A DNA stretch of 64,000 nt. Source: Marsupella aquatica. Lineage: Eukaryota > Plantae > Marchantiophyta. Made by a program: the position numbers and the translations under genes. Location of the stretch: the NCBI GenBank assembly GCA_973895155.1, contig OZ316899.1, positions 10,753,135 through 10,817,134 on the forward strand, written 5' to 3'. The notes below the pieces were generated by a model that searched no databases, was not told where the DNA came from, and saw only the letters and a list, made by a program, of their open reading frames with translations. Numbering within the stretch: the stretch's first letter is position 1; every line of letters starts with the position of its first letter. Positions 1-64,000 of the stretch are shown here, one piece after another.

Positions 1-21
1 CATCCAATTACCTGTTTACAG

Positions 22-466
22 ATTATCAAGGGCTTACTCGGGGATTTCGATATGGTCATATATTTTGCTCATCAATAACAGCTCGGTTGGTTAATTTAAG
101 GATTGGTGTTTCATGGGAGAAGCTTATGATAATTCCTCTCCATGAGAAAGTGAAGATTGTTGGAGTGGATGTTACTTTCATTGATGCAAATCACTGCCCT
201 GGCTCGGTCATGACTTTGTTTGAACCTGCAAATGGTGAGGTAATCTACACAACCACATATGATGTTCATTTCCCCTTCACTGTTCCATCCTTCAGGTATT
301 TGTGCCGGTTGGCTGCAGCTAATATTCAATTATTGTGCCTTTGCCTCTGTAGGCTGTTTTACACACGGGCGACTTCCGGTTCTGTACTGAAATGGCTAAT
401 AACTCTCTGCTTCAAACAACCAAACTTCACACGCTTGTTTTGGACACTACATTTTGTGATCCGTAG
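22..466 (+). pseudogene. Two exons (22-239, 353-466) of an SNM1/PSO2-family DNA cross-link repair metallo-beta-lactamase nuclease, probably disabled
   Basis: Spliced translation (H)YQGLTRGF..IFCSSITARLV...FIDANHCPGSVM..|AVLHTGDFRF...LVLDTTFCDP*, with AG/GT boundaries at 21/240 and 352/467. TAG at 464-466 falls where homologues typically have Gln. No further exons are recognisable before the LTR at 1014. Confidence 0.75.
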
Positions 467-1089
467 GTCTGTTCATCTTTTTTGGTAGTTCGATTCCTTT
501 GGACCTTATGTACCCAGTTGGAACCTCTCACGCTCACTTCGAAAGCCAAGTAACCTTGTGTGGAAATGTACCTGTAGTTCTTTTATTTGATTATACCCAG
601 TCAGATGAGCATTTCACCATAATTATCTCTTCTTTGTCAAGATTTCATTTGAACCTTACTTGTTCCTAGGGAAATTGATATCTGACCACAAGTGGATCTG
701 ATGTTTTTAGATCGTAGCAGTTGACCCCAAGGGTTTGTCCTTAACGCAGTTACCAGGCAGATGCTCTTGTGTTGGTCTGATTCAGAGTTGAGAATGCAGC
801 AGGTCAAAACTGGTGCAAATTTATGGATCAAAGGATACCAGGTTTGGAGTCGAGGCAATTCGAGGGCTCTTACACTCCAAGGTGTTGAGGAATTACCGGA
901 TGCTGAGAAGGTTACCATGGGCCCAAAGGTGTAGAAGACAGCTGCTTAATGTAATTATTGTCCACCCCTCATAAAATTATGTCTTGGTGTGTCGTAGGTG
1001 CGTGACATCCTTGTGTGATGCCTAGACAAGAATCACTCGGCCGGTTAAGTGGGTAAAGCAGGAAGGCACCCTAGGAACACCTTAGTATA

Positions 1090-4000
1090 GTGACAAAACA
1101 AGGAAAATATAAACAATTAGGGGCAACCATGGAACCCGGGCAGAGGCCGGAGGTAAGGCTGAGGGTGAAAACCCGATTAGGGTTAGGGCGCGTTAAGCGT
1201 CGGCGGCTAGGAAGGATCAACGGGAAGAAGGACCGGCAGAGGAGAGGGGTAAGGAGCGCTTGCAGGAGATGGTGGCTCATTTGCGAGCACGAACTAGGCA
1301 GACGACTACGGGAGGCCAACTACTGTCAGCTGCTTAGGCAAGCACTCGGGGAGAGAGTAGATACCGACGATCAACCTAAGGAGGGTATGAGCAACGTCAA
1401 TCAAGCGGCACATTTCTGGGGATGCCTGTTCGAACGGGCAACTGAGTACATCAAGACTTACGAGGACGAGGAGTCAGAAAGGGCAGCTCGAGAACGGCAG
1501 GAGCTCGCTCGATTGTGGGAGCTGCAGAAGACGGCTTTCTTAGGAGGCGAACTCATCAAGGACGAGTTCCTGTGGACGCCTACTTCCAATCAACTCGGCG
1601 ATCTTCTGTTTTGCAAGGACAGCGTCGTCGGCATCCGAGAGGCCATCAAGAACTGCAACGACATACACTGGGAATTAAAGGGTAGCACGGAAAGGTGGAC
1701 CCAGGCAACGGTGCTAGGAGAAACCTCCACGGCAGCAGAGATGAAGAGGAAGGGAGCCGTCAACGATGAAGCCACCCCGGCAAAAAGAACGAGGTCGGCG
1801 GCACCAAAGAAGCCAGCCGAGCAGCAGAGCAGGAGGCAGGGAGAAGCCGAAGAGGAGGAGGTCGATCCCATCAAGGCCATTCCAACCAGGGATGACACCT
1901 GGAAGGGCTGGGCGGCAACCCTACCGGTGGAGGTGCAACTACATTTTGCACGGGAGGAGGATGCATGCTTTACGGCCATGCAGACCAAGAAGTACCAAGG
2001 CTTCATGGCCGGATCCGGCTTGGAGGCCTTTGTAAGATTACCATGGCTGAAGCCGGAGGTACCGGAGTCAGACCTATTAGAATTCGTGGGGTCATGGGAA
2101 CCCGAGACCAATTGCACGAGGATATATGGGAAGGATTTCTATCTTACTCCCAAGGTGATTGCCGAAGTGTTTGGCTTGCCGATGGGCAATAAGACCAAAG
2201 TTGATACCAGGAAGACCTTGCCTGACAAGGAGTTCCGGTCGTTCCCCGGGCCATCAACGAAGAATGGCTTCTTCCGGAACACCTGCACCAACCCGCACAT
2301 AGGAGAGATGATCGACTTCTTGCGGGTGACCATGCATTGTAACTTGCCGAGGGCAGAGATCGGCAAGGCACAGGTCTATCTGGCAGAAAGGCCAGACCCA
2401 AGCCGGGACTACATTGGGTACCTCCTCAACCAATTGAAGAAGATCTTAAAGGAGGAGCAGCAGGTAATCGGCATGGGGAGCGTGTCGCGGCTTGGCTATC
2501 ACATGCCGCTGTTGTGCCGGTATGCCAGAGGTCAGACTTTTGCCCCGGTACTTCCCCTGCAGGTAAGGGCACCCGAGGAAGCTCCAACGCCGAGGCCGTT
2601 GGCTGAGAAGCCTCAACCACCTGTTAGTCCTACGATCGAGCAGGTGTTTAGGCCCAGGAAGGAAGACTTGCCGATGCAGCAACCAGGCATGCAGAGTCTG
2701 CTGAAACTACTGGAGAAAGAAAAGAAATCGGCATCGGCAACAACAACGGCAACGGCAACAATGCAGGACACTACTACAGAGGTAGGCCGACACCGGCTCA
2801 CAAGAGAAAACCCCTTTGCTGGAGACAAGGAGAGAATCAGGCCGGAATCCAAGCCAGGTGTTCGAATGTACGTGGGAACCTCAAGCTCCGAATCTGAGGC
2901 AGAATTGCCTGAAGCTCCTACCGAGGAAGAGGAGAGGGAGAAGCCGGAAATCCAAGAGGTAGAGGAGGCAGTGGAGGACTGCAGCCATGATAATTCCGGC
3001 TATGGGTCGGACCATCACGTTCCAGGAGTAAGGACCTGTGGCCAGTTTGTCCCCACACTTCCAAGGGTAGTGCGAGGGGACCCCAACCAGCAGAGTAGCC
3101 CTGAGTCTCCCCCACCAGATGTTGCTCCCCCGAGCTTCGACGGCATAAAACAGACGGTGCAGGAATTTCAGGAGCGAATCAAGCAGGAGGAAGAGGCCGC
3201 CCTGGCTAAGGAAAAGGATTTACCAGGAGGAGATTGGCCGGAGGACATCAGGCGGCTAGCCGAAAAAGGAAGCAAACCTCTAGCCACGATTGAAGAGATC
3301 CGCAGGACGGCTTGGGAGCAGAGGCCACGATGGGCGATGCCGATCACTTCTACTTACTCCACCTACGCTAAGAATAGAGCCATGGAGTATGGTGAGATGT
3401 GTGGGGAACTTGCGCTCGGCATCTTTGGAGAGGAGTTGGAGGTAGGACCCTTTTTCCATAGGGAGCAGTTGGAGAAGCACCAATTAGAAGAAGCGGTGGC
3501 TTTAGAGAGAAGCAAGAAGGACGAGGTCATTCGGCGGCTTAGGAGGATGGGAGCCGAGATTGAAGATCTAAGGGCGGCCAAGAAAGCCCAAGATGAACTG
3601 CGGATTAAACGACATGAGCTGAACATCATGCAGGGGCAGTTGGACGCCGCGCAGGCTGATAATCAGAATATCAAGGATAAACTGACTCAGACGCAGGAAG
3701 AGTTGGCCGACACGATCAAAGAGAGGGAGAAGTGGAAGCAAGAGCTGAAGAATACAGAGGAGGCCCACATAACAGCCAACAGCCGGGCCATGGCGGAGAC
3801 CCAAAGAAAGGAATGGGCGTTGAAAGGGGAGCTCGAGAAAATCCGCGGAGCCCTTGAGCAGAAAGAGGTCGAGTTAGGGAAATCCTATCAAGGGATTATG
3901 GCGCTGCAGCAGGAGCTTGCGTCCCTGACGGCCAGCTTCAAGGCCGACCTAAGGGAGAAGGACGAGATGCTCGAACAGACTTACGCCAAGATGAACCAGA

Positions 4001-4728
4001 TGGAGTCTGTCATCATTGCAGAGCTCGACAAGGAGCTAAGAGCAACCCAGGAGGAGAAGGCTACCTTGAAGAAGGAATTGGAGGAAGCCCACAGGGAGCA
4101 GGAGGAGGCCAAAAACGAGCTGGAGGGGGCACGTAAGGACCTGGATGAAACCCAAGAGGAGTTGGAGGAAATCACGAGGAAGATGGAGAACCTACAGCGG
4201 CGGGCCGACAACCAAACAGAGCGGCTGAAGAAACAAGCCACAGTATTTAAATGCTTAGTTGCAGCAGGTCCATCTCCTGTTGGGACAAACCAGTTACCAG
4301 GGGTGGTAATTGCCGAAGGACAAGCCGCGCCACCTGCACCAGTGCCGGAATTAAGTGGGAAGGGGAAGGGACCAGCTGCCGAGCCACCAACGAAGAAGAA
4401 GCGGAAACCTTCAGGGTCAAGGAGTAATACGACTTCACAGGCCGTGGTGATCAAGGAGGTAGACCCAGCACCGACCCCAGACAGGGTCACGGCTAAGGAT
4501 CCAACTACCCTAGGGGAAGGGGAAGCCGAAGCCGAGGGAGTGGCTGAGGCCGAAGCCGTGGGTATTGCCGAGGCCGGTGTCGAGGCTGAAGCCGAAGGTG
4601 GACCCAGTCAGGCCGAGGGAGAGTTGACTCAGTCAAGGGCAGGTAATCTGTCAGTAGGCGGGCCAACGGCAGTGGCTGAGGAGGAAGTGTTGGGGGCGTC
4701 CATTGAGGATCCACCACCGGTGTCGTGA
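1090..4728 (+). CDS. LTR-encoded protein: plant-transposon/PMD-like domain + Pro/acidic linker + long coiled coil + basic NLS-like patch. Track start is GTG; real start is ATG 1129 or ATG 1387 (1113 aa).
   Basis: 3.6-kb open frame wholly inside the LTR. Motif GLEAFVRLPW...DLLEFVGSW...RIYGKDFYLTPKVIAEVFGLP; heptad-rich E/K/Q region at about 3480-4240; PPTKKKRK. The protein is conserved with synonymous changes in the diverged solo LTRs. Confidence 0.9.
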   Translation: MTKQGKYKQLGATMEPGQRPEVRLRVKTRLGLGRVKRRRLGRINGKKDRQRRGVRSACRRWWLICEHELGRRLREANYCQLLRQALGERVDTDDQPKEGMSNVNQAAHFWGCLFERATEYIKTYEDEESERAARERQELARLWELQKTAFLGGELIKDEFLWTPTSNQLGDLLFCKDSVVGIREAIKNCNDIHWELKGSTERWTQATVLGETSTAAEMKRKGAVNDEATPAKRTRSAAPKKPAEQQSRRQGEAEEEEVDPIKAIPTRDDTWKGWAATLPVEVQLHFAREEDACFTAMQTKKYQGFMAGSGLEAFVRLPWLKPEVPESDLLEFVGSWEPETNCTRIYGKDFYLTPKVIAEVFGLPMGNKTKVDTRKTLPDKEFRSFPGPSTKNGFFRNTCTNPHIGEMIDFLRVTMHCNLPRAEIGKAQVYLAERPDPSRDYIGYLLNQLKKILKEEQQVIGMGSVSRLGYHMPLLCRYARGQTFAPVLPLQVRAPEEAPTPRPLAEKPQPPVSPTIEQVFRPRKEDLPMQQPGMQSLLKLLEKEKKSASATTTATATMQDTTTEVGRHRLTRENPFAGDKERIRPESKPGVRMYVGTSSSESEAELPEAPTEEEEREKPEIQEVEEAVEDCSHDNSGYGSDHHVPGVRTCGQFVPTLPRVVRGDPNQQSSPESPPPDVAPPSFDGIKQTVQEFQERIKQEEEAALAKEKDLPGGDWPEDIRRLAEKGSKPLATIEEIRRTAWEQRPRWAMPITSTYSTYAKNRAMEYGEMCGELALGIFGEELEVGPFFHREQLEKHQLEEAVALERSKKDEVIRRLRRMGAEIEDLRAAKKAQDELRIKRHELNIMQGQLDAAQADNQNIKDKLTQTQEELADTIKEREKWKQELKNTEEAHITANSRAMAETQRKEWALKGELEKIRGALEQKEVELGKSYQGIMALQQELASLTASFKADLREKDEMLEQTYAKMNQMESVIIAELDKELRATQEEKATLKKELEEAHREQEEAKNELEGARKDLDETQEELEEITRKMENLQRRADNQTERLKKQATVFKCLVAAGPSPVGTNQLPGVVIAEGQAAPPAPVPELSGKGKGPAAEPPTKKKRKPSGSRSNTTSQAVVIKEVDPAPTPDRVTAKDPTTLGEGEAEAEGVAEAEAVGIAEAGVEAEAEGGPSQAEGELTQSRAGNLSVGGPTAVAEEEVLGASIEDPPPVS
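1108..1188 (+). promoter_or_regulatory. Candidate TATA box (1108-1113) and telomere/telo-box-like TTAGGGTTAGGG (1177-1188) at the LTR 5' end
   Basis: AAATATAAA and GATTAGGGTTAGGG are retained in all five LTR copies. Function is inferred only. Confidence 0.4.
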
Positions 4729-5643
4729 CGGTGCAAGGGCGCCGTTCCTTTTAGGGAGGGCGGACGTGGAGGGAGGAGGCGTGAGTGGGCAGGGCGGGCG
4801 CGGATCTCCACGTTTAGGATTAGGATCAGAACCAGGAGCGGCCCTGACACTTAGCTTAGTGGGATTGCGGTCCCACTGGTAGGAGCAACACTTGTGCTCC
4901 TGCCTTGCTGTACATAGGTAGATTCGGGCAAGTAGATTACTGTTAAGTAGATTAGGCTTACGATGCAAAGAATGGCGGATCCACTACCAGGATAAGTACC
5001 TGGGCAGCGGGGAGCTCAGGGCCTCTTCTTTAGCAAGTTTTTAGTTTGCACCAGCCGGGCTGGGATCAAGTAGTACGAGAAGCTCTCGGTTAGTCATACA
5101 GTGACCCTTGTGTATATTCATGTTTCCTCATGCCTAAGAGCTGAATAGAGTTGGCCTCACGGCTTAGTTCGCAGAACTTGTGTATGAGATGTACTGTTTG
5201 TATGGCAAGTGCATGGTATGACTCAGTCAGAATGAGTCATTTTGCTATTTGTGTGTCGCATTAACTTGTGTGAAGAGTGCCCACATCAACAGAAGGAAGG
5301 AAAGTAAGCAGGGGAGTGAGAGTTGGATGTGTCGAGCTGAGAGAGGTCTTAGCGGCTTAACCAAGCCTATTGGGGATCATTCCGGCGGCGGAATCCAAAC
5401 ATACCTAACAAGACGGAGGGGAAGACAGGGGAAGGCCTATATTAGGCCGGCTACGTATCTCATGACCCGATGAAGGATCTGTCCAGTATATGTGTGTAAA
5501 ATGTTAATAGTAGTAGTAGAAGGTTAGCAGCGTCCCATGCCGCTAAGCCGCGGAAACGGCCTCGCCAAGCACGAAACCTGCGGGAATCGGCTTGAGCTGG
5601 GGGGTTTCTTGGGTTTAGGGAGCCATGGGACGCACCACATTTT

Positions 5644-5660
5644 TGGCGCTAGATGGAGGG
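5644..5660 (+). promoter_or_regulatory. Primer-binding site TGGCGCTAGATGGAGGG
   Basis: TGG-initiated sequence 4 nt after the LTR terminal CA and 65 nt before the gag ATG. The priming tRNA was not identified. Confidence 0.75.
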
Positions 5661-5708
5661 GGCATTTCTTAAGCCGTGAGATATGAAGTTAGAACGGAAG
5701 CGTAGGTA

Positions 5709-8702
5709 ATGACTGACCTTACGCCGAGGGAAGAAAGAGTGATTCAACGGGAGAGAGCTCGACTGCAGCAGCTCGCCGGGTGGCATGATACACAGCGACT
5801 GAGAGGGGCAGAAAGAGCTGGTAGCTCCGAAACTGGAAGTGGCGTTGAAGAAGACATACCAGAAGAAGAGTCGGTAAGGAGAAGTGAGTCTCCAACCGAC
5901 ATGGGGGAACCAGAGGCACGGCCAGACGAGAGGCCAGGGACCAGATTGAGCCAGCGGTCGCGCATACATTACAAGGCATTTCATGGGAGAGGAGATGAGG
6001 ATCCGGACGAATGGTTGGATGATTTCGAGGGAACCGCTGCAGCAAATGGAGAATCGGCCATCAAGATGCAGATTCTTCCCGGCCTGTTCAAGGGTGAGGC
6101 TAGGCCTTGGTACAGAGCATTAGATGTGGAAGATCAAGCCATCTGGGATATCTTCAAAACACTCTTTGTTAAGGAGTTTCGACCCATTGGAACTTCAGAA
6201 CTAGCAGTGCTGAAGTTGGGACAACTTCGGTTCAAGGAGAACAAATCCTTCAGGAAGTTCTTGCAACGCTTTCAGAAACTGGTAAGACGTACAAAGACCA
6301 ATGCATCTGAAGGTATGCAACTTCAATGGTTGGTGAATGCTTTGCCACAGAAGATGAGTTTTGCAATTAGGAAGGAGAACCCGGAGACTTTAGCCGAAGC
6401 AATTAAGGATATTCAATTATACATTAATGCAGATATCACAAGCCGGAAGAAACAGCTTAAGTCTGAGAGTTCCTCATCAGAGGAGGGATCACCCCATAAG
6501 AAAAAAGATAAGAAGAAGAAACATTCCAAGAAGTCTAGAAGTGATAAGTCAAGCTCGAATAGTGGGAGTAGCAAGAGTGAGTCATCTTCTAGTTCTGAAG
6601 AAGAAAAAACTAGGAAAAGGAAGGGCAGAAGGAGAGGGAAGACGAAAGTCAAGATGGAGGCTAAGCCACCAGATAACATCGTAGCCCTTACCGAGCAACT
6701 TAAGGCTATCATTGCAGAGGTAAAACCAAAGAAGAAGGTAGTACAGGAGGATAGCTCTGTATGGTGTGCCTTATGTTATAAAACCGGACACCATAAAGAT
6801 GCTTGTCCTAAGCTTAATACTAATCATGTTCGGCATGTGGCCGAGATCAGACCATGTCAGGGAGAAGTAGAGTACTTTTTGGGAGATGCCGCTGATAGTG
6901 TTTTCGGCATCAGTGAGACTGGAGCACGAGACCTATCCAACAGACCTGCATCTCTGTGGTCAGGGTTAAGGAACAATCCAGGAGAGATGTATCCTCGGAT
7001 TATTCAGAACCCGTCAGTACCTCCTAGGCCGAATGTGCAAAGATTTGCGGCGTGCTATAATTGTGGTCAACCTGGCCATTTTGCTAGAGAATGCCCGAAT
7101 GCACGCAAACAGGGTGATGGACAACCAGCTCAGCTATGTATGGGATGCCGACAGGAAGGTCATATGCTAGGGCAATGTCCTACTTGGTTGGCAGGCCTGG
7201 CCGCAAATCATAAGCTTTTGCCGATCAAGATCTTACCGCCAGGTACTACCCCCGGAGGAGTTCAAATCAACCACATCGAACTAGGATGGCAAGAGGATGC
7301 CGAGGCAGAGTTCGTACCATCTGATGATGAGGCCGAAGCCCTATCAACCTTCTCAGAGGAGGATTTAGATCATAATTGCTACCGGGTCTCTACTCGATCT
7401 ACCAGAAGGAAGGAAAGGTGGGATGGGCTGGCCAAAAATAAAGGGAAGGTTACGGAGGAAAGGATCGACTCTTCGTCAACATCAACAGAAGGAGAAGGGA
7501 GGGCTCCGGCAATACAGGTAAGCCATGAGCCCACCAGTGAAACCAATCCTTCACAAGATAGCGACTTCAATCGAGATCATCCTAAGTTGTTCTACCCCTC
7601 TGTTACGGCTAGTGTTAAGGAACAACTAAGAGAATTAGAAACCCTGGAGAATACCGAAGCCATTGCCAAGGATGTAAAACGAGCAAAAGCATTGTTTGCT
7701 TCGGAAGACCCAACAGCTGTGGAGACTAGCGTGGCAAAACTGGCCGAATCCAAGACGGAAACACCACTAGAAGAGAAGCCGATTGTTCCCTATGACCTGG
7801 CTAAAGATGTACTAGAATCTAGAGTCTCGGCAACAGTAGGTCAACTATTGAAAAATAGCCCGTACTTCCGGAAGCAATTAAGGAAGGCTATTCTCGGCAA
7901 GCCGAGATTACCCAAGGTAGCAACCAGATCCGACGTACTAATGATAGAAGAAGATCAAGGAGCCCCAGCATTACCATTAATGATTCAAGGAGAATTATTA
8001 CTACGGGTACCCATCGATGGAGGATCAGGGGTATGTATTATGATTGATTCAACAGCAAAAGGGTGGGGTCTAACACCGGAGATGACTGGAAGAGTGTTGA
8101 ACATGGCCAATGGATATCAGGTCATTCCTACGGGAGTGTTAACCGGCATCAAGACAGAGATAGGAGGTATCTTCTTTAGCATTAACTATGTAGTAATGAA
8201 GCCGGTAAATCCTACGTCATTCCGGCTATTGATTGGTAGGCCATGGCTGTACCTAGCCGAGGTAATAGAAGATTGGGGTAAAAAGCAGTTCACTTTCGGG
8301 ACCCCCTCTATCACGGTATCCTGGGACACTAAGGATGACCGTAGGAAAAGCATAAGGGAAGTAGATGGGTACGATAGTGGACTGGAGTCAGCCGATGAAG
8401 TACGTTGGTTAGAATGCTTCACTAACCTAACCGAAGAAGGTGTCTTTGGACCAGAGGTACCCCCCAGCGGATTATGGCAAGAACCAATGGAAGGTGACTT
8501 GGAAGAAGAAGACGAAGAGGTCGAGGACTGCTTTACAATAGAATCCACCTTTTTAGCTGCAATTCCGGAGGAAGTTAAGGATGTAGACCAATTGGATGAA
8601 ACGGCTAAGTGGGGAGCAGTAGCAGGGACAGTGGATTTTCTGCAGGCGTTGTGGCAGAGCCGGCAGGGTCCACAACGCCATCGATCATCGGCAAGGAATT
8701 AA
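5709..8702 (+). CDS. gag: Gag-protease polyprotein
   Basis: Retrotransposon gag core (FHGRGDEDPDEWLDDFE...), a Ser/Lys-rich tract, three CX2CX4HX4C knuckles (CALCYKTGHHKDAC, CYNCGQPGHFAREC, CMGCRQEGHMLGQC), and aspartic protease VPIDGGSG...LLIGRPWL. Confidence 0.93.
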   Translation: MTDLTPREERVIQRERARLQQLAGWHDTQRLRGAERAGSSETGSGVEEDIPEEESVRRSESPTDMGEPEARPDERPGTRLSQRSRIHYKAFHGRGDEDPDEWLDDFEGTAAANGESAIKMQILPGLFKGEARPWYRALDVEDQAIWDIFKTLFVKEFRPIGTSELAVLKLGQLRFKENKSFRKFLQRFQKLVRRTKTNASEGMQLQWLVNALPQKMSFAIRKENPETLAEAIKDIQLYINADITSRKKQLKSESSSSEEGSPHKKKDKKKKHSKKSRSDKSSSNSGSSKSESSSSSEEEKTRKRKGRRRGKTKVKMEAKPPDNIVALTEQLKAIIAEVKPKKKVVQEDSSVWCALCYKTGHHKDACPKLNTNHVRHVAEIRPCQGEVEYFLGDAADSVFGISETGARDLSNRPASLWSGLRNNPGEMYPRIIQNPSVPPRPNVQRFAACYNCGQPGHFARECPNARKQGDGQPAQLCMGCRQEGHMLGQCPTWLAGLAANHKLLPIKILPPGTTPGGVQINHIELGWQEDAEAEFVPSDDEAEALSTFSEEDLDHNCYRVSTRSTRRKERWDGLAKNKGKVTEERIDSSSTSTEGEGRAPAIQVSHEPTSETNPSQDSDFNRDHPKLFYPSVTASVKEQLRELETLENTEAIAKDVKRAKALFASEDPTAVETSVAKLAESKTETPLEEKPIVPYDLAKDVLESRVSATVGQLLKNSPYFRKQLRKAILGKPRLPKVATRSDVLMIEEDQGAPALPLMIQGELLLRVPIDGGSGVCIMIDSTAKGWGLTPEMTGRVLNMANGYQVIPTGVLTGIKTEIGGIFFSINYVVMKPVNPTSFRLLIGRPWLYLAEVIEDWGKKQFTFGTPSITVSWDTKDDRRKSIREVDGYDSGLESADEVRWLECFTNLTEEGVFGPEVPPSGLWQEPMEGDLEEEDEEVEDCFTIESTFLAAIPEEVKDVDQLDETAKWGAVAGTVDFLQALWQSRQGPQRHRSSARN

Positions 8703-11700
8703 ATACCAAGGGATCGGCATACAAGCCAATTACGAGGGCAGAACAAATTGAGGCCCTATTAGAAGCCGAGAGAGCACAGCGGCCTAACTCTCAGGAGCAA
8801 GAGGTGGATGAGATGGACAGACACGATCCAGAGCCAAGGCAGGAAGGGGAGCCGACCACTAATTCAAAACCGAATAGACCGGTAAGGGGACAATCTATGG
8901 ACACCAAGGAAGGGACCGACTCGGCTAGTCCAGCCGAGATCCCAGTTTATGGAGGTATGAGATTAGAGAGACTGGAAGCCGAACTGGACCCGAATTTGAA
9001 GAAGCAGATTAATATGATCCAAGCACGGCAATATCGGAAGCTCGACTTAGGAGAGGGAAGAGAACTGAACTTAGGGAGAAACCTAGCACCTGAGCTCGAG
9101 AAAGAGATCAGTGACTTATTGATTGAATTTCAGGATGTGTTTGCATGGAGTCACCAAGATCTAAAGGGCGTAGATCCAACACTAGGGGAACATCGAATTG
9201 ATCTCATGTTAGGAGCCAAATCATTTCGACAACCAATTCGAAGGATGAACCCGAAGTATTCCCTGCTGGTCAAAACAGAAATCGACAAACTAGTGGAAGC
9301 TGGATTCATCACTCCAGTCCTGCATTCAGACTGGGTGTCTCCAATTGTGATAGTTCCCAAGAAAGCGGGACCCGATGGTAAAACCAAGATCCGGGTTTGT
9401 CAGGATTACAGGAAGCTGAATGAAGCAACATTAAAAGACCATTTTCCTTTACCGTTTACTGATATGGTACTAGACATGGTAGCCAGTCATGAACTATATT
9501 CATTCATGGATGGATACTCTGGTTATAACCAAATCAGGATTCGGCAGGAAGACCAAATCAAGACGGCCTTCATCACGGAATGGGGGATCTATGTCTTCAA
9601 TCGTATGCCGTTTGGACTCTGCAACGCACCAGCTATGTTCCAACGATTAATGGTGAACATTTTTCATGATTACTTGAGAAAGTTCATGGAAATCTTCATT
9701 GATGACTTTGCAGTATTCGGGAAGGCATCGAAACATGCTAAATACCTCAGGAAAACCTTCATGAGATGTAGGGAGGTGGGTCTCAAGTTACACCCAGATA
9801 AATGTTTTTTTGCCGTAACCGAGGGGGTGCTACTAGGTCACAAGGTATCAAGGAAGGGCATTGAGATTGACAAAGGTAAGCTAGCAGTATGGCTAGATAT
9901 CATGCAACCTAAGAACATAAAGGATGTAAGATCCTTCTTGGGATGCATTGGTTACTATCGCCGGTTCATCAAGGATTTTGCCAAGCTAGCTTTACCATTA
10001 ACCAATATGCTCAAGGCAGGAGCAGACTTCGAACCCACACCCGAACGAGTCACAGCGGTGGTAGAATTGAAGCAGATGTTAGTAGAGGCCCCAGTCATGA
10101 TAGCACCGGACTGGAACAAAGATTTTCATGTTTTTGTAGATGTCTCGGGCTTCTGTATTGGCTCAGTACTAAGTCAGTTGGATGAGAAAGGAAGGGACCA
10201 TCCCATATACTTCGCAAGCCGTCAGCTTGCCGATGCCGAACGGAACTACTCTACCACGGAAAGAGAAGCATTAGGAGTCATTTATTCTTGTAAAAAGTTT
10301 AGGCATTATTTACTAGGGTACAAGGTAATCTTTCATACTGATCATGAAAGTTTGAAGTACCTAGTCAATAAGCCGGACCTTACAGGCAGAGTAGCAAGAT
10401 GGATTTTGCTATTACAGGAGTTTGACTATGAGCTGAGGATCAAGCCGGGAAAGTTACATGCCAATGCCGACTTCTTTTCAAGGATCACAGGTAAACCTGC
10501 CACGGATTGCATCGATGATCGATTCCCCGACGAGGAGCTATTCGTTGTGGAAATAGCTGGTACATGGTACCCTGAGATTTTACAATTTCTCAGCACTTCC
10601 AGATTACAGCCAGGATTAAGCCGAGAGCAAGCCGCAGTCTTTGTGCGGAAGGTCAGACAGTATCAGTGCATTAAAGGCATACTGCACAAGCATGGAAACA
10701 ACGGCACGATTCAAAGGTGTTTGGAGAAGAGAGAGGTAAAACGAGTCCTACGGGCCATGCATGGAGAGGAGGCCGGAGGACATTTTGCCCCAGTAACCAC
10801 GTCTAAGAAGATATTAAATGCCGGTTACTGGTGGCCCACCTTGCACAAAGATGTCTATCAGTTTATCAAACAATGCGATCCTTGTCAACGAGCGGGCGGA
10901 CCAAGGGCGTCCACCAGGCATCCACTGCACCCTATTCTACCTCTGGCACCATTCGAGAAGTGGGGTATTGATTACATTGGACCTCTGAAACCACTGACCC
11001 ACCCTCGACGGAACAAGTACATAATCCTGGCTACGGATTATGCAACTAAATGGGTAGAGGCCAGACCAACAACGAAGGATGATGCAATTACTACGGCTAG
11101 ATTCATGTATGAGCAGATCTTCACCAGGTATGGAGCACCCCTAGAATTAGTTAGTGATAGAGGAACCCATTTTTTGAATGATATAATTAGTCGTTTAAAT
11201 GAGCAGTATTTAGTTAAACATAGGCCTACTACTCCCTACCATCCAAAGGCAAACGGGTTGACAGAACGAGCAAACGGAATCATAGGAAAGATATTGAACA
11301 AGACAGTAGCTCAGAACAAACTCGATTGGGATGATAAATTGTTTGCTGCTGTTTTTGCTTACAATCTGGCCTATAAATCCACTACCGGTCATACACCCTT
11401 CTTCTTAACCTTTGGACAAGAAGCCCTGGTACCCACGCAACTTGAGATACCGACATTTCAAGTTACAATTGAGGAAAGAGCCTCAGCGGAGGAGAGCCTA
11501 AAGGAGCGAGAATATAGGTTAGAAGCTTTAGAGGAAGCGAGAATGATTTCAGCCGAGAGAGTAGAATATAGACAGAATATCATGAAGCAGCAGTATGATA
11601 AAAGGTTAAAAGTAGTTAGTATTCATACCGGTGATCTTGTGCTACTTTATGACAGTAGGTATAGTAGGTTTCCAGGGAAGCTTTACACTCGCTGGTTAGG

Positions 11701-11875
11701 ACCCTTTCGAGTAACCATGATGTTCCCCAATGGCTCCGTGCAATTGGCCAACATTACGGGAGAGGTATATCCAGTTCGCATCCATTATGACCGCCTCAAG
11801 AAATACTATATGGACGAAGATGAAGTTGTTCGCGAGGACGCTTCACAATTAAGTGGGGAGCTATGTGATGCCTAG
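8609..11875 (+). CDS. pol: Pol: reverse transcriptase - RNase H - integrase
   Basis: RT (RVCQDYRKLN, MPFGLCNAP, IFIDDF), RNase H (FVDVSG...EREAL...TDHESL) and integrase (HHCC; WGIDYIG, SDRGTHF, NGLTERAN). The stop codon lies inside the 3' LTR. Confidence 0.96.
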   Translation: MGSSSRDSGFSAGVVAEPAGSTTPSIIGKELNTKGSAYKPITRAEQIEALLEAERAQRPNSQEQEVDEMDRHDPEPRQEGEPTTNSKPNRPVRGQSMDTKEGTDSASPAEIPVYGGMRLERLEAELDPNLKKQINMIQARQYRKLDLGEGRELNLGRNLAPELEKEISDLLIEFQDVFAWSHQDLKGVDPTLGEHRIDLMLGAKSFRQPIRRMNPKYSLLVKTEIDKLVEAGFITPVLHSDWVSPIVIVPKKAGPDGKTKIRVCQDYRKLNEATLKDHFPLPFTDMVLDMVASHELYSFMDGYSGYNQIRIRQEDQIKTAFITEWGIYVFNRMPFGLCNAPAMFQRLMVNIFHDYLRKFMEIFIDDFAVFGKASKHAKYLRKTFMRCREVGLKLHPDKCFFAVTEGVLLGHKVSRKGIEIDKGKLAVWLDIMQPKNIKDVRSFLGCIGYYRRFIKDFAKLALPLTNMLKAGADFEPTPERVTAVVELKQMLVEAPVMIAPDWNKDFHVFVDVSGFCIGSVLSQLDEKGRDHPIYFASRQLADAERNYSTTEREALGVIYSCKKFRHYLLGYKVIFHTDHESLKYLVNKPDLTGRVARWILLLQEFDYELRIKPGKLHANADFFSRITGKPATDCIDDRFPDEELFVVEIAGTWYPEILQFLSTSRLQPGLSREQAAVFVRKVRQYQCIKGILHKHGNNGTIQRCLEKREVKRVLRAMHGEEAGGHFAPVTTSKKILNAGYWWPTLHKDVYQFIKQCDPCQRAGGPRASTRHPLHPILPLAPFEKWGIDYIGPLKPLTHPRRNKYIILATDYATKWVEARPTTKDDAITTARFMYEQIFTRYGAPLELVSDRGTHFLNDIISRLNEQYLVKHRPTTPYHPKANGLTERANGIIGKILNKTVAQNKLDWDDKLFAAVFAYNLAYKSTTGHTPFFLTFGQEALVPTQLEIPTFQVTIEERASAEESLKEREYRLEALEEARMISAERVEYRQNIMKQQYDKRLKVVSIHTGDLVLLYDSRYSRFPGKLYTRWLGPFRVTMMFPNGSVQLANITGEVYPVRIHYDRLKKYYMDEDEVVREDASQLSGELCDA
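8633..8692 (+). promoter_or_regulatory. Candidate -1 programmed ribosomal frameshift signal
   Basis: G GAT TTT (8633-8639) is in the gag-PR reading phase. A 5-nt spacer leads to a perfect 10-bp stem, GGCGTTGTGG (8645-8654) / CCACAACGCC (8670-8679). It lies in the 94-nt overlap where pol is in the -1 frame. Confidence 0.7.
11851..11860 (+). promoter_or_regulatory. Polypurine tract AAGTGGGGAG (within pol coding sequence)
   Basis: Purine-rich run separated by CTA from the TG that starts the 3' LTR at 11864. Confidence 0.8.
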
Positions 11876-14800
11876 ACAGGAATCACTCGGCCGGTTAAGT
11901 GGGTAAAGCAGGAAGGCACCCTAGGAACACCTTAGTATAGTGACAAAACAAGGAAAATATAAACAATTAGGGGCAACCATGGAACCCGGGCAGAGGCCGG
12001 AGGTAAGGCTGAGGGTGAAAACCCGATTAGGGTTAGGGCGCGTTAAGCGTCGGCGGCTAGGAAGGATCAACGGGAAGAAGGACCGGCAGAGGAGAGGGGT
12101 AAGGAGCGCTTGCAGGAGATGGTGGCTCATTTGCGAGCACGAACTAGGCAGACGACTACGGGAGGCCAACTACTGTCAGCTGCTTAGGCAAGCACTCGGG
12201 GAGAGAGTAGATACCGACGATCAACCTAAGGAGGGTATGAGCAACGTCAATCAAGCGGCACATTTCTGGGGATGCCTGTTCGAACGGGCAACTGAGTACA
12301 TCAAGACTTACGAGGACGAGGAGTCAGAAAGGGCAGCTCGAGAACGGCAGGAGCTCGCTCGATTGTGGGAGCTGCAGAAGACGGCTTTCTTAGGAGGCGA
12401 ACTCATCAAGGACGAGTTCCTGTGGACGCCTACTTCCAATCAACTCGGCGATCTTCTGTTTTGCAAGGACAGCGTCGTCGGCATCCGAGAGGCCATCAAG
12501 AACTGCAACGACATACACTGGGAATTAAAGGGTAGCACGGAAAGGTGGACCCAGGCAACGGTGCTAGGAGAAACCTCCACGGCAGCAGAGATGAAGAGGA
12601 AGGGAGCCGTCAACGATGAAGCCACCCCGGCAAAAAGAACGAGGTCGGCGGCACCAAAGAAGCCAGCCGAGCAGCAGAGCAGGAGGCAGGGAGAAGCCGA
12701 AGAGGAGGAGGTCGATCCCATCAAGGCCATTCCAACCAGGGATGACACCTGGAAGGGCTGGGCGGCAACCCTACCGGTGGAGGTGCAACTACATTTTGCA
12801 CGGGAGGAGGATGCATGCTTTACGGCCATGCAGACCAAGAAGTACCAAGGCTTCATGGCCGGATCCGGCTTGGAGGCCTTTGTAAGATTACCATGGCTGA
12901 AGCCGGAGGTACCGGAGTCAGACCTATTAGAATTCGTGGGGTCATGGGAACCCGAGACCAATTGCACGAGGATATATGGGAAGGATTTCTATCTTACTCC
13001 CAAGGTGATTGCCGAAGTGTTTGGCTTGCCGATGGGCAATAAGACCAAAGTTGATACCAGGAAGACCTTGCCTGACAAGGAGTTCCGGTCGTTCCCCGGG
13101 CCATCAACGAAGAATGGCTTCTTCCGGAACACCTGCACCAACCCGCACATAGGAGAGATGATCGACTTCTTGCGGGTGACCATGCATTGTAACTTGCCGA
13201 GGGCAGAGATCGGCAAGGCACAGGTCTATCTGGCAGAAAGGCCAGACCCAAGCCGGGACTACATTGGGTACCTCCTCAACCAATTGAAGAAGATCTTAAA
13301 GGAGGAGCAGCAGGTAATCGGCATGGGGAGCGTGTCGCGGCTTGGCTATCACATGCCGCTGTTGTGCCGGTATGCCAGAGGTCAGACTTTTGCCCCGGTA
13401 CTTCCCCTGCAGGTAAGGGCACCCGAGGAAGCTCCAACACCGAGGCCGTTGGCTGAGAAGCCTCAACCACCTGTTAGTCCTACGATCGAGCAGGTGTTTA
13501 GGCCCAGGAAGGAAGACTTGCCGATGCAGCAACCAGGCATGCAGAGTCTGCTGAAACTACTGGAGAAAGAAAAGAAATCGGCATCGGCAACAACAACGGC
13601 AACGGCAACAATGCAGGACACTACTACAGAGGTAGGCCGACACCGGCTCACAAGAGAAAACCCCTTTGCTGGAGACAAGGAGAGAATCAGGCCGGAATCC
13701 AAGCCAGGTGTTCGAATGTACGTGGGAACCTCAAGCTCCGAATCTGAGGCAGAATTGCCTGAAGCTCCTACCGAGGAAGAGGAGAGGGAGAAGCCGGAAA
13801 TCCAAGAGGTAGAGGAGGCAGTGGAGGACTGCAGCCATGATAATTCCGGCTATGGGTCGGACCATCACGTTCCAGGAGTAAGGACCTGTGGCCGGTTTGT
13901 CCCCACACTTCCAAGGGTAGTGCGAGGGGACCCCAACCAGCAGAGTAGCCCTGAGTCTCCCCCACCAGATGTTGCTCCCCCGAGCTTCGACGGCATAAAA
14001 CAGACGGTGCAGGAATTTCAGGAGCGAATCAAGCAGGAGGAAGAGGCCGCCCTGGCTAAGGAAAAGGATTTACCAGGAGGAGATTGGCCGGAGGACATCA
14101 GGCGGCTAGCCGAAAAAGGAAGCAAACCTCTAGCCACGATTGAAGAGATCCGCAGGACGGCTTGGGAGCAGAGGCCACGATGGGCGATGCCGATCACTTC
14201 TACTTACTCCACCTACGCTAAGAATAGAGCCATGGAGTATGGTGAGATGTGTGGGGAACTTGCGCTCGGCATCTTTGGAGAGGAGTTGGAGGTAGGACCC
14301 TTTTTCCATAGGGAGCAGTTGGAGAAGCACCAATTAGAAGAAGCGGTGGCTTTAGAGAGAAGCAAGAAGGACGAGGTCATTCGGCGGCTTAGGAGGATGG
14401 GAGCCGAGATTGAAGATCTAAGGGCGGCCAAGAAAGCCCAAGATGAACTGCGGATTAAACGACATGAGCTGAACATCATGCAGGGGCAGTTGGACGCCGC
14501 GCAGGCTGATAATCAGAATATCAAGGATAAACTGACTCAGACGCAGGAAGAGTTGGCCGACACGATCAAAGAGAGGGAGAAGTGGAAGCAAGAGCTGAAG
14601 AATACAGAGGAGGCCCACATAACAGCCAACAGCCGGGCCATGGCGGAGACCCAAAGAAAGGAATGGGCGTTGAAAGGGGAGCTCGAGAAAATCCGCGGAG
14701 CCCTTGAGCAGAAGGAGGTCGAGTTAGGGAAATCCTATCAAGGGATTATGGCGCTGCAGCAGGAGCTTGCGTCCCTGACGGCCAGCTTCAAGGCCGACCT

Positions 14801-16489
14801 AAGGGAGAAGGACGAGATGCTCGAACAGACTTACACCAAGATGAACCAGATGGAGTCTGTCATCATTGCAGAGCTCGACAAGGAGCTAAGAGCAACCCAG
14901 GAGGAGAAGGCTACCTTGAAGAAGGAATTGGAGGAAGCCCACAGGGAGCAGGAGGAGGCCAAAAACGAGCTGGAGGGGGCACGTAAGGACCTGGATGAAA
15001 CCCAAGAGGAGTTGGAGGAAATCACGAGGAAGATGGAGAACCTACAGCGGCGGGCCGACAACCAAACAGAGCGGCTGAAGAAACAAGCCACAGTATTTAA
15101 ATGCTTAGTTGCAGCAGGTCCATCTCCTGTTGGGACAAACCAGTTACCAGGGGTGGTAATTGCCGAAGGACAAGCCGCGCCACCTGCACCAGTGCCGGAA
15201 TTAAGTGGGAAGGGGAAGGGACCAGCTGCCGAGCCACCAACGAAGAAGAAGCGGAAACCTTCAGGGTCAAGGAGTAATACGACTTCACAGGCCGTGGTGA
15301 TCAAGGAGGTAGACCCAGCACCGACCCCAGACAGGGTCACGGCTAAGGATCCAACTACCCTAGGGGAAGGGGAAGCCGAAGCCGAGGGAGTGGCTGAGGC
15401 CGAAGCCGTGGGTATTGCCGAGGCCGGTGTCGAGGCTGAAGCCGAAGGTGGACCCAGTCAGGCCGAGGGAGAGTTGACTCAGTCAAGGGCAGGTAATCTG
15501 TCAGTAGGCGGGCCAACGGCAGTGGCTGAGGAGGAAGTGTTGGGGGCGTCCATTGAGGATCCACCACCGGTGTCGTGACGGTGCAAGGGCGCCGTTCCTT
15601 TTAGGGAGGGCGGACGTGGAGGGAGGAGGCGTGAGTGGGCAGGGCGGGCGCGGATCTCCACGTTTAGGATTAGGATCAGAACCAGGAGCGGCCCTGACAC
15701 TTAGCTTAGTGGGATTGCGGTCCCACTGGTAGGAGCAACACTTGTGCTCCTGCCTTGCTGTACATAGGTAGATTCGGGCAAGTAGATTACTGTTAAGTAG
15801 ATTAGGCTTACGATGCAAAGAATGGCGGATCCACTACCAGGATAAGTACCTGGGCAGCGGGGAGCTCAGGGCCTCTTCTTTAGCAAGTTTTTAGTTTGCA
15901 CCAGCCGGGCTGGGATCAAGTAGTACGAGAAGCTCTCGGTTAGTCATACAGTGACCCTTGTGTATATTCATGTTTCCTCATGCCTAAGAGCTGAATAGAG
16001 TTGGCCTCACGGCTTAGTTCGCAGAACTTGTGTATGAGATGTACTGTTTGTATGGCAAGTGCATGGTATGACTCAGTCAGAATGAGTCATTTTGCTATTT
16101 GTGTGTCGCATTAACTTGTGTGAAGAGTGCCCACATCAACAGAAGGAAGGAAAGTAAGCAGGGGAGTGAGAGTTGGATGTGTCGAGCTGAGAGAGGTCTT
16201 AGCGGCTTAACCAAGCCTATTGGGGATCATTCCGGCGGCGGAATCCAAACATACCTAACAAGACGGAGGGGAAGACAGGGGAAGGCCTATATTAGGCCGG
16301 CTACGTATCTCATGACCCGATGAAGGATCTGTCCAGTATATGTGTGTAAAATGTTAATAGTAGTAGTAGAAGGTTAGCAGCGTCCCATGCCGCTAAGCCG
16401 CGGAAACGGCCTCGCCAAGCACGAAACCTGCGGGAATCGGCTTGAGCTGGGGGGTTTCTTGGGTTTAGGGAGCCATGGGACGCACCACA
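11864..16489 (+). repeat. 3' LTR of family A (4626 bp)
   Basis: Near-identical to 1014-5639. Five G/A differences found by eye (first-copy positions 1029, 2589, 3044, 3864, 3985). Confidence 0.95.
11940..15578 (+). CDS. Second intact copy of the LTR-encoded protein
   Basis: Same 1212-aa frame as 1090-4728 with two substitutions (Q>R, A>T). Confidence 0.9.
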   Translation: MTKQGKYKQLGATMEPGQRPEVRLRVKTRLGLGRVKRRRLGRINGKKDRQRRGVRSACRRWWLICEHELGRRLREANYCQLLRQALGERVDTDDQPKEGMSNVNQAAHFWGCLFERATEYIKTYEDEESERAARERQELARLWELQKTAFLGGELIKDEFLWTPTSNQLGDLLFCKDSVVGIREAIKNCNDIHWELKGSTERWTQATVLGETSTAAEMKRKGAVNDEATPAKRTRSAAPKKPAEQQSRRQGEAEEEEVDPIKAIPTRDDTWKGWAATLPVEVQLHFAREEDACFTAMQTKKYQGFMAGSGLEAFVRLPWLKPEVPESDLLEFVGSWEPETNCTRIYGKDFYLTPKVIAEVFGLPMGNKTKVDTRKTLPDKEFRSFPGPSTKNGFFRNTCTNPHIGEMIDFLRVTMHCNLPRAEIGKAQVYLAERPDPSRDYIGYLLNQLKKILKEEQQVIGMGSVSRLGYHMPLLCRYARGQTFAPVLPLQVRAPEEAPTPRPLAEKPQPPVSPTIEQVFRPRKEDLPMQQPGMQSLLKLLEKEKKSASATTTATATMQDTTTEVGRHRLTRENPFAGDKERIRPESKPGVRMYVGTSSSESEAELPEAPTEEEEREKPEIQEVEEAVEDCSHDNSGYGSDHHVPGVRTCGRFVPTLPRVVRGDPNQQSSPESPPPDVAPPSFDGIKQTVQEFQERIKQEEEAALAKEKDLPGGDWPEDIRRLAEKGSKPLATIEEIRRTAWEQRPRWAMPITSTYSTYAKNRAMEYGEMCGELALGIFGEELEVGPFFHREQLEKHQLEEAVALERSKKDEVIRRLRRMGAEIEDLRAAKKAQDELRIKRHELNIMQGQLDAAQADNQNIKDKLTQTQEELADTIKEREKWKQELKNTEEAHITANSRAMAETQRKEWALKGELEKIRGALEQKEVELGKSYQGIMALQQELASLTASFKADLREKDEMLEQTYTKMNQMESVIIAELDKELRATQEEKATLKKELEEAHREQEEAKNELEGARKDLDETQEELEEITRKMENLQRRADNQTERLKKQATVFKCLVAAGPSPVGTNQLPGVVIAEGQAAPPAPVPELSGKGKGPAAEPPTKKKRKPSGSRSNTTSQAVVIKEVDPAPTPDRVTAKDPTTLGEGEAEAEGVAEAEAVGIAEAGVEAEAEGGPSQAEGELTQSRAGNLSVGGPTAVAEEEVLGASIEDPPPVS

Positions 16490-17293
16490 TTTTTGGCGCT
16501 AGATGGAGGGGGCATTTCTTAAGCCGTGAGATATGAAGTTAGAACGGAAGCGTAGGTAATGACTGACTTTACGCCGAGGGAAGAAAGAGTGATTCAACGG
16601 GAGAGAGCTCGACTGCAGCAGCTCGCCGGGTGGCATGATACACAGCGACTGAGAGGGGCAGAAAGAGCTGGTAGCTCCAAAACTGGAAGTGGCGTTGAAG
16701 AAGACATACCAGAAGAAGAGTCGGTAAGGAGAAGTGAGTCTCCAACCGACATGGGGGAACCAGAGGCACGGCCAGACGAGAGGCCAGGGACCAGATTGAG
16801 CCAGCGGTCGCGCATACATTACAAGGCATTTCATGGGAGAGGAGATGAGGATCCGGACGAATGGTTGGATGATTTCGAGGGAACCGCTGCAGCAAATGGA
16901 GAATCGGCCATCAAGATGCAGATTCTTCCCGGCCTGTTCAAGGGTGAGGCTAGGCCTTGGTACAGAGCATTAGATGTGGAAGATCAAGCCATCTGGGATA
17001 TCTTCAAAACACTCTTTGTTAAGGAGTTTCGACCCATTGGAACTTCAGAACTAGCAGTGCTGAAGTTGGGACAACTTCGGTTCAAGGAGAACAAATCCTT
17101 CAGGAAGTTCTTGCAACGCTTTTAGAAACTGGTAAGACGTACAAAGACCAATGCATCTGAAGGTATGCAACTTCAATGGTTGGTGAATGCTTTGCCACAG
17201 AAGATGAGTTTTGCAATTAGGAAGGAGAACCCGGAGACTTTAGCCGAAGCAATTAAGGATATTCAATTATACATTAATGCAGATATCACAAGC
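16490..17293 (+). pseudogene. Second, truncated internal region (PBS + 5' gag) continuing after the 3' LTR
   Basis: Copy of 5640-6443 with CAG>TAG at 17123-17125. Identity ends abruptly at 17293. Confidence 0.92.
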
Positions 17294-18138
17294 AGATATC
17301 ACACGTTAATCTTATTTGGTTGCTGCTCTAGAGCCTTTTCATCCAAATTAACGAAAACATGACTACCTCTGTTTAGTATATTTGTCCAAACACGCTGTAG
17401 GATTGGAAGCTCGGTTACTGTGGTGAGAGAGACACCACGGTCCCCCAGGTGCTCTTGATTGCTTCTGACTGTCGTCTCCCCCTCCCCAGTTATAGCACAG
17501 TGCTGCAAATCAGTGCAACAATGATGTGAGCAAATTATTTGTGTCACGTTGATGGGTGGGCGACAGTGGGATAATCGATTAGGCACCAAAGGAACAAAAT
17601 GAAAGAATGCCATAAGGGTGCAATCGGATCTCTCTCGCAAAAATCTGGGAAAAGGCTCTAGTAAGTAGAAACAAGCGGAGCTCCTAGTAGAGAAGGGAAA
17701 ACCTTTAGAAGAGAGCTCAACTCTGTCCTAGTTAGGTGGATTTGCTTTGTTGAGAATGTAATTTTTGGGGAGTTATCCCTACCTTGGTTTGATGTGGATA
17801 AGTCAACTCTTCTTGATGCCTATCGTTGGATTTTTTCTCGTATTTGGTTTTTACACCCTCACGTGTAGATGTGGATATGGCCAATGCTGGCATCATTGAT
17901 CCAGTGATCATTGAGTTGCCAAACAATGATTTCCTTGCATTTCCATACGGCCAAGACAACAAAGTGTACTGGAGTGTGAACGAGTATATAGATTTTTTTA
18001 TCTACCTGGACATGCCTCTCACATTTATTTCCGTATATTGTAAGACCATTGCATTCTTGAAAGAACGTCGTTACTCTTAATTGAAACCGAGTTATATCAC
18101 TTTTGCGCGTTTTCCTTACCAAATATAGCAGCAGAGAA

Positions 18139-20985
18139 GGGCCTGTTGGGACTTTATGAAGGAAGACTTGGTGGCAATGATACAAGATTTTTGGGTGACA
18201 GGCGTGCTGGCAGCTGAGATAAAAGAAGGGCTGATAAAGATGATCCCCAAAAAACTGGACAAACGGTATCTGAAAGACTGGCGTCCTCTGACCATGCTAA
18301 ACACCAGCTACAAGATACTGGCCAAAGTAATGGCTCTACGGATTAAGCATTTATTTGGCAACCTGATCAGCCCTCAACAGACTGGGTTTATCCCGGCCAG
18401 ACATATTCTAGAGAATATTTCTCTTGCATGGCTTATCAATGACTGGGTGCACAAGCGTCAGCAGGAAGCTCTGTTTTTAAAACTGGATTTCGAAAAAGCA
18501 TTTGATAGGGTCAATCATGAGTACTTGTGGGAAGTTATGTTGTTGCTGGGGTTTAGCAGTAGGACGGTGAATCTTATGAAAGCCTTGCTTTCAAATTCCA
18601 GTTCTTGTGTATTGGTCAATGGCTTTCTTAGCAAAGCTCTATCTTTGCGCAGGGGGTGAGACAGGGATGCCCTCTCTCCCCTCTTCTTTTTGTGATTTCA
18701 ACGCAACCACTTATGGATTTTTTGGATGCTGAGATGGCTGCTGGTAGACTATGTGGAATTCACGTTTTGGCTGAGCTATCTGTGTGCTATAGAATTTTTG
18801 CTGATGACATGGGCATGTTCATCCCGGCTACTGAGGTGGCATTCAAGGACGCTACAACAGCCTTGGCATGTTATGAGGGTGCATCTGGAGCTAGGCTGAA
18901 TTTGCGCAAATCTATGATGATCCCACTTGCAATGGCGCACATTCCATTCTGGCTTGGGGATACTGGATGCAAAATTAGTAAGCCTGGGGAAGTGCAAAAA
19001 TATTTAAGGGCTCCATTTGGGGTTGGGCTGATAGTTGAAAGTTTACACGGCTTCTGCTTGGATAAGATTGCTGCTCGCCTGTCATCCTGGTCCAATAAAT
19101 TGTTGTCTTTCACTGGCCGGACTTTGCTGGTGAAACATGTGCTAATGGCAATACCTATCTATCATGTTATGTACATGAAAGCATCGGATGGGCTGGCGAA
19201 GAAACTGATTGCACTCTGTCAAGATTTTCTGTGGGGATTTAACCCGGCTGGTGGGAAACGAATTCCTCTGGTTGCTTGGGAAAAGATGGCTAGACCAAAG
19301 GTAGACGGTGGGCTGGGGTTTAGAGACTTTAAAAGCCATTTTGATGCTTTGTTGACCCAGTGGTTTATGAAGGCTCTGGACTACCAGAGAACAAAATGGG
19401 CTCGGATGCTGGTTGCTAATCTATGTCTTATAGGATGGCTGAACTTCAGAGTAATTCAACGGAATCACTACACATTTGAGGATAAGCTCTTGCTGTGCAC
19501 CCCCAGATCTGGATGCGGTATGACATACACTTGGGGAATCTGGAAGGCATGGGAAGCTCTCAGGGCTAGTCTCTCATTTGCCCCTGGGGCCACTGGCTAT
19601 CTGGGGAGATGGAGCATTCAGGATACTCTTTGTTGCATGAAAGGTTTTAACACATGGTCCTCTGTACACACAGAGTTCACGGTGGAGATTTGTGGGAGAC
19701 TTGGAATACGGAAGATCTCGGACTGCTGGGTATCTGAGACACAATGCTGGCGGGATTTTACTTGTTGGTGGAGCATGTTGAGAGGGTGGGCCCAGGCTCA
19801 TAGGGATCGCTGTAAACAGCTACTGCTAACGATAAGTGCAGGGCGCAGCTGCAATAGTGGACTCAAGCCGGGGGCTCGGTGCTGGCGATGGTTGGACCAG
19901 GTGTCCCTGCTGAAGGTATTTAAACTCCCCAATCACCAGGCATACCAACTTCTGAGACCGCAGGGCACTGACTACTTGCGCTAGAACCGAATATGGATTT
20001 CAAATGGCTCGGAGTTAGTGTGGGGTAAGCAGTGGCGTTCTCTCTGGGGCTCTGACTTGTCCACGAGAGCCAAAACCTTTCTCTGGTGGATTTTGGCGGG
20101 TGGACTGTTCATGGGGGCCAGGGCCCTTACTATTGGTGCTAGTAGTGGAGCCTACAAGCTATGTCCTGGGGTGCTGGAAAGTATTCCTCATCTTTTTGTG
20201 CACTGTGTGCATGCTGCTAAGTGCTGGCAAATGTGCTATGATTATTGATGTGGAGCGGTCTTTGCCCCGGGACATTGCCTTTTAGATAGACTGGATGCTT
20301 CCTTTGGTCGTGGCCATTTGCAGATTGTTCGTCTCTTTTTGCTATTCCAAATCCTATGGATGGTCTGTCTGGGAAGGAATGAACATGTTTTCAATGAACG
20401 AGGTAGAAGACTCTTTGACATGCGCCGGGTTCTTGGTGAGACAGCTTCTCACTTACATGGTGTGGCTCTTCGTTTCCCTACTGGGCGGAAGCACATCCGG
20501 CTCTTGAGGGCCAGAAAAGTAATTGAGTTGGAGAGGCAAGTGTGGATGACTCGCAGGGATGGATGCCTTACTTCTGGCTGATGATGCTTTGGTTGGTGGA
20601 ACGGACCTCCTTTGGTTGGGCTGCTTCTAGGTGAATCCTGCGGGGGGCCCCAAGTGGTCACTGCTGGGCGGTTGTTCCTCTGCGCTTTATTTCTATGATA
20701 GGATGTCACATGTCACTGGCCTTGCTTGGGTACTGTTACATAGGACATTTAGTGTTACTTGAGCCCTTTAGGGGTTGTGGCCACTCGGCTTGTACTTCTG
20801 ACATGGTGGACTATATTTACTGGCAGTAGTGTTCTGGTTTGGCGGCTGTTAGGTTTTATGTTGGCCCCGTTTAGGGGCCTCCCTGTTGTCCTCTTCGAGG
20901 TGGTGTTGCTTTGCGTTTTTCTGGTGCTGTGTGCTTCCCCCCATCCGTGGGTTTTTTGCGGTTTTATTATTAAAGAAAAAAAAAA
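18139..20985 (+). mobile_element. 5'-truncated L1-type LINE (degenerate ORF2: RT + zf-RVT)
   Basis: Motifs DWRPLTMLN, LKLDFEKAFDRV, RQGCPLSPLLF, IFADD and a C-terminal ESIPHLFVHC. Frameshift near 18656 and stops. A-rich tail at 20972-20985; 18-bp flanking repeat AAATATAGCAGCAGAGAA at 18121-18138 and 20995-21012. Confidence 0.92.
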
Positions 20986-21376
20986 TTCCAAAGGAAATAT
21001 AGCAGCAGAGAAAGGGAGATAGGAAAATACATCTTTGGATGGAGGTAGGGTCCTAGCCCAAGAACCATGCACTTACCGGTCTGCCCTGTTGTTAGCGTTT
21101 GACTGCAGAAACAAAACAACAACAATTCATTGCACCTCGTGGAGTTGCCTGCATTTTGTGCTGGTCAATCTGATTGTGGGTTGTGGTGCTCACAGAGGAA
21201 GCCCAGAACACCTGAGTTCAATCATAAGATGACAAGGACAGCACTTTGGGTGGATGTCTGCTCTACTCTAGCATGGGCAAAGGCAAGGCTCAAATTGATT
21301 ACTCAAGGCAGATTGGAATCTCGTGCATATGGAATTGTGGGCCCCGTTATCCGGCAAATGTCTGGCGTGGCAAAAA

Positions 21377-21805
21377 TTGCTTGGGGCTTGTAGAACTTAT
21401 GGTAATGTGGAGCTAGGTGAACAGGCCGCTAACGAGCTTTTCAATTTGGAACCCAGTAAGTCCTCTACATATGTGATGCTCTCCAATATCTATGCAGCAG
21501 CTGGGAAGTGGGAGAAGGTGGCATCTGTGCGCGCTATGATGCAAGAGAGAGGTGTTTGGAAGGAACCAGGACGTAGCTGGATTGAAGTTGATAACAAGAT
21601 CCATGAATTTGTTGTCGGGAATACATCTCACCCAGAAGTGGAGGCGATCTATACCGAGCTGAATAAATTGAGTGAAAAATTGAAGGCTGAAGGCTACATT
21701 CCGGATACCAAGCTTGTGTTGCATGATATTAATGAGGAGGATAAAGAGCTAGCTCTTTGCTCTCATAGTGAGAAGTTGGCTATTGTTTACGGACTTATGC
21801 AACAT
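21377..21805 (+). pseudogene. Fragment of a PLS-class PPR RNA-editing factor (E/E+ and first half of DYW domain)
   Basis: LLGACRTYGNVELG...YVMLSNIYAAAGKW...KEPGRSWIEV..HEF...HP...GYIPDT...HSEKLAIVYGL. No upstream PPR array, and no CxxC or DYW terminus. Confidence 0.88.
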
Positions 21806-24722
21806 GTCACTTCCCTAAAGTCATTTATGTTGGGTGACGACGTGGTTTCACTGCCGCTCATCCATTGAAATATTTGTCATAATACAAAGCGTAGAAAACC
21901 TAAGAGGTGATGTCCCTTTGCTCATATAACCATTACCATGGTGCACCTATATACTATGTGCTTACCGAGAAAAAGAAGCAGAAATGATGGGTGTTCAATA
22001 ATTTCTGCCTGTGTACGTTGGGGTTTTAACCCTGTTGTCTCATAAATTTTAGCTGACCTCTTGTTTTTGATTTCTACCTTCATGGTGTCTGACTGTTGCA
22101 AATGGAACTTCGCTTTTTCCATTTGATTGTTATGCTCAATTTTTGTTGCTTTTCTTTTCTACTCCTCTTATACTTACCCTTCCAAGAGTGAGGACAGGTC
22201 ACAACTGGCAGTGTTCTATATATGTATCATTCTACGTCATGTCTTAGGGACAAACTGAGCTTCTTACCTGGGAGGCTGCCACTTATGGGAAGGAATCCTT
22301 TCCATAGAGTGGCGCTTTTGACCGTGCCAATAAGAAATAGAAAATTAAGTGATAAATGGCATATTTTAAAGCTCCCTTCCTTCAATGCATCTAAGTAGCC
22401 ATCAGGTGAATCCACAAGTGAGATTCTTCCACTTGTGGTCCTTCCATGTCAGCTGCTACTGTTGAAGAAACGCCAACTGACTTTGTTGTTGAGATGTTTT
22501 GACCCAAGTACGGAAAGGCACTTGAGAAAATAGTCACTTGGAATTGTCGACGCGCATGGCTAGAACAAATCTTCAAATGCGAAATTGAAACCGCACAGGA
22601 GGAAACCTATTACGAGTAAACTATTATCAGTTGTCTTTGACACATCATGGGCATGTTCTGGATAGTCCTCCTGGGCTAGAAAGCATTCATAGGACTGACA
22701 AACCGGTCTACAAAGCTGTACGCACACTAATGTAGTGTGTAACCAAACTGTAGATATTTCTAAAGGAAAATGTGGCCCAAATGCTAATCCCCTGACTTCT
22801 GGAGGTCATGGAGATCTTATTTTGGTTGTTATGGCCAGCCGCATATTATTCCTTTTGTGAGTGAATTTTTACATTCTTGTAATCTGCCTATTCAGCTTGT
22901 CTTTCGTCAGTCTTGGTGTATTTTACGATGGATGTAATTGTTTCTCCCAAAGAGTTCTCCTTCAGATATCTTGTCTGTCTGAAATCTTTTACTTCCATGC
23001 TGGCTTTGTAAACTCTTTGCCCCCCGGGGGTCTTGTCGTTTCGGAATTTGGGGGCTTCCATATGCTTGAATATTCAGCTCTTAGTGCCGATGGTTTTCTC
23101 TTGACCATCAGCATTTGGCCAAAGGGTGCCTTTGCAGTCACAATAGATACGTGTACAAACTTGAATTGGAGTCAATTCATTTTGGTGCTTGACTAAAACA
23201 TTGTTGATGTAGAAAAAGAGAGGAGGTTCGCCACTTGCTACAAGAATCACCGCAATCGCTTGATGATCAAATGAATGATGCAATGCAAGATGGCGGGATT
23301 CCTGGGGATCCTAATATGATCCTGCATTGAGTTTGTGTGACATGAATAGTTCAATGTGGCACTGAAATTGTGACTGTATTCTCATATTGGAATATCGCAG
23401 ACCACAAAATTTTCAAAGAAACGAAAGGAGTACGCAAGAAGGGTGACCAACACTATCTTTGGGCCTGTGCATCGAAGTGAAAGGTTGAGCAAGAAGATCG
23501 TACCTACAATGGCAGAATGTGGAGATGAGATGGATCCTGCACAGGTGGGTGCAGACACCAGACAAGAAGATGCAGATGATGAGTATTTTCTAGAGGAAAT
23601 GGATGAGGATGGGGTTATGAAGATGAATACATTGCAGAGCAGCCCAAAAAGAAACAGGTAAGTAGTTTTCCTGACAAGCTAGGTATTGAGTTAAACTCTC
23701 TTCTTTAGAGGTTTCATGACTCCCTTACACATATATACAATGCTTAGTTTGTGACATTGTAGTTGGTGATGTGATGTAGCGTCCTATGAGTTCTATTTTG
23801 CCTGCAAAGCCTGTGCATGCACCATACCAGCAAGGGGGGCTGACCTATGATCAAGGTTGGCGAGGTGGTAGTAGCAGTAGGTCCCAGGCTGGTGTCCAAT
23901 ACTATGGCAGGGGGCAGAGTAGCAGTTATGCCCGTAGTAGAGGTAGAGCGAGTCCAAACCCACAATCTCGTGGGTACGGACGTCCACCTCAACCATGGGG
24001 ATGTGAGTATATCTATATGTCAGTTCTTTGTTAATTATTAGCACTTGTGAATTTCAGACTGCATAGCAATGTTTGACATTGTTTGGGATTCATACAACAT
24101 GAAATTCATTCCACTTGCCATTGCATGTAGATTTCGCCCAACCTGATTGGGCAAATGCTGGTAATGATGAGTTTCAATGTGAAGGTAATTGACAAGGCTT
24201 TGAATACAGTACCTACAAATGCCGGAAGAGGGGCAGGTAATGTATGAAGTAGTTTGCAATGGAAGAACTCATTTTATCTATAGTCCATTCATGTGGGTAT
24301 ACTCTATACATGTACAATGATAGCAAATGTATGTGTGCAGGTTGGACAGTCGAACCGTTGATGCAAGTATTCACTAATGCCCCTATGCAGATGCAACATA
24401 GAAGGGGGGCAGGTATTTTGGAATGTTGACTTATTTCCCTACAGTTTACTGATTTACTAAGTTATATATCAATACATATGTTTGCACATGCCTAGCTAGA
24501 AAGTGACAACATTTGTGCCCTGTACTAGGCTGGACAGGTGGTCCAAGATCGCAACAATTCCAAAGTGCAGTCCCTACACAAATGTCTACTGACAGAGCTA
24601 CAGGTATATATGTTGGTTCAATTTTTTGTTAAAGAGATGCATTGAATGGTGCCAATAGGTGTTTGTAATAAATAGTTCTGGTGTATATAGTTCTCAAGCA
24701 TGAATGGCATTGTATTTGCCCA

Positions 24723-26360
24723 GGTGACTTCAGAACCCCAGGTAGAGTGAATCAGGGGGTGCCCATTAATATTACACCGCCCAGTATTGCAGAGAGCAGT
24801 GCACAAGGGGAGGTGACAAAGAAAGGGGCAATAAAGTTGAATGACAGACAATGGGTGGATGCTGAGTGTCCTCGCAAAAACTGATGGCATGCTGATTTGA
24901 AAGTTGAAGTATTGCGCTGGTTAGATGTGAGTGTTATTAATTTTAAAAAGCAGCATCCAAAAGATTGGAAGACTGTATGTGAAAATGTTGCTGCCAAATG
25001 GAATTATGTGGGCAGTGATGATAGCGTGGACATAGGTTGCCTAGAAAGTACAACAAGTAAAATCATCAAGCAAGAGAGATGGAGAATGCATAAGGCTTGG
25101 AAGGAAGGTGGGGAGAAGCCAAATATGCCTCCACCAACAAGTTGGGATGATAAAGTGTGGGCAAGACTAGTAGCTTATTTTGGGACAGATGCTGCAAAAA
25201 AGAAGAGTTCACAGATGACCGAGGCCAAGTTGAGTGTTCAGAACCCTAATCTGACAGGAAGAACCGGCACTGCACCGATAGCAAAACGCTTGGTAAGAGT
25301 CAATGGCTAATTATGTAATTCATGCTACACTATGTCCTGTTCACTTTGTTTTTGAGTGTACGTACGTTCATTGGAAAATGATAACCAATGTTTGCCATGC
25401 ATATGCAGAAAGCCCAATTGGGGCAAAGCCCTTCAAAAGAAGAGTTGAGGGCTGAAATTGTGAATAACAGGGCATGTGAGGCATTTGAATCCTCCAAGCA
25501 CGTAAGTTATATGAGTTCTGATTGGTAATTGAATGACCTGCATTGAATTTCAGGTGTACACATATCATTGATTGTGCATATATTGCCCAACATTTCATAT
25601 GGAGTGATTGACTATTGCCCTATGTCATGTAGGGAGGTGGATCTTCACTTACAGAGATAAGTGATCATTTGAAGGCCGTGGAAACATGTCTTCCAAAGAT
25701 CAATGAATGTTTAAATTCATTGACTGACTTGTTCCATATGAACTTCAAGACATTAATGGAAGCTATTGTGTCGGTGAGAGATAAAATTGATTCCAATTCT
25801 GCAAGAGTTCCACCATCATCACTTGAGGTGGCAAAGTCTATGCACTCTTCTGGCATGCCAACGACATCTAGACTTGAAGGTAAGGCCCTTATAACTTTGT
25901 GGGATATGATTATAAAATCTAAAGTTTGTATTGACATAGTTTGTTGAATGTGTTATTTTCAGTAACATATATTGTGGTTGTTGTGCCCACAGAGAATAAG
26001 ACAAGTGCTACAGAGAAGAACTAAGTATGATCACCTGGCAAGAACCTCCAAGATCGGTGCTGGCAGAAAGATCTAAGGTGGAAGTGGGGAAGGCACCTAA
26101 TGCTGAGGGACAAAGTGGTTTGTTAGCTGTTGATGAAAGTGGTGAACATGAGTAGGATTTGGCAGAGTGCAGGTCGGTTCTACAACATTCCATGGCAAGA
26201 GAATTCCCCTAGGTTATTCAGTAGTGTTAATCACGTTACTAGTGAAACCTAAAGCTGTCCTTCCCATTCCAAACACAAATGATGATCCTCCTTAGAAGAC
26301 ACTTGAAGCTGCTGCAGGTTCTTTGGTATTATGGCCAAGCAAGTTCATAGAGGATCCATA
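24723..26360 (+). pseudogene. Decayed multi-exon CACTA (En/Spm) TnpA/Ptta-like gene; upstream exons probably reach ~23400
   Basis: WARLVAYFGTDAAKKKSSQMTEAKLSVQNPNLTGRTGTAPIAKRL followed by a GT donor, and a C-terminal PKAVLPIPNTNDDPP*KTLEAAAGSLVLWP motif. In-frame stops. Upstream of a CACTA 3' terminus. Confidence 0.65.
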
Positions 26361-26875
26361 ACAATGTCATGTCATTATTTGTTTGTAGTGTGAGTCATGC
26401 TCTGTAGATTTTAGAATTCAAGAAGCAATGCATTATCATGTTTGATAATTGATAGTATCATGCATTTGCTTTCAATTATTGCAAACAATTATCAGTTTAC
26501 AAGTTCTTGTTTTCTCTGAATTACATTGATGTGTAAACTATTTCATTGTAATTGATTGATCATCATCTTTTAGCAATATTGTGATTTCACCTAAAGCTGT
26601 CCTTCTCATAAGTGAAACCTAAAGTTGTCCATCGTATGAATGTTTTATGTAGGATCTGCTTATATCATGCTTTGTTTCATGTGGATGTCATTCATGCTCT
26701 GTTCATTTCTTGTATTCAATGTGTTATACTTCTAAAATGTGAAAATGAGTGTTTCTATGTATTGCAATGTGGAGTGCTCATGAATTGACTCTCTCTCCTT
26801 GTGAACTGTTACACAATTCATTAGTCATGGTTACAACTTCCCTAAATTCCACCTCAACCTTATTAGTTATGAACA

Positions 26876-29800
26876 TGTGATGCCTAGCCAGGAATCACTA
26901 GGCCAGTTTAAATGATAAAATAAGGAGTAAACCCTGGAAACACATTAGTGTAGTAGCAAAAATATGGAAAATATAAACAATTAAGGGTGGCTATGGAACC
27001 CAAGCAGAGGCCGGAAGTAAAAACGCCGGGGGAGGGAACACGATTAGGGTTAGGGTGTGCTAAGTGCTGGCGGTCATAGGTAACTAACGAGAAGGAAGAC
27101 CAGTCAGGGAGGGGTAAGGATCGATCGCAAGGAATGGCAGCTCATTTGCAAGCACGAACTAAGCAGACGACTACGGGAGGCCAACTACTGTCCGCTGCTC
27201 AGGCAAGCACTCGGGGTGGAAGCAGATACCAACAATCAACTCAAGAAGGGTATGAGCAACGTCAATCAAGCTGCTCATTTTTGGGGATGCCTGTTAGAAC
27301 GGGCAACTGAGTACATTGGGACCTACGAGGACGAAGAATTGGAGAGAGCCGCTCAAGAATGGCAGGAGCTTGCTCGACTGTGGGAGCTGCAAAAGTCTGC
27401 CTTCTTAGGAGGAGAACTCATTACGGCTGAATTCTTGTGGATGCCTACTGCCGACAAACTCGACAATCTTCTGTTTTGTGAGAATAGAATAGTCGGCATC
27501 TGGGAGGCCATCAACCGCTGCAACGACATACACTAGGAGTTTAAGGGTAGCACAGAGGGGTGGACGAAGGCAACCGTGCTAGGAGAAACATCCACAACAG
27601 CCGCTATGAAGAGGAAAGGGAACATCAATGAAGAGACCACCCCTGCAAAGAGAATGAGGTCGGCGGCACCAAGGAAGTAGGAGGCAGGAAGAAGCCGAAG
27701 AAGAGGAGGTCGAACCCATCAATGCCGTTCCAACAAGGGATGGTACCTGGAAAGGCTAGGCGGCGACCCTCCCCGAGGAAGTGCAATTACACTTTGCACG
27801 CGAAGAGGATGCATGCTTTACGGCTATGTAGACTCGGAAGTACTAGGGCTTCATGGCCGGATCCGGCTTGGAAGCCTTTGTAAAGTTACCATGGCTAAAG
27901 CCGGAGGTGCCGGATTCAGACTTATTAGAATTTGTGGGATCTTGGGAGCCCGAGACCAATTCCACAAGGTTGTATGGGAAAGAATTCTATCTCACTCCCC
28001 GAGTGATTGCCAAAGTGTTTGGCTTGCCGACGGGCAATAAGACCAAAGTAGATACCCGAAAGACCTTGCCAGACAAGGAGTTCCAATCGTTCCCAGGGCC
28101 ATCAACAAAGAATGGCTTATTTCAGAACACCTGCACCAACCCGCACATAGGAGAGATAATCGATTTCTTGCGGGTAACCATGCACTGCAACTTGCCGAGG
28201 CCAGAGATCGGCAAGGCAAGGTTTACCTGGTGGAGAGGCCAGACCCCAACCGTGACTACAACGGATACCTCCTCACCCAATTGAAGAAAATCTTGAAGGA
28301 GGAACAGTAGGTGATCGGCAAGGGAAGCGTGTCCCGGCTTGGCTATCATATGCCGCTGTTGTGCCGGTATGCCCAAAGTCAGATATTTGCCCCGGTACTT
28401 CCCCTGCAGGCAAGAGCACCAAAGGAGGTTCCGGAACTGAGGCCGGCAACAGAGAAACCAACCCAACCCGACAATCCTACAATTGAGCAGGTGTTTAGGC
28501 CGAGGAAGGAGGACTTGCCGATGCAGCAACCAGGCATGCAGAATCTGCTGAAATTGCTGGAGAAGGAAAGGAGAACGGCAACGGCAACGGGACCGGTACA
28601 GAATACTGCTCCCCAAGTTGGCCTAAGCCAACTTATCAGGGAAAACCCCTTTACCAGGGTCAAGGAGAGAAGGAGGCCGGAACATGAGCCGGGAGTCCAA
28701 ATGTATGTAGGAGCCTCAAGTCCCGAAGCCGAGGAAAAACAGCCCGAAGCTCCTGGTCGCGACAGGGAGAAGAAGAGATCAACGTGGAAGCCAGAGGAAC
28801 CAGGACCCGTGATCTGTGAGGCCGTGTTCACGGCAAAACCAGGAGAGTAGCGGGGGGAGCCGGTAGTCCAAGCCGCAGAGGAGGCGGTAGAAGGCTACAA
28901 ACATGATGACTCCGGCTACGGGTCCGACCATCATGTTCCAGGAGTAAGGACCTGTGGCAGGTTCATCCCCACTCTTCCAAGAGTAGTTTGAGGGGACCCC
29001 ACCCAGTAGAGCAGCCCCAAGTCTCCCCCACCAGATATTGCTCCCCCGAGCTTTGACGACATAAAACAGATGGCACAAGAGTTTCAGGAGCGACTCAAGG
29101 AGGAAGAGAAGGCAGCCTCGGCTAGGGAGAAAGATTTACCAGGGGGAGAATGGCCAGAGCACATCAGGCGGCTTGCAGAAAAACAAAGCATCCCTCCAGC
29201 CACGATAGAAGAAATCCGCAAGGCGGCTTGGGAACAAAGGCTGCAATGGTTGATGCCAATGACTTCTACTCACTCCGCCTATGCTAAAGAACGAGCCATG
29301 GAGTACGGGGAGATGTGTGGGGAACTTGCGCTCAACATCTTTGGGGAGGAGTTGGAGCAGGGACCCTTTTTCGAGAGGGAGATGTTGGAGAAGCACCGAT
29401 TAGAAGAAGCGGTGGCTTTGGAGAGAAGCAAGAAGGACGAGGTCATCCGTCGGCTTAGGGCAAGGGAAGCCGAGGTAGAAGACCTGAAGGCGGCCAAGAA
29501 AGCCCAAGATGAGCTGTGGATTAAGCGGCATGAGCTAAACATCATGCAGGGGCAATTGGATACCGCGCAGTCTGATAATCAGATTATCAAGGATAAACTG
29601 ACTCGGACCCAAGGAGAGTTGGTCGATGCGATCAAGGAGAAGGACAAGTGGAAGCAAGAGCTGAGAGACGCATAGGAGGCCCACATAGCAGCCAACAACC
29701 GGGCCATGGCGGAGACCCAAAGAAGGGAGAGGGCATTGAAGGGGGAGCTTGAGGATATCTACGGAGCCCTTGAGCAGAAGGAGGCCGAGTTAGGAAAATC

Positions 29801-31573
29801 CTATTAGGCGATCATTGTGCTATGACAGGAGCTCGCATCCATGACGGCCAGCTTCAAGGCCGACCTCCGTGAGAAAGATGACCAGCTCGACCAGACTTAT
29901 GCCAAGATGAATAAAATGGAGTCTGAGGTCATAACGAAGCTTGACAAGGAGCTAAGAGCAACCCAGGAAGAGAGGGCTACCTTAAAAAAGAAGCTGGAGG
30001 AAGCCCAAAGAGAGTTGGAGGAAGCCCAGAAGGAGCGGAGGAGGCGTGCAAGGACCTGGACGAATTGCAGGAGGAGTTGGAGGAAAGCATGCGGAAGATG
30101 GAGAACTTACAGCGGCGAGCCAACAACCAAACGGAGCGGCTGAAGAAATAGGCCACAGTATTTAAGTGCTTGGCTTCCTCAAGTCCAACTCCAATAGGGG
30201 CAACCAAGTTGCCAGGAGTAGTACTGGCTGAAGGACAAGCCGAGACACTCGCACCGGTGCTGGAGGTCAGTGGCAAGGGGAAGGGACCAGTTGCCAAAAC
30301 AAGGAAGAAGAAAAAGCGAAAACCTTTTGGGTCGGGGAGTAACACGGCTTCTCAAGCCATCATGACCAAGGAGGTAAACCCGGCACCAACCTCAGGCAGG
30401 GTCACGACAGAGGATCCAACTGTCCTACAAGGCGGGGATGGCAAGGATGAAGCCGGAATGCTCAGTGATGAGGCCGGTGTACCGAATCCACCACTAGAAC
30501 AGGCCGGGGAAGCCGTAACCATATTGGAGGCCGTGGCCGAGGGTGGACCCAGTTAGGCCGATGGAGAGTTCACTCGGTTTGGAGCAGGTAATCTGTCAGA
30601 GGACGGACCTACGGTAGTGGCTGCGGAGGAAGTGTTGGGGGCCTCCATTGAGGATCAGCCACCACTACCATGACGGTGGTGGAGGGCCGCTCCTTTTAAG
30701 GAGGGCGGACGTGGAGGGAGGAGGCGTGAGTGGGCAGGGTGGGCAGGGCGGGCTCAGATCTCCAAGTTTAGAATTAGGATCAGGACCAGGTTCGGCCCTG
30801 ACACTTAGCTTAGTGGGATTGCAGATCCACTGGTAAGAGCAACACTTGTGCTCCTGCCTTGCTGTACATAGGTAGATTACGGTCAGGTTAGATTAGGCTT
30901 ATGCTGCAAGGAATTGGGCGGATTCACTGCCAGGATAAGTACCTGGGCAGTGGGGGGGTTCAGGGCCTTCTTCCTTAGCAAGTTTTTAGTGCACCAGCAG
31001 GGCTGGGATCAAGTAGTTAAAGAAGCTCTCGGTTAGTTATGCTGTGACCCGTGTGTATATTCATGTTTCCTCATACTTAAGAGATGAATAGAGTTGGCCT
31101 CACGACTTAGTTCGCAGATCTTGTGTATGAGAAGTACTGTTTGTGTGGCAAGTGCATGTTATAACTCAGTCAGAAGGAGTCATTTTTCTATTTGTGTGTT
31201 GCATTAACTTGTTTGAAGATTGCCCACATCAACCAAGAAGGGAGTAAGCAAGGTAGTAAGAGTTGGATGTGTCGAGCTGAGAGAGGTCTTAGCGGCTTAC
31301 CCAAGCCAGTTGGGGATCATTCCGGCGGCGGAATCCAAACATACCTAAAGGGAGACCAGGAGAGGAGGACAATGGAAGGCATAGAAGAGGCCGGCTTCAC
31401 ATCTCATGACCCAATGAAGGATCTGTCCAGTATATGTGTGTAAAATGTTAGTCAAAGTTAGCAGCATCTCATGCCGCTAAGCTGCGAAACCGGCCTCGCC
31501 AAGAGCGAAACCTGCGGGAATCTGCTTGTGGAGGGGGGTTTCTTGGGTTCAGGGAGCCATGGGACGCACCACA
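26876..31573 (+). mobile_element. Solo LTR of family A (older subfamily) with decayed LTR ORF, inserted in the CACTA element
   Basis: TGTGATGCC...GCACCACA; flanks GAACA/AAACA (5-bp TSD, one mismatch). ORF fragments match the 1212-aa protein. Confidence 0.93.
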
Positions 31574-31578
31574 AAACA

Positions 31579-31963
31579 TGACTATATAGAGACCTAAATG
31601 GTTCTGTTGTGTGACCCGGACCAGGGTCTCCATTGGTCTATTATGTGACACTAAAAGGTCACAAGCTAGGTGCTATTAAGAGTGAGTAAGTCATGGACAT
31701 GACTTACCTTGTGACTAATTAAAGTCACATTGCAGTCACGTATCAACAAGGCTAGACTCCATAATGGAGTCACAGATCAGTCACAAATGGGTATCAAGCA
31801 AGTCGCAATGTCCAGTATCAATAGTGACTTCCATTTTTTGGTCTCAAGTTTTGCAACTCCCAGGGTCACAGCCTGGGTCACGTCACGTTGAGTCACAATG
31901 AAGTCACATGAGCCAAAATGAGTCACATATTGTGGTCTCAGATGACCTTGGTTTCTTCTAGTG
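31579..31963 (+). mobile_element. CACTA 3' subterminal repeats and terminal inverted repeat
   Basis: Dense GTCACA/TGTGAC motifs in both orientations ending ...GGTTTCTTCTAGTG (reverse complement CACTAGAAGAAACC). No matching 5' TIR found. Confidence 0.8.
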
Positions 31964-34275
31964 TTCCAACTGTTGGGCGTCGCTTGTCAACTGCACCATC
32001 AGTTGGTCTTGTTTAGTGGCTTCTTGTTGAAGTCGTGCCACCTCCGCTTTTGGGGTGTCCACTTTGGCTGTATCCCATTGAGCCCCAACATCGGCCTCCT
32101 CTACGTCCTTTTTCCAGATGACGGCTTGCCCTTTCAAACTGTCAATCTGGGCCCAAAGCAGTGAGATTTTGGTGTCCTTTCTAGCTCCGGCTTGCTCGGC
32201 CAAGGTTAACTTGGCTTCGGTGTTGGCAACCTGGGCGAGGGCGGTCGTAAGGTGAGGCCAAAGAAGTTGTAACTTGGTATCCCGGTATGAAGCTTTGTCT
32301 AAGAGTCGGGCTGTTTCAAGGGTACCGCTCAATCGTTGTTGTGGCTTCAGCCTGTGCCCGTCTTGCTTTCACCGCTGCCACCAGCTCTTGGCTGAAGAAG
32401 TAGGCCACCTTGTGGGCCATGAACTCCCCCATTTCTTGACTAATCTATTGGGAAAATTCACCCAACAACCATTCAAATACGTGCCCAGTGCAAAGAGTTC
32501 TGGGTTCACCAAGCTATGACCACTCGGGTTTGGGCAAGGACAGACTTCCACCCGGGCAGAGGCTGGGGTTGTTACGTCCAGCCCCGGGGTAGTAAGGGTA
32601 GATGGGGACAGGTGTCCAGCAAGGGGATCCACTTGGACAGGTGCGGAGGGTACCGCGGCTTCCTTTGGGGTTATGGCCTTGGGTTTGGGCTTGGGGCCGG
32701 CCTCAACCGAGCCAACCTCAATGATTGTGCAGGCCTGGTTGATTGCATCTAGGGTCGCAATGATAGTTGCGTTTGGTACGGGGGAAGGATCTTCAGTAGT
32801 GGTTTGCGGGGTCGGAGTGGAGGCGGGCACCACGGGCGTCGGGCGCCGGGATTTGGGCTGCTGTTGCCTTTCCTATGCCGGGAAGACCCACCGGGCCGGG
32901 GTGAGTTCGGGCTCGTTGAGTCGCAAAAGGGTTTGTCAATCAAAACGGGCGTACCACTTGATGATGATTTTGATGTGGCTTGTGGTACGCCTTCCCCACA
33001 AGGTACAAGGTATTCCTTTGTCGCTCCATCTCCTCATGGAACTTCTTGACAAAGAACAAAGCCCACTTTCTAGGTGACCGGTAGTTCTTGACCTGGATCA
33101 CTTGGGCGGCGGATATCTCACCTTGAGGCTCCATCATGTGGAGGGTGTACAACTGAAACTCTAGTTGCTCTGCAATCTCCGGGATGAGGCATGTCCTCAT
33201 TAGGAAGCCGTTGTCCACCGAACCCTTGGCTGGGAAGCTAGAGGACTAGTACTTGGCTCCCTTGCCCCCTGGCTCCCATGATTCTACACGCTTGTCTCCC
33301 TGGGGTAGGCCAAAGATGAATTTAAGTTGTGCTTTGTTCAGGGACATCACTCGTCCATGCGCACGGGTCTGTTGACGGGCTTCATCAAGGTTCTGGATGA
33401 ACTCCATCATGTCTTGCCCGTAGTACATGCAAGTGTTCCAAGGGAGGGCGGCGAGATGTTTGAACCCCTGGGTCTTGAGGTAACATGCATGCTTTGGATG
33501 GAGAATGTTTTTATGGACATTCTCCCCCATGGGATGCATGCTCAGTTTGGCCACTGATTGCCACTGTGGCCAAAGGTAGGCCAGATACTGCAGCCGGTTC
33601 CTTCCTCTTCCTACCTCAAGACTGGTTCTCGGGGTGACTTTTGGAGGGGGGCATCTCCCCATCTTCCCTATCCGGTGGTGGCAGGGCTACTGCCGTAAGT
33701 ACTGGTGTCGGGGCTGCCACCATTACCGCGTCATCCACCAAGACTACCTCCCTGGTTTGGGCTTGCTGAGGTGGTGGTGTTGTCCCGATGCGATAGGTAC
33801 CCAATGGGTTGCGGTTGAGGGGAAGGGCCTCATCCTCCAAGCTAAGATTGACCGCATTTAGCACAGACCGCACGCAAGCAGAGGGTGCGACTGGTGGAGG
33901 GGAACGGCTTGATGGAGGTCAAGGTGGTGTTTGTGCTGGTGCTGGTGAGTTGGCTGCAAGTGTAGCTGGCGGGGGCGCCATAGGACTCAGAAGGTTGGAT
34001 GGGAAGCCGAGTGATGCTAGGCTTGATGACCTGCCTGGATTTGGACTGCCAAACCGATAGTCAAGGAAGGACTGCACCTTGGCGGGTATGTTGTCAAAGT
34101 GATGACGCTGCAAGTCCACCGTGCCCGGAATTTTGAAGACTTTGTCTGGAAGTTGAAGGAGTGCTTCTCCAAAGCCGAGGTACTTTGTTCCTTCAAAGAA
34201 GAATTTGGCGATCTCCTTGTCCCAACAGTATTTGCTCTCAAGGGGAAGGGTTGTTGTTGTAGTGAGAGTGCCCAT
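31964..34275 (-). pseudogene. Decayed homologue of the LTR-encoded protein from a different family (B)
   Basis: YLKTQGFKHLAALPW...DMMEFIQNLD...TRAHGRVMSLNKAQLKFIFGLPQG and NGFLMRTCLIPEIAEQLEF...GEISAAQV align by eye with family A. A Pro-rich linker and coiled-coil tail follow; TATAAAA lies upstream at 34521-34527. Confidence 0.75.
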
Positions 34276-35510
34276 TCAAACGGATAAGCCGTTTGTACTG
34301 TCTTTCAGCTTTGTACCTGCGCGAGTTGTGCTCAGCGAGCGTTTTTGCAAGATGGTTACCAATACCCAGAAATTGGAACCAAAAGTGAATGGCAGAACTG
34401 GACATAACCGTGATAGACATATGGCGAGGGGTGTTGGATTGCTAAGGAAGGAATAGAAGAGTTGGGATCAAAGCTGGCGCACGGAGTGCACTAGTGACCG
34501 ATGACGGGGAAGAGTCCGCCTTTTATACCCTGGTGGCATGTCAATCAATTGATTCCTCCTGTTTGTGATAGGTCAAGCTCCTCATGCTTATTGTGTACTG
34601 GCCACTCCGCAGGTCCGGGTCAGGGCGTGACAGAGGGCCACTTCCCTGATCAGTTATACGGATCCAAGTTAGACGGCCATAACGCACTTGTAACCCGGCG
34701 GTACGTTTGGCGCTGCGCCGCCAGCCTGAGTGTGAATGCTCTTTATTGACTAAACTTGTCCTACTCATCATTACTAACTAATTTTGTGTCACTATGCTGA
34801 TAACTACGGACTACTAAGCCTACTCCGTATGTGCTCAGCACAATTTAGGCCAGATTATTCATTACCAGCCGTGCTGGCGGCGTCACACCCATGCACAACT
34901 TGCATAATGTGTTTGGCCAAGCATTTCTACCCGTATACAAGACTGACGACTGTGACTAGACTTCACAACATACAATCCTGATTTACACAAAGGAAATGGT
35001 GGGGTAAAGACTTACTTTGGAATCCGCTATACACATACACATGGTTGGCTTGACTTCTCTTGGACTAGCAGGCCGACGGAGAGCTGCACACTACAACACA
35101 CTACAACGGAGCCCGGCTTTGCACTCGCCCAACAAGATGAGTCATACATTCATCCCTTGGTGCTCTTTATCCTTGAAGGCCAGGACTGTCTAAGAGTCAT
35201 GACCTAGAACGGCCAACGACGCTGGATCTAACCTAACCTAAGTTTCCTCTAACTGTCAGATTGCAAAACGGTGCATCCTATCCTATGATTTTGTGCTTAG
35301 TGGGGTTGGTCGGATAAGATAGTGCCGCTAACTAGTTTTGGTGTTTGTCTCCAACGGCCAACCTTCCTATCTAACCCTGACTCTACTCTAAAACTACCCT
35401 ATCACTACTGTCTGGCATGTTTGCCAGACCCACCTGAGGTGGACTTGGTCCTGGAGAGACTCATTCTCTCTCTTTGTCATGTCTGTCTCCTCTGTGGCAT
35501 CCTGGCATGC

Positions 35511-35975
35511 CTCTTCCAGTTGTTGGGTGTCATTCGTTAGTTGCACCACTAGTTGGTCCTAATTTGTGGCCTCTTGTAGAATCCGCGCCACCTCCGCTTT
35601 CAGAGCGTCAACCTTCATTGCATCTCTCTGAGCCTGAGCTTGAGCCTCCTCCAGGTCCTTTTGCCAAGTGATAGCTTGTGTCGTCAAGCTATCAATCTGT
35701 GCCCAAAGCCGCACAATCTTTGTATCCTTGTCGACTCCAATTTGCGTGGCCAAGGCTGCCTTGGCTTTGACTTTGGTGATCTGGGCCGGGGTGGTTGCAA
35801 GCCCCAAGCCAAAGAAGTTGTAGCTTGGTTTCTCGGGTTGAGGCTTCATCTAATAGTTGGGTTGCCGCAACTCAATATTGCTCTATTCTCTTCACTGCTT
35901 TGGACTGGGCATGACCTGCCTTTACTGCTGCAACCAACTCTTGGCTGAAGAAGTAAGCCACCTTGCTGGCCATAA
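35511..35975 (-). repeat. Diverged second copy of the family B coiled-coil C-terminus
   Basis: Aligns with 31964-32420 (KDTKIVRLWAQIDSL vs KDTKISLLWAQIDSL); cut by the Harbinger insertion. Confidence 0.8.
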
Positions 35976-37263
35976 GAGCATCTCCAACGGTTTGGAGATT
36001 TGTGGTCCCTATCCCCATCATATGGCGGGTGAAATGGCGCCTGCCAAAATGGAGAGTCACCTTACTTTAACGCAATCCCCACTAGCAACACCCCATTTTG
36101 ACCTCCATCCCATATGCGCGTGTCCAAACTGGGGCCCACAACTGTGGGGAGGATTCTCACACGCGTTGGATTCACTTTAGTTTGGTGTGAAGTGAACCCT
36201 CTGTTTCTTGCAGACCTCGACTCACGAGACCTCGACTCACGAGACCTCGACTCACGAGACCTCGACTCACGAGACCTCGACTCACGAGACCTCGACTCAC
36301 GAGACCTCGACTCACGAGACCTCGACTCACGAGACCTCGACTCACGAGACCTCGACTCACGAGACCTCGACTCACAAGACCTCGACTCACGAGACCTTGA
36401 CTCACATTTTGACGCAACAGAGGTCGGAGAATGCATGTTGATTGTGCAACTTCATTTATTTTTTTCAAGTGATTTGTGTTGTGTGCTTGCCCTTGCTGCC
36501 GCCTTCAAATTAATGCAGAGCAAGGTTTTCCAGGTATGTTTGGTTCATTGGATTGCATGCATTGGCCATGGAAGAATTGTCCTGTTGCTTGGCAAGGCCA
36601 ATACAGTGACAAGGACAAAAACAAATCCATCATATTGGAAGCAATTGTTGATCAAGAATTGTGGATTTGGCATGCCCCTTTTGGGCTGGCTGGGGGAAAT
36701 AATGATCTAAATGTGCTTGACTGATCACCACTTCTAAATGAATGGTTGCATAATGATTTGGCCAATGTCAGTTTCCATGTCAATGGTACGGAGTACAAAC
36801 GAGCTTATTTGCTGGTGGATGGAATTTATCCAGAGTGGTCCATGTTCATATCCACTGTGCCATGTTCATATCCACTGTGCACATGCCACAGTCTGATAAG
36901 TTGAAGCATTTTGCAAGATGTCAAGAGGCAGCAAGAAAAGATGTGGAGAGGGCATTTGGGGTCCTCCAAGCTAGATTTGAGATAGTGAAGAGGCCTGCCA
37001 GGTCTTGGTACAAAAAGAACATTGTAAATATTTTGCTTGCTTGTGTCATCCTCCACAATATGATTGTTGAGGATGAGAGAGATGAGAATTTTCCTCCATA
37101 TTTAAGGGTTCCTGCAGCAAGAGTGAATAGGGGAAATCTGCCATGGCTGGAGTTCCTTGCTGCAACAGCTAAAATTAACAACAAGGCTAACCATTTCTGG
37201 CTGAGAAATGACATTGTTGATCACCTTTGGAATAGAAAGGGGTCTGGTCTTTCTGATCACTGA
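35976..37263 (+). mobile_element. PIF/Harbinger DNA transposon remnant with decayed DDE transposase
   Basis: TAA followed by the TIR GAGCATCTCCAA. Motifs GFPGMFGSLDCMHW.WKNCP, NNDLNVLD, DGIYP, RKDVERAFGVLQARF, ACVILHNMIVEDE. Stop at ~36722 and a 20-bp duplication at 36841-36880; 3' TIR not seen. Confidence 0.92.
36212..36406. repeat. 15-bp minisatellite (AGACCTCGACTCACG) x13
   Basis: Directly visible, with only a few single-base variants in the last units. Confidence 0.97.
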
Positions 37264-37549
37264 AATTCAGGTGAGTCTTTGGAGTTTTTCTTGCACAACC
37301 CTGCATTTATTTTCCTAAATGAAACACACTAGTCCTACCTTGGGACTTGAGGGTACCAAGTCACAGGTCTGAAATGAGTGATGATGTCATGGTAGACAAA
37401 GTACATTTGACTTGCTTCCCCCTTGACTGAACTTCAATCCACCTATTTGGAAGTACAGGAAACTTGGGAGATACTGTCGAGGCAGGTACATGAAACTCGG
37501 GAGAAACTTGGGAATTTTAGAGGCCTAATTCAAAGCTCTCAAATTGTTT

Positions 37550-39654
37550 TGGTGCTTGACTTTGTGGTCTAGAGGACGTACCCACAATTTTTTGATTATT
37601 AGCATTGCTAGGAGGCAATCAAACATGGAAGAGCAAAAGAAGAATGGGAAACCATGGGCACCTCCAACGAAGGTGACAGGAAAGGAGGCAAGCAAGAAAA
37701 CACCACTGTTGATGAAGCTCATGGAGTTTGAGCCCGATCACCCTTCAATCTCCCTCTGCAGCTCGTTGGCCTTCTGTTGGGATATAGAGCCACACAACGC
37801 ATGCTGGGCGGTTAAATCCTTCAACTCTTCACCGAGTTTCCGCCGGATGCCTTGCTTGTGTCGTAGCTGCTGGTCCATCCGCTAGATGGCTGATTTTGTC
37901 TTTCGGACCTCAGCTTGTAGATCTGCTTCCCCTTCTTTGGTGGCGGCCATGCGCTGGCCCCATTCTTCCTCCTTGTCAGCCAGTAGCTTTTGCAGCTTCC
38001 CTTTCTCTTGCTGAGCTTTTCCTAGCTCAATCTTTAGAGCTAGTGTCCCAACCATCCACTAGATGGCTGATTTTGTCTTTCGGACCTCAGCTTGTAGATC
38101 CGCTTCCCCTTCTTTGGTGGCGGCCATGCGCTGGCCCCATTCTTCCTCCTTGTCAGCCAATAGCTTTTGCAGCTTCCCTTTCTCTTGCTGAGCTTTTCCT
38201 AGCTCAATCTTTAGAGCTAGTGTCCCAACCCTCTTGGTTCGGACTTCCTCCTGGGTCTTCTGTAGGACCGTGGTTGCCTCCTTGTACTTCTGCCTCTCTT
38301 GATCCATCAATCCTTCTATTTTTGTCATCTGCTTCATCATGATCTTGTTGGAGTCAGACTTCTTCTGTACTTTCTTGAGGAGTCATGCAACCTTCTCTTC
38401 CAATTCGCTCAACTTGTCTATGTTACCAGTCTTGCCCTCTGACTCCAAAATTATTATCCTTGCCATTGCCTTGGCTTCTTTCAAATCCCTCAACCAGTAG
38501 TAGAGGTCCTTGGTGTTGGGGACTGGCTTTCCTATAAAAGCCAGACGCTGAGCAAAAGTCTTCAATTCCGCTAGGTTAGTATTGTCCGGGAGTTTGGACA
38601 ACATGGTTTGCTGGAAGGTGGCTTCCCTCCTCTCTTCTTCTTCTTCCTCTTCTTTGTCTTCTTCATCGGGGAGGTTCACCGCCCTCCTCTTTCTCTTGAG
38701 GCTTGTACGACATTGTTTGGCGTGCTCGCTCAGGTTCCGGAGAGCCTCTGCTCCTCCTTCACTTTCTGCATCTGAATTTAGGGGTGCTTCCCCCTCTTCT
38801 TCCTCTTCATTGTCTTCAAAATCCTCCTCATTGTACTCTGGTGAATCCACATTGACGTTGGCTGTGGATCCCAATGCCGTCCCAACCGGTGTTGTCCAAT
38901 GGGCCGCTCCTTGACCTTCTGGCTCCGATTCATCCGAGTGTGAATCGTCCGATGGAGCCCTATTGATCGCCTCCTGGGCACCAAACACATTGTGCACTAT
39001 GACTCACAACTGATAGGCTAACAGCAAAGGGAATTTTGGACAGCCCTTCAAATCGATCATAGCAGATACATTGCCTTCCATAACTGAAGCGGGTGGAGGC
39101 ATCCCACAAACAGAGCTCTTGTGGTGGTAATTCTTGGAAAGGTGGCGTGATGGTATCCGCTCTTAACCATCACCCACTTGGTGCAAAACTCTATAAAGTT
39201 CCAATACTCCTTTTGCTGGATGGCCCCATACTGCATGTTTTCGCGGTTTATCCGGACCTCTGTCTGTTGCAAGAAGGCCGCCACGCCCTCTTTCTCAATT
39301 GGGTTGACTTGGTAAGCAAATGGTAATCCTCCCGCCCGTGGTAGTTCGAACATGTCGCATAGCTTTGGATTGGAGAAGGTATAAGTCTTCCCTCTGTATG
39401 TAATGAACATTCCCTTGGGCGACATGGTCACCTTCGTGATTTGCAAGCAAATTTCTCTTGCTTGCATGGTTGATAGATAACGGTCCATCCGGACCAAGCC
39501 ATAAATTCTGGCTCAGTCTGTCGAGTATTGCTCGACTTTCCTCAATGCGTTGTACCTCTATGACGGAGTTGCGGAGATTCTCCTCTGCCGATAGGGCTCC
39601 CTTCTTGTTCTTAGCGGGGGGAACCTCTGCTCTTTGTGCTCCTGTTCCCTCCAT
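37550..39654 (-). pseudogene. Decayed transposon accessory ORF (family C): plant-transposon-like domain + acidic tract + coiled coil
   Basis: ITYRGKTYTFSNPKLCDMFELP resembles RIYGKDFYLTPKVIAEVFGLP. Followed by an E/D-rich region, KRKRR and a heptad-rich tail; frameshifts and stops. Confidence 0.55.
37875..38228. repeat. 177-bp tandem duplication (59 codons) in the family C coiled coil
   Basis: 37875-38051 and 38052-38228 are nearly identical. Confidence 0.95.
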
Positions 39655-40099
39655 CTTTGCTCAAGAAAATTAGTAACGCAAGCAAGTAGCAAGTGGACAG
39701 TTGCGTCACGATCTAGCTTATGCCTTTATTGAAAGGGAGATTTGATGAGTGCGCGATTGCTTTGTGAGGCGAATTGAGCTTGCCTTACTGCCTTAAGCTC
39801 CCAGATCTTCCTTGCCACGGTCTGTGAATGTCCGGAAGGCGGGATGGTCCTTGTCTTGTGAGCATGAGGGGTCTTAGGGAAGTGCCCTATTGATGATGGC
39901 CCTCGTTGCGGTATTATTCTGGGGGCTACTTAAAATTGCCTTCCACTTATGACTTAGTGAAGGCACGGCACCTGACGTTGTTGTGTACGCTGCGCCCGCT
40001 TGTTATGACTAGAGGTGGTACTTTAAGTACTATTTATGGCTATTCCAACTGTATTAGGGTAATGATGGTGCTTTACTAAAATGACAAAAAAAGATCAGG

Positions 40100-40740
40100 G
40101 TTTGCACAGGCCGCACAATGTGCTGATATGCCCTCCGCAAAACCTCAGGTGGCATCAAGTTGGTCCACCATAATCGTGGCCGATGTGCTGTCAATTCGAC
40201 ACTAGCAGCATCTAAAAAAACAGCAGGTCCTAACGAGGACCTCACTTGGTGCATACTAGCCACCATCTGTGACCTAGTATCACCCAATAAGGGAACATTC
40301 TCCAGAATGTAGGTGGGAGAGACATGCTGCTTCACCTGCAAAAACCTCATGACATGCAGCATCTTCCAAAACATGGGAGAATGATGGTCTTTGAGACCAG
40401 ATCTTGTCCCAATCCCGGTCCCAATAGAGGAATGGCCCTGGCATGACCAACCAGCAATCACAAGGTGAATCTCACCAATGCGTACTAAATCCGACACCCC
40501 CAAAAGTGAGATGTCTGCTAGCAAAGCGTGCTGATAACCTCTAATAGTTGATAGGGGCAACAAATCAGGGAATTGCTGATGCAACTGAGCAACATGACGC
40601 AGTGAGACACATCGGGCTGTGTCATCTCGCTCCACATAGAGATACTGATGCACTCTAATACCAACATGTAAGACAACAACTAAACCAGTGCTCATGCCAC
40701 CAAACAACTCCAACAAGCCAATACCCTTAGTAGGGTATGT
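40100..40740 (-). pseudogene. Truncated intronless C5-cytosine DNA methyltransferase, DNMT3-like
   Basis: Motif I LLELFGG, motif II YVE, motif IV LVIAGWSCQG (TCA is one transition from CCA/Pro), motif VI ILENV, motif VIII AHRPRLWWTNL. Motifs IX-X are absent. Confidence 0.85.
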
Positions 40741-41270
40741 CCAAAAATGGGAGTGGTGTCCAACGGGGACATAGTGATCAAACTAGGAATGTCATCCCCC
40801 ACCTGTGGCTCCTCTAAAGGGACAAATGGTGCACGCCAAGTTGCCTATACCTACAAATCAGCATGTTGCTGTAACTCAGGAGTGGAACCCCATACCTGTG
40901 GTACAACCATTAGTAGAAATCGGGGCATTTTAGACCAAACCTTATAGGACTAAGGCCACTAAGTCCTTTTTTGCAACTTTAAATGACTCAGAACCATTGC
41001 ACCGGTTCACATGAACACTACAAACGACTGTGAGTGCTTTTTGGTTTAGGATAAGACTAGGAAAAGTTTCCACCCTACTTTGTGACCTATTGTGCACACT
41101 CTAGCACATGATGGGTTGTCCTTGCATTGTGTTGCGGGCTTTAATTTGATAATGGGCATATGGGGGGGTTGCACTACTCATTTGGGACCTCTTTACCAAC
41201 ATCCCGCTATATTGAACACTTACACACTCAGTACATGATGAGATGCCCTAATGTCTCATATACTCCATAG

Positions 41271-41530
41271 TGGGTTTAGGGGGGGTTTAGGATCTTTGGG
41301 TGGGCAGGTTATATGTGAAGGGTGTGGGGGGCCACCACTAAAGGGGGTTTAGGGGGGTTTATATGTCAAGGGTGGACCAGTTAGGTCTCAAGGGGGTGGG
41401 GGTCAGTAAAGGGGGTTTATATCTCAAGTATGTGCCGGTTATATGTCAAGGGTGTGGGGGGTCACTAAAAGGGGTTTAGGGGGGTTTAAATGTCAAGGGC
41501 GGGGGGCGGGTTACAGCTTTCAGGGGGTGA
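41271..41530. repeat. Degenerate G-rich tandem repeat with TTTAGGG-like motifs
   Basis: About four imperfect units such as AAAGGGGGTTTAGGGGGGTTTATATGTCAAGGGTG. Confidence 0.75.
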
Positions 41531-41631
41531 GGGGCTTATGCTTCACTCAAGCCCCATTGGATGGAGTCCATCCCCACCATCCAAAATCTGTGGTTACATA
41601 CCCAAGATGGCCATGCAGTGACACTTTGTAG

Positions 41632-44269
41632 TGTGATGCCTAGTCAGGAATCACTAGGCCAGTTTAAATGGTAAAACTCAGGAGTGTACCCTGGAAACAC
41701 ATTAGTGTAGTAACAAAAACAAGGAAAATATAAATAATTGAGGGTAACTATGGAACCCAAGCCAAGGCCGGAAGTAAGGACGTCGGGGGAGGGAACACGA
41801 TTAGGGTTAGGGCGCGCTAAGTACCGACGGCTATGGGTAACTAACGGGAAGGAAGACCAGGTAGGAGGGGGGTAAGGACCGATTGCAAGGAATGATGGCT
41901 CATTTGCAAGCACGAACTAAGCAGACGACTACGTGAAGCCAACTACTATCAGTTGCTTAGGCAAGCACTCAGGGCGGGAGAAAATACCGACTATCAATTC
42001 AAAGAAGGGTATGAGCAACGTCAATCAAGCTGCTCATTTTTGGGGATGCCTGTTAGAATGGGCAATTGAGTACATTGGGACCTACAAGGACGAAGAATCA
42101 GAAAGAGCAGCTCAAGAACGGCAGGACCTCGCTTGACTGTGGGAGTTGCAAAAGTCTGCCTTCTTAGGAGGAGAACTCATCACGGCTGAATTCCTGTGGA
42201 CACCTACTGGCGACAAGCTAGACGACCTTCTGTTTTGCGAGAATAGAATAGTCGGCATCCGGGAAGCCATCAACCATTGCAACGACGCACACTGGGAGTT
42301 GAAGGGTAGCACAGAGGGGTGGACGAAGGCAACCGTCCTCGGAGAAACATCCACGGCAGCAGCTATGAAGAGGAAAGGGAACAACAATGAAGAGACCACC
42401 CCTGCAAAGAGAATGAGGTTGGCGGCACCAAGGAAGCCAGCCGAGCAAGGGAGCAGGAGGCAGGAAGAAGCCAAAGAAGAGGAGGTCGACCCCATCAATG
42501 TCGTTCCAACAAGGGATGACACCTGGAAAGGCTGGGCGGCGACCCTCCCCGAGGAAGTGCAATTACACTTTGCACGTGAAGAGGATGCATGCTTTATGGC
42601 TATGCAGACTTGGAAGTACCAAGGCTTCATGGCCGGATCCGGCTTGGAAGCCTTTGTGAAATTACCATAGCTGAAGCCGGAGGTGCCGGATTCAGACTTA
42701 TTAGAATTTGTGGGATCTTGGGAGCCCGAGACCAATTCCACAAGGTTGTATGGGAAGGATTTCTATCTCACTCCCCAGGTGATTGCCAAAGTATTTGGCT
42801 TGCCGATGGGCAATAAGACCAAAGTAGATACCAGGAAGACCTTGCCAGACAAGGAGTTCCGGTCATTCCCAGGGCCATCAATGAAGAATGGCTTCTTTCG
42901 GAACTCCTGCACCAACCCGCACATAGGAGAGATAATCGATTTCTTGCGGGTTACCATGCATTGTAACTTGCCAAGGCCAGAGATCGGCAAGGCACAGGTC
43001 TACCTGGCGGAGAGACCAAACCCAAGTCGGGACTACAACGGGTACCTCCTCACCCAACTTAAGAAGATCTTGAAGGAGGAACAGCAGGTGATCGGCAAGG
43101 GAAGCATGTCCCGGCTTGGCTATCACATGCCGCTCTTGTGCCGGTATGCCCAAAGTCAGATCTTTGCCCTGGTACTTCCCCTACAGGCAAGGGCATCAGA
43201 GGAGGTTAAGGAACAGAGGCTGGCAGCAGAGAAGCCCAACCAGCCCGACAGTCCAACACTCCAACAATCGAGCAGGTGTTTAGGCCGAGGACGGAAGACT
43301 TGTCGATTCAGCAACCAGGCATGCAAAATTTGCTGAAATTGCTGAAGAAGGAAAAGAGGATGGCAACGCCAATGCCAACACCAATGGCACAGGTACAGGA
43401 CACTACCTCAGAGGTTGGTCTAAGCCGACTCATGAGGGAAAACCCCTTTACCAGAGCCAAGGAAAGAAGGAGGCCGGAACATGAGCCGGGGGTTCAAATG
43501 TATGTAGGAACCTTGAGTCCCAAAGTCAAGGGAAGACACCCTAAGGCTCTTGTTCACGGGAAACAGAGGGAGAAGACAGTCTGGAAGCCGGAGGAGGAAC
43601 TAGGACCTGGGAGCTATGATCGGCAAGAGGCCATGTTCACAGCAAGACCAGGAGAGCAGTGAGGGGAGTCAGTAATCCAAGTTGGGGAGGAGGTGGTGGA
43701 GGACTACAGCAATGATGACTCCGACTACGGGTCAGACCATCATGTCCCGAGAGTAAGGACCTGTGGCCGTTTCATCCCCACGCTTCCAAGAGTAGTTCGA
43801 GGGGACCCCACCCAGCAGAACAGCCCCGAGTCTCCCCCACCAGATGTCACTCCCCCAAGCTTTGACGGAATAAAACAGATGACACAGGAGTATCAGGAGT
43901 GACTCAGGGAAGAAGAGGAGGCAGCCCTGGCTAGGGAGAAGGATTTACTTGGGGGAGAATGGCCAGAGGACATCCGGCGGCTTGCAAAAAGACGGGGCAG
44001 CCCTCCAGCCACAAAAGAAGAAGTACGGAAGGCGGCTTGGGAACAAAGGCCGCGGTGGTTGATGCCGATGACTTCTACTCACTCCACCTATGCTAAAGAA
44101 AGAGCCATGGAGTACGGGGAGATGTGTGGGGAACTTGCGCTCAGCATCTTTGGGGAGGAGTTGGAGCAGGGACCCTTTTTCTAGAGGGAGATGTTGGAGA
44201 AACGCCAATTGGAAGAAGCGGTGGCTTTGGAGAGAAGAAAGAAGGACGAGGTCATCTGATAGCTTAGGG
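41632..44269 (+). mobile_element. 3'-truncated family A LTR with decayed ORF
   Basis: Starts TGTGATGCC; homology stops after ...KKDEVI at ~44269. Confidence 0.92.
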
Positions 44270-45884
44270 AGAAGGTCGCCGAGCCCTCACCAATCACCTC
44301 ACAGCACTCACGCTTAAGTGCCCTTGGTGCCCAAATGCCTCCACAGAATACCTCGAGCAAGCAACCTAGTGTCCCTTGCACCGCTAGCGGCCCCTCCCAT
44401 ACCAAGCCGCACTTACTCTCTAACACGACTGCTACTCAACGGTCCTCCCTATCTGCACAAGCAACCAAGCACCTCGGTAAGTAACCCTTCAGGATCTAGA
44501 ACTCGCCAAGTCTAGCATCCTAACTCAAGCTCAACAGACGTTGGTAAATAGGTCAGCGATAGGTCCTCCCGATGCCATAAGCCAGAACCAGAACCCACGC
44601 CCACTGTTCATCCAGAACAACTTCTTCCTTGGGCGCAGCCCGGGTTCCTCCTCGTACCTATCCATCACCAACTGACTACCCTGACCTCAGGACATGCTCA
44701 TGGCCCCATTAGCGTAGCTTGTCCTAAAGCTTGTCCCAAGCTTGTCCCAACACGCCAGGACCAGAATAGCCCCGACTCTAGCAACCGCTCCCGGTTTGCC
44801 CCACTGGGTGGTCTAGGGGCCGAGCACCCTTGGGACTCAGCCTCCGCACCTACTTGGCCTTGCCTCCCCAACGCAAGCTCCCTTGGGAGACTGAACGCGG
44901 CTTGGCTATTGTTCGGCAGGATTCGGCAAGCGGGCGAGCTAACACCCACAAACCACAAGAACTCACGGCACCCCCAGACCCAGTTGAGCTCAGGAGGACG
45001 TAGCCCTCCTCAAGAACTTTCAACGCACCCAAGAAGTCCTCCAACGGACTTCCCGTTGTGAAGATATCACCATTTCTGTTTGGCGGTTTCCCTTAGTGTC
45101 GCGACCGCCGCGGCTCACAACTTCGGCTCGGCCTTAGCCCCCAGGGAGACACCGCTCCCCTCATATATGCTTCTGGAGACCTGCCACCACCAGACCAGCT
45201 TTGGTCCCAAAACATTTGGCCCCCAACCCGGATCCCATCGCGCATAATGGGCGCGCCATGAACTGGCAACGCCCATAACTTTCTTGATAGGCATCCGCAA
45301 GCGGAGTGCCTTAGCCCGTTGTGACCGGGCCAACCCAGTGCTCATGCCTAGGCCGTCAGGTCTAATCGCCGCTTGGGGCCCCCGACCGGCCCAACCCGGA
45401 TCAGGCCACAACTTGCGCCCCAAGCGTCCATTGCCAATGGCGTCAACTCCATTGGCCTTGGGCCCAAGAGGAGCTCACTCCCAAGTCCTCAAAAATCAGA
45501 GTCCATCCGGAGGTCCGGACGGCCACCCTTGAGCCCGGCCCATTTCCCTTTGACCCGACCAGCCATCGGCTAGTCCAAGTCCTTAGTGTGTGCCCCCAGC
45601 TTGGCTCCTTGCCTCGCTAGTGCCACATCTCATTGCCCACAAGTCTCCCTATGCTAAGTCCTCCCCGGATGGCCTATCCGGGCCTGGACCATAAAGGAGC
45701 TCGACATTGGAGTCAGCAATGTAGGAGCTAAAGGTTAAGGTAGTCGAGTTCCGCGACTCTTACCTAGAACTAAGCATACCACGGTTAGACTCAAGACCAA
45801 CTGCCCAACCGCCTTACCTACCTAAGGGACTATATGTATCGGATGAGAATGAATGGAAGAACTGATTGTCAATGAGCTATAACA

Positions 45885-46750
45885 CGTTATCAGCACGAGG
45901 CTCCTTTTTTTGCTGCTGTCGACCGTTCACAAATTAAAATTTCTTTTCCAGAGGACCCTTTGGTGAAAGCTCTCGATACGGATTGCAGCGGCAACGAAAA
46001 CAATGCCGACCAATTGAGAATCAAGGACTCAACCTCATACACTAAAAATCAGACTCGCAAAAATCATAGTGGACAACCAAAAGCTTAGACAATTAATCAA
46101 TTGGATTACCCGGAGATCACACCAGAGCACATACATCGCGGTTATCAGACTCAAATCACAGAGTATTCACGATAAATTGAAATAGGATGTCTATACCCAC
46201 CAATTCTATCGAGAAACTACTATTCCAACCTCTCAGCATAGATGGCGCCAACTACTTATCCTGGACCTTGGACGTCGAGGCCCACCTCGCAGCTAAGGAA
46301 CTCTAGGACACGATCATCACAGATGCGGGAACTACACTACCGCAAAAGGCAAAAGCCTTGATATTAATTTGACACCATCTATGCGACCTTCTGAAGAAGC
46401 AATATATGAACGAATTTAATCCCTGGATACTCTGGGATGACCTCCAATCCCATTTTGATCACATTTGGACCATCTACTTGCCAGCAGCACGACACGACTG
46501 GATTAATTTGCGAGTCCAAGATTATAAGACGATCGTTGACTACAACAGCGAGCTATTCAAAATTGTAGCACAATTGGCAATTTGCGGACAGCCAGTAAAC
46601 AATGTCGAGCAAATCAAAAAGATGCTATCCACTTTGCATTCCGCCAACCTAATACTTTCAACGCAATACCGCAATATGGCCTTTACCAAATACTCCAAAC
46701 TAATTGCCCACATGCTCCTGGCGGAGAAGCATCAGCTCTTGTTACTACAG
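45885..46750 (+). mobile_element. Ty1/Copia (Bianca-type) remnant: PBS and decayed gag
   Basis: ...ATAACA|CGTTATCAGCACGAG matches the Bianca-type PBS pattern. Gag motifs DGANYLSWTLDVEAHL, QKAKALILI.HHL, ARHDWINLRVQDYK..DYNSELF, STLHSAN...QYR. Truncated at ~46750. Confidence 0.8.
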
Positions 46751-48827
46751 ATGTGGAATGGTAAAAAGTAACTATGGAGTGAAAGTGATCCATTTTAAAA
46801 CATTTTAACCTTACTTGAAGTTTATTTAGGTTTATCCGTCACCCCTTAATCCATTTTAAGCCTCAAAGGAATGTTATGGAAGAAAGCTAAGAAGTTTGAG
46901 TTAGGAAGGAGGAATCGCTTCGGACAAACAATCACTTTCGAAGAAGTCCAAAAGAAATTGCTTTGGGAGGAAGCAGAAGAATTGCTTTGCAGAAAGACCG
47001 GCTGAAGAATCGCTTTGGAAGTTGGAAAATCGGTTTAGACTTTCGGCAGCAACTTTGACGGACGATTGCGGATCGGTCCGATGTTGTTTTGAGGAGATTT
47101 TTGGTGCGTTGGAAAGCTCTTATCAAGGGCTATAAGGAGAATTTCAGTTTGGTCCCAAAAGACCAACTTCAGAATAACCCAAACCGATTCTCCAAGTTTT
47201 TTTGGCATATGTTACTTAAATCATTTTCTATCTCTTTTCTCACCTCTTGAGCCTTTCCATGAGTTAGATAGAGTAGGATATAGAGGGACATAGTTTAGTG
47301 TACCTTTAGGAATTAGATTTAGAGAGTCTTAGACTTATTTTACCTTTTAGGACCCTAAGTTTAGATGAGAAAAGGTTTTTAGGCTTCTAAACCTTTTGGC
47401 ATCTCAAACCTTTTGAGGGAGCCTTACAAGTGGACTCCCAAGACCATGATTCATTGTATTTTTTTCAACATTGATATTTGACCAAGTGTGGGTCTTTTTC
47501 TCGTGCCAAATTGGGCTTAGGAGAAAGAGTTTAATGGAGAAGACTTGTACCACTCACATCAATTGAATTTCAAACATTTCATGGATCAAACTTAAGTATT
47601 CAAGTTTTGATGTTTGAATTAGTTGTAGGTGTAGTTTGCTATGAAGAACCAAAAACACACTTAATGGTCTTCAAACTCGGTATTCGTTCCCGTAAAGAAC
47701 AAGATGGGGTTGGTTTGATAGATTTAAACAATAATAATAGACTGAAGATGTTTTCCACACATAGTAATCAAGTTTGATTACTTTACTAAGGTATTTTGAA
47801 GATCGCTCCACAGCGGTGAGAAGTTTTCAATGATAACTCAACATCATGTAAACATAAATTAATGAAAAGGGAACGATTAACAAAATCACAGGGAAAAATA
47901 TCTTAAAGTATGCTAAGGGAGTCTGGAATTGACCAAGGTTGCTCCTTAGACATAAGTCAAAATGAAAAGACTTAAGGATTCAAATCCACGTTTGCTTTTC
48001 AGATCTAAACTGCTTACTAGAGTACTCTTTTAAAGTGCCGTCAACACGTCTCTTTTTTTTCTAAGTGGTACTCAGACAAGATCTAAAAGAGTGACTACTT
48101 CAACATTTAGATGGTACTAAGCAACACGAAAGAAAATCCATCAAATTCATTAAAACATAAACTCAATGAGTTAACTCTAAGAACTCAGGAGATTGCAATG
48201 AATCACCAAAAAGGAATCTATCATCACAACTCAAAAGATTTGCATAAAAGGAATTTTACTTCCTGTGTTTATAATCATAGGTTAAAACACAAGGAGGTAA
48301 GTCTCTCCAAATGTTAAACCTGATCTCGAACTCATAGATTCATGATCAACTAGTTTAACACAAAGAAGAGGCAAAAATGCACAACTTTACCATAAACTAC
48401 ACTAGTGGTGGAGGGGTCTTGTAGTAAAAATCTACAGAGTGAGAGGTCATAAGGTCGAAGAGACATGCCTCTTTATACCTCTCAAAAAGCTAAAATGGCG
48501 ATTCAGTAAGTGAAAAGCCGGAAAAATGGCTAAGTCTGAACTCGTAAACTAGTAAACTCGTAAAAACGTAAAGTTGTAAAGACGTAAACTCGTAAAGTCA
48601 TGAACTCGTAACTCGTAATTGCGGTAAAGTAAAGACTTAGCAAACTCAACTATTTTTAACTTCCTAAATATGAGTAAGAAAACTCCGAGGTTTTGCCAGC
48701 AGGCTTTCCTAGGTACAGTCTATATACTAAAGAAGTATGATAGCTTCCAAAGCTCTAGAACACATTTATAAAAATCAGATGAGATGCACTACTCCTAAAA
48801 CTAACTAAAAACACTTAGAAAACTTCT

Positions 48828-51800
48828 TCAAGCTTGCTGTTGGATGTCCTCTGGTTCTAGTAACTCCACAAGGGTAACAGTCCGATTCCGTGTAACCTCC
48901 ATCAACTCAGTTTGGCGTGGGGATCCTCGGGAGTAAGGTAGGCATCTTAGTTGTCTCTCAGGATACATTAGAGGCATTCTCTTCATTAAATAACATGAAT
49001 CTATACGAAGAGCTTCTCTATACATCCCAATTACATCATAATTGTTGCAAGAAGCAGCATATACTAGGGGATAATGGTACAGGAACTCATCACTATTCAT
49101 CATCCTGGAATAGAAAGGTCAAAGCCTCCATCTGACATCTCTAAAGTACCGGTTGAAGTGGGTCAGGGTCTGAGTAGTGACATTGTTCCAGATTCTCTGT
49201 TTCTCAGCTAATGAACTGGTTGAAACAAGGGTAACTTTGGGTTCTTGAGGGATGTAATCATGTTGTAGAGCAGTAGACTTCTTGCTTTGCATCAGGAAAG
49301 AAACGACAAAATCCAGGGCATAGGCTGCAAAGTTTCCAAAGTATGCCAAAACTAAATCTGAATCCTCTACCTCTACATCACCTTGAAGTAGCATCATAGC
49401 AAGAATAGGCCGGAAGTAGACAGAGTCGGTCTAGAACTCATCAAATTGTGCCATCTCAACTCTGGAAGTCCCAAAACACCTCAGGTCAAAAATGTAGCTG
49501 GCCTCTGTTTTCTTGAGATAGTAGTATCTCCAAAACTCTCCAACCGGTGGTCTGTTGGCCTGCATAATCTTACAGGTCTCTACATACCTGCATACTTGGA
49601 ACTCTGGAGGTCTCGGGTATCTACTCTCGATGACAGCATTTCGGGGTGTGATGCCTAGCCAGGAATCATTAGGCTAGTTTAATTAGTAAAATCAGGAGTG
49701 TATCCTAGGAAACACCTTAGTCTAGTAACAAAAATAGGGAAATATAAACAATTAAGGGTGACTATGGAACCATGGCCGAGGCTGAAAGTAAGGATGCCGG
49801 GGGAGGAAACACGATTAGGGTTAGGGCGCGCTAAGTACCGGAGGCCACCAACAGGAAGGAAGAGCAGCCAGGGGGGGTAAGGACCGAGCACAAGGACTGG
49901 CGGCTCATTTGCAAACACAAGCCAAGCGGACGACTACGGGAGGCCAACTGCTGTCCGCTGCTCAGGCAAGCACTCGGAGTGGAAGCTGATACCGACGATC
50001 AACTCAAGAGGGGTATGAGCAACGTCAATCAAGCTACTCATTTTTGGGGATGCCTGTTAGAATGGGCAACTGAGTACATTGGGACCTACCAAGACGAAGA
50101 ATGGCTCGAGAACGGCAGGAGCTCACTCGGCTGTGGGAGCTGCAGAAGTCTGCTTTCTTAGGAGGAAAACTCATTACGGCTGAATTCTTGTGGACGCCTA
50201 CTGCTGACGAACTCGACGATCTTCCATTTTGTGAGAACAAGATAGTCGGCATCCGGGAGGCCATCAACCGCTGCAACGACATACACTAGGAGTTGAAGGG
50301 TAGCACGGAGGGGTGGACGAAGGCAACCGTGCTAGGAGAAACATCCACGGCAGCCGCTATGAAAAGAAAAGGGAACAACAACAAAGAAGCCACCCCTGCA
50401 AAAAGAATGAGGTCGGCGACACCCAGGAAACCAACAAAGTAGGGAAGCATGAGGCAGGCGGAAGCCAACGAAGAGGAGGTTGACCCCGTCAATGCCGTCC
50501 CAACAAGAGATGACACTTGGTAAGGCTGGGCGATGACCCTCCCCGAGGAGGTGCAATTACACTTTGCACGGGAAGAGGATGCATGCTTTACGGCTATGCA
50601 GACTCGGAAATACCAAGGCTTCATGGCCGGATCCGGCTTGGAAGCATTCGTAAAGTTACCATGGCTGAAGCCGGAGGTGCCGGATTCAGACTTACTGGAA
50701 TTTGTGGGATCATGGGAGCCCGAGACCAATTCCACAAGGGTGTATGGGAAGGATTTCTATCTCACTCCCCAGGTGATTGCTGAAGTGTTTGGCTTGCCGA
50801 TGGGCAATAAGACCAAAGTAGATACCAAGAAGACCTTGCCAGACAAGGAGTTCCGGTCATTTCCAGGGCCATCAACAAAGAATGGCTTCTTCCGAAACAC
50901 CTGCACCAACCCGCACATAGGAGAAATGATCGATTTCTTGCGGGTGATCATGCATTGTAACTTGCCGAGGGCAGAGATCGGCAAGCACAGGTCTATCTGG
51001 CTGAGAGGCCAGACCCGAGCCGAGACTACAACGGGTACCTCCTCACCCAACTAAAGAAGATCTTGAAGGAGGAACAGCTGGTGATTGGCATGGGAAGCGT
51101 GTCCCGGCTTGGTTATCACATGCCGCTGTTGTGCCGGTATGCCCAAAGCCAGATATTTGCCCCGGTACTGCCCCTACAAGCAAGAGCACCAGAGGAGGTT
51201 CCGGAACTGAGGCCGACAATAGAGAAACCGAACCAGCCCGACCGTCCTACAATCAAGCAGGTGTTTAGGCCGAGGAAGGAGGACTTGCCGATGCAACAAC
51301 CAGGCATGCAGAATCTGCTAAAATTGTTGGAGAAGGAAAGGAGGACGGCAATGGGGCCAGTACATAATACTGCTTCCAAAGTTGGCCTTAGCCAACTTAC
51401 TAGGGAAAACCCCTGTACAGGGGCCAAGGAGAGAAGGAGGCCGGAACACGAGCCGGGAGTCCAAATGTATGTAGGAGCTTCACGTCCCAAAGCCGAGGAG
51501 AATCAGCTCAAGGCCCCTGGTCACGACAAGGAGAAGATGAGATCAACGTGGAAGCCGGAGGACCCAGGACCCGTGATCTGTGGGGTTGTGTTCACGGCAG
51601 GATCAGGACAGTAGCGGGGGGAGCTGGTAGTCCAAGCCGAGGAGGAGGCGGTAGAGGGCTACGACAATGATGACTCCGGCTACGGGTCGGACCATCATGT
51701 TCCAAGAATAAGGACCCGTGGCAGGTTCATCCCCACTCTTCCAAGAGTAGTTTGAGGGGACCCGACCCAGCAGAGCAGCCCCGAGTCTCCCCCACCAGAT

Positions 51801-54800
51801 GTCGCTCCCCCGAGTTTTGACGGCATCAAACAGACGGCATAGGAGTTTTAGGAACGACGCAGTGAGGAAGAGGAGGCAGCCCTGGCAAGGGAGAAGGATT
51901 TACCAGGAGGAGAATGGCCGGAGGACATCCGGCGGCTTGCAGAAAAACGAAGCAGCCCGCCAACCATGATAGAAGAAATTTGCAAGGCTGTCTGGGAACA
52001 AAGGCCGTGATGGATGATGCCGATGACTTTTGCTCACTCCGCCTATGCTAAAGAAAGAGCCATGGAGTACGGGGAGATGTGTGGGGAACTTGCGCTTGCA
52101 TCTTTGGGGAGGAGTTGGAGCACGGACCTTTTTTGCAGAGGGAAATGTTGGAGAAGCACCGATTAGAAGAAGCGGTGGCTTTGGAAAGAAGTAAGAAGGA
52201 CGAGGTCATCCGTTGGCTTAGGGCAAGGGAAGCCGAGGTAGAAGACCTGAAGGCGTCCAAGAAAGCCCAAGATGAGCTGCGGATTAAGCGGCATGAGCTC
52301 AACATCATGCAAGGGCAATTGGATACCGCGCAGTCTGATAATCAGATTATCAGGGATAAACTGACTCGGACCCAATGTGATCTAGCCGATTCGATCAAGG
52401 AGAAGGAGAAGTGGAAGCAAAAGCTGAGAGACACAATGGAGGCCCACATAGCAGCCAACAATTGGGCCATGGCGGAAACTCAGAGAAGGGAAAGGGCGCC
52501 GAAGGGGGAACTCGAGGATATCCGCGGAGCCCTTGAGCAGAAGGAGGCCGAGTTAGGGAAATCCTATCAGGCGATTATCGTCCTGTGGCAGGAGCTCGCA
52601 TCCATGACGGCCAGCTTCAAGGCCAACCTCCGCGAGAAAGATGACCAGCTCGACCAGACTTATGCCAAGATGAATCAAATGGAGTCTGAGGTCATTGCGG
52701 AGCTTGACAAGGAGCTGAGAGTAGCCCAGGAGGAGAAGGCGACCTTAAAGAAGGAATTGGTGGAAGCCCAAAAGGAGCGGGAGGAAGCGCGCAAGGACCT
52801 GGATGAATTACAGGAGGAGTTGGAGGAAAGCACGCGGAAGATGGAGAACTTACAGTGGCGAGCCGACAACCAAACGGAGCGGCTGAAGAAACAGGCCGCA
52901 GTATTTAAGTGCTTGGCTTCCTCAGGACCAACTCCAATTGGGGCAACCAAGTTACCTAGTGTAGTACTGGCCGAAGGACAAGTCGAGACACTCGCACCGG
53001 TGCCGGAGGTAAGTGGCAAGGGGAAGGGGCCAGCTGCCGAACCAAAGAAGAAGAAGAAGCGGAAACCTTCTGGGTCAAGGAGTAATACGGCTCCTCAAGC
53101 CGGCGTGACCAAGGAGGTAAACCCAACACCAGGCAGGGTCACGGCAGAGGATCCACCTGCCCTAGAAGGCGGGATGATGAAGCCATGGCTAGGATACTCG
53201 GTGATGAAGTCGGGGTACCGGATCCATCACTAGAACATGTCGGGGAGGCCGTGGCCGATGCTGAGGCCGAAGCCGAGGGTGGACCCAGTCAGGCTGATGG
53301 AGAGTTGACTCGGTCAAGAGCAGGTAATCTGTCAGAGGACGGACCTACGGTAGTGGCTGCGGAGGAAGTGTTGGGGGCGTCGATTGAGGACCAGACACCG
53401 TTGCCATGACGGTGGTGGAGGGCCACTCCTTTTAAGGAGGGCGGACGTGGAGGGAGGAGGCGTGAGTGGGCAGGGCAGGCTCAAATCTTCAAGTTTAGAA
53501 TTAGGATCAGGACCAAGGGGCGGCCCTGACACTTAGCGTAGTGGGATTGCGGATCCACTGGTAAGAGCAACACTTCTGCTCCTGCCTCGCTATACATAGG
53601 TAGATTATAGTTAGGTAGATTAGGCTTACGCTGCAAGGAATTAGGCGGATCCACTACCAGGATAAGTACCTGGGCTGCGGGGAGTTGAGGGCCTTCTTCC
53701 TTAGCAAGTTTTTAGTGCACCAACAGGGCTGGGATCAAGTAGTTAAAGAAGCTCTCGGTTAGTTATACTGTGACCCTTGTGTATATTCATGTTTCCTCAT
53801 ACCTAAGAAATGAATAGAGTTGGCCTCACGGCTTAGTTCGCAGATCTTGTATATGAGAAGTACTGTTTGTATGGCAAGTGCATGGTATAACTCAGTCAGA
53901 AGGAGTCATTTTGCTATTTGTGTGTCGCATTAACTTGTTTGAAGATTGCCCACATCAACCAAGAAGGGAGTAAGCAAGGTAGTAAGAGTTGGATGTGTCG
54001 AGCTGAGATAGGTCTTAGCGGCTTACCCAAGCCAGTTGGGGATCATTTCGGCGGCAGAATCCAAACATACCTAAAGGAAAACCGAGAGAGGAGGACAAGG
54101 GAAGGCCAAGAATAGGCCGGCTACGTATCTCATGACCCGATGAAGGATCTGTCCAGTATATGTGAGTAAAATGTTAATAGCAATAGTAGTAGAAGGAAGT
54201 TAGCAGCGTCCCATGCCGCTAAAGCCGTGAAATTGGCCTCACCAAGAGCGAAACCTACGGGAATCGGCTTGTGAGAGGGGTTTCTTGGGTTTAGGGAGCC
54301 ATGGGACGCACCACACGGGGGGTCTGAGTAGATGAGGTGACGACTGCTACTAAGTTTGGATTGGATCTTAAGGCAGTGTCAACATCTTCAAACCCTTGGC
54401 TTGGTGACGGTGTTAAAGAGTTGTCATAAGATCGAATGGAATTAAAATCAGAGGGTGGGTCAGAATCTTCAGGTAGATCCTCTCAAAAATAAGGATGCTC
54501 ATACTATGACTGATTGTAGGGTGGTCCTTCTGTGGGTTTGTAGTTGGAATCAGGACTGTAAGGGTGGGAACTTGGACTAGGAGAAAGTGTAGCAGTAGGA
54601 CATCGCTGCACTAAGTTGCTGATTGCAGATGTTATCTGTCGAGGTTCACACTAAAGCATTTCTAGTAATTCATCCACAATAGCTGCACAACTGATACCCT
54701 CTGTCACTAGAATGGGGTCACTTAGTTTTAGGAGAGGGACCTGTTGGGTAGCAGGGGTGAGAGTCACAAATTCCGTTGGTGCTGATTCTCTTGGGGGAGA

Positions 54801-56243
54801 GGTCATCCTGATAGGGCTTAACTGGTCAGGGAATGGTGACTGGTCAAGTGCAAGCTAGAGGGGTACTGAAAGGATCTCCATTTTCTCCACCAAAAGGACA
54901 TAGGTCCTTGGTAAAAGCAATCACTAGAGGACAAAAAGATCAAAATGTTACATGGAATGGCCAGGATTGTTTTGGTGAGATTGAAAGGTAAGATCTTGCA
55001 TGCCAAATCTTTGGAAGTGTGTCCACATATTTCGGAATTTAAGAAGAGTGCCCAATCTTTTTGGAAGTGTGCACAATCTTTTTGGAAGTGTGCCCAACCT
55101 TTTTGGGAGTGTGCTCAGCTAAATCTTAATGACATTTATACTCCTTTCACTCTCCTTTTTGAGCTAGTCCTTGGGGACTCCTTTGGTACCCCTCTAGCTT
55201 GCTTTTGACCGACTTCAAACTGACAGCTTCCATTCTTAAATCATTAACAGCGTCATAGAGTCCATCACCACTGCAACTGAGAAGAGATGTCAACTTATCA
55301 ATGAGTTGCTGATTTGATTCTGCTTTTGAAGGAGTGGATGAGCTGGTCCTTAGGTTGACAGCAGCAAAAGCCAGTTCAACAACGTCTGCTAGTTGCTCAA
55401 AGAAATCCTTGTCTTCTTCAGCTCCAGGTTGATCTCCCGCATTGACTTCTCTTGAGTTATGAGCAGGCGAAGCTTCAAGACCACCCACTAATACATCTTC
55501 TATGTCCATATCATCATTCTGATCATGGGGATCCAGGGAAATGGCATCCACACCAATTTCTTCCTCAATGTCCAACTCAATCAAAAGTAACCCTCTTTCG
55601 GTTCTCTCCTCCGGATGTAGACAGTCATGAGCCTGGTAGAGTTGAGATAGATAAACTTGCAGATAAGTGGGACTGTTTGCCTTTACACTTCTCACCTGAT
55701 CCTTCATCACATTGAAAATTAACAAGACCCAGTTCACCTGGATGGCTCCACTGTGAGCAGCCACAATAGTGTTTACCAAAGCTATAGGACAGATGGTTGG
55801 CTTTTTCAGATGAAAAATGGGTAAAAATTCAGAAGAATTCTCAGATCCGGATAAGTACATTGTGTCAGATTCCAGCCATTAGTAATACTGTGAATCCCTA
55901 AGAAGTAAGGAGTTGACAAATCCTTCTTCTTTGAATACAATCCTTCTCCTTCTGAGGGGCAGCGGAAGGCCTGGGCAATTTGCTCCACAGTCCATAAGTT
56001 GGGTCGAGCTTGAATGGTCTGTCAAAATTCAGGAGCAAGCAGCGACCCTTTCACAAAATCCTATAAATACGTGTCGAGCTCTACATTCCAAGGAATTGCG
56101 AGTAGATGCTCAAGTCCCAGCTGCCGTAACGATGTTCTCAAATTTTCACAACTATCGGGCGCCAGAGGAATTCGAGCTACTACACTCTTAGGAATTGGCA
56201 AAGAATTGACACAGTACTGCTCATCAGTGCCGATGTCCGCCAT
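48828..56243 (-). pseudogene. Family D extra ORF downstream of integrase (plant-transposon-like domain + low-complexity region), split by the family A solo LTR
   Basis: LRQLGLEHLLAIPW...EQIAQAFRCP...NGWNLTQCTYPDLR..L.F...VNWVLLIF...YLSQLY. Coding-like sequence resumes at 49641-48828 beyond the insertion. Confidence 0.65.
49647..54315 (+). mobile_element. Solo LTR of family A with decayed ORF
   Basis: TGTGATGCC...GCACCACA with a perfect 5-bp TSD CGGGG (49642-49646 / 54316-54320). Confidence 0.96.
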
Positions 56244-56697
56244 AGCTCTAATCTATTCTGTCGAGTGCGCAAAGAAGTGGGGAGGCTGATAGAATCAATG
56301 GAGGAGGCAGGAATTTAGTCAAGAGTGAGCGCCCGAGTCTACATTGTCTTCTTTTCAAGTCGCGCTCTTCTTCTGTTGTGGAGTCCCGTTAAAACTAGCC
56401 GTAAAATGTCGCGGTCACTGGTCGCCAACTCGTAAGGCATAACTCTTAGTCCTAACTCGTAAACCCGTAAATCGTAAACTAGTAAACTAGTAAACTCGTA
56501 AATGGAGTCTACTTGTAAACCCGTAAATTGTCAACTCGTAAACTTGTAAACAGGAGTTTACTTGCAAACTTAAACTTGAGAACCCGTAACTTGTAGACAG
56601 AATGCTATCTCCGCTATGTTAGCAATAATTATAGTCTAAACACCATAAAAAAATTAAAAAAATTCAGTTTCTTCCTACTTTTGGAATTACCCACTAC

Positions 56698-59600
56698 TTA
56701 CATAGCCCCGTCCTCAAGCGGCGCCGTGCCCTCACAAGCCGTTTGACAAGGTAAATAATATTTCTTCACCCTGAAACCATTAATGCGTGTTGCCAGGGGT
56801 TCTCCATCCAAGGTTTCCAAAGATAAGGATCCATTTGGCCATGTAGTAACAACTTTGTAGGGGCTTATCCAATGAGTGTGAAGCTTCCCAGGGAAAAACA
56901 TATACCTAGAGTCATAAACAAGAGCCAAGTCTCCCGGTTGCAGTGTTGGTACTTTTAATTTCTTGTCATAGGCTATCTTCCGTTTGTCTTGTTGGTGAAT
57001 AGTATGTTGTAAGGCTAGAAGCCTATTTTCTTCCAATTCATCTAGAATTTCCAGCCTAGTGTGGAAACTATCAAGTTCAGGTAATCTCTCAGAGATCAGA
57101 AGCCGCTCAGTAGGTAATTCAAATTCAATGGGGGTAACACTATGCATACCAAAAGTTAAGTAGAATGGTGTTCTCAAGGTAGTAATCTTTTATGCGGTTC
57201 TGTAAGCCCACAAAGCAAAGTGGAGTTTGATATCCCAATTGGTCTTATGTGCTTCCACCATCTTATTTAATATTTTTCCCATTAATCCGTTAGCTCTTTT
57301 GGTCAGCCCATTAGCTCTTGGATTGTAAGGTGTGGTCTTTCGGTGTTTAATCAAATATTTGTCAGTAATAAGCTCAATGGTCTCATTAAGGAAGTGTAAA
57401 CCTTGATCACTTACCAATTCAAGGGGGCAACCATACCTGGTAATAATATTTTCAAATAAGAAACTGGTGGCTGTGGCAGCGTCATTCTTCCTAGTATGCT
57501 TAGCCTCCACCCATTTGGTGAGGTAATCCGTAGCAAGAATGATATCTTCTGCTTCGTTTAGCAACAGGGGAAATGGGACCAATAAAGTCTATTCCCCATT
57601 TTTCAAATGGAGATAGAGGTAAAATGGGAGTTAAAGGCCATTTTGATGTGGCCATAGGCTTCCCTATTCGTTGACAAGGGTCACAACTTTGAATGTAGTT
57701 ATAAGTGTCCTTGTGCATGGTAGGCCACCAAAATCCAGCATCCTTTATTTTCTTAACAGTTGTATTAACGGCATAGTGTCCACCAGAGGCTTCAGTGTGT
57801 AAGGCTGAAATTACCTTTGGAACTTCTTGAGCTTCCAAGCAACGGTGAAGTCTCTGGTTTGGCAATAATTTAAACAAAACACCCTTTACAATAGTATATG
57901 GTCCAACTTTGTACAGGAAAACAGCTTTTTCCTCCGCATTCAAGCCTGGTGGATAAATTCCATGAGTCAGCATCTGAACAATGTCAAAGTACCTTGAGTC
58001 TTCTCCTTCCAAATGCCATAGTTGCTCGTCCGGAAATTGATCAGACAAAGGTTCAACACTAGGATCTCCAGGAAGTCGTGATAGGAAGTCTGCATTCTCA
58101 TGGTGTTTCCCGGCTCAAACCTGCACCTCATAATCATATTCTTGTAAAAGAAGTACCCACCTAGCGATGCGCCCACTTAAATCTGCCTGATTCACCAGGT
58201 ATTTCAGAGAAGAATGATCCGTATGGAAAATGGTTTTATAACCCAAAAGATAGTGCCTGAACTTTTTACAAGAGAAAATGACCGCTAAGGCCTCCCTCTC
58301 TGTGACCGTATAATTCTTTTCAACACTATTCATTTGTCTGCTGGCGTAATATATTGGGTGATCTTTCTTTTCATCATCTAATTGACTCAAGGCAGCTCCA
58401 ACACAAAAAGCTGAGGCATCAATATAAACATGAAAAGGTTTCTGCCAATCTGGCGGTTGTAGAATGGGTGCAATAGTTAGTTTAGTTTTTAAAACTTCAA
58501 AAGCTTTTTGCTTGTCTTCAGTCCACACATATTCCACTTCCTTTTTGAGAAGCTGAGTCAAGGGCATGGCAAGGTCAGCATACTTCCGTATAAATTGTCT
58601 GTAATACCCCACATAGCCCAGGAAGCCTCGCAACTCTTTCAAATTTCCAAGGGGTTGTAATGCTAAAATAACTCAAACTTTCTCCACATCCACCTCGATT
58701 CCTCTTTGGGAGATAACATGTCCCAGTAGAATACCTTCCTTCATGCCAATGAAACATTTCTCAGGATGTAGACACAACTGTGACTCTCTGCAGCGCTGGA
58801 ATGTTTGTCTTAAATGATCCAAGTGTTGGTTGGCTGATCCATAAACGCAAAAATCATCTATAAAGATTTCCAGAAATTTTCTGAGAAAATCCTGGAAATG
58901 ATCATCATAATCCTTTGGAAAGTCCCAGGTGCATTACAGAGTCCAAAGGGCATAACACGGAAAGCGTAAGTTCCCCAGTCTGTGGTAAAAGTAGTTTTAT
59001 CTCTGTCCTCCTCTCGGATTGATACTTGGTTATAGCCAGAGTACCCATCTAGGAAACTATAAAGTTCATGGAGAGCAACCATATCCAACACAAGGTCTAT
59101 GAATGGCAAGGGATAATGGTCCTTCCTAGTAGCTGCATTCAGTTTCCTGAAATCTTGACATACTCAGATTTTTGGCTTCCCATCTGGTCGGGGTTTCTTT
59201 GGAACAATTACAATGGGTGAAACCCACTCACTGCTAAGTACCGGGTAAATAAAACCAGCATCGGTTAGCTTATCGAGTTCCTCTTTGACAAGCATGGAAT
59301 ATTTTGGGTTCAAATGATACTGTCTTTGTCTTACTGGAACTGCTCCTTCCATTAAATCAATTATGTGCTCTCCTAGGTGAGGTGGTATTCCTTTTAAATC
59401 CTTATGGCTCCAGGCGAACACATCCTTATACTGAGTCAGCAAATCAATATATTTCTCTCTCAACTCTCCTTCAATATGATTACTGATATTTAAGAATTTT
59501 CCTGGTTCTATCTCAATCTTCTGGCATTTTCGAAGGTCGACAATTCCATCGGTTTCGTTTGGTGAAATATCATCCCAGGAGGGCGTCTTGTTTATGTCCG

Positions 59601-62600
59601 CATTTCCCATCCTGGTCTCTTCCTCTGCCCTCTCCTCATGTCAGGAGACAGGTGTGAGGGTCCCTTCACTTGGTGTGTCACCCTCTACTTCCAGGATATC
59701 GAGATACCCGACTTCCAGGGGTTCAAACTTGGGGGCTTTGATAAGGAGAGTAGAATCCAAAAAATCAGAGGTGTACCCATCATCCGATTGGGTTTCGCCT
59801 AAATAAGGTTCATCTACCCAGCTGATAGTGACTCTTGGTTTCCCAAAGGACATCCGTCGTCGGTGCCAATCAACCTTGACTTTGGCCTTATATAACCAAG
59901 GTCTACCTAACAGCAGAGGATAGGAGGAGGGAACTTGAGGTCGGAGGACTACAAAATCTAAGGAGAAGGTCAGTCCCCCAATAACTGTGTCGAGACCAAT
60001 AAGTTTTCCTACGGGCACTACCCTAGATTGATCTGCCATCCGTAGTACTTGCAAGGTCTTCTCGAACTTATGGATTCCAATGTTGGATGCTGTTTCCTCG
60101 GTCATGATATTCACACTCGATCCACCATCCACTGGTACTTCGGGTATTACACACCCCATGATCTGAACTTCAATTTCTGGAGGTCCCTTATCCTCCCATT
60201 CTAATCTCAAGGCCTCTACAGAAGGTAGTTTCCTTCTTTTCCTCCTTCCTATCAACAATGTCCTTAACTGCTTTTTATAAGTTGGATTGTCTTCTAATAG
60301 TTCCCCGATTGTAATGTTGGCAGGTTGGTTTTTGACAATGTCCACGATATCATACCCCTTTGGCCTGAGTGGTGGTTCCATGGTTAGTTTGGGCTCGGGC
60401 CTCTTTATCTCTGAACGCATTTCCTTCCGTTCCCCTAGCAGGGGTGTATCCTCAGTTAACTCATGTATTTGAGTTTTAATCTCTTCAGATATATCAGGCT
60501 GAAAGTACTTGGGGTCATACCTTTCATACGCTGGGTCATCTTCTTTTGGGATTCCTTCCTCTGCTGGTATCCTTGTCTTATTCTTCTTTTTGGACGATTT
60601 CTTCTGCTTAGACCCGTCCTCAATATGTTTCTTCTCGTGATGAGACTTGGATCTGGTAGTGGCGTAAGTTTCCAGAACACGGTCCCGGTCCTGGACTCAT
60701 TGGTTGGGCATCCCCACAACATGATCTTGTACTAAGTGTTCCACTTCAATATCTGGAATGGTACCTGTTAGATTTTGTGTATAAATGTTGTGCACCTCCT
60801 CTTCTCTTTCTGCTTCAAAGGTCACATGACTACATTGTTCCATATTTTCTTGGTTGTAGACCATTCTGACCTCCTCAGGCCTGTTTGCTTCCTTCACAGG
60901 ATCCTTAGAAAATCTCACCATCATCTTTGGTTTTGGTGGGCTCGGGCACTCCAGAGGGAGGTGTCCTTCTTTTCCACAGTTGCCACAAATTGGAGTGTAT
61001 CCTACTTCTCTCGTTGGGTACGGACACTCTGGCGAATAATACCCTGGTTGACCACAATTGTAACAAGTCCCTTGTACCCTTGGTGCTCCTCTAGGCGGGT
61101 ATCCTCCTGGGGGTCCCATCGGTGGTCTTGGCCCCGGTCGATTAAATGAGGATGATCCTGCTATTTTCTGCTGGGTCCATGCAGCTGGTCTTGTAGCAGG
61201 AGGAAAATACTGTCCTGCAAACGGTGCTTGGACGGCATAGGTATCTCCATACTCGAACAACTCTTCCTCTTCTCCATAATTGACAGCTCGTTGCAATGTG
61301 GGGCACTCATGGTGGTAGTGTCCTTGATTATTGCAGCGTGTGCACCAAACATTATTTCGAATGGCAGGTGGCAATTTTCTAGTTGGTTTATAGATGGCCG
61401 CATTCACCGATAGTTTGTTTAACTTACTAGTCAAGGAATCCATCATTTTATCCAAGGTCTTGGCTTTTTGAGGTACTGTGTTTTTCTGCATCCTTTTTGT
61501 CTTGGTATCTACCTCATCAGAACTTGAGCTGCCGCTTGTACTACTGGTAGTGCTTGAGTCGGAACTTGTTCCCTCCGTACTGGTGGTGTCACCATCATCA
61601 GACTTTGAGCTTGATGAAGGCTTTGTCTTTTTCTTTTTCTATTTCTTTTTGCCCTTTTTCAAGTCCTTTTTAACTCGTTTCTTCTCAGAAACTTCTGAGT
61701 CCACGTATTTTTGAGCGGCTTCCTGTGCCTCTTCAAAAGTGGTACCTCCTTCCCTTCTTACATACCTCGCAATACGGGAGGGTAACCTGTTGATAAACCA
61801 ATCTTGTGTGGTAGATTTGGCTGTATTTGGATTATATTTTCCACCAGATCCAATAATTTATCTGCATACTTCCTGACCGATCCATGTTTCTTCATGGTGA
61901 GTTGAGAAATTTTGGCAAAGGCTCTCGCCTCAACACCATCCTCCCTATACTTGTCCAAAAAACCGGTCTTCGTTTTTCCCCAATCATTTTTGTTTGGGAA
62001 TCGATCATACCATTTTTGGGCAGTTTTCTTCAACAAGCCTCCGAAAATTGTGGCTTTCTCAACGTCTTGGGTTTGCCCATTTGAGGTGGCTTTTGCTTCA
62101 AATTCTTTTAGGAAGGTTTCAGCATCTTCCTTGGATGTTCCTTTAAAGGTATCATAGCGAATATTGTTTCGAGCCATTGGAGTTCTCCTTATAGGAACCG
62201 GGATTAAATTGGTTGAAGGAGTGGTCCCCAAAGATTGTGAACTAGTGCTGGTGACTGATCCTTGAGACGTCAATGGTGAAGTTGAATTTAAGGAATTGGG
62301 AGTGCTTATCGTGCTAAGGCTGCTGCTAGCACTTCCATAACCAAGCGAGGGAGGTATCTCTACTAATTTTGCAGATTCTCCAATGGGCGTTCTCTAAAGG
62401 GAAGGTGAGTCAAAATTAAATTTTAAAGATTTAATTTGCTGAATTCCTCCCCCAATTATACTTTCATGCCTTGTATTGGTAATCTTTTCTGTTCCTATTA
62501 TCTGCAACGCAGGTGTACCCTCATATGCATCCAAGCTTTGTGTTCTTCTTAGTGGTTTGACAAGGTCCACTCCTTTCTTTTTAGGCTTGGCAGGAACATA

Positions 62601-62844
62601 CTGAACATCTCTCGATCGTAATTTATAGATTACAGGTCAACTTGTTGCTGGATTATTTATTGTTCCGTCTGCTTCATTTTGTTGGATGAGGGTAACCCTC
62701 TCCGCTACATGTCCCGGTGTTGGGTAATCTAGGGATTGGAATTTTGGGCAACAGTTCCCTAGGATTGAGGGGATCTTGTGGGGCTTCTGTTCGTGCTTTT
62801 TCTTCTCGTCTTAATCTCCAACTTTGCTTCCCTTTATCAGACAT
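56698..62844 (-). pseudogene. Family D gag-pol with multiple stops and frameshifts
   Basis: Three Zn knuckles, VPVDGGSS protease, FLDGYSGYNQ / MPFGLCNAP RT, YIDASA...EREAL RNase H, and WGIDFIG / SDQGLHF integrase. Clearly related to family A. Confidence 0.93.
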
Positions 62845-63283
62845 CCCATATTCTGAAAATCGGCACTCCTCAGGCCCAAGTTTATGGTGTCGGGTTGACC
62901 CTTAGTTCACCCAAATAGTTCCCATTGCTTGGAGAAGTCGCGCCCCCTTGTCGTCATGCCTCTGTCCTGTACACTTGTGGACGTCCGTGATTGAACAGGC
63001 GTAAGGATTGGTCGCATGTTGAAGCGACACAACCTATACTTGTAACTCTTCAACTTGTAAACTCGTGAAATCGTCAACTCGTCAACCCGTAAAGTTGTGA
63101 AATCGTCAACTCGTCAACCTGTAAAGTCGTAACGGCGTAACCGTAAAGTCGTAGCCCCGTAAAACCGTAGAGTTGCAAACCCGTAACATTTTACCCGTAA
63201 GGGCGTCTCCTCATATTACGGGGTGCCCCTTGGAAAGTGTCTCTCCCCTCATTGGTTTACAACCAACTTCGGCTTGTCCTTCC

Positions 63284-63941
63284 TTATCTAAGTCTCCTAT
63301 TTTGATTTTGCAATATTGCTCTAGCTAATTCTTGTATGGAGATAATGATATACTCCTCTCCAGTAATTCTACCATTCAACTTCAAAATAACCAAATGCAA
63401 AACTCCTCCTTCCCACCAGGTAATACTTAACCAATGAACACCCCTCCGTCCTCTTAGGGACAGTACCCATGTTTGAACATACCGATTATGCAAATTCCTT
63501 ACTCTCAAAGTGCCTAAGGATCTGATCAGAGGCATCTCAATTATTTTACCAAGTTGCTTATTCAAAGTTAGAATCAAAGTTTTAATTTGGGGAAATCCCC
63601 TCTTCTGTTGTCCTCTTCTATGCTGAGGTCCGGTAGTTATTCAACAAATTTTCTAGAGTGTCCAGGGCATCCATCCAAGGGTGTTCAACAATGTGTAATT
63701 TTTCCAACACCTCCTTGATTCTCAGTTCTTCTTCTCCAGTAACCCAGTTACTAATTTGACCATTCTTGCTTATTAAAAATTCTAAGTCATGTTCTTCCTT
63801 AATGGGCTGCAACTTATATTCCTCATCATCAATCCAAACTCTCTTAAAGACTATTACATCAGTCAATTTAGACCATTGAGGGAGGGTGGAGGTCCATTTG
63901 AAGGATGCTCTTTCTGTACTTGAATCCCTCCATTTTAACAA
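63284..63941 (-). other. Fragmented ORF of unknown function upstream of family D gag
   Basis: Two adjacent protein-like frames running toward gag; no motif recognised. Confidence 0.35.
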
Positions 63942-64000
63942 AGCCCATCCACTTCTGGCTTGCCATTTACAAGTGTCAACCAGCTCCCTTCTATTGGAGG

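Follow-up and report, generated by a model that had tools for sequence, protein, structure and literature searches.

A gypsy element with a gene inside its LTR

The window, which is the whole 64,000-nt stretch of Marsupella aquatica DNA analysed here, contains a Ty3/gypsy LTR retrotransposon in which LTRs, a primer-binding site (PBS), a polypurine tract (PPT), gag, and the order RT-RH-INT are all present. An accessory gene sits entirely inside the LTR on the sense strand, hence each element has two copies of it. The features of the element are as follows.

1014..5639, + strand: 5' LTR (LTR1), 4,626 bp, TG...CA with an imperfect terminal inverted repeat; the accessory gene lies entirely within it
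1105..1113, + strand: TATA-like box, AAAATATAAA, identical in 4/4 aligned copies; candidate promoter of the accessory gene
1175..1188, + strand: telomere-like block, GATTAGGGTTAGGG, probably within the 5' UTR; identical in 4/4 aligned copies
1387..4728, + strand: accessory gene, 1,113 aa from a conserved ATG; frame open from 1075
4729..5639, + strand: conserved non-coding end of the LTR, a GC-rich block followed by a TGTA/T-rich region
5640..5660, + strand: PBS, TGGCGCTAGATGGAGGG; found directly after LTR1 and LTR2, missing behind the solo LTRs
5706..8702, + strand: gag-protease ORF with Pfam matches Retrotrans_gag and zf-CCHC
8609..11875, + strand: RT-RNaseH-integrase ORF in a frame overlapping gag-protease; stop codon within LTR2
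11851..11863, + strand: PPT in the final pol codons, immediately 5' of LTR2
11864..16489, + strand: second LTR (LTR2), 4,626 bp, with an intact second copy of the accessory gene at 12237-15578
16490..17293, + strand: stub of another internal region, 804 bp long, from a tandem unit that shares LTR2; its gag stops early

LTR1 and LTR2 show 5 differences, 2 of them amino-acid changing, and the TG/CA ends of LTR1 are identical to those of LTR2 and both solo LTRs. The 5 inter-LTR differences and the very deep cover in sequencing runs X1 and X2 indicate a young and abundant family. Sequencing cover from outside runs rises and falls at the LTR ends. The PBS is presumably tRNA-Asn-like. With the PPT placed where pol ends, any sequence 3' of pol is duplicated in the two LTRs, which would put the gene in U3. 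The retroviral accessory genes MMTV sag and HIV nef are also located in U3 and copied into both LTRs; their proteins are unrelated to the plant-element protein, far shorter, and from animal retroviruses. The non-coding end of the LTR had 81–91% identity to the solo LTRs per 200-bp window, with indels of frameshift size, and likely comprises the genomic promoter, R, and U5. A 4.6-kb mini-element with short LTRs was considered and excluded, as the unit has no internal terminal repeat. Pfam searches of pol for a chromodomain and a second RNase H (aRH) matched neither. With a 5-bp duplication and neither aRH nor a chromodomain, the element is more consistent with Athila than with Phygy (REXdb).

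The true start of the accessory gene is most likely the ATG at 1387, judging from how the frame evolves. Codons 1–86 from the ATG at 1129 evolve neutrally and hold 8–12 frameshifts per kb compared with 0.5–1.2 elsewhere, and ATG 1129 was rejected as the start. Homologs begin just before the same F-W motif, which also supports ATG 1387, and the ATG context is conserved in 4/4 aligned copies. The dN/dS against three decayed copies was 0.08–0.13 in the core (upper 95% bounds 0.13–0.23), 0.14–0.20 in the N-terminal domain, and 0.20–0.21 in the coil; the two other reading frames gave 0.98 and 1.12. The gene is under purifying selection over its length, far beyond what a chance ORF would show.

Further copies and two related families were found in the window.

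26876..31573, + strand: solo LTR from a sister subfamily with a broken gene, flanked by GAACA/AAACA
31964..34420, - strand: broken gene of a distant second family, with N-domain, basic patch, core, and coil all shared; a TATAAA lies at 34527
41632..44283, + strand: truncated LTR copy, gene broken
49647..54315, + strand: solo LTR with a broken gene and a CGGGG/CGGGG target duplication
55150..56440, - strand: distant third family, broken core homolog (HMM iE 1.4e-5) just behind the PPT and TG of a second gypsy element

The five LTR copies and the two related families are clustered in 64 kb of repeats, one being nested inside another repeat. The second family was detected by tblastn (E 6e-15) and by HMMs built from outside homologs (iE 1e-53 and 5e-10), and its TATA is approximately 100 nt upstream of the gene start. 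The position of the third-family homolog behind PPT and TG indicates that it probably also lies in a 3' LTR. C-to-T differences between copies were about twice as frequent in CG (0.16–0.21) as in CHH (0.09–0.10), indicating that family members have been methylated. The CpG observed/expected ratio was 0.58–0.79 in the accessory-gene family compared with 0.42 in an older gypsy element and 0.34 at 21–26 kb, which is explained by age.

Domains and homologs of the accessory protein

Five features were annotated along the protein.

1387..1728, + strand: conserved N-terminal domain; HMM of outside homologs (n=7) iE 5e-6; 0 Pfam matches
1744..1794, + strand: bipartite NLS-like basic patch, KRK...PAKRTR (pattern match)
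1888..2550, + strand: globular core with a predicted VANC21-like fold; AF2 pLDDT 88.2, pTM 0.85
3451..4269, + strand: coiled-coil region, heptad-rich and proline-free over 273 aa (residues 775-1047 from ATG 1129)
4393..4407, + strand: C-terminal NLS-like patch, KKKRK

A preliminary description of this DNA had proposed a nuclear protein with a globular domain, a coiled coil of about 250 aa, and basic patches within 1900-4420. All motifs it quoted exist in the ORF at 1075-4728 (+ strand), with GLEAFVRLPW at 2017-2046, and the coil agrees with the 273-aa proline-free stretch. KKKRK falls within the described interval and KRK...PAKRTR just outside it; a basic patch also stands upstream of the core in P0057 and in the 33.5-kb copy. 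The second conserved domain, at the N-terminus, had been overlooked. The description had also denied a signal peptide, a transmembrane stretch, and an Env identity, and this was borne out: a simple Kyte-Doolittle window test found no membrane or signal stretch, the highest 19-residue mean was 0.95, the N-terminal end is polar when translation starts at ATG 1387, and only 1/22 homologs of at least 400 aa reaches 1.6.

The named homologs are from a liverwort. Word-based protein searches with the core returned nothing, relatives were found only by full HMMER search, and two metagenome scans gave no loci. The core is net basic in 20 of the 26 near-complete sequences, among which an acidic catalytic triad is not conserved; conserved basic columns fall at core positions of about 100-160 and 173. 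Pfam searches of the accessory protein gave 0 matches to PF10536 (PMD), PF20167 (Transposase_32), PF04195 (Transposase_28), PF03078, PF09331 (DUF1985), and DUF287, and no match to an RNA-binding family. None of the 49 homologs matched PMD or DUF1985 by Pfam, and PF20167 appeared below threshold in two (E 0.006 and 0.06; 13.7 and 17 bits against a cut-off of 45). The language-model leads (Atlas) were DUF1985 (0.88) and PMD (0.88) for the accessory protein and Transposase_32 (0.84) and ATHILA (0.83) for one homolog; all are below 0.9 and serve as leads only.

The predicted core fold and known systems

The core was modelled by AF2 with 67 aligned sequences (pLDDT 88); only 3 sequences gave pLDDT 37. 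In the VIA structure search, VANC21-DNA was the sole chain of 48,161 with Z of at least 2 (Z 8.4; 210/227 residues; 6% identity), and a second VIA comparison with VANC21 gave Z 8.8, although Z 7–8 is common for models with no true match and this match is distant and made on a predicted model. Both runs aligned 207–210 residues at an rmsd of 4.0–4.3, the matched entries being 9LNK and 9LNJ (VANC21 residues 285-533). The same pair was the top Foldseek match, with E 0.37 and TM 0.46, compared with at most 0.19 for the others among the matches listed. Sequence-profile searches of the PDB with the core gave chance matches only and no VANC21, so the link to VANC21 is structural only. No fusion-protein fold was present among the PDB matches of the core.

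The core of the accessory protein is thus predicted to have the VANC21 fold, with a mostly basic surface sequence. On the strength of the model, a VANC21-like fold points towards a DNA-binding protein, either a chromatin or a transcription factor. A shared fold by itself shows no function. Kinship with the plant-transposon PMD/VANC group is supported because the core matches VANC21 alone among PDB representatives and because the PMD-C/MAIN fold is reported to match VANC in two papers, one being bioRxiv 10.1101/2024.09.27.615353. For the earlier proposal of a PMD/Transposase_32-like domain, to be checked by predicted structure and Foldseek, the fold comparison, in which VANC21 came out on top, gives indirect support for a PMD fold through the published PMD-VANC similarity; Pfam gave no direct membership in PF10536, PF20167, or PF04195.

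VANC21 of Arabidopsis VANDAL21 is a DUF1985-bearing anti-silencer, and VANDAL DNA transposons are an established case of sequence-specific anti-silencing. VANC, which binds short motifs, strips methylation from its own family (PMC5735166). The liverwort protein resembles VANC21 in the modelled core fold over 210 residues and in being a transposon-encoded accessory protein with a coiled coil and variable linkers. It differs in sequence, in having no DUF1985 or DUF287 match, and in being carried by a gypsy LTR retrotransposon rather than a VANDAL/MuDR (Mutator-like) DNA transposon; moreover, VANC is described as dicot-specific. VANC targets are tandem motif arrays, whereas no significant short-motif array was found in the non-coding parts of this LTR (best TTAGG, 13 against 3.8 expected, a maximum reached by 6% of shuffles). 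The third family has 8-bp arrays (P 0.005–0.015 for 6- to 8-mers), in regions picked after the arrays were seen.

Among PMD proteins (PF10536; gypsy PMD-A, Ogre extra ORFs, and host MAIN/MAIL1/MAIL2), a VANC fold has been reported, and PMD-A is gypsy-borne and present in 57% of Ogre elements. The MAIN/MAIL PMD-C proteins oppose Polycomb and resemble the DUF1985 of VANC (same bioRxiv paper). VANC and the Athila domain have been modelled as coiled-coil oligomers (PMC13547354). The extra ORFs with Athila ORF1 (PF03078) or Transposase_32 (PF20167) share with the present element a non-chromovirus gypsy host with no aRH, the 5-bp target duplication, the weak sequence echo in 2/49 homologs, and the top named Atlas clusters. 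Unlike them, the present protein stays below the curated cut-off, is encoded behind the PPT within U3, and has an extra N-domain, a 270-aa coil, and no membrane helix. The Retand/Grande/RIRE2 extra ORFs (Transposase_28, PF04195, plus an SMC-like coil) likewise pair a globular domain with a long coil, and the Grande product is nuclear with its own promoter. These ORFs run antisense in the interval separating pol from the 3' LTR and belong to Tat elements that have aRH, whereas the present protein is sense-strand, has no PF04195 match, and accompanies a pol with no second RNase H.

Proposed function and alternatives

We propose that the LTR-encoded VANC21-like protein is imported into the nucleus, attaches to the DNA of its own element, and preserves the element's transcriptional competence in the face of host silencing; we put this at an even chance. 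The TATA promoter at the left end of the LTR would produce a separate mRNA ending in the LTR's own poly(A) region, and the NLS patches would import the protein. The coil may oligomerise it to give several DNA-binding heads, which may recognise short motifs in the non-coding LTR parts, while the N-domain or acidic linkers may recruit or block host chromatin factors of DNA methylation or Polycomb. The missing motif array, the past methylation of family members, and the broken gene in every non-paired LTR copy of the window speak against anti-silencing. MAIN/MAIL1, with the same fold, act in transposon silencing (PMC5418596), so the effect on the element may have either sign.

Other explanations were weighed against anti-silencing. 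A DNA- or chromatin-binding protein that serves integration, escorting the cDNA-integrase complex into the nucleus or tethering it to chosen chromatin in place of the absent chromodomain, is unlikely. The pol without chromodomain, the NLS patches with the long coil, and the crowding of copies in repeats fit this role, and nuclear import has been proposed for other extra ORFs (PMC7264820). However, such clustering is also expected from selection alone, the gene is separate from pol and carries promoter-like elements of its own, and the protein's sole structural relative is an anti-silencer. Ranked after this, and also unlikely, is a self-limiting or host-directed regulator that acts to repress the family it belongs to, or to titrate away host partners of MAIN/MAIL-type proteins, instead of binding the element and activating it. 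The fold is shared by MAIN and MAIL1, which are required for transposon silencing, and the LTR has no motif array; yet a young, abundant family suits a factor that helps spread, and MAIL proteins were later interpreted as anti-Polycomb activators.

We consider a post-transcriptional role (in binding or exporting RNA, as a scaffold of particles, or in suppressing RNA silencing) improbable: the matched fold is that of a protein crystallised on DNA and no RNA-binding family matched, although basic patches bind RNA too, the chain is mostly coil and acidic linker, and a similar suggestion exists for sunflower Tekay extra ORFs (PMC11728184). An Env-like envelope or movement protein is very improbable and largely refuted by the hydropathy values and the missing fusion-protein fold. 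In its favour, env likewise stands behind pol in sense orientation, and a transmembrane helix occurs in some of the Athila extra ORFs that have Transposase_32 (same source). The least probable explanation, which the data refute for both the ORF and the ends of the LTR, is that the 4.6-kb repeat is a tandem duplication or assembly artefact rather than an LTR, or the ORF a chance frame. The repeat extends 804 bp beyond the LTR and no target duplication flanks the full element, but two solo copies share the TG and CA ends and 5-bp flanking duplications, PPT precedes and PBS follows the LTR, outside-run cover steps at its ends, and purifying selection on the ORF is strong.

The anti-silencing reading has a bolder form, possible but doubtful: liverwort gypsy LTRs would carry a sequence-specific anti-silencer of VANC/PMD fold, new solo LTRs would be autonomous helpers keeping the family unsilenced in trans, and the fold would be a retroelement invention predating flowering plants and ancestral to VANC and host MAIN/MAIL, in place of VANC arising late by capture of MAIN. 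Plant LTR retrotransposons with PMD- or Athila-domain extra ORFs are already known, and the role of extra ORFs is an open question (PMC7264820; PMC12844716). Exact-phrase searches of open-access text found no description of an ORF inside a plant LTR or of a VANC-fold protein from a bryophyte retroelement. A young intact element with a predicted VANC21-fold extra protein, and Marchantia as a possible test host, make extra-ORF function directly testable. The model would place the VANC21 fold outside angiosperms, which bears on the host or gypsy origin of PMD, left undecided in PMC5418596, and on the proposed derivation of VANC from MAIN (PMC13547354). With the gene within the LTR, solo LTRs, usually seen as non-coding remnants, begin as complete protein-coding cassettes. 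Until its decay, a fresh solo LTR would work as a helper cassette complete in itself; the gene is broken in 3/3 non-paired LTR copies of the window.

The LTR retrotransposon and its accessory gene

The Ty3/gypsy element and related copies in the window are as follows.

1014-5639 and 11864-16489: LTR pair (LTR1, LTR2), sharing their ends, as both start TGTGATGCC and finish GCACCACA
1387-4728 (+): accessory gene in LTR1; second copy at 12237-15578
26876-31573 and 49647-54315: solo LTR copies
41632-44283: further LTR copy, truncated
31964-34420 (-): second family
55150-56440 (-): third family, beside a second gypsy element

The segment 1014-6443 showed 99.85% identity to its repeat at 11864-17293. 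The primer-binding site lies directly after the LTR and the purine tract ahead of LTR2; the last pol codons hold this tract, and the pol stop codon falls within LTR2. Pfam placed gag-protease and RT-RNaseH-integrase in the internal region, with no match there to a chromodomain or second RNase H. Internal sequence resumes for 804 bp beyond LTR2, which makes the structure a tandem unit whose two parts have LTR2 in common. The LTR ends recur in the two solo copies (flanks GAACA/AAACA at 26876-31573 and CGGGG/CGGGG at 49647-54315), and the empty site of the first was seen in contigs from outside sequencing runs. Read cover in these runs, a depth that is not copy number, rose at the left LTR end and fell at the right. 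A search for a short terminal repeat within the 4.6-kb LTR unit found none. At 17279-17303, where the internal-region stub stops, a 13-bp duplication suggests a repair junction. A short repeat with TG...CA-like ends (660-1011), covered by many outside contigs, adjoins LTR1 on the left and is possibly another solo LTR.

The accessory gene is real. LTR1 and LTR2 each carry a 1,217-codon open frame, with four coding differences between them, two of which change an amino acid. Against the three decayed copies, dN/dS was 0.08–0.13 for the core (globular domain, 1888-2550), 0.14–0.20 for the N-domain (1387-1728), 0.20–0.21 for the coil (3451-4269) and at most 0.44 for the tail, and every upper bound stayed under 0.7; these are simple Nei-Gojobori counts, and the comparisons are not independent, as LTR1 is common to all three. 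The remaining two reading frames gave dN/dS of about 1. The LTR-borne protein is most likely 1,113 aa, because codons 1-86 counted from ATG 1129 are neutral with many frameshifts, resembling the non-coding LTR end, and ATG 1387 with its context is identical in 4/4 copies. The TATA-like box (1105-1113) and a telomere-like block (1175-1188) are also unchanged in all four.

Genes in U3 are known in animal retroviruses. Our narrow literature search found no report of an ORF inside a plant LTR, nor of VANC together with bryophyte retrotransposons. Passages of reviews locate extra ORFs in the internal region (PMC7264820, PMC11963269). A long-LTR paper states, in the relevant part, that replication enzymes are not LTR-coded, and in its element the extra ORF precedes gag (PMC3485330). 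The text available from a liverwort genome paper does not mention an LTR-internal ORF (PMC12885004), and part of another paper poses as an unanswered question whether any LTR elements code for VANC-like factors (PMC12844716).

Architecture, relatives and fold of the protein

The domain order is N-domain, bipartite NLS-like patch, globular core, proline-/acid-rich linker, coil (273 aa without proline), KKKRK and acidic tail. A full HMMER search found 49 relatives at E ≤ 0.001, and long relatives (e.g., homologs P0057 and P0062) keep the same order. The organism was named for 3 of 10 clusters looked up, the liverwort Calypogeia fissa, which also supplied 10/10 matches of a later profile search. 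On this basis a liverwort or another bryophyte is the probable host. Profiles built from outside sequences only recovered the core and N-domain in the LTR gene and in the second family (32-34.4 kb), and the core in the third family (55.8-56.1 kb). The third-family homolog is probably also inside an LTR, because it lies directly behind the purine tract and TG closing another gypsy pol; no 5′ LTR of that element turned up in the window.

A net basic core was seen in 20 of 26 near-complete sequences. The core has a variable basic loop ahead of a conserved NG[YF]xxxxC motif; its alignment contains no conserved acidic triad. In the second family (32920-33567, -), core cover in outside runs X1 and X2 was 12,000–56,000 vs 400–4,000 in most neighbouring linker bins, which, with depth as a rough guide, suggests that the core is the best-conserved part there too. 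The homolog P0048 has the end of a DDE_Tnp_4/Harbinger-type nuclease ahead of its core, so DNA transposons may also carry the domain, or the record may be chimeric.

The preliminary description called the domain PMD/Transposase_32-like and proposed an AlphaFold and Foldseek comparison. The AlphaFold2 core model (67 sequences) had pLDDT 88.2 and pTM 0.85, and Foldseek's top PDB match was VANC21 on DNA (9LNJ; E 0.37, probability 0.57, TM 0.46), the other matches listed having TM ≤ 0.19. An independent VIA-align run over 48,161 chains returned one chain at Z ≥ 2, again VANC21 (9LNK; Z 8.4, rmsd 4.3, 210 aligned, 6% identity), and a second look gave Z 8.8. Taken singly, the scores of both programs are not high; the match is persuasive because the whole domain is covered, it has no close competitor and VANC had been named beforehand in the preliminary description. 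As modelled, the core is a distant structural relative, in a new place and lineage. In the Pfam search the protein matched no plant-transposon family, Transposase_32 matched weakly in 2/49 relatives, and PMD, DUF1985, ATHILA and Transposase_28 in 0/49. Atlas ranked unnamed Streptophyta clusters ahead of DUF1985 and PMD (both 0.88), and gave Transposase_32 and ATHILA for a homolog; all named matches were below 0.9 and were counted as leads. By the defining sequence tests of each, the protein falls outside VANC, PMD and Transposase_32.

Possible action on the LTR

VANC21 is described, in the sections concerned, as binding a 9-base motif and removing methylation from its own family (PMC5735166). 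Parts of two further reports present coiled-coil oligomer models for VANC and an Athila domain (PMC13547354), and a likeness of MAIN/MAIL PMD-C domains to VANC's DUF1985 with opposition to Polycomb (bioRxiv 10.1101/2024.09.27.615353). We infer, with belief and doubt evenly balanced, that the LTR protein may be a nuclear oligomeric DNA-binding factor that keeps its own LTR active. The putative factor would enter the nucleus, oligomerise and bind DNA, and once bound would act on its own LTR, so that the element stays active.

Several results count against this action. No significant short-motif array was found in the non-coding parts of the LTR. Mutations among the LTR copies are CG-biased, so copies were methylated in the past, and the accessory gene is broken in 3/3 older copies. 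The silencing role of MAIN/MAIL1, as given in part of PMC5418596, is likewise set against the activating reading. Integration targeting, self-repression of the element family and an RNA-level role are less likely alternatives. An Env-like protein is very unlikely, in agreement with the preliminary description, and a simple hydropathy window test also showed no membrane stretch (peak hydropathy 0.95).

TTAGG occurs at 6.6–10.7 per kb in the LTR non-coding parts (1014-1386, 4729-5639) vs 1.1–1.2 in the ORF and internal region, counted on the + strand throughout, an excess that is marginal vs shuffles. An 8-bp AACTCGTA-like motif forms arrays (56454-56551, 63044-63162, 48539-48618) in the non-coding DNA at either end of the second gypsy element, beside its broken core homolog, and in one isolated place. 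These arrays look like those targeted by VANC and are a candidate binding site for the third-family protein.

Other features in the window

34689-35973: repeat of the coil end from the second family (35514-35973; 70% identity with 31964-32420); after it, on the minus strand, comes a TGTA-rich stretch finishing GGGTTACA, possibly an LTR end
3-480 (+): host gene exons with a DANHCPG motif, presumably an SNM1/DCLRE1-type metallo-beta-lactamase nuclease; the raw frame had no Pfam match
18129-20000 (+): what we take from motifs to be a broken LINE-type reverse transcriptase region
36212-36405: tandem array, 13 copies of 15 bp
36500-39660: after this array, a presumed Harbinger-like nuclease remnant, with an opposite-strand acidic/coiled-coil ORF (177-bp duplication) without clear Pfam family
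46250-46900 (+): presumably a Copia-like gag remnant, by motif

Follow-up and report, generated by a model that had tools for sequence, protein, structure and literature searches.

A short methyltransferase fragment in the 64-kb window (the whole stretch of DNA that we analysed) is almost certainly an internal piece of a multi-copy Ty3/gypsy element, in whose relatives a DNMT3-like cytosine methyltransferase (DNMT) domain lies behind Gag and protease (PR). In the full explanation, which we hold with good confidence, the fragment itself is dead, and the DNMT3-like domain that the relatives carry fused to Gag-PR likely methylates the element's own cDNA in the particle. The initial annotation had read it as what is left of a retrotransposon that carried a DNMT in a land plant, and the polyprotein linker, the multiple copies and the colinear relatives described below all bear this out. 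Elements of this kind are already known from algae in the literature that we found, and what is new here is a land-plant member. DNA methylation is the main means by which plants silence transposons, and an element with its own methyltransferase reverses the usual silencing relation.

The methyltransferase fragment and its surroundings

The fragment occupies 40106-40907 on the minus strand, about 800 bases in all, and its methyltransferase domain is encoded by an open frame at 40782-40054 (minus). Motifs I, II, IV, VI and VIII, which had been reported in canonical order, were all located in this frame and in that order (Table 1); in the relatives, motif X comes last. A DRM identity is ruled out by the non-permuted order. 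The best homologue in a protein search had an E value of 1.5e-74 and 63% identity, and all 28 matches in a sequence search of the PDB were DNMT3A or DNMT3B (best, DNMT3A, E 1.8e-7); Pfam PF00145 scored 19 bits, under its cut-off of 22. Among proteins of near length, 86 of 425 candidates were relatives, the top one at 62% identity over 95% of the query, and the six with names come from Calypogeia fissa (three), Sphagnum (two) and Marchantia paleacea (one). Longer homologues made up 23 of 1444 candidates, including 10 gene models of Marchantia polymorpha, two of Calypogeia and two of Sphagnum. Since the alignment to the relatives is continuous and free of gaps apart from one 4-residue insertion after motif IV, the fragment is without an intron, as first proposed.

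Table 1. Features of the methyltransferase fragment and its borders (window positions)
Feature	Position	Strand	Basis
Family C ORF, broken, then acidic and coiled-coil stretches	37740..39654 (left end approximate)	-	Frames; ORF start 39654
Junction of DNMT fragment and family C element	40095..40106	.	Contig ends at 40106; family C copies end at 40091-40095
DNMT3-like C5 cytosine methyltransferase domain, motifs I-VIII	40106..40743	-	Motifs and homologue alignments
Motif VIII, AHRPR	40188-40174	-	Read in frame
Motif VI, ENV	40302-40294	-	Read in frame
Motif IV, AGWSC	40455-40441	-	Catalytic Cys present, Ser before it
Motif II, YVERD	40638-40624	-	Read in frame
Motif I, LLELFGG	40716-40696	-	Read in frame
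Protease-DNMT linker remnant of Gag-PR-DNMT polyprotein	40746..40907	-	tblastn to relatives
Junction with high-copy repeat	40907..40908	.	Contig ends at 40906-40907; depth jump at 40842-40995; motif scan

When the long relatives were compared with the window by tblastn, the DNMT matched at 40743-40108 and 50 more codons matched at 40895-40746 in a different frame. The linker part (54 codons) shows 33-48% identity to 10 of the 11 long relatives tested in this way, and the linker 5′ of motif I matches polyproteins only. A frameshift near 40745 lies between linker and DNMT, and the linker remnant has in-frame stops at 40853 and 40847. Thus, the DNMT fragment of the initial annotation stands but its limits do not, because homology continues upstream to 40907, past the frameshift and both stops. 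The change of Pro-Cys to Ser-Cys in motif IV is private to the window copy, as every other aligned copy has Pro before the Cys (7 contigs in run X1 and 23 in run X4). The reported loss of the C-terminus was also found, with homology ending at 40106 and motifs IX-X absent. Because these motifs are missing, the window copy is unable to make an enzyme, judging from the conserved C5 methyltransferase fold, and it is dead. No gag, protease, DNMT C-terminus or end repeat of the element was found elsewhere within the 64-kb window. Near 40897, the stretch TGTGGTAC looks like the first part of the B repeat found in the relatives (see below); it lies on the opposite strand, inside the linker, and we regard the resemblance as chance.

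The fragment is one decayed copy among several of a multi-copy element. Other DNMT copies, in contigs of two organisms, run beyond 40106 and 40907 and keep Pro-Cys. Contigs diverge from the window at 40106 (four each in runs X1 and X4) and at 40906-40907, and by eye their loose ends resemble the DNMT continuation and the linker of the relatives. Summed contig depth does not equal copy number and was used solely as a sign of several copies; a check for a single-copy fragment thus came out on the multi-copy side, with several distinct copies in contigs. The fragment is extremely unlikely to come from a host DNMT3 gene, whether as a processed pseudogene or as a captured set of exons: it is intronless and DNMT3-like, and true DNMT3 genes do exist in bryophytes (PMC6453930), but it carries a polyprotein linker, is multi-copy, and is 55-66% identical to retrotransposon DNMTs while being weakly similar to animal DNMT3.

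The fragment had been placed on the same strand as, and about 450 bp upstream of, the family C ORF, and we measured 452 bp from the end of DNMT homology at 40106 to the family C ATG. The two had been suggested to form one element with two chromatin-related genes. Such a composite, mobilising both, would suit their shared strand and short distance and the fact that both are multi-copy, but we consider it very improbable, as tblastn found family C in none of the 80 relative loci, the DNMT is broken off mid-domain, and among the contigs listed, DNMT copies leave the window at 40106 and family C copies at 40091-40095. The upstream flank match of the other family C copies ends there at an A-run, which may contribute. 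A difference-free contig in runs X1 and X2, which may derive from the same source as the window, spans 39483-40135 and so reaches 30 letters past the break, one under the bridging rule. Family C is therefore likely a separate element outside the DNMT retrotransposon, since it is absent from 80 of 80 loci and the copies of both families diverge at the junction, which is what the initial annotation had allowed for in saying that the truncation may mark a junction. The idea of two chromatin modules in the element survives in altered form: a second module exists in the relatives, but it is a PHD finger on the integrase and not family C. Pfam had no match in family C at 39060-39512, and ESM Atlas features place the ORF near clusters of Transposase_32/Athila accessory ORFs (0.92-0.94), which we treat as a lead only.

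On the other side, the first bases of the repeat at 40908 resemble what we take to be a CACTA transposon end, and a motif scan found no partner end for this CACTA-like terminus. This high-copy repeat runs from 40908 to 41630, with G-rich sub-repeats at 41301-41502. The window copy has lost both of its ends amid a pile-up of other elements.

Several other elements lie in the window. One Ty3/gypsy element has 4.6-kb LTRs at 1014-5639 and 11864-16489 (+) that are 99.85% identical, and each LTR contains one intact ORF of 1217 aa (1075-4728 and 11925-15578) that belongs to no known family; so long an ORF inside an LTR is unusual. It has a polypurine tract ahead of the second LTR, solo copies at 26876-31573 and 49647-54315 (one of these solo LTRs with an exact 5-bp duplication), and a cut copy at 41632-44283. 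After the second LTR, at 16489-19984, there is a further gag (a tandem LTR-internal-LTR-internal arrangement), broken at 17293, and beyond it are LINE-like RT frames at 18129-19984. A PPR E/DYW-domain piece lies at 21299-21868 (+), whose PPR-DYW part at 21374-21802 shares 83% identity with Calypogeia fissa proteins and roughly 70% with Ceratodon among the best 120 of 553 matches. On this basis, a leafy liverwort is the likely host of the window. A PIF/Harbinger-type transposase piece (PF04827, PF13359) at 36757-37263 (+) adjoins a 15-bp tandem array at 36212-36405, a Copia-type gag piece (PF14223) lies at 46373-46771 (+), and a second decayed Ty3/gypsy gag-pol occupies 55147-62393 (-), with a downstream ORF without a Pfam family.

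Anatomy of the element in its relatives

To describe the element beyond the fragment, we used the best 80 of 124 loci from a metagenome scan. These loci were chosen by motif IV and VI patterns, so motif conservation among them is biased. The majority are Sphagnum-like, with a median of 79% identity to a protein from Sphagnum, and the window's nearest relative, L001 (66% identity), is also the nearest with a complete domain and is without both ends. No relatives were found in viral contigs among 79 pattern matches. In the relatives from Marchantia, Calypogeia and Sphagnum, the layout is gag-PR-DNMT, a stop, and then RT-RH-INT-PHD. Where the flanks of the loci are long enough, the upstream side usually carries the linker (71 of 74 loci), protease (62 of 66) and gag (35 of 40), and the downstream side usually carries the DNMT C-terminus (71 of 73), RT (46 of 49), RNase H (39 of 42) and integrase (29 of 32). 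The linkage to RT and integrase, which was to be sought by TBLASTN, is thus seen in relative loci rather than in the source organism, and the window itself contributes the PR-DNMT linker. Pfam recovers zf-CCHC, DNA_methylase, RVT_1, RT_RNaseH and integrase in L001, and the integrase domains of the relatives are rve and H2C2. A PHD finger (PF00628) sits at the integrase end, with E values of 1e-8 to 1e-10 in the three of three tested and presence in 24 of 25 loci; like the end repeats and target duplications below, these counts come from Sphagnum-like copies. Marchantia polymorpha has near-identical full-length Gag-PR-DNMT frames; a single 90% cluster contains at least five of its gene models, which are 1278-1281 aa long.

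A stop in the RT frame lies at one site between DNMT and RT in 50 of 51 loci. DNMT and RT are in the same frame in 40 of the 51, and the others have decay indels. The ORF1 proteins of Marchantia, Calypogeia and unnamed sources terminate at about the equivalent position. The stop is followed by CAACCC in 44 of 50 pattern-matched sites (46 of them distinct) and by CAACCA in L001, which we take to resemble the CARYYA readthrough context; our literature search found no paper on a CARYYA readthrough motif. We think it somewhat probable that RT-INT is made via occasional readthrough, and because RT-INT would arise in this way, DNMT would be present at the level of Gag, in many copies per particle. 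The Sphagnum-like copies have an ATG two codons past the stop, which allows re-initiation in place of readthrough; this ATG is absent in L001. Under readthrough and re-initiation alike, DNMT is tied to Gag and not to RT-INT. In some distant relatives, a single frame holds both DNMT and RT. The protein P0094, in which DNMT is fused to RT, omits the stop region and is probably an artefact of the gene model.

The ends of the Sphagnum-like relatives are DIRS-like split direct repeats (the window copy and L001 are without ends). A repeat A of about 340 bp stands at the 5′ end, and the 3′ end consists of a polypurine tract, a 115-bp repeat B, A, and B again. The full A...B-A-B arrangement is present in L062, L063, L066 and L075 (L063 and L075 being one insertion), and B-A-B 3′ ends are present in L028, L073 and L077. 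Seven loci have only A...B, the product expected if the two B repeats had recombined. The termini of the element are TGTC..GACA, and in six loci the internal B/A joint reads as two ends with two bases between them. At L063:14517-15086 and similar loci, this joint thus looks like joined element ends in an element of the integrase type. Target duplications of 4 bp are exact in six of nine distinct insertions, have one mismatch in two and are absent in one. A DIRS/PAT tyrosine-recombinase identity is ruled out by the rve and H2C2 integrase and the 4-bp duplications. In the five loci inspected, we saw no tRNA primer site following the first A. We suppose that the internal B/A junction would template both termini during reverse transcription.

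Relatives among green plants and known systems

The DNMT trees comprised retrotransposon-type rows, without host DNMT3. In these trees, the window copy groups with L001/P0260 among polyprotein DNMTs (support 96/97), and three sampled Sphagnum-like loci join Sphagnum proteins (100/96). The DNMT copies of Sphagnum join those of Marchantia and Calypogeia (97/94, unrooted) to the exclusion of the window copy, a hint of either transfer between bryophytes or old paralogous subfamilies.

A HMMER scan returned 237 proteins at E <= 1e-30, and among the best 150 of these, 147 were new. From the positions of RT, INT and PR, on which the layout labels rest, 44 of the 147 have RT before DNMT, 25 have integrase after DNMT without an intervening RT, and 15 have either a preceding protease or a following RT; the remaining 63 are too short for a layout call. 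An unrooted 89-row tree sets 21 rows with DNMT before RT, including the window copy, against 68 others (SH-aLRT 95). Name look-ups covering 20 of the 147 placed Klebsormidium nitens GAQ93235.1 and two Closterium proteins in the first group and a Scenedesmus sp. 'pol' in the second. GAQ93235.1 falls within the window's 21-row group (SH-aLRT 95; unrooted, on a long branch), has the domains CCHC-protease-DNMT, and is colinear with Marchantia Mp4g09160 over protease, linker and DNMT (29% identity, 569 columns, E 2e-54). The relation to Klebsormidium retrotransposon DNMTs that had been raised is thus supported by both colinearity and grouping. The Closterium layout is the same as the bryophyte one. 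In the Scenedesmus relatives (P0292, P0437) and about 68 unnamed proteins, DNMT instead lies between RNase H and integrase, and most of these bear PHD. Pfam found RH before DNMT in 20 of 25 chosen proteins and PHD in 15 of the 20 RH-DNMT proteins. The RT tree, which has one outgroup and an open fork, separates both layouts and fits either one capture with relocation or two captures. No chlorophyte case of a DNMT-bearing Ty3/gypsy element appeared in the literature examined.

Because the K. nitens protein is colinear with the Marchantia one, comparison of the sequences makes it very likely that the bryophyte element is the KnitGypsy-Dnmt3 lineage in land plants. KnitGypsy-Dnmt3, whose acquisition was assigned to the K. 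nitens lineage (de Mendoza et al. 2018, PMC5890265), shares with the element described here an intronless, non-permuted Dnmt3-like domain in a Ty3/gypsy polyprotein, DIRS-like repeats together with gypsy domains, and purifying selection. The CCHC-PR-DNMT order is also the same in GAQ93235.1, which is presumably one of that paper's copies. It differs in that the hosts here are land plants (liverworts and Sphagnum), the DNMT here ends the Gag-PR ORF at a conserved stop where the paper has a continuous Pol, and the K. nitens and window domains are 27% identical; the PHD finger, 4-bp duplications and B/A junction go unmentioned in the accessible text of PMC5890265. SymbioDIRS-Dnmt3 and SymbioLINE-Dnmt likewise encode a C5 methyltransferase in a retrotransposon, but they are dinoflagellate tyrosine-recombinase or LINE elements with an independent capture (PMC5890265), and here the integrase is DDE. 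Host plant DNMT3 (PpDNMT3a/b; Yaari et al. 2019, PMC6453930) has the same canonical motif order and DNMT3-type fold but is multi-exonic in K. nitens (PMC5890265), whereas the DNMT here is intronless, Gag-protease-fused and multi-copy; land-plant DNMT3 has a domain of unknown function (PMC12344493). Chromatin-reader retrotransposons such as chromoviruses, PHD-bearing elements and CopiaMBD (PMC6673714) also carry a reader on the integrase end, but here the reader (PHD) and a writer (DNMT) are in one element.

The word Marchantia does not occur in the main text of PMC5890265, nor do Marchantia, Sphagnum or bryophyte in three of its supplements, the main Supplementary Information being outside this check. 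PMC12344493, citing that paper, says 'streptophytes and dinoflagellates'. The accessible text of PMC6453930, PMC9033089, PMC11982613, PMC8616336 and PMC6673714 holds no land-plant case, and we found no land-plant description of a DNMT-bearing element in the literature covered, which leaves aside subscription journals, Repbase and the supplements of PMC12344493.

A broader reading, which we offer tentatively and rate a little below even, is that one ancient green-plant Ty3/gypsy lineage with a writer (DNMT3-like) and a reader (PHD) extends over chlorophytes, Klebsormidium, Closterium, liverworts and Sphagnum, with the DNMT between RNase H and integrase in chlorophytes and relocated behind Gag-protease in the others, a readthrough stop in bryophytes, tRNA-primer-free priming, split repeats and a DDE integrase. 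Many de novo methyltransferases in Marchantia would then be mobile, and their annotation as host genes would be wrong. If inheritance was vertical, the capture predates land plants. Counts of DNMT genes in bryophytes include transposon copies, which is a warning for annotation.

Proposed role of the methyltransferase

In the mechanism that we propose, the protease would release DNMT from the Gag polyprotein, and the freed DNMT would methylate new cDNA in the particle before integration, so that copies would enter the genome pre-marked; the PHD finger would steer the integrase to chromatin. We regard this cDNA self-methylation with PHD-guided integration as evenly balanced. The idea of cDNA methylation was put forward by de Mendoza et al. 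2018 (PMC5890265), where function was left open, with a negative yeast test for the sole green example: the K. nitens domain produced no methylation when assayed in yeast, a result called inconclusive there. Since this lineage also occurs in Marchantia polymorpha, the question can be put to the test in a genetic model for which methylation mutants exist.

A lesser but serious possibility is that, in the same element, DNMT serves to bind DNA or RNA or as a decoy, or acts in trans to methylate host chromatin, instead of methylating the element's cDNA. The negative yeast assay of the K. nitens domain (PMC5890265) agrees with this, a structural function would suit expression at the level of Gag, and RNA binding and host-beneficial damping are among the options listed in PMC5890265. 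Glu-Cys is also frequent in motif IV of the distant relatives, in which the residue before the catalytic Cys is Glu in 38 and Pro in 26 among 89 rows. Against it, 79 of 80 scored sequences retain the catalytic Cys, 73 of 81 retain ENV and 77 of 81 retain FGG (pattern-biased for motifs IV and VI), and the Dnmt3 domains of Symbiodinium DIRS elements methylate CG de novo (PMC5890265). A full fold is also predicted for the L001 domain (pLDDT 73, pTM 0.78), and when this model was compared by VIA-align with 48,161 chains, it matched DNMT3B at Z 16.5 (rmsd 5.2, 260 aligned), DNMT3A at Z 16.3 and M.MpeI at Z 13.5.

Selection on the domain was measured by dN/dS. Values for DNMT, which between lineages favour the proposed explanation, were 0.08-0.38 between the window copy and five loci and 0.14-0.17 between L001 and four Sphagnum-like loci, with dS near saturation in both comparisons. 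Among 75 decayed Sphagnum-like copies, dN/dS was 0.58 for DNMT versus 0.36 for RT, which, like the near-saturated dS, weighs against it. A phage-like ancestry of the domain is conceivable: phage C5 methylases are 26-29% identical (eight records), and in Atlas features two phage clusters are level with the streptophyte cluster at 0.96.

Follow-up and report, generated by a model that had tools for sequence, protein, structure and literature searches.

The window analysed here, a 64,000-nucleotide stretch of the genome of the liverwort Marsupella aquatica, carries members of two Gypsy families, A and D. Family D lies on the minus strand, and the following features were recognized in and around it:

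63287..63998, minus strand: additional decayed coding sequence 5' of gag, which is repeated as gag-pol is (bins 63374-64000 are covered at about the gag-pol level)
63044..63162, minus strand: array 1 of the TTTACGAG-type 8-mer, upstream of D gag
56698..62393, minus strand: decayed gag-pol with gag, zinc knuckle, protease, RT, RNase H and integrase (Pfam matches on minus-strand pieces; RT via tblastn with A pol, 61%)
56703..56715, minus strand: polypurine tract immediately 5' of TG (PPT scan and contig coverage)
47642..56702, minus strand: probable family D 3' LTR, TG...CA (termini, depth fall, start position matching that of A)
56427..56600, minus strand: array 2 (TTTACGAG-type 8-mer), 5' of the LTR ORF
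55824..56243, minus strand: LTR ORF piece 1, P0004 aa 1-140 (79%), first half of the domain common to family A; 2 stops, frameshift near 55830
55211..55830, minus strand: LTR ORF piece 2, P0004 aa 139-364 (61%), covering the last part of the shared domain plus an acidic linker
54842..55210, no strand assigned: MITE of 369 bp with 25-bp terminal inverted repeats, a 4-bp target duplication and an internal 21-bp tandem repeat
54316..54841, minus strand: LTR ORF piece 3, P0004 about aa 364-540 (58%), Pro/Ser-rich linker; 3 stops
49647..54315, plus strand: nested family A solo LTR with its own decayed ORF, 5-bp duplication CGGGG on both sides
48828..49646, minus strand: LTR ORF piece 4, P0004 aa 536-807 (76%), with 2 stops and a conserved C-terminal domain that belongs to no known family
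48539..48619, minus strand: array 3 (TTTACGAG-type 8-mer), 5' of what is presumed to be the main promoter
48472..48477, minus strand: TATAAA, in this D copy only
47642..48827, minus strand: non-coding tail of 1186 bp with the CA end, presumed to hold promoter, R and U5

The domain order of family D (gag, protease, RT, RNase H, integrase) is that of Ty3/Gypsy LTR retrotransposons. A search for a chromodomain found no Pfam family at 56701-57189 and none in A pol. The additional archaeal-type RNase H used as the criterion for Tat elements had no Pfam match (E up to 0.01) in the protease-RT, RNase H-integrase and integrase-end pieces, where decay lowers sensitivity. We saw no 5' LTR, solo D LTR or D target duplication within the window; the D 5' LTR must lie beyond 64000. 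JGI metagenome and IMG/VR contigs yielded no D-family locus.

The integrase frame of family D ends in LEDGAM and a stop codon at 56700-56698, and in this copy its end overlaps the polypurine tract and TG, as a sequence-only reading of the window had described. As a family trait the overlap is doubtful: about 46 nt before the TG, numerous contigs differ in length by one base, so the overlap of pol stop and LTR is not fixed across copies and may be specific to this one. The tract itself, GAGGACGGGGCTA followed by TG (56715-56701, minus strand), mirrors family A as that reading proposed, since it has the same position relative to the integrase end and both junctions read GCTA directly before TG; the integrase match between the families stops 54 and 56 nt short of the respective TG. 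The purine run is unbroken in all 32 covering contigs from four runs, and in each of the four runs contigs covering it span the pol-TG junction, so pol and TG are joined in other D copies too. Among the 24 entries listed (1287 more exist), none is a loose end at 56702. The PPT scan of 57000-47300 returned 56703..56715 as its sole non-coding-boundary match and found no second purine tract before any TG between the stop of the LTR ORF (48828) and 47642, which speaks against a short LTR starting at another tract downstream of the ORF, the counter-case named by the sequence-only reading.

At the other end, the family D repeat stops at CA at 47642, outside of which depth drops 7-8-fold in all three runs. 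Contigs of X1 and X2 continue past this position into a TGG-led, primer-site-like sequence that is missing from the window; it is represented by two contigs per run with 75-83% agreement and matched to no tRNA. Nine metagenome matches to the primer-site-like motif were rejected, their similarity to the window being limited to two matches of 22-23 nt; two of the nine that were examined closely look bacterial.

Both insertions can be subtracted from the region. The nested solo A LTR (49647-54315) had already been noticed, whereas the MITE (54842-55210) had been missed; contigs in X1, X2 and X3 bypass the MITE with a joint 54837-55211 that skips 373. The earlier estimate of about 4.3 kb must therefore be lowered: removing the solo LTR brings 56702-47642 to 4387 bp, and removing both insertions to 4014 bp, or about 4.0 kb. 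The ORF runs from an ATG at 56243 to a TGA at 48828 in four pieces that are collinear with the intact 808-aa protein P0004 at 58-79% identity, which bears out the long decayed ORF of the sequence-only reading. Intact 808-aa versions are P0004, P0028 and P0029, and the existence of a natural intact relative means that the LTR ORF of D is one gene. One 2114-nt X1 contig has the ORF pieces flanking both insertions at the expected spacing.

The domain that this ORF was said to share with family A is weak in pairwise comparison (28% over 109 aa, E=0.009) and emerges with a profile: the A-group profile scores 28 bits against P0004, and the best of 300 shuffles reaches 6. The profile was built after phmmer with the A domain had given 21 matches, with P0009, P0022 and P0023 removed as spurious. 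The predicted kinship of the D and A domains is thus convincing by profile only. Searching for further homologs with P0004 aa 8-215 or alignment A2 (the latter covering proteins of 1379-3935 aa only) added nothing new. The only named homologs of the domain are from the liverwort Calypogeia fissa; two liverwort homologs are deposited as unnamed proteins. An ESM Atlas feature lead points to PF20167 Transposase_32 and PF03078 ATHILA (score 0.91, 159 shared features); in Pfam, none of the 21 alignment members, nor P0004, matches these two families at E up to 10 and 5. The D C-terminal domain has no ESM Atlas match at or above 0.9, and the AlphaFold model of the A domain (pLDDT 49.8) has no Foldseek match.

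Family A provides the template for reading this region. Its LTRs at 1014-5639 and 11864-16489 are each 4626 bp long, differ at 5 positions and each contain a 1217-codon open frame; solo copies occur besides. In the A ORF, differences at third codon positions are about twice as frequent as at first or second positions, and 4-5 times as frequent in the domain. Both families have a polypurine tract ending in GCTA before TG at the integrase end, an LTR of more than 4 kb (inferred in D), a sense LTR ORF with the same domain, and a non-coding tail of about 1 kb. They are nevertheless well separated, with pol 52-61% identical and LTRs without DNA similarity; the A ORF has a long coiled coil, whereas the D ORF has the domain at its N-terminus and a different conserved C-terminal domain, and 8-mer arrays and a 5' extra ORF are present in D and absent in A.

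Directly observed in family D are gag-pol, the purine tract, the ends, both insertions, a single ORF and its distant kinship with the ORF in the proven LTRs of A. The tract position, the TG...CA ends, the sharp repeat end at 47642 and the absence of a later tract argue for the ORF-in-LTR design put forward earlier. We consider it highly likely that 56702-47642 (minus strand) is the 3' LTR, about 4.0 kb without the two later insertions, of a decayed non-chromovirus Gypsy element, with a broken gene inside that is an intact 808-codon ORF in relatives. A lineage-wide ORF-in-LTR architecture, as the sequence-only reading suggested, is plausible: it is proven for A, inferred for D, and draws on these two families, a third decayed ORF bearing the domain and liverwort homologs known as sequences.

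Plus-strand synthesis would be primed at the tract at 56703, in which case all downstream sequence including the ORF would be copied into both LTRs and persist in solo LTRs. A promoter of the ORF's own likely lies in the 459-nt leader, which contains array 2, and the ORF would use the 3' end signals of the LTR. The genomic RNA would start further downstream, past array 3, which would place the ORF in U3; given the LTR reading, this is probable. The TATAAA at 48477-48472 is present as described and fails as the U3 argument it was meant to be: its fourth base (48474) is another letter in all 74 covering contigs (three of three runs), so the motif is private to this copy and leaves U3 placement by TATA unproven.

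Alternatively, the ORF may lie in the LTR but within R or U5, as the first cistron of a genomic RNA started from a single promoter near the LTR start. This variant of the LTR reading, which shares in the high probability given to that reading, draws on the TATAAA about 95 nt into the family A LTR, kept in 4 of 4 aligned copies, on the TATA-like site in the A tail at 5438, which is not kept, and on the lack of conservation of the D tail TATAAA. It would require R and U5 to total about 3.6-4.5 kb, with a strong-stop DNA to match, an unusual arrangement. The upstream TATA could equally well be an internal ORF promoter, and in the D tail a pyrimidine-rich stretch, together with array 3, resembles a second promoter region, so we regard the variant as rather unlikely.

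Contig depth, which is not a copy number, gives a weak hint in favour of the LTR reading: the 3' part of the D ORF reaches 6-12 times the depth of gag-pol and 0.5-1.2 times that of the tail. Against that reading, the 5' part is 3-5 times shallower than the 3' part, with ratios to gag-pol of 2.0 (X1), 3.1 (X2), 1.2 (X3) and 0.2 (X5). In X5 (organism C) depth is not raised over the LTR (0.23), and most of its contigs are less than 90% alike. These depths bear on a layout like that of Athila or Retand, in which the ORF would belong to the internal region as a sense extra ORF, leaving a true LTR of just 0.9-1.2 kb at the end (from about 48800 or 48500 to 47642). Extracts of PMC7264820 and PMC6317226 describe this as the usual site of extra ORFs in plant Gypsy elements, and arrays adjoining pol and LTR fit the internal 3' region of Retand as outlined in part of PMC11963269. 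In X1 the tail exceeds the ORF 2.2-fold in depth, and non-autonomous copies could lift ORF depth above pol; X2 and X3, however, have no step between ORF and tail (0.93 and 0.87). This layout also lacks a purine tract before any TG at 48828-47642, has to account for a conserved tract and TG at 56702, exactly where the A LTR starts, and runs counter to the homologous A ORF inside an LTR; we judge it improbable. Another possibility, that in this copy alone a different element joined the D pol end by insertion or recombination and supplied the 4-kb unit as its LTR or body, would fit an ORF 3' part and tail far deeper than gag-pol, and hence many copies without the D internal region, but contigs of other copies span the pol-TG junction in 4 of 4 runs, the same 8-mer array lies upstream of D gag and the junction mirrors family A, which makes this reading very improbable.

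The 8-mer arrays bear on the possible function of the ORF. With at most one mismatch, the TTTACGAG-type 8-mer has 22 matches in the window against 2.8 expected, and 21 of the 22 fall in the three D arrays, including the repeat array at 56427-56600 seen in the earlier reading; family A has no such array. A motif behind arrays 1 and 2 that by eye seemed common to both was dropped, since 23 of 500 shuffles reach its score. The most likely role of the ORF product, which we offer tentatively, is that of a nuclear protein that would act on its family in trans, in the anti-silencing manner of VANC; candidate sites for its binding are the three arrays. Against this role stand the missing Pfam match at any cut-off, the low pLDDT of the model, the empty Foldseek search and the lack of such an array in family A. 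More speculative, and on balance unlikely, is the general version: a Gypsy lineage of liverworts or related non-seed plants would have transferred an accessory gene into LTRs of 4-4.7 kb that carry an internal promoter, making each solo LTR a free-standing gene cassette, and the protein would act in trans on family-specific 8-mer arrays, maintaining family expression as an LTR-borne counterpart of VANC.

Plant LTRs are usually viewed as non-coding, and solo-LTR formation as the host disarming an element. Should a selected gene of about 800-1100 codons be kept in the LTR by two diverged families, solo LTRs would stay coding-capable, and leftover D end-repeats could work as free-standing genes. 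This would explain very long LTRs, and annotation pipelines would call such ORFs host genes.

Among known systems, the OTA non-chromoviruses (Athila, Ogre, Retand) resemble D in having no chromodomain, extra ORFs, tandem arrays and LTRs up to about 5 kb; their extra ORFs, in the portions of PMC6317226, PMC7264820 and PMC11963269 consulted, lie internally, either before gag or in the stretch from pol to the 3' LTR. Family D differs in an ORF downstream of the PPT, in having no extra RNase H found, and in a domain without Pfam match. Athila is marked by a sense extra ORF between pol and PPT, whereas the only PPT found in D is upstream of the ORF. Phygy (moss) and Selgy (clubmoss) are likewise non-chromovirus Gypsy elements of non-seed plants; the relevant part of PMC6317226 describes them as short, with a polyprotein filling the internal part, and gives Phygy a target preference for NCGN. 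Compared by description only, D departs from both in its 4-kb LTR and 5' extra ORF, with at least 0.7 kb of extra coding sequence plus an array upstream of gag, and family A makes 5-bp duplications.

The literature searched yielded no plant LTR-internal ORF. A precedent for an LTR-borne ORF is MMTV sag, a protein gene wholly within the LTR and hence at both ends, according to the extract of PMC2119085. MMTV differs in being a retrovirus, and sag in encoding an unrelated membrane protein. The MMTV LTR and sag ORF are also much shorter than those of D. VANC of VANDAL, as portrayed in parts of PMC5735166 and bioRxiv 10.1101/2024.04.02.587720, is an accessory protein of a transposon; the short motifs with which it is paired form arrays in a number of the element's non-coding regions. 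VANDAL is a DNA transposon, and the comparison serves as a working analogy only, with no sequence or structural link to DUF1985 or PMD shown. What D would share with it is the pairing of an accessory protein with motif arrays in several non-coding regions, and these candidate target motifs make the function of plant retrotransposon accessory ORFs directly testable.

The window holds a nest of plant transposons, in which two Gypsy families can be compared: family A, whose LTRs with an internal ORF are proven, and family D, a diverged and decayed family on the minus strand. The elements concerned are as follows.

1014-5639 and 11864-16489: family A LTR pair, 4,626 bp each, with 5 differences between them
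26876-31573, 49647-54315, and 41632-44283 (partial): further family A LTRs; 49647-54315 is a solo LTR nested in family D, with the duplication CGGGG
54842-55210: MITE of 369 bp, with 25-bp inverted ends led by GGTCAA and a 4-bp duplication
about 62400-56698, minus: family D gag, zinc knuckle, protease, RT, RNase H, and integrase, in Gypsy order
63044-63162, minus: 8-mer array upstream of family D gag
63998-63287, minus: upstream of family D gag, a decayed coding stretch that belongs to no known family

Each of the paired family A LTRs contains a 1,217-codon open frame, a primer site follows the LTR, and gag-pol lies between the two. Compared with the three further family A LTRs, the ORF differs at 27% of third codon positions and at 13-15% of first and second positions (21-26% and 4-6% within the domain shared with family D), which indicates that it has been under selection as a protein. 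The well-conserved ATG seems to be one near 1387, and the protein may thus be shorter than the open frame. Another primer site and 800 bp of gag (16489-17293) come after the second LTR, which makes the element a truncated tandem array of LTR-internal-LTR-internal layout.

Other occupants of the nest are a Transposase_24 fragment (24885-25310), a Copia-type gag fragment with a primer-site-like motif upstream (45960-46771), and near-perfect tandem arrays at 36212-36405 (15 bp, 13 copies) and 37875-38230 (177 bp, 2 copies). A 242-aa open frame among transposon remnants (40057-40782, minus) has a weak, below-cut-off match to C-5 cytosine DNA methylases (E=0.001). Host gene exons at 1-490, some 500 bp away from where the young family A element inserted, look like those of a metallo-beta-lactamase-fold DNA cross-link repair nuclease.

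Family D gag-pol is broken by stops and frameshifts, its pol shares 52-61% identity with that of family A, and neither a chromodomain nor an additional RNase H was found in it. Contigs cover the coding stretch at 63998-63287 at about the gag-pol level, and a second, 5' extra ORF is therefore likely. Nothing upstream of gag within the window resembles the tail (48800-47600), which places the 5' LTR outside the window.

The inferred 3' LTR (56702-47642, minus) begins where family A would predict. The integrase match between the families stops at 56756 in D and 11808 in A. The TG at 56702 lies 54 nt beyond the first of these points, and the proven LTR start at 11864 lies 56 nt beyond the second; GCTA/TG closes both junctions, which bears out the proposed mirroring of family A. 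Among contigs from four public runs (X1, X2, X3, and X5; three studies, three organisms), the purine run is uninterrupted in 32 of 32 covering 56710, and at least one per run reaches 31-56 letters either side of the junction; pol and TG are therefore joined in other copies. The sequence-only reading had the integrase end overlapping this polypurine tract and TG: the junction stands, but many contigs have a one-base length difference at 56748-56749, so the overlap with the pol stop may hold for the window copy only. Against an LTR start at 56702, no contig with foreign flank there occurs among the matches listed.

The alternative is a short LTR starting at another purine tract, downstream of the ORF. 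A scan of 57000-47300 outside the solo LTR gave five purine tracts before TG, namely 56702, three within the coding parts of the ORF or pol, and one in the MITE, and none between the ORF stop and 47642. Contig depth is not a copy number, and its medians are a weak hint: the tail to ORF 3' part ratio is 2.2, 0.93, and 0.87 in X1, X2, and X3, such that one run would fit a short LTR and the other two have no step at the ORF stop. Relative to gag-pol, median contig depth is 6.1, 12.4, and 6.2 for the ORF 3' part (X1, X2, and X3) and 2.0, 3.1, 1.2, and 0.23 for the 5' part (X1, X2, X3, and X5), again not as copy numbers; one possibility for the 3-5-fold gap between the halves is faster divergence of the LTR 5' half among subfamilies.

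At the other edge, the window reads TTCTTCA at 47642, then unrelated flank, and depth outside drops 7.1-, 7.9-, and 7.8-fold in X1, X2, and X3. The loose end with most support in X1 and X2, at 47651, leads into a TGG-led, GGGG-containing stretch absent from the window (two contigs per run, 75-83% agreement, without a tRNA match); a 5' LTR attached to its primer site would produce such a continuation. The 9,061 bp between the edges shrink to 4,387 bp without the solo LTR, in keeping with the proposed span of about 4.3 kb; as an LTR size that figure fails, since the MITE had been missed, and 4,014 bp remain. Contigs in three runs skip the MITE. One X5 contig (organism C) matches the MITE and nothing else, differing in 1 letter and 11 gap letters, unlike family D in that run, which is mostly <90% alike.

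The long decayed ORF (about 790 codons, 7 stops in the window copy) is confirmed by an intact relative. A search with its C-terminal piece found P0004, an 808-aa protein; its cluster comprises five proteins, three of this length, on contigs of 3.4-3.9 kb. Four window pieces match P0004 in order at 79, 61, 58, and 76% identity. The two end domains are thus better conserved than the linkers, a pattern that suggests selection at the protein level. One 2,114-nt X1 contig covers 49279-49589 and 55550-56197 with the spacing expected without the insertions.

The domains of D and A share only 28% identity over 109 aa pairwise (E=0.009). A profile built from the A domain plus 18 phmmer hits (of 21, three being left out as spurious) gave P0004 aa 38-186 a score of 28 bits, where 300 shuffles reached 6 at most; the profile also found a third family at 33554-33024 (104 bits). 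This domain lies in a third decayed ORF (34380-31964, minus) with a coiled-coil-like end and a second partial copy at 35973-35514 (minus); the ORF is possibly part of that family's LTR. The only named homologues of the LTR protein domain are from the liverwort Calypogeia fissa, which makes a host among the non-seed plants likely. In Pfam, neither P0004 nor any of the 21 members had a match, and Foldseek found none for the predicted structure of the A domain, a low-confidence model (pLDDT 49.8). The ESM Atlas links to PF20167 Transposase_32 (0.91) and to an ATHILA cluster (0.90; 17% of members) are no more than leads. For the C-terminal domain of the D protein, Pfam and ESM Atlas yielded no known family.

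A TATAAA in the tail had been taken to place the ORF in U3. The box is present in the window copy, but it is not conserved, its fourth base being another letter in all 74 covering contigs (24, 9, and 41 in X1, X2, and X3), and the argument falls with it. Family A keeps a TATAAA upstream of the ORF, about 95 nt from the LTR start, in 4/4 copies, and a TATA-like site in the tail (5438) is not kept among the compared copies, which supports a promoter for the LTR ORF at the LTR start. The TTAGGGTTAGGG motif that follows the conserved TATAAA (1108-1200 and equivalent sites in three other family A LTRs) is one we take to be telo-box-like. We lean towards a U3 position, in which a second promoter in the tail would start genomic RNA, over an ORF in a very long R or U5 without such a promoter. 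Priming at the purine tract would copy the ORF into both LTRs, and recombination would leave solo LTRs still carrying leader, ORF, and tail.

The repeat array noted near the LTR start is one of three 8-mer arrays. They precede gag, the ORF, and the promoter region of the tail, and hold 21 of 22 window matches (2.8 expected). VANC proteins bind arrays of short motifs in the non-coding regions of the transposons that encode them, and they remove methylation (PMC5735166); a preprint reports a resemblance of their main domain to MAIL1 (bioRxiv 10.1101/2024.04.02.587720). By this analogy, a family-specific trans-acting nuclear regulator is the leading candidate for the role of the D protein, although a tentative one: such arrays are absent from family A, and Retand elements often have arrays in their internal regions for which, in the text available, no function is known (PMC11963269).

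The ORF-in-LTR reading of family D is thus probably right, and with it the layout proven for family A reaches a second, diverged family; the feature is real, a Gypsy accessory ORF in a place undescribed for plants. The literature searched, mainly outside subscription journals, contained no plant LTR-internal ORF. In the accessible parts of the sources, the additional ORFs of plant LTR elements are placed in the internal region (PMC7264820; PMC6317226), Athila, Phygy, Selgy, and Tat lineages are reported from a liverwort without mention of an LTR-internal ORF (PMC12885004), and a further preprint has nothing more on retrotransposons (bioRxiv 10.64898/2026.08.24.746577). The known counterpart is MMTV sag (PMC2119085), an ORF inside the LTR, as inferred for family D.
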